A program made the position numbers and the translations under genes. Below are positions 1-64,000 of a stretch of DNA of 64,000 bases, piece by piece. The notes beneath the pieces are model-generated. The model was given only the letters and a program-made list of their open reading frames with translations. It did no database searches and was not told where the DNA came from. Positions within the stretch are counted from its first letter, which is position 1. Every line of letters starts with the position of its first letter. Source of the DNA: Malacoraja senta (taxonomy: Eukaryota); the NCBI GenBank assembly GCA_038087875.1, contig CM075982.1:36642001-36706000 (forward strand). Reading direction: 5' to 3'.

Positions 1-322
1 TCTTTCTTCATATGAAAGTCCTGACATCCCAGGAATCAGCCTGGTGAACCTTCTCTGTACTCCTTCTATGGCAAGAATGTCTTTCCTCAGATTTGGAGAC
101 CAAAACTATACGCAATGCTCCAGGTGTGGTCTCACCAAGACCCTGTACAACTGCAGTAGAACCTCCCTGCTCCTATACTCAAATCCTTTTGCTATGAATG
201 CTAACATACCATTCGCTTTCTTCACTGCCTGCTGCACCTGCATGCCTACTTTCAATGACTGGTGTACCATGACACCCAGGTCTCGTTGCATCTCCCCTTT
301 TCCTAATCGGCCACCATTTAGA
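1..322 (-). mobile_element. CR1-clade LINE fragment (RT C-terminal region), cut by window edge
   Basis: Minus ORF LNGGRLGKGEMQRDLGVMVHQSLKVGMQVQQAVKKANGMLAFI...VRPHLE is nearly identical to the CR1 copy at about 20018-20340. Confidence 0.9.
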
Positions 323-980
323 CACATTAGGGTCGGGGAGAATTACCCGTTTCTGGAGGCAGTCACACCTGTGAGAGAGTAAAGGGCCTGTCCCACTAAC
401 GCGACTTTTCAGCGACTGTCTTTGACCTTCAAGCTCGAGGGCACTCGCCTGAAAAACTTTGAGCTGGATCGACCGTCATAGATGAAACTGTGAGCTAGAT
501 CGATCGACCACACACACACATCGCAAAGGCGGGGGCCAGGGAAAGGCGGGAGAGCGCTGTCTGAAATTCACACCCGTGATGAACAGGAAGGTAAAAGACA
601 GCTGGCACAGTTACGGTAAGTCCTTCAGAGAGAGCGGAGAGGGAGGGGGGGGAGAGAGGGGGAGAGAAGGAGTGGAGACACTTTTAAGAAGTCAGACTTT
701 TAATAAAGTTTAGCAGGCATTTAACATTACCGGTCGGTTTTCCTTGGTTCTGAAAACTCCAATGAGCCAATTAAAATGCCCGGTCAGCGAAGGAGATTGC
801 CTACGGCTGCCCTTGACTGCCTGTAACTACATAGCGACCCCACTCCAGTTCACGAGTTCAAAAGAACCATGCCGACCAGTTTTTACTCGCAGAAAAGTTT
901 TCAGCATGCTGAAAAAAATTTCGAGACCAATCTGAGGCCGCGAGTATGCGGGAACTTCCCTCGAGCGTGAAGGTGAGTTA

Positions 981-2140
981 AGGGGCTGTCCCACTGCGGC
1001 AACCTAATTTGCGAGTTTAGACGAGTTTGCGCTCGACTCAAACACACAGCATGGTCGACACGTGGTCCTAGGAGGTCACACGCTCGAAGGAAGTTCCCGC
1101 ACACTCGCGGCCTCAGTTTGGTCGAGGAATATTTTTCAGCATGCTGAAAACTTTTCTGCGAGTAAAAATTGGTCGGCATGGTTCTTTTGAACTCGTAGTG
1201 CAGTGGAGTGGGGTCGCTAGGCAGTCGAGGGCAGCAGTAGGCAATCTCCTTCACTGACCGGGCATTTTAAAAGGCTCATTGGAGTTTTTAGAACCAAGGA
1301 AAACCAACCGGCAATGTTAAATGCCTGCTAAACTTTAAAGTATCTCCACTCCTTCTTCCCCCCCCCCCCCCCCTCCCCCTCTCTCCTGGCTCTCTAAAGG
1401 ACTTACGGTAACTGTGCCAGCCGTCTTTTATCTTCCTGTTCATCACAGCTGTGAACTTCAGACAGCGCTTCCCGCAGGGGGGGGCGGGGGGTGTGTGAGT
1501 GTGAGTGTGGGCGTGTGTGCGTGTGCGGTGTGCGTGTGCGGTGTGCGTGGGTGTGGTGTGCGTGTGTGGTGTGCATGTGTGGTGTGCATGTGTGGTGTGC
1601 ATGTGTGGTGTGTGGTGTGTGCGGTGTGCGGTGTGCGGGTGTGGTGTGCGGTGTGCGTGTGTGGTGTGCGTGTGTGGTGTGCATGTGTGGTGTGCGTGTG
1701 CGTGTGTGGTGTGCGTGTGCGGTGTGCGGTGTGCGTGTGCGTTGTGCGTGTGCGGTGTGCGTGTGTGTGGTGTGCGTGTGTGGTGTGCGTGTGTGGTGTG
1801 CATGTGTGGTGTGTGTGTGCGTGTGTGGTGTGCGTGTGTGGTGTGCGTGTGTTGTGTGCATGTGTGGTGTGCGTGTGCGTGTGTGGTGTGCGTGTGCGGT
1901 GTGCATGTGTGGTGTGTGCGTGTGTGGTGTGCGCGGTGTGCGGTGTGCGTGTGTGTGGTGTGCGTGTGGTGTGCGTGTGGTGTGTGGTGTGTGTGTGCGT
2001 GTGGTTTCATCGCTGACGGTCGATCCAGCTCGCTGTTTCATCGCTGACGGTCGATCCAGCTCAAGGTTTTTCAGGCGAGTGCCCTCGAGCTCGAAGGTCG
2101 AAGACAGTCGCTGAAAAGTCGCGTTAGTGGAACAGGCCCT
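981..2140 (-). mobile_element. Same-family Harbinger-like MITE inserted in inverted orientation inside the outer copy
   Basis: TIRs AGGGGCTGTCCCACT...AGTGGAACAGGCCCT; exact TTA duplication at 978-980 and 2141-2143; body is the reverse complement of 383-977 plus 2144-2244. Confidence 0.8.
1490..2004. repeat. Compound (GT)n/(GTGTG)/(GTGC) microsatellite of about 510 bp
   Basis: Directly visible; it explains the low-complexity His/Thr and Cys/Val ORFs in all frames. Confidence 0.97.
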
Positions 2141-2249
2141 TTACAGTGACCTCCTAGGACCACGTGTCGACCATGCGGCGGGTTTGAGTCGAGCGCAAAC
2201 TCGTCTAAATTCGAAAATTAGGTTGCCGCAGTGGTACAGGCCCTTTACT

Positions 2250-4140
2250 GCTTCCAACTTGGTTAGGAGGAGGGAATGACTGCAAGTGAAGTAGGCAGGG
2301 GATAACAGTAAGGGCAGTAAGGTTAGATGAGCCTCAGCCATGAGCTTGACAAGTAGGGCTGAGATTCTTGCTCCCTGTGCAGAGGAGTGTGGGGGCTGTA
2401 GGAAGGATGAGAAACCTGACCATGACATCGTGCACCAGGAAGCCATTCAAGAGCGCAGAGAGAAGAGACACGTGGTCATCATTGGGTATTTGTCATGAAG
2501 ATACAGAGTCCAGAAGGCTGTGTAGCCTGCCGGGTGCCTGGGTTACATCATGTGGATACCATGATGTAGATAGAACAAGGAAACAGATTCTGCCAAGGGA
2601 ATTTATGCAACTGGGTACTAAATCGAAAAGCAGGACAAAAGAGGTAATAACCTCTGGATTGCTACCTGAGCCATGAACAATTTGGCATAGGGTTGTGAAG
2701 ATTAAAGAACTGCACCCATGGCTCAAAGATTGGTGTGGGAGAGGTGGATTTGAATTTGTGGGACGTTGGCACCAGTATTGGGGAAGGAGGGAGCTGTCTG
2801 GATTGACGGACTTCACTTGAACCAGGCTGGGAAACTAGGCAAATGACATAACTAGGGCCCTAGATAGGGCTTTAAAACTAAAGAGTGTGTATAGTGTGTG
2901 GGGCGGGTTATCAATAAAATGAAAATATATGGATGAAATTAAAGGGAAGGAGAGTGCAGGAGGGATTACTGAAGTCTCCAGAAGTAATAGGACAGGAAGT
3001 TTAAGAAGAGATAATAGTCTAAGGTTAGGCAAAATTAGGGCCAATATACGAAGAGGGGTGGAGAATACCGAACTAGAGGTGTTATATTTGAATGCACGCA
3101 GTATACGGATGACCTAATAGCAGAGTTAGAATTTGGTAGGTACAATGTTGTGGGCATCACAGAGACATGGCTGAGAGAGGATCAGAGCTGGGAGCTGAAT
3201 ATCCAAGTTACATGTCCTATTAAAAAGACAGATGGGTGGGCAATGAGGGTGGGGTAGCTCTGCTGTTCAGAAATGAAATTCCGTCCTCAGCAAGGCGTGA
3301 CATAGGATCAGATGTATAATCCTTGTGAATAGAACTAAAAAGACTGTCAGGATGAGAATACCCTGATGGAAGGTATTTACAGGCATCTGAACTGTAGCCG
3401 GAATGTAGGGTACAAATCACATCAAGAGATACAATTGTTATGTAAGAAAGGCAATGTTACAGTGGTCATCAGGGATTTCAATAAGTAGATAGACTGGGAA
3501 AATCAGGTTGGCATTGGATCTCAAGAGAATGAATTTGTAGAATGCCTACGAGATGGCTTCTTGTGGTCAAGCCTACTAGGGAAAAGGCAATTCCGGATTT
3601 GGTATTGAGCAAAGAACCAGGTGTGATTAGGAAGCTTAAAGTAAAGGAACTCCTAGGTGGTAGTGACCATAATATAAAATCCAACTTACAATTTGAGAAG
3701 GAGAAGATGAATTTGGATGTGTCTGTGTTACTATCTAGTAAAGGTGATTACAGAGGTATGAGGGAATAGCTGGCTAAGGTTGATTGGAAAGGGACCCGAG
3801 CAGGAATGACAGTGGAGCAGCAATGGCAGGAGTTTCTGGGAATAATTTGGAAGACCTAGGATTTTTTCATCCCAATGAGACGACCGTGGCTGACAAGGGA
3901 AGTCAAAGACAGCATAAAACTAAAAGAGAGGGACATAATGTTGCAAAGATCAGTGGGAAGCTGGAGGTTTGCGAAGCTTTTAAAAACCAACAGAAGGGAA
4001 CAAAAAAGACAACACGGGGAGAAAAGATGAACTATGAAGGTAAGCTAGCCAATAATATTAAATCGGATAGAAAAAGTTTCTTCTGATATATAAAGAGTAA
4101 AGAATAAGGACGAGTGATAATATGGAATAAAGAAATGGCA
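2250..4140 (+). mobile_element. Degenerate CR1 LINE (ORF1 remnant plus ORF2 AP-endonuclease region)
   Basis: Broken ORFs LEVLYLNARSIR, PTREKAIPDLVLS and LGGSDHN; many stops; boundaries approximate. Confidence 0.8.
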
Positions 4141-4395
4141 GATTAATTTAGCAAGAGTAGAACATTTCCCAATTGGAAATTTACATAAAAATCGTCGCAA
4201 TAATCAAGTCAGTAAAATCTTTAATTTGCTAACTAAGAACAAGAATAAAATTAACCAACAGATAAACTGAGCAAAGCTTCTAATTTTCGAGATGGAAGTT
4301 CAGCACAAGGTAGAAGAATCCCCAACATCTAAATACGTTGCACCATTATCCATTTTTACCGTGGAAATCCCAAACAGTCTCCATCACGTACTTAC

Positions 4396-4459
4396 CATTG
4401 ACGCCTGGTAACACCGCGAACTTTACTGCGATGTTCATTATCAGTTCCAGACCAGCCAC
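4396..4459 (-). CDS. BPI/LBP-family (BPI-fold) gene, exon 13 equivalent (64 bp)
   Basis: ag|GTG...AATG|gtaagt; VAGLELIMNIAVKFAVLPGVN vs human BPI [21 protein letters not shown]; size and phase 0->1 match. Confidence 0.85.
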
Positions 4460-5039
4460 CTTCAACAAGACATTTTGAGAAAGAAAATGTCAAAAAAGAT
4501 CCTCTCAGTTTAATATCCTAGGATAATGTAATGTTTACGGTGGGGAGTGGGGAGTGATGGTGTACAACATTGTTGTGGGGGGCTGGAATTGACAACCCAA
4601 AGACCACTCATATGAACAAGGAAGTCTCAAGCTTCCCAGGATGTCCTCACTGTGGTCCTCTTGACCGCACTCTTGAGCAGAACTGCTCATGGGGTTGAAG
4701 GTTGGAATGTTAGCTTCCTGTTAGCTCATTGAGGAATCTGGAGAGGGAGCTGACCCGGGTTAGAACTGAAACAGACTCAGTGACTACATTTATTTCAGTG
4801 GAGAGGAATGGCTCTATCAGAGACAGGTGCATTATTCAACATATGATTATGGGGAGACCCAGCATGGAAGCAGGCACTTCAGTCCATCCAAATCGTTACT
4901 GGCCAAGAAGTACTGACCACCGTCTCTTTAAGAACACAGACTGCTAGTTACGCTGTGAGAGCCCATTGAAATTGGCATGCAATTGCATCGATCAACACTG
5001 ATGCAAGGATGGGGTAACTCAGTGGATAAGGCAGCATCT

Positions 5040-6345
5040 ATGTCCAGGACACCTCGCACGCCCTTCAACAATAACAACTTTCGGTTTCCAGGCCCCCATT
5101 CATTCCTCTTTACCATGGACATCATCCCCTCTACACCTCCATCAGTCATCAGGAGGCCTTAAGACCTTTTCGCTTCTTCCTCGAACAAAGACCCAACCAA
5201 TTTCACTCTGCTAACACCCTCCTCTACTTGTTCTCAACCTCACCAACCTCTCCTTTGACTCCTCCCACTTTCTCCAAATCAAAGGCGTGGCCATGGCCAC
5301 TCGTATGGACCCATCTATAGCTGCCTTTTTGTCAGGTATGTTGAACAGTCCTTATTCCAGGTGCACAGGGGCCCTATCCCCCAACTCTTTCTCTGCTATC
5401 TCAACGACTGGGGTAGCTCCTGCACCCGTGCAGAACTCATGGACTTTATTAACTTCACCACTAACTTTCAACCTGCTTTCAAATTCACCTGGACTATCTC
5501 GGACACTTCTCTCTCCCCTCTCTCGATCCCTCTGTCTCCGTCACAGGAGACAGACTATCAACAGACATCTATTACAAACCTACTGACTCGCACAGCTATT
5601 TGGACCACACTCCTTTCCATTGCAAAGGTGCTGTTCCCTATTCTCAAGTCTTCTGTTTCCACTGCATCTGCGCCCAAGGTGAGGTGTTCCATACTAGTAC
5701 AACTGAGATGTCACAAATGTCTCCTGTGTCCTGTAGTTCTGCTATTCTCCTACCTCCAGATGCAACATGGACAGAGGTCCCTGGTTCTCACCATTCACCC
5801 TACCAGCCTCCGCATTCAACACACTATCCTCCGACATTTGTGTAATCTCCCAACGGATTACATCACTAATCACATCTTCCCATCTCTATCCCTTTCCGCA
5901 TTCTGTAGGAACCACTCCCTCCACAGCCCCTTGGCTCACTCATCCCTTCCCACCTAAACCACCCCCTCCCCCAGGTACCTTCCCCTGTAATAACCTGTCC
6001 TAATACCGTCTCTCGAATCCATCCAGGGATCCAGGCAGGATAGACAGAGGTTCACATGTACGTCCTCTAACCTCATCTACTGCAACTGGTGCTCCTGATA
6101 TGGTCTCCTGTATATTCGCGAGACCAAACATAGACTCGGTGACTATTTCGCTGAACACTTACGCTTGGTCCTGGTTGCCAACCTTTTAAATTCCCCTTCC
6201 TGTTCCATACTGACCTTTCTGTCCTGGACCTCCTTCATTGCCGGAGTGAAGCCACACACACATTGGAGGAACACAACCTCATATTTTGCTCGAGTACCTC
6301 ACAACCCAGCAATATGAATACTGAATTATTTCATTTTAAGTAACT
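5040..6345 (+). mobile_element. Degenerate Penelope-like retroelement (RT plus GIY-YIG)
   Basis: GVAMATRMDPS resembles PLE RT GVAMGTRMGPS; DFINFTTNFQPAFKFTW; LVLTIHPTS; 3' part resembles SSNLIYC...YIGET. Confidence 0.8.
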
Positions 6346-6894
6346 TTCAAACTCCCCTCCCCCTAGGCTCCTATCTGATCATTTTTAGCACTCCACTGAG
6401 CCGCAACAATCAAACGCCAGCTTTGAAGATAAGATGCTGCTACTAGATATGTACTGTTGAGGTAGTGTGAATATGGCAGCTCATCCCTCAGATATAGGCC
6501 AGACCAAACTGTCCCATAGAACCTTGTGCATTCCAGCACAGACAACAAAGGGTCCAATAGGATTTGGATGAGAGGAAGAGCTACTATCAACACTGGCTAC
6601 TTCATCTCAACTAGGTAGATAGAAGATAGCAACATTTACATTCCAGATTGGACATTTCCAAAGACATTGTTTCTCGTGATTTTGGATTGAAAGAGCTGAA
6701 GAACTCTTCAAGTAGAATCACAATATTAACACATCAGTATTTTGAAATATCGAGGAATTTCAAAAGAATATCAGCAAGAAACATTTGACACCAAGACAAG
6801 GGAACACTAGGGTAATGACTAAAAGTTTGGTCAAAGAATTAGACTTGAAGTAGGGTCGATAAGGAAGAGATGGTGAGAGAGGCAAGAGATGGAA

Positions 6895-9500
6895 CGTTTC
6901 AGGTGGTGAACTCCAAATTCAGATGTCCTGGAGTGGAAAGCCAACAAATGCTGCAGAGACAGAGAAACTGCGAGAAAGGGATGACATCCTGAGAAGAAAG
7001 AAGGCAGGAGGATATGTAGTGAAGTTGGCTGTGGGTGTCAGTGAGTTTGTAGCAGATGTCTGTGGACAGACTATCTCCCGAAATGGAGACAGAGAGATCA
7101 AGAAAGGAAAAAGAGATGTGACAAGAGTCCAAGTAAATTTGAGGGCAGCATGGAAATTGATGAAGTTCATGAAATCAACAAATACTGCACTAGACACAAT
7201 AAGCTGGAGTAACTCAGCGGGTCAGACAGCATCTCTGGAGAAAAGGAATAGATGATGTTTTGGGTCGAGACCCTTCTTCAGACTGAGAGTCAGGGGAAAG
7301 AGGAACGATAGATATAGATGGTGATATAGCAAATGCAGGTGGCAGCACCAATGCAGTGCAGAACAAGTTGAGGTGGTTCTAGGGGTATATTTCGAACAAA
7401 GAGTATTCAATGTTGTGAAGGGAAAGGCAGGCCTAGCTAGATCCCATGTGAGTGCCCATGGCTGAGAGGAATCAAAAGAAGTTCCAACGGGTGAGGATAT
7501 GTTCCAACAGGTGGAGGTGAGCGCAAGTTGAGGAGAAGGTTGTTCGTTCTCTGTTCTAGGAAGAACTAGGACGCGTGCTGAAGGACTGCGCAGACCAGCT
7601 GGCTGGAGTCTTTACGAGGATTTTCAACCAGTCTCTGGCCCAGTCCACTGTCCCATCCTGTCTGAAGTCCTCCACCATAGTCCCCTTGCCCAAAAAAAAA
7701 ACCACATTTCCAGTCTCAACGACTACCGGCCAGTCGCACTCACACCAGTGGTGATGAAGTGCTTTGAAAAACTGGTCCGGGTTCACATCACATCACTCCT
7801 GCCCCGAAGCTTTGACCTCCACCAGTTTGCGTATAGAGCGAATAGATCCACAGAGGATGCTGTAGCCACAGCCCTCCATGCTGCACTGTCACATCTGGAG
7901 CAGCGGGGGAGCTACGTGCGGATGCTCTTTGTGGACTACAGCTCTGCTTTTAACACCATCCTTCCCCACAAACTGGTGGACAAACTGGGGGACCTGGGAC
8001 TTCCACACTCCACCTGCATGTGGATAAAGAGCTTCCTGTCGGGTCGCAGTCAGAGAGTCAGAGTGGGCCATCACACATCTACGGCCCTCAGCCTCAGTAC
8101 CCGGCTCTCCACAGGGCTGCGTGCTGAGCCCCCTGCTTTACACCATCTACACATATGACTGCACCCCCGCCCACCACAGTAACACCATTGTCAAATTCGC
8201 GGATGACACCACGGTGGTGGGGCTCATCTCTGGGGGGGATGAGTACGCCTACAGGGATGAGGTGGAGCAGCTGACAGGGTGGTGTGGAGAAAATAACCTG
8301 CTCCTCAACACCTCAAAGACCAAGGAGCTCATAGTAGACTACAGAAAGAAGAAAACGGACATTACACCACTAATCATTGATGGGGACTGTGTGGAGAGGG
8401 TGGCGGATTTCCGCTTCCTGGGAATCCACATTGAGGAGGACCTGACTTGGAGCGTGAACACCTCTGCGCTGCTCAAAAAGGTCCAGCAGAGACTGTACTT
8501 CCTGAGGGTGCTCAGGAAGAACAACATCACCCAGAGACTGCTGCTATCCTTTTATCGATGCTCAATAGAGAGCATCTTAACATACTGTGTATGCGTGTGG
8601 TACACCAGCTGCACAGCGGCTAAGAGGAAAGCGCTCCAGAGGGCTATTGACAATGCCCAGAAGATTATCGGCTGCCCTTTCCTCACCTTGGAGGACCTAC
8701 ACAGTTCCCACTGTCTCAAAAAATTGCAGAAGATCATAAAGGACATTTTCCACCCCGGTCACTCCCTGTTTGTACTGCTGCCGTCAGGCAGACGGTACAG
8801 ATCAATGAGGACAAGGACAAACAGACTCAAAAACAGTTTTTATCCCACAGCAATAAATACACTTAATGGAGCCACCAAATGAGTACAGGTGTGCTACACA
8901 CCAAAGGGACTGTGAAATCGACAGAAGAATGTGTTTTTTTTCATGTTATTTATTTTAGTTGTTTATCTTAGACTTTTGCTCTAAGAAAATGTGTGAATGG
9001 TGCACTGACTGGTTGGCATTTGTAATTTCGTTGTACATGTTTACATGTTATAATGACAATAAAGTATTCATTCATTCATTCATTCATTCATTCAAATGGA
9101 GAGCACTAAGGCCTTCCTGGTGGGGGATGGGGTGCGAAGGTACTGGACGTCCATGGTATAGATTAGGAAGTGTGGGACAAGGCATTAGAATTTGAGGTAT
9201 GAGGAGATGACTTCGGTAGGGCAAAAGCAATGTAAACAAAGGGCCGGCTTGCTAGGGTACTCATGTCCATGGAATTGGGCTGGAGATAGAAACAGGCAGT
9301 GCAGGGTTTGGGAACAACTAGAGTGGTAGTTGGGGAGGGAACATTGTCAGAAGGCATGAGATCTGTGATGGATTGGGAGATAGTGGTCTGATGTTTGTCG
9401 GTGATGTCATGGTCAAGGGGTGTGTATGAAGAGATGTTCGAGAGGCTCAGCATGGTAGAGTTCTGTCAGCTAGATTACATCAGCACCACCCTTGTCCGTT
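6895..9500 (-). mobile_element. Degenerate Penelope-like fragments, host of the Rex1 LINE at 7567-9094, with a pLTR piece at about 7190-7320
   Basis: FINFHAALKFTW and FLDLSVSISGD remnants; host sequence ...ctaggaagaa|aatggagagc... resumes after the LINE. Confidence 0.65.
7567..9094 (+). mobile_element. 5'-truncated Rex1/Babar-type LINE
   Basis: RT motifs [25 protein letters not shown] and [12 protein letters not shown]; frameshift near 8100; AATAAA at 9058 followed by a (TTCA)n tail. Confidence 0.88.
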
Positions 9501-9887
9501 CCCTCCATAAACGCTGCCTGACACGCTGACTTCCTCCAGAACTTTGTTTTTAACTCAATTCCACCATTTGCAGTTGCAGTCACATTCAGAACTTTGGTTG
9601 TTTATTATCTGGGGCTACATGATCATCATCACTGCACAAGGTGTTGGTCATGGACCTGAGAACTTTGGTTCCATCATCCACTGAGGATTTCCCAACACTT
9701 TCTGCTTGTATTTAAAATCTTCAACATCCTTTGAACCTTTGGCCCACAGTGTCCATGCCAAAAATGTTGCCAAGTTTAACTAATGTCGCCTCTGCATGCA
9801 CGTGATCCACATCCCTCCCTATTCAGTGAGGTGGAAGTATCTTCCTAAATGTTGTGATGAGACACTTCCAAGTTAAGTTCAGAAAGG

Positions 9888-10730
9888 AAGGTAGACAAAA
9901 GTGCTGGAGAAACTCAGCGGGTGCAGCAGCATCTATGGAGCGAAGGAAATAGGCAACGTTTCGGGCCGAAACCCTTCTTCAGACTGATGGAGGGTGGGGG
10001 AGCGGGGAGAAGAAAGGAAAAAGGAGGAGGAGCCCAAGGGCTGAGTGAGAGCTAGGAAGGGGAGGAGACAGCAAGGGCTACCGGAATTGGGAGAATTCAA
10101 TGTTTATACCACCAGGATGCAGACTGCCCAAGCGGAATATGAGGTGCTGCTCCTCCAATTTACGGTGGTGCTCACTCTGGCCATGGAGGAGGCCCAGGAC
10201 AGAGAGGTCGGATACGGAATGGGAGGGGGAGTTGAAGTGCTGAGCCACCGGGAGGTCAGGTTGGTTAATGCGAAACGATCGCCAAGCCTATGCTTGGTCT
10301 CACCGATGTAGATCAGCTGACATCTAGAGCAGCGGATGCAATAGATGAGGTTGGAGGAGATGCAGGTGAACCTCTGTCGCACCTGGAACGACTGCTTGGG
10401 TCCTTGAATGGAGTCGAGGGGGGAGGTAAAGCGACAAGTGTAGCATCTCTTGCGGTTGCAAGGGAAAGTGCCCGGGGAGGGGGTGGTGCGGGAGGGAAGG
10501 GAAGAATTGACAAGGGAGTTACGGAGGGAGCGGGCTTTGCGGAAAGCAGACGGGGGGGAGATGGGAAGATGTGGCGAGTGGTGGGGTCACGTTGGAGGTG
10601 GCAAAACTGACGGAAGATTATTTGATGTATGTGACGGCTAGTGGGGTGAAAGGTGAGGACTAGGGGGACTCTGCCCTTGTTGCGAGTGGGGGGATGGGGA
10701 GAGAGAGTAGTGCTACGGGCGTCTGCCAAG
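9888..10730 (-). mobile_element. 5'-truncated Penelope-like element (GIY-YIG end plus pLTR with intact hammerhead-like core at 9951-9988)
   Basis: VPLVLTFHPTS and SSNLIYCIRCSRCQLIYIGETKHRLGDRF; minus strand reads CTGAAGAAGGGTTTCGGCCCGAAACGTT. Confidence 0.85.
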
Positions 10731-10946
10731 TTAAGATGACTAGAATCGGCGTATTAAGGTGCTGTTACACTGTGCCACCATAACGTTGTTTTTGAATTGA
10801 ACAATGGTATTTAATTGCTTTAAAAAGTGTAACGCTTACCTTCTTATATGATGACTGTTACTTTGATCACTGACTAATTTGCACCCAAGACTCAAGTTTC
10901 ATCTCAAACAAACAAGACTTAAAATCATACAAGAAGATTTTCTTAC

Positions 10947-10989
10947 CGGAACAGGGCCAACATTAGAACGACCAAGAGACAATTTCAGA
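10947..10989 (-). CDS. BPI/LBP-family gene, exon 12 equivalent (43 bp)
   Basis: tttttgtacag|T...CCG|gtaaga; (S)LKLSLGRSNVGPVP vs BPI RLLLELKHSNIGPFP; 43 bp, phase 2->0. Confidence 0.88.
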
Positions 10990-11771
10990 CTGTACAAAAA
11001 GACAAAGTAAAAAAGCAGAACACCATTACATCACAAAGGGAATTGTCTGGATTTTAACAATGTTTGTGCAATCTGACTTTAAACTCCTTCAGTAGATAAT
11101 GGTACAGTGAAGTGAGACAACAAGCAACAAATATAATGGCAGCTTGGGTTTGTACTGAATACTTGGATGGACAGGATAGGATCGCAGACATTTTTAAACT
11201 ACCCCACATTTCCAGAGGCGCTGTTCTCTTTGCATCCTGAGATCCAGACGTATCGCCAGGCCTCAGTGCACGCATGCCCTTGACCTCTCCCTGCAACAGC
11301 ACCGACCCTTTCTATCTCAGTGCTGTCCGAGCACACAGTTTCACTTTATCCTTTGCCACATTCAGTGCTGCAGGAAACAGTTTTACTTATTTTCAGATGG
11401 CAAGGATGGCAAACTTCAACAGCCTTTGGTCTTCAATAGCCCAACTGACATTTCTCCTCCTCTACTTTCCTCTGGCCTCCCTCTCTCCCCTCCAGTTTCA
11501 GCCCTTGCCGTGTTTTCACCTCAATCCGTCTGATCTTCCCCTCTCTGATCCTGAACAATGGCCACACTAACAAGCATTTTTTCTTGTTTTTGTTTATATT
11601 CACAGGGTCTGAGATCTGCTCAACATGGTCATAGATTCATAATTTCACAACTGGAATGCATGCAGGCTTGATATTTACCTTATATTCACAGATATTTCTT
11701 CCCATATGCAGCCAAACACAATAAAGATGGCTGTGGCACAAATGCTAGCTTCTAATCGGAATAAGGAATGA

Positions 11772-12075
11772 GGGGCGGCATAGTGGTGCAATGGTAGAGC
11801 TGCTGCCTCACAGCTCCAGAGACCCGAGTTTGATCCTGACCTCGAGTGCTGTCTGTGTGGAGTTTGCACCTTCTCCCTGTGACCATGTGGGGTTCCTCCG
11901 GGTGCTCCGGTTTCCTCCCATATCCTAATGATGTGCAGATTTATAGGCTAATTGGATGATGTAAATTACTCCTAGTGTGTGCAAGTGGGATAACAGGAGT
12001 CGTGTGAACGAGTGAGCGATGGTCAGTGTGGATTCGACGTGCCAATGGGCCTGTTTCCAGGCTGTAGCTAAACTA
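11772..12075 (+). mobile_element. tRNA-derived V-SINE (HE1-like)
   Basis: A/B-box-like head followed by the V-domain tgtctgtgtggagtttgcaccttctccc; homologous to 13971-14276. Confidence 0.75.
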
Positions 12076-12992
12076 ACATAACATGCATGAACTAAAATAA
12101 CATGCAAAATGTCACGTTTATCAGAGGAATGATATGATTTATGATTATGATGCTACCTGATAACCTCTTGCTTGTTGCATGAAAAATATTTCTTTATCCT
12201 TTTTTCAACTTTGAAAAGAGATCATAATCAATTTAAATGGCATCGCGTCTCATGGCATATAATGATCTCCTGATGAAACACTGGCATTTGGGTGAGTTAT
12301 ATGTGAGCTCGATGGTGAAAATCAGTTGCTCGAACTTTATCTTATTCAATGCACCCACTTTGACAAATTCCATTCAATGTCACGAGACAGAAGTTTCAGA
12401 AAATTCTGGTGGATTAATCCTAATACAGAGGCTGCATCCTCTCTGAGATTAACTAATAACGTACATCGAGGGTCAAATTTATTTAGATGTATCTTACTCG
12501 ACAGGCTTCGGTACTATGTTAATAAAGGAAATAAGCAAAAAAATTAATCAATAATGACTGAATTTGGCTATTAATGAATGGTAATTGTTAGTTGTGCATT
12601 CAGTATAAAAGTTATGGATTGAAGCCCCAATCTAAACATTTGAACACATAATCCACACTAATTTTAAGGTTTCGGCCTGAAACGTTGCCTATTTCCTTCG
12701 CTTCCTTGTGCACCCGCTGAGTTTCTCCAGCATTTTTGTGTACCTCTAATTTTAACTATGACTGATTTTTTGCAGGGATAGCTCCATCCACAAATTCAGA
12801 TGGTTAAAGATGTTTGAACATTTTGCCAATACAGAGCAGGTCGTTTTTCCAGTATCCCTCTGATGTGTATTTATTCTCCAATGCCAAGGATCTTCGATGT
12901 TTGTTGTAATAAATTGTGTGGTAATTATCTTACCCTGCACAGACTGGGGCCATGTGAGGGCATGAATGGTCTTTCAGTTGTCTTTCCCTTAC

Positions 12993-13060
12993 CTATTCAG
13001 TTTTAGGGATCCAATCAGTTTCATCTGAACGATACGCACACGAGCAGAGACACTCGCTTG
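12993..13060 (-). CDS. BPI/LBP-family gene, exon 11 equivalent (68 bp)
   Basis: ttgttgcag|CAA...AATAG|gtaagg; QASVSARVRIVQMKLIGSLKLN(S) vs BPI [23 protein letters not shown]. Confidence 0.9.
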
Positions 13061-13159
13061 CTGCAACAAGACAAAATAATCAAGGAGATTTCTCATGGCA
13101 ATAGTTTTGCCAAACGTAAAATTTTTAGTACTACAGAAAAAGACGATTTTAGTACTTAC

Positions 13160-13327
13160 AATGTTCAGGACAAAAAGCGATGCAAGGGTTGAATTTGGCA
13201 GGACTGCGCACACGTCAAATGCACCAAATGCTTGAACGTTTATGATTTTATTTGCAGCCTGCAGAACTGGCGATCGAGTGGCTCGCAGGCGCATTTCCAT
13301 TGGCATGTTAGGATAGAGCTTCGCCAG
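13160..13327 (-). CDS. BPI/LBP-family gene, exon 10 equivalent (168 bp)
   Basis: cag|CTG...ATT|gtaagt; LAKLYPNMPMEMRLRATRSPVLQAANKIINVQAFGAFDVCAVLPNSTLASLFVLNI vs BPI VAKKFPNMKIQ...FAVLPNSSLASLFLIGM. Confidence 0.95.
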
Positions 13328-13583
13328 CTGTTGAGACGTATATTCTATTAATATTTAGGTAATTTATGTCATTTCCCCCACAGATTGTGCCTGATCTCTA
13401 AGCATCAGTATTTTATGTTATTTTTATTTCATGTTTCCAGAGCCTGAAGAATTTTTCTCTGGTGATGTTCGTCTTTCCCATCATAGAGTAACGTGCAAAG
13501 AACAGTGATGTGATAACAATGGTGATATGGGATAAGGAGCGTTTAATATCAGACAAGAGTTTGCAAACCCATGAAACACTTAC

Positions 13584-13643
13584 CCGAGGTACGATTACAC
13601 TGAAGGACTTTGTGTTTAATCTGACAGGCGATAGACTCGGAAT
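13584..13643 (-). CDS. BPI/LBP-family gene, exon 9 equivalent (60 bp)
   Basis: ttttccccag|ATT...CGG|gtaagt; IPSLSPVRLNTKSFSVIVPR vs BPI [20 protein letters not shown]. Confidence 0.93.
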
Positions 13644-13970
13644 CTGGGGAAAACAGAAAGGAATTAGCCAATTTTCTGGGGGTATTTTGTGTGACTGTAT
13701 CAAACATCATATATACATAAATTCTTCAAAGGCAAGTGTGGATTTCAAATCTCATCTGCAATTCTGAGATTGGATTTATAAATCACTGCAGATTGCATTG
13801 ACAAAAATCTGGAGCATTATTAAAGTTATTGCAAAATATATAGTATTTCTAAAGAACTCATTCTCTAATAATAAATCTAGATTTACTGAAAGTAAATAAT
13901 CAATATACCAGTTCTGCCTCCTAACCTATGCTTCATCTTCATTTCATATTTTCCACTTGAAGTAGAGGTA

Positions 13971-14465
13971 TGGCACGGTGGTGCAGCGGTAGAGTTCCTG
14001 CCTTACAGCGCTTGCAGCGCTGGAGACCCAGGTTCGATCCCGACTACGGGTGCTGTCTGTATGGAGTTTGTATGCACTCCCCGTGGGTTTTCTTCAAGAT
14101 CTTCGGTTTCCTCCCACACTCCAAAGACGTACAGGTATGTAGGTAAATTGGCTTGGTAAATGTAAAAAGTGTCCCTAATGTGTGTAGGATGGTGTTAATA
14201 CGCGGGGATCGCTGGTCGGCGTGGACCTGGTGGGCCAAAGGACCTGTTTCCGCTCAGTAGCTCTAAACTAAACTAAAGGAAATGTACTGCAGCGAATCAG
14301 CCTACCCGAGTGTCTTTGGGATGTGGGAGGATATTTGAGCCTCCAGGCCAAACCCATGTGGCTGCAGGGAGAACACGCAAACTCCTGTCAGACAGCACCA
14401 AAGGTCAGGGCTGAACCCTGGTCACTGGAATACTGAGATGGCAACACGACCTGCAGAACCATTGT
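13971..14465. mobile_element. Two tail-to-tail V-SINE (HE1-like) copies: 13971-14276 (+) and about 14290-14465 (-)
   Basis: tRNA-like head ggcacggtggtgcagcggtagag...ggttcgatcc, V-domain and (ctaaa)n tail; the second copy is an inverted partial. Confidence 0.75.
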
Positions 14466-15019
14466 GCCTCTCTGCCAATTGATGAACCATGGAAACAGGC
14501 CCCATAAATCACCAGACATTGCTACCCCTTGTTGCTCTGTGACCAAACAAAGCTCATATTCATATAATAATTTATTATTTTAAAACAATGTCATTGTTCA
14601 AACAAGCGACAATTGAAAATGGAGTAAGTTTCTGACAGGAAGGTGCTTTATTTGTTACTCCTTCCTCGCACAGTGAAATGAAATCAGCAGCCTGGAATTT
14701 GGAGTAAGAACAACAGTGAAACCATTGACTCCTCAATGATGCCATGAAGTAAATTAGGCAGCAATGATCAGTGTTCCTAATAAACGTAATCAAAGACGGA
14801 ATCAGACAGTCCAATGCGCCCCCACTTGCGTCACTGCACAGGTGATAACGAGTGCTTGTCCAGTGCATCTTCAGAGTAGTTGTGATCAGCAGGTAAATGT
14901 TGCCTCAGTGTTACACCTCCACATCGTTTCACAGCAATCTACTGCAGAAACCCACCTCCAGTGAAAATAATAACCTCGTTTGTATACACTGGGGCAGTGA
15001 AAGGATGCCTTTTACCCAC

Positions 15020-15196
15020 CATTTTGTCAGTGATTTTCTTTTGTAAGACTCCAGCTTGATAATACACAAATCCTGCTGAGTTAGCAAGAAAATCAGATAT
15101 TCCCAAGTACAACATGCGATTGGATTGACTGGGAAGGCTGATTGGGGGTGGCTTGAAGGGAGGATCTTTCTTTTGTCCCACTCTGTTGAATTGACC
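15020..15196 (-). CDS. BPI/LBP-family gene, exon 8 equivalent (177 bp)
   Basis: tttttatag|GGT...ATG|gtgggt; GQFNRVGQKKDPPFKPPPISLPSQSNRMLYLGISDFLANSAGFVYYQAGVLQKKITDKM vs BPI GEFY...PPFAPP...[25 protein letters not shown]. Confidence 0.95.
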
Positions 15197-15794
15197 CTAT
15201 AAAAAGAATTAGATTTCAAATCTCAGATACTGCAAGAAGTCTCAAAAGGCACAGATAATGGAAAGAGCTGATCAATAACATTGGTTTTAACAACTGCCTG
15301 TTCATTTTCAAACTTCTGAATATAAACTTCAGTTGCCAGTTGAACCTTAGTTTGGACGAGACTACAAGATCACAGACCATCACTGCCTTGGTCCTAATGT
15401 GAACCAAAGTACAGGATTGTGGAGATGAGTGTGTTACTGTTCCCACAGTTCTTGGAACAGTAGGGTCAAAATCTTACGGATGTCATGGTCAGAATTGTTT
15501 CTCTAAATAATGTCAAGGTGATGGACAAAGTGCACTGTTTAGAAGCTTATCTTAATTAACATTAAGCTTTTTAAACTTAGGTCAGCTTCTGTTGTGCTAG
15601 AAAACTGAGGTTACCAATAAGCCTGGATAGTAAATATCTTTCACGAGATCACTGGTAACTTATAAATAGAGAACTCAAAAACAGTATTGGATATGTCTAA
15701 AGGCAACAGAACTATGAAACAGCCCAAATGTCAACCCATCCAACTGCCCATGTACACTCGCATCACCCTCCCCTCCCCAGGAGTCAGGGCCTAC

Positions 15795-15886
15795 CTTAAA
15801 ATCCAGGTCCATGGCGTTATTTGAAATTTGAATTTGATTAACCAGTGAATAGTCAACCTCAGCAAATGGGTTAATTTTGAACGATA
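15795..15886 (-). CDS. BPI/LBP-family gene, exon 7 equivalent (92 bp)
   Basis: tgttcttag|TA...AAG|gtaggc; (V)SFKINPFAEVDYSLVNQIQISNNAMDLDFK; size and phase 1->0 match BPI/LBP. Confidence 0.92.
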
Positions 15887-16443
15887 CTAAGAACACAGAG
15901 GGAAAAGAACATGAAATATAATGTGTAAGAAGGAACTGCAGATCACCAAAGTTTTACACTTGACCCGAAACGTCACCCATTCCTTCTCTCTAGAGATGCC
16001 ACCTGACCCGCTGAGTTACTCCAGCATTTTGTGTCTATCTTCAACATTAAATATAAAATATCAATACAAAAGATTTGAAATTCGCAAACCAGATTGTTTT
16101 TTGGCTACCACCAGGGTGAAAGGAGAGGACTGCATTTGGCTTCTGTTCCAGGTCTACGTGTGGACTTTTAGAGGCACAGTTAGTCTGACTCATGACCTTC
16201 CCCAGCTCTTAATGAGTTGAGATGAAAACAACCAAGTTTGGCAGTGGCTCACACGATGAGCTTTTGCTTTAGTCCATATCAAGTCTGTTGCCAGGACTTT
16301 CTCTTTCAGTTTCTGGAACACATCGCTTACTTCCGCAGCTGTCTGGCTGTTGCTGAGGTCCTGATCCTTAACGATGAGTATTGGTTCTTTCACCACCAGA
16401 ACCTGTTTTCCAATCCTTGTTGAGATTTAAATCCCAAGGTTTA

Positions 16444-16637
16444 AGGGCCTGTCCCACTTGGCCATCATTTGCACGTCATGCAGTTGGCGCGCGAAGATTT
16501 TGTGAATCCCCAAATCCTGGGCGCTGCGGGCGTAATGCACGCCATGCACGCATCACATGCGTGTCATGATGTGCGCGTTGTGCATCATGACGCGTAAATG
16601 ATGTCGCGCAAATGAGGCCCCAAGTGGGACAGGCCCT
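16444..16637. mobile_element. Short palindromic Harbinger-like MITE (194 bp)
   Basis: TIR AGGGCCTGTCCCACTTG...CAAGTGGGACAGGCCCT; TTA on both sides (16441-16443 and 16638-16640). Confidence 0.85.
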
Positions 16638-17591
16638 TTACAAAACTTCTTTGTGTTGTCACCTATGTATCCAGCCCTTCCAACCTTCTCAAATTACCAT
16701 ACAAATGTTGTAATCTCATCTTTACTCCCCATATGGCATTGACAGAGCGAGGCTCATTCATCTTTCTCTTTCAATACACCCCTGCTGACATTTTCCAGTT
16801 CTCTGGTCTGCATTCCTCCTCAGAAACCAATCCTGCCCCTCGATCTAGCCCCATGGCCAACACTTTAATTGCCTTCAAAATGTTTCTAAGCGAATGGCCA
16901 TTAATTGTTGGGTATAGGCTTTGGTTCCTGTCGCTATCTCCAGAGAGAGCTCAGAATTCACAGTCATCCCATCTTTTGAGTGAAATGTTAAATTCAGGCA
17001 CACAATTAAAATAAGCTGCCACTGTTTCAATTGCCCTTTCCCTTGGATTCTATCAATATTTATTTCTCAACCAATACCACTAAAGGCCATCCTGCCATTA
17101 GTAACTCCAGCTGCCACAAATGGACTGGTCTCAAATTTATATTTAATTGGTTGCAGAGCACTTTGAGATATTATCCAAGGATGACACAAGAAAGGTGCTG
17201 GAAACTGGAATAAAAAAGCAAACTGCTGGAGAAACAACAGGTCAAACATGGGCAGAGGGGAGAAATGATTGTCATTTCAGGTGAAAATCCTGCATCGATC
17301 GAGAGGAGAGACAGACAGTATAGAGGGCCGAGGTGACACAGGAACTGAGGAGGGGGGGCAGGATGGAGAGGTTGAGCTAGGGAAGGGGGCGGGGGGGGGG
17401 GGGGGAGGGGATGGTATTGGGACAGCAGGTGGGTGATAGGTGGAGGTAAACAAAAAAGGGCTGATGAAGCCAGGTGGGGGGAACAGGGAGAGTGAGGGTG
17501 AGGGTGGAGACAGCTTCTGGAGAAAGGGAAGCAGCAATCTTGAGAGAGTTTTTGGAGGGTGATGGAAGAATGAGGAGGGAGAACATAAAAC

Positions 17592-17791
17592 NNNNNNNNN
17601 NNNNNNNNNNNNNNNNNNNNNNNNNNNNNNNNNNNNNNNNNNNNNNNNNNNNNNNNNNNNNNNNNNNNNNNNNNNNNNNNNNNNNNNNNNNNNNNNNNNN
17701 NNNNNNNNNNNNNNNNNNNNNNNNNNNNNNNNNNNNNNNNNNNNNNNNNNNNNNNNNNNNNNNNNNNNNNNNNNNNNNNNNNNNNNNNNNN
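17592..17791. other. Assembly gap (200 N)
   Basis: Run of exactly 200 N, flanked by oppositely oriented Penelope-derived fragments. Confidence 0.99.
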
Positions 17792-18629
17792 GTCACCTCA
17801 GAACTCAAGGCCTGCTGGATCTGCCTGCTGCTAACCATTTTACCTTTCATTCCCATAATGACCTTTCTGTATTCAAGCACAAACTGGAGGAACAGCATCT
17901 CATATTCTACTTGGGTAGCTTGCAACCTAATGGTATGAACATTGGATTCTCCAATTTTAGGTAACTTCTTCTTCTTCTTTTCGTGTCTTTGAAGCTGGTT
18001 GGCTATATGACAGTTTCCCATTCCTTTACACAGTCCTTTGCTTTTTTATTGAACACTGCAAGATCCTTTGAGCTGCACTGGTTGGGTAGTAGGGGGCAGA
18101 CAAGGCAGTGCTGCATTGTGTGGTCCTCTTCTCCACTAATGTAACTTAAGCACCCCCCCTGTTTTCCCTCCCCCCTCCCCCTTTTATACCCCCTCATCCC
18201 TGTGCCCCACCTGGATGCACATCCATTTCTCCTTTCAGGACAAGAATCAAAAGTTAAGAATGTTCAATTGTCATATGCACCATCAATGGCAATGAAATTC
18301 TTAATTGCTCCAGCTTAACTGTCTCAATAAAGCAAAGACACACACACAAATAATAATCAATACATAAGTGATACTAGACAACAAAAATAGTACAAAACCA
18401 AAATCTGTGGTGTAACGAAAAACACAGTTTATAAAACATCATAGTTGCTGAAGTAGTGGTTAGTGTTTTGCTGTGTCCAAGAGCCTGATGATTGCTGTTC
18501 ATGATTTTCAGCCTCCTGTACCTTCTCCCCAATGGTAGTAGCAAAATGATAACATGGAGAGGATTGTGTAGGTCTTTCATATTGGCTGCCTTTTTGAGGC
18601 AGTACCTACCATTCTCTGTATCCTTAGAT

Positions 18630-18812
18630 AGACACAAAAAGTTGGAGTAACTCAGCAGTACAGGCAGCATCTCTGGAGAGAAGGAATAGGTGATATTTCA
18701 GGTCAAGACCCTTCTTCAGACTGGAAGGGTCTCAACCCAAAACGTTACCCATTCCTTCTCTCCAGAGATGCTGCCTGTCCCGCTGAGTTACTCCAGCTTT
18801 TTGTGACTATCT
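18630..18812. repeat. Fold-back (head-to-head) Penelope pLTR-derived element with arms of about 85 bp
   Basis: agacacaaaaagttggagtaactcagc...gacccttc / gaagggtc...gctgagttactccagctttttgtgact. Confidence 0.8.
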
Positions 18813-18869
18813 TTAGTTTCAATCAGCATCTGCAGTTCCTTCTTACACACTCTCTGTGTCCTTCATTCA

Positions 18870-20988
18870 TAAATTCAAGGAGCATAATTAGGCCATTTAG
18901 CCCATCAGGTCTACTACACCATTCAATCATGTCTGATCTATCTTTCCTTTTCAACCCCATTTTCCTGCCGCTGCCCCATAACCCCTGACGCCCATATTAA
19001 TCAAGAACCTATCTCTGGCTTAAAAACATCTATTGATTTGGCCCCCATAGCCGTCTGTGGCAATGAATTCCACAGATTCACCACTCCGACTAAAGAAATA
19101 CCTCATCATCTCCTTTCTACAGGTATGCCCTTTCATTCTGAAGCTATGGTCCCAGTTTCTCCCACCAGTGGAAACATCCTCCTCACATTCACTCTATCCA
19201 GGACTTTCACTACTCCGTAAGTTTCAATAAGGACCCACCTCATCCTTCTACCCTCATGCGAGTACAGGCCCAGTGCCTTCAAATGCTCATAATATGTTAA
19301 CCCACTCATTCCTGGGATCATTCTCTAAAACCTCCTCTCGATCCTCTCCACGCCACTACATCCGGGGAATTACAGACCAGTTAGTCTAACATCGGTAGTG
19401 GGGAAACTGCTAGAGTCACTTATTAAAGATGGGATAGCAGCACATTTGGAAAGTGGTGAAATCATTGGACAAAGTCAGCATGGATTTACGAAAGGTAAAT
19501 CATGTCTGACGAATCTTATAGAATTTTTCGAGGATGTAACTAGTAGAGTGGATAGGGGAGAACCAGTGGATGTGTTGTATCTGGACTTTCAGAAGGCTTT
19601 CGACAAGGTACCACATAAGAGATTAGTATACAAACTTAAAGCACACGGTATTGGGGGTTCAGTATTGATGTGGATAGAGAACTGGCTGGCAAACAGGAAG
19701 CAAAGAGTAGGAGTAAACGGGTCCTTTTCACAATGGCAGGCAGTGACTAGTGGGGTACCGCAAGGCTCAGTGCTGGGACCCCAGCTATTTACAATTTATA
19801 TTAATGACCTGGATGAGGGAATTGAAGGCAACATCTCCAAGTTTGCGGATGACACTAAGCTGGGGGGGGCGGTGTTAGCTGTGAGGAGGATGCTAGGAGA
19901 CTGCAAGGTGACTTGGATAGGCTGGGTGAGTGGGCAAATGTTTGGCAGATGCAGTATAATGTGGATAAATGTGAGGTTATCCACTTTGGTGGCAAAAACA
20001 GGAAAGCAGACTATTATCTAAATGGTGGCCGATTAGGAAATGGGGAGATGCAGCGAGACCTGGGTGTCATGGTACACCAGTCATTGAAAGTAGGCATGCA
20101 GGTGCAGCAGGCAGTGAAGAAAGCGAATGGTACGTTATCTTTCATAGCAAAAGGATTTGAGTATAGGAGCAGGGAGGTTCTACTGCAGTTGTACAGGGTC
20201 TTGGTGAGACCACACCTGGAGTATTGCGTACAGTTTTGGTCTCCAAATCTGAGGAAGGACATTATAGCCTTAGAGGGAGTGCAGAGAAGGTTCACCAGAC
20301 TGATTCCTGGGATGTCAGGACTTTCATATGAAGAAAGACTGGATAGACTTGGCTTATACTCGCTAGAATTTAGGAGATTGAGAGGGGATCTTATAGAAAC
20401 GTACAAAATTCTTATGGGGTTGGACAGGCTAGATGCAGGAAGATTGTTCCCGATGTTGGGGAAGTCCAGGACAAGGGGTCACAGCTTAAGGATCAGGGGG
20501 AAATCCTTTAAGACCGAGATGAGGAAAAACTTTTTCACACAGAGAGTGGTGAATCTCTGGAACTCTCTGCCACAGAGGGTAGTCGAGGCCAGTTCATTGG
20601 CTATATTTAAGAGGGAGTTAGATGTGGCCCTTGTGGCTAAAGGGATCAGAGGGTATGGAGAGAAGGCAGGTACGGGATACTGAGTTGGATGATCAGCCAT
20701 GATCATATTGAATGGCGGTGCAGGCTCGAAGGCCCGAATGGCCTACTCCTGCACCTATTTTCTATGTATCTATGTATCCTTCCTCAGATATGGGGCCAAA
20801 ACTGCTCCCAGTACTCCAAATTCGGTTTGACTAGTGCCTTATAAAGCCTTTACATTACGTGCCTGTTTTTGTATTCTAGCCCTCTCGAAATAAATGCAAG
20901 TATTGCATTCACCTACCTTACTACCGATTCGACTTGCAAATTAACTTTTGGGGAATCCTGCACCAGCACTCCCAAGTCCCTTTGCAGG
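18870..20988 (-). mobile_element. Older CR1 3' fragment, host of the younger CR1 at 19364-20775
   Basis: MIPGMSGLTYYEHLKALGLYS remnant; host reads ...actacatcc|ttcctcagatatgggg across the insert. Confidence 0.75.
19364..20775 (+). mobile_element. Young 5'-truncated CR1 LINE (RT)
   Basis: [24 protein letters not shown] and SKFADDTKL; single frameshift at the G-run near 19862-19870; (TCTATGTA) tail; ATCC at both junctions. Confidence 0.92.
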
Positions 20989-21680
20989 TAGATAAGATTA
21001 ATTTAGATTAGTATCATGTTCACGCTGAGATGGTGGGCCAGAGATGACGTTCTTGCTTTGTACTATTTTATGTTCCTTATATATTCTAGGCAGAGACTGA
21101 CTGAAATTGAGAAATTGCTACTGAGGCCACGATTCGATTAACCATTATGTTGATGATAAAGCGGGATCAGGGAACAAATGGTCTTCTCCAGCTCCTGGCT
21201 CGTGTGAAGGCTTTAGAGAAAGTGCACAAGAGATTTACTCAGTTGAATCTGGACTATAGATGGTATGACAGAGAGAAACTGGTCCCATTGGTTAAGCTTG
21301 TTATTTTTTAAAGCAGATGAAGACTGAAGATTATTGACCATCCTGGTTTGTTTACATAGAGCCGGTGTAGTCTCAATGGGCTGAATGGTCTTTTACATTT
21401 TGTGAACATTGTGGTTCTAAAGTTGAAAGATGTAACCTTAGAGGACCAAGATTTACCTGAATTAAAACTGATTCCACAAATGGCTTGTTATGTGGGGAGA
21501 TGCACTAATTAACTTAATTGAAACAATTGCTAACCATGAGATAAATGTCAAATTCTTGTTTTTTTCCCCCTGTTGCTAGTTGTTCTGATCTGGAATTCAC
21601 AGTAACTGTGCATGTGGAATCGGATACATTGTTAAAGTTGATTGCCAGTCAATGGACAAAGTGCAGGAGACTGAAACTAA

Positions 21681-22254
21681 AAGGCCTGTCTCACGAATCT
21701 GTGGTCATTGGCGGCGAAACGGGAAGAATCTGCCGCCATAGACCGCGCACTCGTGAGAAAGAACAATTCCCGGGCCGTGCGACGGTGTTCCCAACACCGC
21801 GCGGTGCAAAAATAAAATCGACAATGTCGAAAACCAAATACTCACCGCACAACCTCCACCTGTGATGCACGAGTGCGCACGGCCGCCGCCAGTGTGGGTC
21901 GAGCGCCGTGCGTCAAACCTCCTCTGCCACAGCCTCCGCCAGTGACGCACGTGCCGCCGCCAGTGAGGCACGTGTGCTGCGCGGCCGCAGGCACAGCCAC
22001 CGCTACAGCGCCGCGATCAGGATGCCGCTGGTGAGTCACGTGCGGGGGGCCGACGTCATCGCAGTCGGCCCGCCCTTTTTTTACTTACCGCAAGCACGTG
22101 GGACCCGCCGTGTTTGAATTAACTCGGCCCCCGCGCAACATCCGTGCGGCGCTCCGGTGGATAGCCTCGACGCTCTCGCCGTTGCCGCGCGGTCCTAGCT
22201 ACCGTCTACACCGCGCTTCACCGCCGATGACCGCAAACAGGTAAGACACGGCCT
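21681..22254. mobile_element. CpG-rich Harbinger-like MITE (574 bp)
   Basis: Imperfect TIRs AAGGCCTGTCTCAC...GTAAGACACGGCCT; TAA on both sides (21678-21680 and 22255-22257). Confidence 0.7.
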
Positions 22255-22316
22255 TAAATTATACTTCTTGGTCTTCTTGTCTTTCCATTTTGTATGATTT
22301 GATAAGCTTAGCTAAC

Positions 22317-22371
22317 CTTGTAGTGTTGCTGTCATATGGTTTATTGAATCAAAAATGCTGTCAAACCAGAT
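22317..22371 (-). CDS. Candidate divergent exon 6 of the BPI/LBP-family gene (55 bp)
   Basis: tttctcctctgtctcag|ATC...CAAG|gttagc; IWFDSIFDSINHMTATLQ(V); phase 0->1 joins exon 7 to form GTA=Val. It is shorter than the usual 61-64 bp and lacks the conserved Cys. Confidence 0.38.
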
Positions 22372-22529
22372 CTGAGACAGAGGAGAAACAAATTTAGCAG
22401 TAGCTTTAGGAATTAACCAGCCCTTCACAAAATTTGTTTTGTGTCATTAGGTGTTACATGACTGAGGACCGCATGAATAGGTGCTTTAGATCAGAATCTG
22501 ATCAGTGAAATAGGATCAAGTAAAGTTTA

Positions 22530-23577
22530 TCAAGCAAAGTGGGGAGAGAGGAGGGGGTGAGAGAGGAAGGGGGGGTAGAGAGGAGGGGGGAGAGGTGGAG
22601 GGTCGGGCGAGTGAGTGGGCTGCGAAAAGCGGAGATAGCCCAGGGAGAGAGAAAGAGAGTACAGGGTCCGACTATCTGGAAACACGGAGGGAGGGAGGAG
22701 CAGGATAGGAGCAGTTAGCAGCGGGATGGAGGGGCGGGGGAAGGGCATGACTTCACTCGCTGCACAGGCCGTGAGGAGAAAGTTCTTCAAAAGCTCGTGA
22801 GCGCCGGAGACCTCGGGATCTGCAGAACTTGCTCGTTCTTTCTGCGCCTTTTGAAGAATGGGGGGGGGGGGAGGGTGGTGACATAACTCGTGGAAAACAG
22901 TGCGCCTGTGTGTAGACAGCAGCTGCTTTAATCCAGAGCCGGGGGGGGGGCACGAGACAGGTGGGCCACGAGCAAAGGCATTGTGATGTCATCAGCTGGC
23001 CAGTGGGTAGATTTGAAAAAAAAAGTCAGATATGTGAACAGTTATAATGAAAAAGTCGGGAAATAATTAACAGATGAGGGGATCTTTGAAATCATGAGGT
23101 AAATCTCTACCGGAATAGGTTAAAATTTCACCATTTCGGCATCGCGTTTTCAAGGAGATGTGAATCAAATGCAAAATGACACACACACAGAGTTTTAATA
23201 AGTACTAGACCAAGTGCAGACCCGTTGGGTCTGTTTCAATGCGCGGTTGCGAGGGGGGGGCAGGCCTTAGGCGTCACATACACACTAACCACCCCCACAC
23301 ACTAACATATGATATTAATATTAATTCGCTCCTTTTACTCCATCCCCCGCCCTATCCACTCACGCATAACCCCCAACTGCGCAGGCGTGGCTGGGGGGGG
23401 GGGGTGGAGATGGAGAGTGAAGGGGAGGGGGTAGAGATTGGGCGGTGGGGGGGGGGGCATGGCATCACAGGGGAGGGCTGGTTCCCAAACGCAATACTCC
23501 ACCACTCACCCATAGGTCCCAATTTTCACCACTCCCGAGAGAGGGGGGCAGAGAGGAAGAGTGGGGCAGAGAGGCTA
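22530..23577 (-). mobile_element. Helitron-like non-autonomous repeats; 3' terminus at 23205
   Basis: Minus strand AGACCC-AAC-GGGTCT hairpin, then about 9 nt, then CTAG|T. The adjacent tacttattaaaactct resembles a Helitron 5' end. Boundaries approximate. Confidence 0.5.
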
Positions 23578-23765
23578 ATACCAAACCAATTAACCTACAG
23601 ACCTTTGGAATGTGAAAGATAACCGAAGATTTCGGAGAAAACCCATGCGGTCATGGGGAGAATGTACAAACTCCGTACAGACAGCACCTGTAGTCGGAAT
23701 CAAACCCGGGTCTCTGGCGCTGCAAGCGTTGTAAGGCAGCAACTGTACTGTTGACCCACCGAGCT
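23578..23765 (-). mobile_element. V-SINE (HE1-like) fragment
   Basis: Reverse complement of the 13971-14150 SINE body. Confidence 0.75.
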
Positions 23766-24708
23766 GTCCTCGTGTAGGTCGTTTGAAAAGAGCGTATCTC
23801 GACTCTTATCTGATTGCCCAGACATTTTCTTACTTGTACCAATCAGGAAGTGAGAGCAGTTTATCTAATCCAGGTGTACCACCATTACCCCTTTTGCACT
23901 TTAGCAAGGTCAATTAATCCTGTGTAATCCTGGAATCTGAACCATTAGACTCCTGGTGGACCGATCGTAACCTCTGCAGGAACTTTATCCACAGTCCCAG
24001 CAATTGCATGCAGTTGCTACACTCGAAGCCAAACTCAAGAGTTCTATACATTCTTAACTTACAAAACTCCAAATGACATTCTTTTGCTTTAAAACTCAAC
24101 TATATCCACTTAATCCAAACCCGAAACCAAGGCCCCAAGGCGTTTACAACCCAGGATGTTTAGATTAGATTTTATTCCTTGTCATTTGAACCTCAAAGAG
24201 GCTCAAACGAAACTCTGTTTCCACAGCCATACAAACAAAACAATTCCTACACGACACACAAACAATTCAATTTACAGAAAACATCTATCACAGTGAATCT
24301 CCTCCTCACTGTGATGGAAGGCAAAGTCTTTTCTCTCTTTTCTCTCCCCTGCACCATGATATGTTACATATATCATTAGAAATAGTTTGACAAGATAAAC
24401 AACAGTGTTTTGTTTTTTAAGACATTTTGTTGGTTAAAGGATAAATATTATGGCTCTATTATTGGAGATAATCACTTCATTATTTAGGGGCTATTATTCC
24501 CCTTATTATTTCGGGCTTCAATTGGTCACATCGGAAATACACTTGAATTTATGCTAATATGGCAGTGTAAGTTGTGCGAGAAGTTTCATGTGTGGGAATT
24601 GAGCACACTCCCTCAAATGAAGGCTGAGATAGTACCCTTGATCTATCTTAAGGCAATGATACGTATTAACGGAATAAACTATATGATCATTGGTCGCTAA
24701 AGAGTTAA

Positions 24709-39000: not shown

Positions 39001-39273
39001 GTCGACGGCGGCGGCGAAGGGTTGGGTTTTGGCGCGGCAAGTTTTTCTTCCAGAATACCTATTCTGGACGTCGGGGGTCACCAAATGTAGCGGATGCAGA
39101 GTTGTCCGTTAAAGAACGAGGCAGACACAAAGTTTGTCTGCAATACTGGTTCTTTATTGCACACTAATTCTCCTCACTCACCAACACTGTGCGCACGCGA
39201 TTAACCCTTAAATAGTACCCAGGGGCACCCGTGACCAAACCGTGACCCCTACCTTTCATCCAGTGCTGTCACA
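36001..39273 (-). mobile_element. Internally deleted Ty3/Gypsy LTR retrotransposon; 5' LTR 39086-39273, 3' LTR 36001-36256
   Basis: TG...CA LTRs; TGAG TSD (35997-36000 and 39274-39277); PBS TGGTGACCCCCGACG complementary to the tRNA-Trp 3' end; G-rich PPT near 36261-36272; domain order gag(LKLPTFW)-PR(LLGADFL)-RT(YLDD)-RH(YSTFDRELLA)-IN(HPQSNGLVERFHR). Confidence 0.95.
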
Positions 39274-39748
39274 TGAGGAGTATTTTGTTGAAAGTGGAGT
39301 TAATCAAAATATTTTTATGATCATGTATTTAAATAATTTAAAGTAGCACTTTTAGAGCAAAAGTAGGAGAGGGATAAAGACATTTTAATTGTGATTCAAA
39401 TGTTCTCTATGTTTTTCTAGATTTAAACAGATTGCTATTACTTAACGTGGATTGGTGATTCTCTCTCACCACACTCCACTTTAAAAACAATAAACAGTCA
39501 TAGGTCTCAATTGTTTCTTCAGAGAAAGAAAAAATATTTAATCATCATCCTGTTCTCCCCATATGCTCATTGCATCAATCGTTAATTAAGAGGTAAAGTA
39601 AGCAAGCAAGAGATTGCCTACAGAAATTTATTTTTGTGGGAATGTCAGATGGTGCACTGATACAGAAAATAATTATTTTTTGTATGGAAAATCACACATA
39701 TGCATGGATCTTCTGAATGAGGAGGGACATTTAAAATAAAGTGCTTAC

Positions 39749-39879
39749 CGTCATCTGGTGTTGTGTAGCGAGCAAACTCGGGGAAGTAGTCCTCTATTTT
39801 TGATTTCCCTGCTAGCACTTTCTCTGCCAGCAAATCCTGCTTATTGAGGAAGAGAATTACAGAAATGGTCCGCAGCCAC
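39749..39879 (-). CDS. GNAS: G-alpha-s exon 11 (131 bp)
   Basis: aatag|G...GACG|gtaagc; (R)[43 protein letters not shown]; G4 NKQD motif. Confidence 0.97.
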
Positions 39880-40139
39880 CTATTTTAAAGAAAAAAACAT
39901 CCAATGATAAAATCTTCAATCTCCCACATATATCCTGATTTTGATTGATAGAGAATTTGGTTCGATGCAACTTCACTTTATTCATAACTGCTTCGTTTTT
40001 ACTACTAAGTATTGTAATTTTGTTTTCAGCTATTGTTTCATTCCTTGTGTATTGTAAAGGTGTTCTCTGCTTGACAATTCTAATAGCAATTGGGATTGGC
40101 AATTGTTATCAATGCTATTTCTGTTTTGATTAATCCGTT

Positions 40140-41270
40140 ACATGCTTAGTTTCTAGCACCAAAATCTCCACAGATATGGGGTATAAAATATGAGTTGGGA
40201 TGCTATGTTACAACTGTGCACAATACTGGTGAGACCATATGTGAAGTGTTGCTTGCACGAAAGGAAAGATTTGTTTATGTGGGAAAAACTGCAGAAAAGA
40301 TTCACCAGGATAGTGTCTGCATTGAAGGATGTTTGTTATGGGTAGAGATGGATTATGCTGATTTTGTTTTCCCTGAGTGAGAGGCTGAGGGATTCCTGAT
40401 CAAAGTATAACAGATTCTGCAAGGTACAGATAAGATAGGCAGACAAAATATTTTTCTCTATGGTGGGTACCAGAAACAAGAGGGCATAGGCTTAATGTAA
40501 AAAGTGGTTTTAAAGGGGTTCTGAGGGTTTGTTAATTTTTTAACAATGTGTGTTTGATATCTGGAATACACTGCCAGAAGAGGTGCTAGAATCAGATACA
40601 ATCATTGTGTTTACAAGGCATTTAAATGGTCACTTAAATAAGAATAGGGTTCCAGAGTAGATGGGCAAAACAATCAGCATGGAATTGGCAGCTGAAAGGC
40701 CCATTTCGGAGCTGTGCAATCCTTGACTTTCGTCAATGGCATTACTTACAATCATAGAGTCATACAGCACAGAAACAGGCCCAACTCATCCATGCCGCAT
40801 AAGATGCCACATCTAAGTTAGTCTAATTTGTCCGTGTTTGGCTTAACTACCTCAAAACCTTTGCTATCCATATACCTGTTCAAATGTCTTTTAAATGTAC
40901 CAGCCTCATACTTCCTCTAGCAGCTCTTTGCATATGCGCGTCACCCTCTGCGTGAAAAGTTGTCCTTCGACTTCCTCTCTCACCTTTAACCTATGCCCTC
41001 TAATCTTGGGGGAAAAAAGATTGTGCATTTGCCACCATTTATTCCCCTTTTGATTGTATACATCTCTATAAGATCACCCCTCAGCCTCAAGTACTCCATG
41101 GAATAAAGTCCTAACCTGCCCAACTCTCCCTACAGGCTATGCCCTCGAGTCCTGAAACATTCTTGTGCATCTTCTCTGCACCCTTTCCAGCACAATGGCA
41201 GCTTTCCTGCAACAGGGTGACCAAAACTGAACATAATACTCCAAGTGCAGCCTCACCTACCTTGTGTACA
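40140..41270. mobile_element. Two degenerate CR1 3' fragments, tail to tail (+ about 40140-40730; - about 40750-41270)
   Basis: Similarity to the CR1 at 20100-20760 in both orientations. Confidence 0.65.
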
Positions 41271-41997
41271 ATCAAATAGAAGGCAGTTCTAGAAGATGGC
41301 AACTTTGTCAAGAGACCCTTTTTAAACTAAACCTAGACAGGGGAAACTCACACATCACATACAAAAAAATTGGACCAAAATGCTTGCCATTACAACCACC
41401 TTCCTTTGTAATGCAAGCAAAATTGGCATTTGAGATAATTGGGAGCTTGCTTTTAGTTGCCATTTTATGCAGTAGCAAAGCAAGGTTTTCATACTAACTG
41501 GCCTCCTGAAGACTAAACACGGTACAGCAACAAGTTATGAAGGCAACCAGATATTATAAATTGTGGATCTCTGAATCACCACTCTCTTCTGACACTTCAA
41601 CCGACAGGATAAATGCGATCTTTCAACAAAATCATGACCAGCATTCTGAACAGTTTCAATTTAAGAGGTAACTTTCAATTCAATCCAAAAGTTACAGACC
41701 CTCGAGTCCTGGCAACATCCTCTTAAATCTTCTCTGCATCTTTTCCAAAGAGCCAGGAGTTAAGTTTAAACTCTTTAATTTAAACACCAAGGGCAGTAAA
41801 ATTGAATTCTTTACCTGCTTTGAAGAATGGCTGTTGCATCAATTAGAAAAGTGATGTTTTAAAAATATTAAAGTTAAGAATAAAGGACAAAGCTGGGTAA
41901 AATGAAATTAAGGAATCAACAATAATTTCAATGAAATGGATAAGTCTTGTTCCCATGTCTCAATATAAATACAAACATCATAGGTGTAACAAATTTA

Positions 41998-42165
<168 letters not shown>

Positions 42166-42209
42166 TTAGTAAAAAAAAGAAAATTATTGGATTACAATAT
42201 CAGCTAATT

Positions 42210-45200
42210 TTTATTTATTTTTTGAAAATATTTTTTATTGGAGATAAGTACACAACCTATTAACATCATTACAGTCTTACATTTTTAAATTGATAATATT
42301 ATCAATTATTATTACATTGTCTCCAATACCTTTTGCCTTTTTAAAAAAAAACTAGATAGAAGTAAAAAGATAGCTGAAGTAAAGAAAGAAAAGAGAGAGA
42401 AGAAAAAGAGAAGAAAAAAAAGAAGAAAAAAAAACAAAAACAAAAAAAAAAAAAAGAGAAAGATAGTTAAAGAAGAATGGAAACATTTATTAAAATAAAA
42501 AACTTCATTCGAGATATATTCGTACATTTCAGAGTATAGCATTTCATCCATTCTTTAGCCCGAGTATTAGTCAGGTTCCTGTGCTAAACCATTCTGACCC
42601 TTTAAATAATCAATAAAGGGAGACCATGTTCCAACGAATAATTCCTGTTTGTCCAACCGGGAAAATCTGATTCTTTCCACGTTTAAGATCTCCGTCATTT
42701 CTATAATCCACATTTTGATTGTGGGGGGCGTAAGGCCTTTCCAAAATTTTAGAATTAATTTTTTCCTGTTATTATACTATAATCAATAAAGTTTCTTTGT
42801 GTTGTTGTAAATGTTTGATTTAATTCTAATGTTCTGAGTATTATTAATTTTGGATCCGGGTCCAATTGTGTGCTGGTCACTTTAGATATTATACTAAAAA
42901 TATTTACCCAGAATTTTTTTAATTTTTATACAGTTTGCAAACATATGAGATAAGGTAGCTTCTAAATGTTGACATTTATCACATATAGGTGAGATATGTT
43001 GAAAGATTTTATGTAATTTTGTTTTTGAATAATGTAACCTATGTATTACTTTAAATTGTATTAAAGAATGTCTGGCATTTAATGAACATTGATGTATGTG
43101 TTGTAAACTTTCTTCCCAAGTATCTTTTGTTATTATTTGATTTAATTCTTTTTCCCATGTTTGTCTGTGTAAGTCCGTCGATGGAATGTCACTGTCTAAT
43201 AAGATATTATATATATAAGATATTAATTTTTCTGTATTAGGATGTTTATTCCAACATTCGTCAAGAATTTCTGAATTTCTAATTCGAAAATTTTGAGTAT
43301 TCGATTTTACATAATCTCTGAGTTGAAGATATCTGAAATAATCATTTCCTCGGAGTCCATAAGTCTGTTGCAACTCCTGAAATGTCAGAAAAGTGCCTTC
43401 CTTGTAAAGTTGTCCCATATTTTTAATTCCATAATTCTTCCATTGTGTAAAACCCCTGTCCAACCATGAGGGCTTAAACAAAGGGTTATTCACAATTGGG
43501 AGAAAAAGTGATAAATTATCTAATTTTAATGTCTTTTTTAATTGTTTCCAAATTCGTATGGCACTAAATATTATAGGGTTTTCCCTATAATTTTTTTTGT
43601 TTAATTTAGATGTAGCAAATAATATCGAACCGATATCAAAAGGCAAACAATCTTCCTTTTCCATTTTTAACCAATCTGGTTGTTGATCTATTTCTTCCAA
43701 CCAGAAATTCATATTTTTAATATTAACTGCCCAAAAATAAAACAGAAAGTTGGGTAAAACCAAGCCTCCATTTATTTTTGATTTACACAAATGTATTTTA
43801 TTTATCCTATGATTCTTATAATCCCAGATAAAATCATTAACAATGGAGTCCAATTTTTTAAAAAAGTTTTTTGACAAATATATGAATCTAATGTACAATT
43901 GAAGTCTCCTCCAATTATTAATTTATATTGTGTAAATTCAGGAATTTTATTAAATGTTTTATTAAAAAACATAGGGTTATCAAAATTAGGCCCATATACA
44001 TTAAGAAGAATCACTTTTTCTCCATTTAACTCTCCAACTAATATAATATATCTACCATCAATATCCGCTATTGTTGATGAATTCGTAAATGGTATTCCTT
44101 TACGAATTAATATTGCAACTCCTCTGGACTTATGGGAAAAAGAGGAATGATATGATTCAGCTATCCACTTAGCTTTAAGTCTATGTTGAGATTCCTTTTT
44201 AAGGTGTGTTTCTTGAAGGAATATTATATCTGTTTTGATTAAATTTAGATGTGCCAAAACTTTACCTCTCTTAATTGGTTCATTGATTCCCTTGACATTC
44301 CAACTACAAAATGTTATTCCCTGACCCCCTCTTGTCATATTAACATCTTGCATATTGTTTCTAAGGTGGTCTATAACCGAGCAGAAGGTGCAACACATAA
44401 AACCTGACCCTGCTCCCGAACCTAAAATAGATGAATTTAAAATCATATACATCGCTCTTCCGAACACATCTCCTTGTATTAGTCTTGTTTTTCCATTCAA
44501 ACATTAAGTTATAAAAATATTTAAAGTGAAAAAAGTGATAGAATTGGTTAGTATAGGGTGAAAGAAAAAAAACTACATCTACAATTAGTGTAGTTAGTGA
44601 TAGCCACACTAACGTGGCTAGAATTCTAAAGACTTCCGTAGCCTTTGTAAAAAAAAATTCCCAGCTCCGTGGCCGAAAAAAAAAGATTATTTCTAACAAT
44701 CAAATAACTTCTTTTGGAGTAACAAACATATATACATACCCATACATACACACACACATACATACACATATACATATATATATATATATATATATACCCA
44801 TATGCATACATACATAAGCACGTATCCCTGCAGAAAAGTCCGAGAACAGCATAAATTCACAACGTTATTATTCTCTACATAACATATTAATATCTTCGCT
44901 AAATCTATAAATTTAATTTTAAATTGAAAAATAAAGAGAAAAACCGTCAAACCTTATTATGACGTAGGCTGAATTACCTCTTGCATATCTTCCTATATAA
45001 TATAAGTATGTAATTCATTTCTACGTTAACCAAAGACTGTTAGTTATTAATCATTGTTATCAATCATACCCAGTATTAAATTTTTATGAGTAATATAAAT
45101 GTTAATAATTTTAGTAGTAATATAGATATTTAATAAGTATTAGTTGTTACATATATAGTTAGATATGAATATACAGATAATAATAGTGATTAATAAAAAT

Positions 45201-46522
45201 ATATATATTTTTTTTAAACATGGTTTTCTCCAATGTCCACCGTCCATTTCGGTTTTCGAATGTCCTTAAAGCTCTTAAAAGAACTTTAAAGGTCCTTTTA
45301 GATCTGGCGGTCCCGTTAATCCTTGACTCCTGAGGAGTAATGTAAATTCTTCAGTCTGTGGTCACGTTCCCGATTTCTTTGGCATATTCCAGTGCTTTTT
45401 CGTGGTCTGTAAAAAATTGCTCCTTGTTCTTGTAGGTGACTCTTAGTCTTGCGGGGTAAAGCAGGCCGTATCTCAAATCAGGTACATTCTTCAGTATTCT
45501 TTTTGTCTCAGTGAACAGCGCCCTTTTCTTGAAGACCTCTGCCGGATAATCTCGGTAAATACTGAACCTCACACCTTCAAAATAGAGCTGTCCGCTTCGG
45601 ACGATTTTCTTCATTATATCGTCAAATTCATGATCCAGTTGCACCTTTACGATAATTTGTCTTGGATGGGCATCATCTTGTGTACGACGTCGCTGCGCTC
45701 TATGAGCTCGACCGAGTGAAGGTTTTTGATCCAATTTTAAGGCTTTTTGTAGTAGGTCTGCCACAAAATCCCGAGAGCCCATTTCCCTCTCACTTCCTTC
45801 TTTCACCCCTACAATTCTTAGATTCTTACGTCTTTGACGCCCCTCCAAATCGGTACATTTATCACTTAATTTGATCACCATACCGGAGAGGCGTTGGTTT
45901 TCAGTAAGGAGTCGACTTACAGTTTCCTCACTTGCCGCCGCCCATTTCTCAAGTTCGGTTATCGCTGTTCTATGTTGATCGAGATCTTGATGAATGGGGG
46001 CCATCTCCATTTTAACGTTCGCTTACACCGAAACGAGCCTGGCTTCCAGCACTTCCATCTGTTCCTTGACCTCTTCCTCCCTCGACCTCTTCCAGACTTC
46101 CAGTATTTCTTGAACGGTAGAAAGCATTTCTGCTTTAAAATCTACCTTAAAAAAGTTAAGTTCCTCTTTAAAATTCTCTCCAAAGGTTTTCAACTCAGCA
46201 GCGAGAAAAGTTTTAAGATCATCCATTTCAGACTTTTTCTGCTTTGATTTCTTCGGAGGGTCTTCCTGGGCCGTCATTGTAACTGAGGCCGAGGCCTCAG
46301 TTAGGCCTTCCTCTTCCATCGGTGGTTTCCCTTTAACGTTTTTTTTTTTGTGTCCCACAAAACGACATACCGTCAAAGTCGCGCGCCTGATGACGTCACG
46401 CGGCAGGCAACCGTTCAGACCGCGATCGCTGCAGGTAAGACCCAATTTTCTCCCGTTTTCAATTTCTTCGGCACGGAGCTAGTTGGCACTGGACTCAAGC
46501 CTCCATAGCGCCACCGGAAGTC
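42210..46522 (-). mobile_element. L1-clade LINE with both ends, ORF1 and endonuclease, but the RT domain deleted
   Basis: TSD AATATCAGCTAATT (42196-42209 and 46523-46536); 5' end GACTTCCGGTGGCGC; ORF1 DLEGRQRRKNLRIVGV...YGLLYPARLRV; EN SWNVKG, FLQETHL, NVYGPN, IGGDFN; C-terminal CDKC...HMFANC knuckle. Confidence 0.93.
46391..46398. promoter_or_regulatory. Palindromic CRE (TGACGTCA) in the L1 5' region
   Basis: Exact TGACGTCA in a CpG-rich segment; ETS-like ACCGGAAGT at 46513-46521. Confidence 0.35.
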
Positions 46523-47590
46523 AATATCAGCTAATTAACACAACATGGTTTCACTGTTTGAAAACACATGCACAGGTTAAAGCGTCTTGATAACTATAGC
46601 AATATTGCAGACTACGTTGCACAATCAATGTCAAGTGGAACTGCCTACATATCAGTGGTATAAATATTAAAGTAAGGTGGAATTCTGCAACATAGAGACA
46701 GTGGAATAATGCAGACTAATACGGTATGAAAATGCAAGCATGGAACAAGGGATAAAATAGAAAGGAAGGCCAAGTTATTATATAGTGAAGGACAGATAAA
46801 CTTGGAAAAGATCAGAAGAACAAGTTGAGATAGAAGTATTGAACCAAAGCTGCTCTCTATATGGCAAGAACTATTATTACTGTAGATGCTATAAAAGTTA
46901 TTTGAAATGATATATATTTATATTGGATGAAGAGGTCATATGGTTGCAAATTATTCTTTTTTACCTGTACAGGTAATTTCTTTAGTCCAAATAATTTGTC
47001 CAACAAGCAAAACTAAGATTAATGGCAATGTATTTTAGCCAAATGTAAATGTATCAATGATAGGCCAAATGAAATTAGCATTAATGTCTGTTGAATCAAT
47101 AGTGTAAACTAGCTAAAATTATCAGTTTAAAAAAATGGCATTTATCGTTCTGAAGTTATGAATACTGGATAGTAAGCACCATGGATGGGAGCCCCTCACC
47201 TTTTAGCATTTACACTGCCATTTCCTAAATAATTGCAGCAGAGTGAAATTGCAAGGAGCACAATGCTGCAGACATCAGCTATGTTATTTTGCTTCTTTAA
47301 GCTTCATCAATTTGATTCCAGGATGCAAGTGACTATTGAAGTGAACTAGATAAACCGGGCTTTCCCTAGTGTATCATTTAGTTGGTCCAGTGCGATGGAC
47401 AAAAGCCTAACTGACATCTAGTTAAACCTATACAACTAGGCTGGCAGACTTGGAAATTGTAACGTTAAATGAGTTATGCATTCATTCTCCTTGAATTGGT
47501 TTGCCTTCCTGTTTCCAAGTGAATGGATATACTTGGTCAGACAATCTTCACACAAGTGTAATACATCTTTATCAAGGCATATTCGCTTCA

Positions 47591-47746
<156 letters not shown>

Positions 47747-47792
47747 TCACATTCAAAAAGTGTGACCAAAGTTGAAGATGAAAGTTAAGGTA

Positions 47793-49810
47793 GTTTAGTT
47801 TAGTTTGTTTTTGTTGCGTGCTAACCAGTCGGCGAAAAGACAATACATGAAGACAATTGAGCATTCCAGTGTAGATACATGATGATGGGAATAAGGCTTA
47901 GAGCAAGATAAAGTCCAGTAAAATCCAATAAAAGATAGACTGAGGGTCTCCAATGAGGTAGATAGCAGCTCAGGATTAGTCTCTAGTAGTTCAGTCAATC
48001 TAGCAAATTTGAGGGGTTACCCGCCACTAATTGCAAAATAAGTTATTCTATTGCAGTTCATGCCAGTATGGTCCTCTAAACACCATACTAAAAGTCCTAA
48101 AAAAAAACCTCACATGGGAAAGTGGTGTAATTTGCATAATATGCAAATTAGCTTTCGCCATTAGAGAAAATTCATATTTCATAATTTATTTCATAAATTC
48201 AGGAACATGGCAACTTGTCTGACTGGTAGCAGTGGTACTCCACAGTTCAGTCCAGAGATAGCCTTCATTAGCATTCAAACAACCTTCACTAGCCTTTGAA
48301 TGCATTCTAACTATCTTCACTATAATTACAGCCTTCAAGAAATTGTCATCAAATCTTATTAAAACATTTCGGCTCTCGAGAAGACTACTAGAGAGTTATA
48401 GAGCATTTGAAGGCTTTTTGAAGGCTGGTATGCCTGCATAACTTGTCATAGTAATTTCAATAGTATTAAGCATTCAAATGCATTAAAGTACTCTGCTTTG
48501 TAGGTGTATGAAGGGAATCTGAATGTTGTGTACCCTTGCAACGTCTACCATGGTCAAGAGGTCAATCCTTTGAGAGCATTTGTCATATGTATGTCGCATA
48601 TGTGACAAATCGGTATGGAAAAGCAACCATTGTCTTCGATGGTTATGAAGATGGGCCTGTCATCAAGGATGCTACACACTGCAGACGCACTGGCAGCTCC
48701 AAGGGACCAAATGTGATATTCACAAGAGAGACTTCGCTGAAACTGAAGAAAAATGAGTTTCGCGTCAACAAAGTAAACAAACAAAGGTTTCTTTATATGC
48801 TGGGTTCCTTCCATGAGAGGGCGGGCTGCACAACGGAGATGCAGACATCCTGATCGTCAAGACAGCAGTAGAGTCAGCGAAGGTTGTTGACACCATTTTT
48901 ATTGGTATGATACAGATCTGCTAATCCTGTTGTGCTACCATGGAGATGCAATCAAGAAAGAGCTATTCATAAAACCTGAAACCAAAGCCAACACCAAAAA
49001 GCACAGGGTATGGAACATAAAGACGACAATGAAGATCTCGCGAAAGAAAATCTGTTCCAGACTACTCTTCGTACATGCATTTTTTGGATGTGATACATCA
49101 AGAGTTTTTGGTGTAGGCAAAGCAGTGGCTTTGTTTAGAATGCCATTTTTTGTAAGACACACGGATGCAAACATATCAGACAATTTTTATTTTCTCTGAT
49201 TGAAAAAGCTAAATCATACAAGTTAAACTCATAATATTAACCTGTGAATATGTTCATCATTTTCACAGATCATGAAAACATGGTTTTGGATACTTTAATT
49301 GCTGCTTATATTACAAATGACACTGGAAATTATGAATTTTCTCTAATGGCGGAAGCTAATTTGCATATTATGCAAATTACACCACTTTCCCATGCTACGA
49401 TTTTTAAGGACTTTTAGTATGGTGTTTAGGGGACCATTCTGTAATTCACTGCAGTAAAGTAAATTCTTTTGGGTGATGGTGAAGGCACTACTTTGACTGG
49501 ACTATAGTTGTTGGTAGGATGTTTCAGTTGCCTGATAGCAGCTGGGAATAAACTGTCCCTGATTCTGGAGGTGTGCGCTTTCACACTTCTATACCTCTTG
49601 CATAATGGGAGAGGGAATAGGGAGTGGCTGGGATGCGACTCATCCTTGATTATACTGTTGGCCTTGCCGAGACAGCATGAAGTATAAATGGAATCAATGG
49701 AAGGGAAGTTGGTTTGTATGATGGTCTGGGCAGCGTCCACAATTCTCTGCAATTTCGTGCAGTCTTGGATGGAACTGTCCCCAAAACAAGCTGTGATAAA
49801 ATGCATCTGT
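47793..49810 (-). mobile_element. Rex1-like LINE 3' fragment, split by the Academ-like insertion
   Basis: KLQRIVDAAQTII...HPSHSLF...RYRSVKAHTSRIRDSLFPAAIR; host continues across the TAG TSD; (CTAAA)n tail near 47793. Confidence 0.75.
47987..49504 (+). mobile_element. AcademX-like DNA transposon derivative with an XPG/PIN-nuclease remnant
   Basis: Termini TAGTTCAGTCAA...TTGACTGGACTA; TAG TSD (47984-47986 and 49505-49507); subterminal inverted repeats of about 150 bp (about 48032-48180 and 49326-49472); broken ORF IVFDGY...DADILIV...DTDLLIL...HAFFGCDT...FGVGK. Confidence 0.75.
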
Positions 49811-50602
49811 AGTGGTCAGGCCCAGTAAGTTTCAAAGGAAGGACAGGTAGGGAATGGTGAAGGAATATGGCGATGCCAATGTGCTGGCGTGTTTATTTTA
49901 ATGCAAGGGGTATCGTGGACAAGCAGATTAACTTAGAGCCTTGGCACTATGATGCTGTGCCTATTGTTGTAAACATGGTTATGGGAGGGCCATGACTGCA
50001 AATTCAATATTCTGGGGTTTCAATGTTTCATACGTAATCTAGGAGGCGGCAAAAGAGGTGGAGGAGTTGTGCTACTGATCAGGAAGAGGCAATTGAAAGC
50101 TTCCAATGAATAGTTATTGAATGGGGATTCACAAGTGCCAAGTTTCCCTTGCTAATAAATAAAGTTATATCTGCACTTGCAATATTCACAATACACAAAA
50201 TTAGTGATAACCAATCAAGCTCACCTTTATTTGGGAAAGTACAGATGAAAAGTGAATTTAACAGTAACCTAGAATTGTCAATTTTAATCAAATAAATGTA
50301 ATTATTTTCTCTGAAAAGTAATTAAGTTATCATCACTGAAATAATTGCATTGTATTTATTTCCCCTTGTTAAGAGATGACTTGTTCCTGGTTGGTTAGCC
50401 GCAGTCAAAATGATGGGGGATGTATAAGAGGCGGTGTAACTATCTTCCTTTGTCATTTATATCCCCCACATTATGGGAAAAGAACAGTCATACACACAGA
50501 CTACAGTGGTCACATGCACAACATTACATGTCAATACAAATGTCAGAATGCCATCAAGACATTAATTCATGCAGTGTAAACCACCGGCCAAGGCATACTC
50601 AC

Positions 50603-50676
50603 TGAAAGTTTACTTTTTCAACTTGAAACCTGGTTTCAAAAATTCCCGATGTCAAAACTCTGCATCTAAGAAGGTC
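50603..50676 (-). CDS. GNAS: G-alpha-s exon 8 (74 bp)
   Basis: tttttgaag|GAC...TTTCA|gtgagt; [24 protein letters not shown](H); switch I Arg201 equivalent intact. Confidence 0.98.
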
Positions 50677-51844
50677 CTTCAAAAAGGAAAAAATACGGCC
50701 ACATGAGAAAAACTATCCGCTACTATCAAGAAACATTAAATCTTTATGGATGTATACAATGGTATTGTGAATAATACTCAAAATACTGAGTTTTGATTGT
50801 AAAGTATTTCAAAATAATGTGCATAAGCAATTCATCATGAGTTTAACAGCCATATTTGAGGTTGGAACACAGCCAAATACAATTGGATTCATCTTTATGA
50901 TAGAAATGTAATATGCAAGGTAGGCATGGGGCATATCAATGATAAGAGATAACTAGGGCAATAATAAGAGAATGAGACAAGAGAGGGGCAAAAACAACAA
51001 ATTATATATTGGAGCAAAGAAACATGTGGGTGTATTTAAAAATAGATCTTCTGTTAGAATGGACATTTTCTTGTTTGATTAATTTTAGCTGCTATGATTG
51101 TGTTATGCATTTGGTTCATGTTTACAGATACCAACTCATCCTTAAAGATAAGGCCACCTTATTGATTTTGCAAAAGGTGGTCTACAGTTGATAACAATAA
51201 TCTCTCAGATTACCAATGAACATGACCAAGTGACCATTCTAGTAATAGATCAATAATAATTCTGCCTAATGTTTGCAAGTGATCTCTACAAATACAACCA
51301 CAGACTCCGAAAAGGTATGAAAAAAAAATGGTGGAAAACATTAGCACCTGGTGCACAACATATCCCAAATATATCACAATCAATATTACCTGGTTCCATC
51401 CACTCCCTAAGGGATCCTTATCAATCACTTAAAAATCAATTTTAGTAGATTAGTCCTGAATTTCAGGCAGACGCTACTTTCTTATTCTACTACTGTGTGG
51501 GCTACAAATGATCTACTCTTCAGGATAAGGTAAAATAGCAAGTACTGGTAATAAACTTTTCTAGTAGGAACACATATCTAATAATCATTATGCAACACCC
51601 TTAATGCTCTCAAATATTTTAATGCATTTAATATCTTTTTGTAACTTCGTGTCCTTACATTGTGATGATCAGAAATGTACGGCTGCACAAATGCAGATGC
51701 ATTCATGATTTAGTGTGACAAGATTAACAGGCTACTTCATCGCAATATTGATCTTTTATTGATCCCAACATATGATTTGCAAGACTTGCTCATACCAAGC
51801 ATTATTTTGACAGCTTCAACTTGTGGGTCCTATTTTCCATCAAC

Positions 51845-52564
51845 ATTTCAAGTTCACATTTATTGTCACATGCACCAACTAAGGTACAGTGATATTTGAG
51901 TTACCATACAGCTATACAAGTAAAAAGAACGCAATACACAATAAATTAAACGTAAGCATCCATCACAGTGGAATCAACATTCCTCACTGTGATGGAAGGC
52001 AATAAAGTTCAGTCATCTTCCTCCTTTGTTCACCCGTGGTGGTCGGGGCCTTGAACCCTCAGCAGTTTGCCGCTGCCGACGGTCCGCTGTTCAAGCCCTC
52101 TTCGTCGGGATCAAGGAAAGTCCGGTGTCGGGACGGATCGGAACACTCCACGGCATGGAGCGCACGAGTCGGCCTTTTCTTACCGGATACTGTGGGCTTC
52201 ACGGTGTTCACAGTCCACAGGCCCCGCAATCGGAGCACTTCCACAGCGATCCTCGGCAAAGGATCGCTCGCTCCGCGATGGCAATTCCATGCCGCGCTTG
52301 TCACTTGAAGCTCCGGGCCGGTCTCCAGGAAAGGCCGCACCAATCCAGTTGTTAGGCCGCAGGGGGAGGGGATGAAGAAAGATCACATCTCCGTCGGGAT
52401 AAGTGACTGAAAACGGTTTCCCCCTATTCCACCCCCACCCTCCCAACACCCCTAATAAGACATACCGAGAAACATTAAAACATACATTTTAGACACACTA
52501 AAAATAACAAAAAAAGTCGAAATAACACACAGGCTGCTGGCAAGGCTGCCATCTCGGCGCCACT
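51845..52564 (-). mobile_element. Non-autonomous LINE-derived element (GC-rich 5' part plus LINE-like 3' tail)
   Basis: 5' GTGGCGCCGAGATGG; 3' GACAATAAA and short repeat tail; shares a CATCACAGTG...CACTGTGATG hairpin with the fragment at about 24165-24345. Confidence 0.5.
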
Positions 52565-52772
52565 CAGTGATTTAATTTCTATTGTTTTAAATAATTTACT
52601 GTGCAAATGTGTACAGCATCTCCACACTTTCTAAGTCTTGTTTTTTTTGGCTATACATCATATACAAACTTAGCCACCCTGTATTTGACCCTGAACAAGA
52701 TGTCCCAAAACAGATGCAAAACTCCATCATTCACGGAGGTTGACTACCCTAAACACAACCACCATTCAGGCT

Positions 52773-52979
52773 CGAAGATAACCTCAAAATGCTGGAGTAA
52801 CTCAGTGGGACAGGCAGCATCTCCGAAGAGAAGGAATGGGTGATGTTTCTGGTTGAGACCCTTCTTCAGACTGATGGTTCTCAACAGAAGGGTCTTGACC
52901 CGAAATGCCACCGCTTTTTTCTCTCCAGAGATGCTGCCTGTCCCGCTGAGTTACTCCAGCATTTTGTGTCTATCTTCGA
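52773..52979. repeat. Fold-back Penelope pLTR-derived element with arms of about 90 bp
   Basis: Same architecture as 18630-18812. Confidence 0.8.
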
Positions 52980-53324
52980 TTAAAACCAGCATCTGCAGTT
53001 CCTTCCTACACCTCAACAGGCCATGCCAATGCTAGAGCTCCCAACATGTAAAACTTTGTTTTCATGGCAAAGTGTGTTGTGTTTTGTGGCAACCAGGCCT
53101 CCGAACGACCCATTTGGGCGACCTGTTACAAGCACTGCCTAGATTCGCAACTGATAGCACACACTTCCCAAGGCCTGTTTCTTTTAAACCACTCCTACAA
53201 TCAAATTTTCTTATTAACTTGAGGAATTTTACAAAATGAAAATATAAAAGATTTTAAAACGACTAAAAACAAATATGCAGAGAAATAAAACAAATTTAAA
53301 AATTCCAAGCATAGACTGGACGAT

Positions 53325-53855
53325 CGTTTCGCTCAGTCCGCCTTGGCTGCCTTGATCTCCCGGTTACCAAACACTTTAACTCCCCTTCCCATTTTGACCT
53401 TTCTGTCCTGGGTCTCCTCCATTGTCAGAGTGAGGCTAAATGCAAATTGGAGGAGCAGCACCTCATATTTCACTTGCAACCCGGTGGTATGAATATTGAT
53501 TTCTCTAACTTCAAATAAACCTTGCAGCCCCTCTATTTCCATCCTTCCCCCACCAGTCATACTAGTTTCACTGTTATCCTGTTGAGTTTCACTGTCTGTA
53601 TAACTTGTTATCACCAAGCCCATAGCCAACAATGGACCATTGTGGGCTTCACCTTAACTTGATCATCGTTACTTGTTGAATATCTTTCATTCATTTGTTC
53701 TATATTTCTCTATATCATAGTCTCCATCTCTCGTTTCTCATTCCCCTGACTCTCAGTCTGAAGAAGGGTCACGATCCAAAATGTAACCTATTCCTTTTCT
53801 CCAGAGATGCTGCCTGATCTGCTGAATTACTCCAGCTTTTTGTGTCTATCTTCAA
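53325..53855 (+). mobile_element. Penelope-like 3' fragment with degenerate hammerhead core
   Basis: aaattggaggagcagcacctcatattt; cagtctgaagaagggtcacgatccaaaatg. Confidence 0.7.
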
Positions 53856-55689
53856 TATAATCAAACACTTGGAAAAGGTGGCACAGCAGTTGGTGGTCTC
53901 ATAGCTTCAGGGCTAAGTGCAATCTGACCTCAGATGCTGACTAAGCAGTATGCACATTCTCCCTGCTACTGTGTCGTGTGTTCTCCATTCACATCCCAAA
54001 CATGCAGGTAGGTTAATTGATTGTAAATTACATCTTAAAGAAGATAAAGGTCAAAAGAATCAATGAGCATTTGATGGAGAATACGATGCAGGGCATAGGA
54101 TGAAAAGGAGGAATGGTAAAGAAAATCATCTTTGCTGATCAAGGCAAAATAAGTTTATTCCAAAGAGATTAAAATAATATTTTCTTACGCAGATGTCAGA
54201 TTTTGATGACTCTAATTTCCTGCTGCAAGATATCTTTGAAGCAGAGTTTGAAATTGAATTAGATAGCGGGATGTCAAGGGTATTAAATGTATGGGGCACA
54301 GCAAGGAAAGTGCACTTACGTTAAATAGTTCATGTTATGTGTAAACTTGAAGGAATGAATAGCCCCTGTTCTGCTATCCGCTATGGCATTAAGTATTCAA
54401 ATTCGTGCTGAAGAATGCCAATTGCACAATGGAGCTCGGCATTAATTCAATTTAGGCTGAAGTGTATTATTACCATCTATAGGTTCAACGTTATCCTCTT
54501 GGCCAAATGATAACTTGAACTTCAAATATTAAAAAATACAGTTTAGTGGATCGTGACCAGCACAATCTTAGATTTGGAATTTGATCTCAAACTCTTAGAT
54601 TTGGATTTTATTTTCTTTCACAGTAGGCATCTGACAGCACTGCGTAACGCTATACAATGTAGGTAAATGTTATGGTGACTAATGCACCAGATGTTGAGAT
54701 TCAAAGCCCTAAGAAAAGCTTTCTCTACACCAGTATGATATAACCTATAAATGAGACTAATTAATTTATGAACCCATGTGAATATAATAATGTAGCTACT
54801 GACTATTTGGATTCAAATTCAAAATAGCCGTGCTCATTTCACCTATCCTCCTCATAGATAAAAGAAAAGTCTGAAAGCAAGTCTGGATAACAATGTGGCA
54901 CGCGTTTCTTGGGATTCAGAATCAGGAATATTTAAATCAAGTTTATGGCAATGAAACCTAGAAATGCAATACATATTGGGATGGGGATTTTGTTGCAGTG
55001 CACATTGATCCAAGTAAATTTAGCATTACTCTTTTTATTGCAAATTGTGAATCTGTATAAGCTCAGACAAAGGTCTGAAGAGTCAGCGAAATAACTGTGG
55101 TAATTTTAATATTGATGCTATTTCAATTTAGATTCCAGAAATCAGATAGCTAGGAATTCTAATAAGGGGTCTTTGACCTGAAAACATTAACTCTGTTTCT
55201 CTTTCCACAATTGCTATCAGACCTGCTGCATTTCTCTAGCACTTCGGTTTCAGTCCAGGAACTGGTTCCCAGCTTTTATACCATCAAATCTGAACCACTT
55301 ATTCTCATGGCAAACAACAAGATTTTGAAATGTTGTGCATTGTGAGGTTTAACATCAAGGACGGTTGGACTAAGGATAATGGCTGAGGAAATACAAACAA
55401 CACACAAGTATAAGGGCAACATATTGACTACTATGCTTGCAAGTCATTTACAATTCTATGGCCAAACACTTAGCTGTATTTTGTATTTCAACATAATTTA
55501 ATCGATTAGTTTAAAAGCTGAACTGATCAAGGTCAAAAATATTTTTATCACAACAAAAATGGAAAACAGGAGAATGAAAAATATTTAAAAAGTACAGAAC
55601 TTAGTTCAAAGTTTAGCTACTTTGCCTCTTATCCTGAAATATTGCACATTAATGAGGACATCTCAAAAATGCAACAAAACAATTCTTAC

Positions 55690-55744
55690 CTGGTCTGGAG
55701 GTATATAGTCACTTTGTCTGACTATGTCAATCCTATCTAGAAAG
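55690..55744 (-). CDS. GNAS: G-alpha-s exon 7 (55 bp); earlier exons not found in the window
   Basis: tcttgcag|C...CAG|gtaaga; (Y)FLDRIDIVRQSDYIPPDQ vs human FLDKIDVIKQADYVPSDQ. Confidence 0.93.
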
Positions 55745-56170
55745 CTGCAAGACAAAACAAATATGATTGAGTTATGTGTAATAGGTGAAACGTTGAAAGG
55801 AATAATGGTCATTTAAATGTCACAGCAATAATGTTCTGAAATTCAAGCTAAAACATGGTTCACCACAAAAGTGCACTATGATTCTCCACATCCCTCTCAT
55901 TATCATTTTTGGGTAAGGGATTTCTCTAGTGCCCTGAGAATGGCAGAAATAAAACCATAAGTATTGAAACTTAGATTCTGCAGGGAATCAGTGGGATATT
56001 TCAGGAGTCTGAGAATTCCTGATGAATGACATACAAGTTATTTCTGCTGATACCATTCTTCATTAAATGATTTTAGCACAGATAGAATAAACCACAACTG
56101 AGTATGTATATCGTAAATATTATATAACATGGCACATGAACAAATATTATATAGCATGTAACATAAACAT

Positions 56171-57770
56171 CTAGTAGTATATCTTTATTGTCATTTCCTG
56201 AGTATTCGCATACCCAGAGGAAACAAAAAAACGTTCCTCAACCAGTGTCCATTTCAGTGTGCAGTAAAAAATAAATAGAAGTAAAAATACATATATCATG
56301 AACAAATTAACACTCTACTCTCTACTAAACATCAACAGGCGTTCCGATCGGCAGCGGCACGACAGTGGCTCTGCTGCAGTGTGTCCAGGTTGGTGGTTGG
56401 TGCACGATACTTTGGCAGGGGGCAAAGTCCGTTTATCAGTCTTATAACCTGCGTGAAGAAGCTGAGGAGCATCCTGCTGGTTTTGCACCTAATGCTCTGG
56501 TACCTCTTCCCAGATGGCAGGATGGAGAATATGTGATGCGATGGGTGGTAGGGGTCTTTGATGATGTAGATGGCTCTGCTGATACATCTCTTCCTGTATA
56601 TGTCCAGCAGGAAAGGGAGTGGAGCACCAATAATCCTGCTGGCGGTCTTCACAATCCTGTCTAGTTGGTGCCGTTCGTACGCCTTGCAGCTCCCGAACCA
56701 GGAAGTGATGCCGTAGGTTAATGTGCTCTCGATTGTCCCCCTATAAAAAGTTCGTAGGTGTGTAGTGGGGAGACCTGCTTTACGTAGTCTTCGGAGAGGG
56801 TGTAGTCGCTGCTGGGCTCTCTTGACCAGTGCTGTGGTGTTGGTCGTGGACGTCAGGTCATCTGACAGGTGGAGTCCTAGGAACTTCACGCTGTTGACCC
56901 TTTCCACATCAGCTCCATCGATGTGCAGAGGTGTATGGTGTTGTTTTCCCGCCCTCCTGAAGTCAACCACCATCTCCTTAGTTTTTCCCACGTTGAGAAT
57001 GAGGTTGTGGGATTTGCACCATCCTGTGAGCAGCTCCACCTCCATCCTGTACACCGACTCATCATTGTCACTGATGAGACCCACCACTGTTGTGTCATCA
57101 GCGAACTTGTTGATGAAGTTGTTGTTGAGTCTAGCAGTACAGTCGTGTGTTAGCAGACTAAACAGCAGGGGGCTTAGGACACAGCCTTGGGGCGAGCCAG
57201 TGCTCACGGCTATGGTTTTTGATGTCCTACTGCCCACCCTGACTGTCTGCTGCCGTTGCGATAGAAAGTTCAGGACCCAGTTACATGTGCCAGCATCAAC
57301 CCCCAATAGCTCCAACTTCTCCACCAGCTGCTGCGGAATGATTGTATTAAAAGCAGAGCTGAAGTCTATGAAGAGGATCCTGGCATAAGTACTTTTCCGA
57401 TCAAGGTGTGACAGTACGAGGTTCAGTGTTGTTGAGACTGCGTCCTCTGTGGATCGGTTGGCTCTGTAGGCGAACTGCAGTGGGTCTAGGTCGGCAGGTA
57501 GACTATTTTTGATATGCTGCATAACCAGTCGCTCAAAACACTTCATTACTATGGGTGTTAGAGCCACTGGTCGAAAGTCATTATGGCAGGCTGGTTTTGG
57601 TTTCTTCGGGACAGGGACGATGGTGGCACTCTTAAGACAGTTGGGCACTACTGCCTGGCTGAGTGAGATGTTAAAAATGTCTGTGAAGACATCTTTCAGT
57701 TGCTCGGCGCAGTCTCTTAAAACGCATGCAGGAATGTTGTCCGGCCCTGCAGCTTTGCGTGGGTTGATTT
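56171..57770 (-). mobile_element. 5'-truncated Rex1/Babar-type LINE with uninterrupted RT ORF
   Basis: ORF 56332-57648 stays open upstream ([13 protein letters not shown]...); [21 protein letters not shown] and KFADDT; AATAAA at 56184-56189. Confidence 0.92.
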
Positions 57771-58350
57771 AGCCAGATTTCTAGCATAGATTCTTGGCAA
57801 TTTTTTTTACACTACTTCATATTGCACTATTGTTTCTGTTTTGCACTATTGTATGTAGTCATATTTATCATTATCACGTTTTACTGTACTCTTCATCTGA
57901 ACAGAGAATGTCATTGCACCCTGGCGTATTTGAGAATAAACTCGTAAATTGAATCTGCAAAGCTTCATATTTCCCGACAGTTCCTATCAATCAGAACGAA
58001 GATTTTCAATGCCTATGATTAATTTCGATGCTCAATGTGACTTTACTGCCACATTTGCTACCCTGTTAGTTGATGACATTGCTAATGAATTGAGAATGGA
58101 TTGACTTATATGGATTTATTGCTTCAATGTTGAATTGCAGAGTTGGCCGCTAATATCGGAGAAATGCGATGAAAAATTATGCCAAATTAAAGCGGCCATG
58201 AAATGTAAAACTACAAGAGGAGTAACCAGAGCTTGTCAATCATATAGCCAAACCTAAACGCTGCGATTTATACAGAGTGGGACTAAGAGTGGTATGGTTG
58301 TGTTTTGTGTAAACATTTTTGTCAGTCTTGCATAGTAATCTTAAGAAGAA

Positions 58351-58448
58351 GGGTCTGAAGAAGGGTTTCGGCCCGAAACGTTGCCTATCTCCTTCGCTCC
58401 ATAGATGCTGCTGCACCCACTGAGTTTCTCCAGCATTTTTGTGTACCT
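58351..58448 (+). ncRNA. Solo pLTR fragment beginning with a minimal type-I hammerhead-ribozyme-like motif (58351-58386)
   Basis: gggt-CTGAAGA-a-gggt(ttcg)gccc-GAAAC-GTT-gcct: core CUGANGA/GAAA, stem II with a UUCG loop, 4-bp stem I, palindromic ACGT helix III. Confidence 0.6.
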
Positions 58449-58858
58449 TAGCAATCTTAATGCTTGGTTAACAATATCTGCATTCATGTTTTGTGTAAAT
58501 ACAAAATATATTAGAATAAATGAATTCCCAATTAAATCTACAATGCCAGCAACGATAACTCACATAAAGTAAAATGTGCCAAAGCACCGGATGGGAATGC
58601 TATTAAGGAAAATCTGGCTAAACAATGGTCAGATGCAAGTTTTAATAGTGTCAAAGGAGGCAAGAGTTAGACTGGCATAGTGGCCTACAGGGGAAACTCA
58701 TGGCACGTATCCCAGCCAATCAATGACAATAATAGAGTAATAACAATACAAAAGGTCAGTACTAGGTTTGAGAAAAATAATAAATAATATGGGTGATCTT
58801 GTGACCCCAGAACTTCCCGAAGAAAGATTGACTTTTTGCTCAGCCACATCACAATTAT

Positions 58859-59899
58859 TAGCAATGTTACAACATTTTGAGATTTAAAAAATAAAGTCTG
58901 CAATTTATCCCATCAGATAAAGCATAAAAAGAAGTTTAATTTGACACTTAATTCACTTTCATATCTTCAGTATTAAAAAAGTTATGGCCATTATCATACT
59001 CAGAAATTAGCATCTAGTTCCCTATTGCTTTTCCATTGACTTAACACAAAAGCTGTGATCGAGGACAGTTAAAAGCCCATAACTTTCTTAAAAATTGTGA
59101 TAACTGAAAGAAATTTTCAGTTATTATAGATTGAAGCATTCTGAAACAAATATGAAACAATCTTACTTCGAAGACATGAAAGTAAAGCATATAATTAGTT
59201 AGTTACCTAATTGTAGCTAATTACAAAATTCAATTACTAGATCTAAACATCTATCAATTTCTTAAGAATAGATTAACATTTTTAAATAGCCTAAGTGTCC
59301 AAATAACATTCACACAATAATTCACAATATAACATAATTTTTAAATCTAATTTTCATGAATTTACAGGCCAAATGGAAGGAATTGAATGTTTAATACCTG
59401 TAAATTAATGGGGATTTAATTCATCTTGCGAGTGAGGATTTCTGGAACGCGATCTTTTGGAACGTTCATTTGCGGTGAATTTAACCCCCGTATTGGCATG
59501 AAAAATACTGCCGTTCATTCGGGGAATAAAATCACTGTGTCGCATGAAAAAATGTGAATTAAAGGCTTCTTAAGAAGCACTTTTATACATTTAAAGAAAC
59601 CACTTTCGTTTACCTGTCCCGTGTGTGAAATCCGTCCCCGTTATCGGCGTTGACGCTTCAGGAGCTGCTTTTAAAATTACTCTAGCGCTGACATTGACGA
59701 TTTAATAAAAAAAAAAGATTCACAAAACGCCGGTAGGAACGATTTGTCAGCCAAGGCTTGTACTCCAACAAAATATTAACCAGGACAAGGGAGGAGAAAC
59801 CCGCGTTTTAACCCCGCCCCCCTTAAAGGCGCCAAAATCGCGCACACGGCCAGTGGCAGAATTACAGCGCGACTGAAGGTAAGTTTTGTAACATACCTA
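58859..59899. mobile_element. Non-autonomous TIR DNA transposon (1041 bp) with a 7-bp TSD
   Basis: Termini TAGCAATGTTACAA...TTGTAACATACCTA; CAATTAT duplicated at 58852-58858 and 59900-59906. Confidence 0.7.
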
Positions 59900-60894
59900 C
59901 AATTATACCAATCACAGCAAAAAAACAAGACAAAAAATACTAGATCTTTAGGAAAATTTCAATTACAACTGGGAAATGTCCCTATAATGAGAGCTACGTA
60001 TATAGATTTTCATAGCATATAAACAGATTATTTTATCCACCACCCATTTTATTTCACTTTAACTAATGTCCCTGTAAATACACATTTATGGTGGTCTCAA
60101 GCGCTCACCTAGTTTTTCCTTCAAAGGATTCATATGCATCTCACTCATTCCATGTGAGTTCACTTTATAGAAGAACACAGACCTTGCAATCTTAATGAGC
60201 ATACCACAATCAGCAGATTATAATCTCACCAAATTTCTTGAGTCACAGTAAAAAGATTTAGATTGCCCAACGAGATGTAAATGCTTTTCAACTAAATCAT
60301 TCAATTCGGCCACTCCCTTGTCCCTCCAAGCAGTATGACTTGGCAACACAAGATATTTCAAATGTACACTGACTACCCACATGGGGAGAATAAACCTCCT
60401 TAATATTTTAACATCCAATGATTAAAGAGAACCTTTACATTTGTTGGCACAACTTAAGCAACAACAACATTTCCAGAAGTGTAATCATTTGTTATAATTA
60501 AATGAACAATTGGAAAGTTATTGCATTTAAAATGTCACAATACAGGGCTCTCACTTAACATTTTTTCTCTGTTTCCAGCCGGGCAACCTAGGCAGCTTTT
60601 TAGGTTGCCAAATGACAGTTTAGGTGGTCATTTAAGACGGCGTGCTATAATGTGCTCGGACGATGTGCGTAGTTACCAGTCGGAATTATGCTCAATGAAG
60701 CATTCACATATTATTTCTGCTTCAAATAAAGTCACAAACTAAACATATTCACCAATCAAGGCATGATATATACCACAATGACATGCAGCAAAATTATAAT
60801 ACAGTATCTCAACTCTTTTTACACGTTGCAGTGAAGGCAATTTTTATTATTTCTTTCCACTTCCAAACAAAAATGTGGTTGGATTATTCAGCGT

Positions 60895-62062
60895 ATGATC
60901 AACTTCGGTGAGACCAAGCTTAGGCTTGGCGATCGCTTCACACACCTCCACTCAGTTTGTAATAACCAACCTGATCTCCTGGTGGCTCAGCACTTCAACA
61001 TCCCCTCCCATTCCGAATCCGACCTTTCTGTCCTGGGCCTCCTTCATGGCCAGAGTGAGGCCCACTGCAAATTAGAGGAATAGCACCTCATATTTCACTT
61101 GGGTAGTTTACACCCCAGCGGTATGAACATTGACCTCCAATTTCAGGTAGTTCTTGCTTTCTCTCTCCTTCCCAACTCTCCCTCCACCCACTGTATCCGC
61201 TTCGTCCTTTCTTCTTCTTCTTCCCACTGTATCCGCCTCTTCCTTTCTTTCCCCCCCCCCCCCCGACATCAGTCTGAAGAAGGGTCTCGACCCAAAACTT
61301 CGCCTATTTCGTCGCTCCATAGATGCTGCCTCACCCGCTGATTTTCTCCAACTTTTTTGTCTCCCAAAGGGATCCAACCACTGGCCACATCTTCCCATCT
61401 CCTCGCCTGTCGGCTTTCCGCAGAGACCGCTCCCTCCGTACCTCCCTGGTCAATTCGCCCTTTCCCACCCAAACCACCCCCTCTCCTAGCACTTTCCCTT
61501 GCAACCGCAGGAAATGCTACACTTGTCGCTTCACCTCCCCCCTTGACTCCATTCAAGGACCCAAACAGTCTTTCCAAGTACGGCAGAGGTTCACCTGCAC
61601 CTCCTCCAACCTCATCTATTGCATGCGCTGCTCTAGGTGTCAGCTGCTCTACATCGGTGAGACCAAGCGTAGGCTTGGCGATCGCTTCGCCCAACACCTC
61701 CGCTCGGTTCGCAATAACCAACCTGATCTCCCGGTGGCTCAGCACTTCAACTCCCTCCTCCCATTCCGAATCCTCCTCCATGGCCAGAGTGAGGCCCACC
61801 GTAAATTGGAGGAGCAGCACCTCATATTTCGCTTGGTCAGTTTACACCCCAGCGGTATGAACAATGACTTCTCCAATTTCAGGTAGCCCCTGCTTTCTCC
61901 TCCCCAGCTGTCCCTCAGCCCATTGTCTCTGCCTCTTCCTTTCTTCTCGTCCCCCCCCCCTTCACCCCCCATCAGTCTGAAGGTCTCGACCCGAAACTTT
62001 GCCTATTTCCTTCGCTCCATAGATGCTGCCTCACCCGCTGAGTTTCTCCTGCATTTTGTCTA
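60895..62062 (+). mobile_element. Tandem partial Penelope-like element (pLTR-GIY-YIG-pLTR)
   Basis: CNRRKCYTC...SSNLIYCMRCSRCQLLYIGETKRRLGDRFAQH...HPSGMNNDF; 3' module duplicated at 60895-61359 and 61650-62062. Confidence 0.88.
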
Positions 62063-62084
62063 CCCATTCACACAAGTTCTGTTA

Positions 62085-62600
62085 TCCCACTTTCCTCACC
62101 CACTCCCTACACATTAAGGGCAATTTTACAGAGACAAGTTAACCTACAAAGTCAATGCGTCTTTGGGATGTGGGAGGAAACCCACATGCTTGCAGGGAGA
62201 ATGTGCAAATTCAACACAGACAGTGCCCGAGGACAGGATCGAACACAGATCTCTGGCGTGTGAGGCAGCAAGTCCACCAGCTGTGCCACTATATTTTTCC
62301 AACACAAAAAATTATACGTTGATAACTTTGGTCACATAAAAAAAAAAGAAGAAACTATCCATTTTCAGTCTTAAATCTCTAAGTGATGCTATGTCCCCCT
62401 TTACAGCTACTGTATGTTTTAATTCAGTTCAAGACTATGGGGCAGTACATTGGCCATAAAGTTGCTGCCTAAAAGTGCCAGAGACCCGGAATTGATCCTG
62501 AATATTGGTGCTGTCTGTATAGAGTTTGCTCCTTTTCCCTTTTATCGCATGGGTTTTCTCCGGGTGCTCTTGTTTCCTTCCACATTCCAAAGGTGTGCAG
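62085..62600. mobile_element. V-SINE fragments (- about 62085-62292; + about 62440-62600)
   Basis: V-domain similarity in both orientations. Confidence 0.6.
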
Positions 62601-62825
62601 GAACCTTTTTCAGACCCAACCCAAAACGTAATCTTTTCCTTTTGTTCGGAGATTCTGTCTGACCTGTTGAGTTACTCCAGCTTTTTGTGTCTATCTTCAG
62701 TTTACACCAGCATCTGCAGTTCCTTCCTACACACACGATACTATACGATTGAACTTTATTAATCCCAGGAGGGAAATTGTGTGTGTGTGGGTATATATAT
62801 TACTTACACACACACACACACACAC

Positions 62826-63192
62826 GGGCGACGTTTTGGGTCGAGACCCTTTTTCAGACTGATGTCAGGGGAGGGGGCGGGACAAAGATAGAACGTAGTC
62901 AGAGACAGTAAGACTAGTGGGAGAACTGGGACGGGAAAGGGGATGGAGAGAGAAAGCAAGGGCTATCTGGTTAGAGAAGTTAAATAGCCAGATAGCCCTT
63001 GCTTTCTCTCTCCATCCCCTCCCCCTTCCCAGTTCTCCCACTAGTCTTACTGTCTCCGACTACATTCTATCTTTGTCCCACCCCCTCCCCTGACATCAGT
63101 CTGAAGAAGGGTCTTGTCCCGAAACGTCGCCCATTCCTTCTCTCCAGAGATGCTGCCGCACCCGCTGAGTTACTCGAGAATTTTGTGTCTAC
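62826..63192. repeat. Fold-back Penelope pLTR pair with arms of about 140 bp and a hammerhead-like core on each arm
   Basis: 62826-62967 is the reverse complement of about 62990-63133; CTGAAGAAGGGTCTTGTCCCGAAACGTC at 63101-63128. Confidence 0.85.
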
Positions 63193-64000
63193 AATAAGAA
63201 ACCATTACAGGCAGTGCTTTACCTAGTTGAATCACTGGTCCCACAAGCACCAGATCTCGTCTTCCAGGGACACGAACCATTCCAAATTAGATCCTTCTAA
63301 TATGCAGTATTTGGTACTCACAATGTGATTCCCGCTCAATTGAGTTAGGTAACAAAATGCATAATGGCATCCGCTTAGCAGAACCCTTCCAGTTAATCTG
63401 CAAGAGTAAATCTGAACTTCCCATTGCTTGTCATTCTAATTCTCCATACTACACCTGGCCTCTTTATTTAGACTCCAACAGTACTTTAATGAAGCATAAT
63501 GTCAACTCGAGGAACAGAACTAATCTTCTGACTGGGTACATTGCAGAGTTCAGAACTCGCTGTTGAATTCAATGGTTTCAAATAGTCAGCTAATGCTGTC
63601 TTGTATCTCAAATTTCCATAGTTTTTTCTCCTCTCTCTTCCCTGGTATTTCAAGGTACATTTGTAACTTCCTATTTGGATATCTCCAGAGATTATCCTGC
63701 AAACACCACCCCTCTCCCTCCTTACCTTTTAACTAGCACCACTACTTGCGACATTCACTCTTTTCTGGTCGTCAGTTGACTCTCTGGTGGTGTAGCATCT
63801 CATCTTTCCTTACTCCCTTCTCCAAGTAAAAACCTGTTTCATTTAAATCTTCCCATTTTTAATGAAAGATCAACTGCATCTTCAGCAGATGATTCCTAGT
63901 CAGCTGAGAATTTTCAGATTTTTGGTTCCCTCCACCACTGAATTTATTAAATATGCCAATTTTCACCAGAAAATACCAGAGTTGCCTGAGAAGTTAGAAG

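Follow-up and report, generated by a model that had tools for sequence, protein, structure and literature searches.

A BPI-like gene downstream of G-alpha-s in the skate Malacoraja senta is very probably an ordinary two-domain gene interrupted by a large assembly gap

Results

The window analysed here, a stretch of 64,000 nucleotides of Malacoraja senta DNA, carries exons of the G-alpha-s gene on its minus strand and, downstream of them on the same strand, a set of exons of the BPI/LBP type. The last coding exon of G-alpha-s was located by motif look-up in a six-frame translation and lies at 32740..32880 (minus strand), with an approximate upper boundary. Further G-alpha-s exons on the same strand lie near 33.9, 39.7, 47.6 and 50.6 kb, and the Pfam G-alpha model supports three pieces of the gene, namely the exons at 47.6 kb and 39.7 kb and the last coding exon. 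Read in the direction of the genes, G-alpha-s is followed by a 6.5 kb spacer, an intergenic block 'B' (24404..26263, minus strand, single-copy in the window), an intergenic block 'A' (21542..22427, minus strand), a fragment of a LINE-type retrotransposon, an assembly gap, the remainder of an intron 6 and, finally, exons 7-13 of the BPI-like gene. The LINE fragment (19367..20778, plus strand) is intergenic, encodes a piece of reverse transcriptase (Pfam RVT_1, E 6e-23) and belongs to a type found in many copies in all loci. The gap, at 17592..17791, is the sole N run of the window and is written as 200 N. No RNA genes were found anywhere in the window with Rfam.

The BPI-like gene is represented by seven minus-strand exons of 92, 177, 60, 168, 68, 43 and 64 nt, each bounded by a GT donor and by an AG acceptor that follows a pyrimidine tract. 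The first visible one, exon 7 (15795..15886), corresponds to residues 213-243 of the Rhinoraja longicauda protein P0001, that is, to the linker and the start of the C-terminal half, and shows 87-100% identity to skate proteins by tblastn. It is followed by exon 8 (15020..15196), exon 9 (13584..13643), exon 10 (13160..13327), exon 11 (12993..13060), exon 12 (10947..10989) and exon 13 (4396..4459), the last exon within the window. Exons 9 to 13 were also recovered by tblastn, exon 12 by its match to residues 399-416 of P0001. A family profile HMM of the C-terminal half found all seven exons (exon 12 at E 0.007), and the Pfam domain PF02886 (LBP_BPI_CETP_C) matches the two largest, exon 8 (E 1e-13) and exon 10 (E 3e-7), above its curated cut-off.

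Joined together, exons 7-13 give 672 nt that are open in a single frame of 223 codons; the other two frames contain 14 stops each. A preliminary description of this locus had listed the same seven exons, with these sizes and canonical splice sites, and all of them were recovered at the positions expected from the sizes; the open C-terminal BPI/LBP-like stretch that it described is likewise present, the count being 223 codons here rather than 224. Exon 7 begins in phase 2 and has no start codon, so that an upstream coding exon is required.

With the 177-nt exon as query, a full HMMER scan led to the 477-aa protein P0001 (XP_078275362.1, 'bactericidal permeability-increasing protein-like', from Rhinoraja longicauda), to which this exon is 85% identical by phmmer. 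A search with P0001 in turn returned 67 proteins, every one of which has both the N-terminal domain PF01273 and the C-terminal domain PF02886. The 223 residues of the window are 89% identical to P0153 of Leucoraja erinacea (475 aa), 88% identical to P0158 of Amblyraja radiata (472 aa) and 79-82% identical to three Rhinoraja proteins. The relatives in these three species are two-domain, 15-exon BPI-like genes, and the sizes and AG/GT sites of exons 7-13 are the same in the window and in five related loci. Exons and introns alike are collinear with the related loci over window positions 2322-17591 (blastn), at about 84-94% identity for Leucoraja (L003), 82-94% for Amblyraja (L002) and mostly 83-91% for Rhinoraja P0152 (L005); identity is lower for the two other Rhinoraja paralogues, and introns range from 75 to 94% over all skate relatives. 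The lowest dS values, 0.07-0.13, were obtained against Rhinoraja P0152, Leucoraja P0153 and Amblyraja P0158. Judged by its sequence, the locus is a member of the BPI/LBP-type family.

The N-terminal half of such a protein was sought in the readable letters of the window in two ways. Residues 1-212 of five skate BPI-like proteins gave no match in the readable window by tblastn with word size 2, and a profile HMM of the N-terminal half, built on 41 BPI-like proteins of vertebrates, scored no better than E 0.46 anywhere in the window, with this hit lying on the wrong strand. In a control run on the Leucoraja locus the same profile recovered 6 of 6 N-terminal exons, with E values from 4e-23 to 5e-4. 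The preliminary description had seen no match to exons 1-5 between position 15887 and the 3' region of GNAS, and for the readable letters both searches agree with it. Its suggestion that these exons are too divergent to be seen was rejected, because the visible exons have 88-89% protein identity to their nearest relatives and the N-half profile, which finds the control exons, finds none in the window. The expected place of the PF01273 domain starts 7 nt inside the N run, and exons 3-5, which encode the conserved disulphide of the N-terminal domain and the basic LPS-binding tip, are expected in the gap.

The two edges of the gap are informative in this respect. Collinear blastn blocks and base-level alignment to Leucoraja, Amblyraja and Rhinoraja identify the letters between exon 7 and the gap (15887..17591, minus strand) as the 3' part of intron 6. 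In the base-level alignment the readable base 17591, directly beside the N run, is intron-6 position +8 in 4 of 4 relatives; in these, exon 6 is followed by the donor GTATGTT and then by G TTTTA..., and it is this G that is base 17591 of the window. The exon-6 donor is therefore expected 7 nt inside the N run. Homology to the intron 6 of the relatives is cut by the gap at the last base of the contig, with no fading before it. The last 400 bases before the gap consist of low-complexity pyrimidine/purine sequence or repeat, at a read depth thousands-fold above the single-copy level, and a stretch of such low complexity could plausibly explain why the contig stops at this point.

The right edge (17792..18306, minus strand) is upstream intergenic DNA; in Rhinoraja, the stretch similar to it is found 8.9-9.2 kb upstream from the P0001 start codon. 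This match comprises two collinear blocks of 88.6% and 76% identity, only about 350 bp in all, and part of it is dispersed repeat. Neither exon 5 nor intron 4/5 sequence was found to the right of the gap by tblastn, by comparison with related loci or by the N-half profile. We considered whether the N run could be a same-length mask of 200 bases, in which case it would be taken up by exon 6 and intron 5, with exon 5 due at 17792; since no exon 5 or intron 4/5 sequence follows there, the run does not represent 200 real bases. The two gap edges match places 17.9 kb apart in the Rhinoraja locus L001, and by the Leucoraja spacing the missing length is about 18 kb. With these two loci as yardsticks, the '200 N' would stand for roughly 18 kb that include the promoter and exons 1-6. 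The option, raised in the preliminary description, that the N-terminal exons are hidden in the gap is thus favoured by intron-6 homology that runs to the contig edge and by intergenic DNA on the far side, except that the true length of the gap is not 200 bases.

The same stretch of intron bears on a second option from that description, namely that this is a genuine C-domain-only or re-headed TULIP gene, with exon 7 spliced to a novel 5' exon or with a start within intron 6. What speaks for such a gene is the lack of visible N-terminal exons and nothing else. No new 5' exon, promoter or start codon was found in 15887-17591, which is ordinary intron-6 sequence throughout; this stretch of 1.7 kb next to exon 7 is conserved with the two-domain relatives and contains no new open exon. 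The phase-2 start of exon 7 needs an upstream coding exon, and all 67 relatives have both domains. We therefore regard a C-domain-only or re-headed gene as extremely improbable.

Contigs derived from sequencing reads provide a further view of the gap. Two runs, X2 and X3, come from the window's own species, with 0 mismatches over hundreds of bases. Their contigs cover both flanks of the gap and leave the N run itself uncovered, and no joint that bridges the gap is among the joints listed for them. A 2280-nt contig of X2 with single-copy depth places its first 114 letters on 17905-17792 without a mismatch, and its remaining 2166 nt lie beyond this edge, inside the gap. Positions 16585-17405 are covered by another X2 contig, which does not overlap with the 2280-nt contig; the latter is thus not simply the left flank. 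As the 2280-nt contig reaches 2166 nt into the gap, the real gap must be at least about 2 kb.

A third run, X1, comes from a related organism, not from the window's species, and its kind is uncertain ('RNA? (probably DNA)'). X1 covers exons 7, 8 and 10 and none of the single-copy parts of the introns, and its pieces end at exon boundaries. Two X1 contigs continue upstream of the acceptor at 15886, for 304 and 554 nt. Under the exon plan of the family, such lengths are in keeping with exons 6-4 and 6-2, respectively; if X1 is DNA, the extensions could be diverged intron instead of exons. Because the kind of X1 is uncertain, we count these extensions as supportive only.

The read data also bear on the possibility that the locus is a truncated pseudogene, in which the promoter and exons 1-6 were lost in a real deletion and the gap happens to coincide with the edge of that deletion. 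Such a reading is in line with the absence of any N-terminal exon from the readable letters and with the frequent presence of partial copies in tandem arrays, such as that of three genes in Rhinoraja. It may also draw on the dN/dS of the visible exons 7-13, which is 0.95 against Amblyraja, 0.91 against Rhinoraja P0152 and 0.55 against Leucoraja. However, the annotated full-length skate genes show dN/dS values of 0.5-1.15 among themselves (for example, 1.15 between Leucoraja and Amblyraja), and the value therefore describes the family rather than the Malacoraja senta copy. The high family-wide ratio is probably that of a fast-evolving immune gene. With the whole family at 0.5-1.15, dN/dS does not separate a functional from a decaying copy, and constraint on the visible exons may conceivably be relaxed. 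Other observations weigh against a deletion, which would be expected to leave continuous sequence rather than a contig end: homology stops exactly at the contig end and not earlier, a same-species contig reaches at least 2.1 kb into the gap, and all 14 splice sites of exons 7-13 are intact, as is the frame of 223 codons. A truncated pseudogene is, in our assessment, very unlikely.

At the other end of the gene, exons 14-15 were not found to the left of 4396 in the window by tblastn with skate BPI-like proteins. A minisatellite and part of a LINE are present in the first 2-2.3 kb of the window, and the Amblyraja exon 14 is placed a further 2 kb past the position that matches 1912 of the window. 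The gene thus simply runs off the window, with exons 14-15 beyond its left end.

The intergenic blocks place the gene in a tandem context. In Leucoraja, block A has two counterparts that flank the BPI-like gene, at 6.3-7 kb on its upstream side and at 6.7-7.3 kb on its downstream side, and belongs to a tandem unit; the spacer that includes this block is present to either side of the gene, with a period of about 46.7 kb. In Leucoraja and Rhinoraja, the counterparts of block B are situated between members of the array, 1.3-3 kb downstream from the orthologous genes. In Rhinoraja, P0152, P0001 and P0151 follow one another in this order, arranged head to tail on a single chromosome; each of the three genes spans about 25-27 kb, and the intergenic distances are about 20-25 kb. 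The loci of the other skates were compared with 10 kb flanks, which are shorter than the intergenic distance. Of the three Rhinoraja genes, the left contig of the window is most similar to P0152, the first of the array, and this fits the order seen in the window.

Arrays of this kind, with tandem units of about 47 kb and similar intergenic blocks as in Leucoraja, are easily mis-joined, and the join in the window is a placeholder gap. It is therefore conceivable that the left contig (1-17591) was misplaced in scaffolding, and that it comes from another member of the array or from elsewhere instead of following directly on G-alpha-s. Against this, the left contig is closest to the first gene of the Rhinoraja array, and blocks B and A on the right contig are consistent with its order and orientation. 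We consider a scaffolding error unlikely; it would in any case overlap with the reading preferred here, and the gene would still be an ordinary two-domain gene.

Discussion

We conclude with high confidence that a large assembly gap interrupts what is an ordinary BPI-like gene with two domains, and that the N-terminal half of this gene is unassembled rather than absent. According to this model, the window would contain exons 7-13 of a 15-exon gene of the BPI/LBP family, and this gene would head a tandem array of skate BPI-like genes on the downstream side of G-alpha-s. The contig with exons 7-13 would stop in a low-complexity stretch at position +8 of intron 6, 7 nt from the exon-6 donor, and the scaffold would then join it, via a placeholder of 200 N, to a contig that starts in the upstream intergenic region. 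The promoter, the signal peptide and the N-terminal barrel, encoded by exons 1-6, would accordingly lie unassembled inside the gap, as far as can be judged from sequence comparison. By analogy with its family, the protein may be expected to be secreted and boomerang-shaped and to bind lipid or LPS, as BPI does.

Were the first gene of the array truly to have lost its promoter and N-terminal barrel, the locus would be either the source of a C-barrel-only transcript driven from elsewhere or a young truncated pseudogene; we hold such a loss to be highly improbable. The gene is of an already known kind, and its family is annotated in three other skates.

The locus mainly carries a caution for the reading of genome assemblies. 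A placeholder of 200 N can hide some 18 kb and half a gene, and an apparent loss of a domain that starts within a few bases of a contig end is not to be taken as biology. What the analysis yields beyond this is mildly useful only, namely the tandem arrangement of the skate BPI-like genes, probably beside G-alpha-s, and the high dN/dS that these genes show. A search of the literature on BPI in cartilaginous fish returned nothing relevant.

The closest known counterparts of the gene are the skate BPI-like genes of Leucoraja (P0153), Amblyraja (P0158) and Rhinoraja (P0001, P0151 and P0152), in which the sizes of exons 7-13 and their splice sites are kept. The assemblies of these relatives also show exons 1-6 and 14-15, whereas in Malacoraja senta exons 1-6 fall in the gap and exons 14-15 outside the window. 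More distant are human BPI and mouse LBP, at about 40% identity or less. P0001 matches from end to end the solved structures of human BPI (1BP1/1EWF, E 5e-99), mouse LBP (4M4D, E 4e-78) and CETP (E 4e-12). The run of exon sizes 92/177/60/168/68/43/64 is also that of exons 7-13 in human BPI and LBP. Unlike human BPI and mouse LBP, the skate genes stand in a tandem array, probably next to G-alpha-s. The BPIFA/PLUNC proteins belong to the same TULIP/BPI fold superfamily as the skate gene and are the products of real single-domain genes that keep the N-type barrel; the preliminary description had used them as its comparison for a one-domain protein. These proteins are truly single-domain, whereas the single-domain look of the skate gene is, on the reading favoured here, an artefact of the assembly.

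Skate BPI-like genes

In every pairwise comparison among the skate BPI-like genes, dN/dS of the C-terminal half (exons 7-13 of the window against the loci L001-L005 of Rhinoraja, Amblyraja and Leucoraja, 223 codons only) falls between 0.5 and 1.15. This range suggests that the family is evolving rapidly, possibly adaptively.

The BPI-like genes of skates lie in a head-to-tail tandem array. Three of them are found in Rhinoraja longicauda (L001, L004 and L005) on CM130184.1, at about 4.78-4.92 Mb. At the Leucoraja erinacea locus L003, the spacer located 5' of the gene recurs 3' of it (191-3701 against 46084-50406), with a spacing of about 46.7 kb.

The Amblyraja radiata RefSeq protein P0158 looks like a mis-modelled gene, with anomalies at positions 26192-26260 and 42990-43036 of its locus L002. 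Exons 14-15 are present at L002 47751-47825 and 49787-49828, yet they were left out of the model, which terminates via read-through of the exon-13 donor. About 20 intron-6 residues are also translated past exon 6 (SMLFYILPHSAIAFQKLSQDA), and the intron stretch read in this way is an open frame in the window (17519-17590) and in Leucoraja as well.

Mobile elements and repeats

A GC-rich LTR-retrotransposon remnant on the minus strand (36250-39100), located within a G-alpha-s intron, has long open frames, an Integrase_H2C2 match and a CpG o/e of 0.91. LINE-type elements occupy 56335-57768 (-), 7575-8882 (+) and 42897-44503 (-); one contains a reverse-transcriptase open frame of 478 aa and another an endonuclease (Exo_endo_phos) domain. 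An ALKBH8_N-like Pfam match occurs on both the 478-aa frame and a second reverse-transcriptase fragment, and is C-terminal to the reverse transcriptase in these elements.

One short element, of the interspersed or inverted-repeat kind, is very abundant (18626-18850, 15959-16045, 7191-7295, 52772-53010 and others), with many copies in each skate locus fetched and a read depth of up to about 10^6 to 10^7 words. Most of the places where contigs break in the read lay-out, and most of its spurious joints, are caused by this element. Intron 13 of the BPI-like gene carries a minisatellite (1491-1931) that matches L002 45654-45773, the array being shorter in Amblyraja than in the window.
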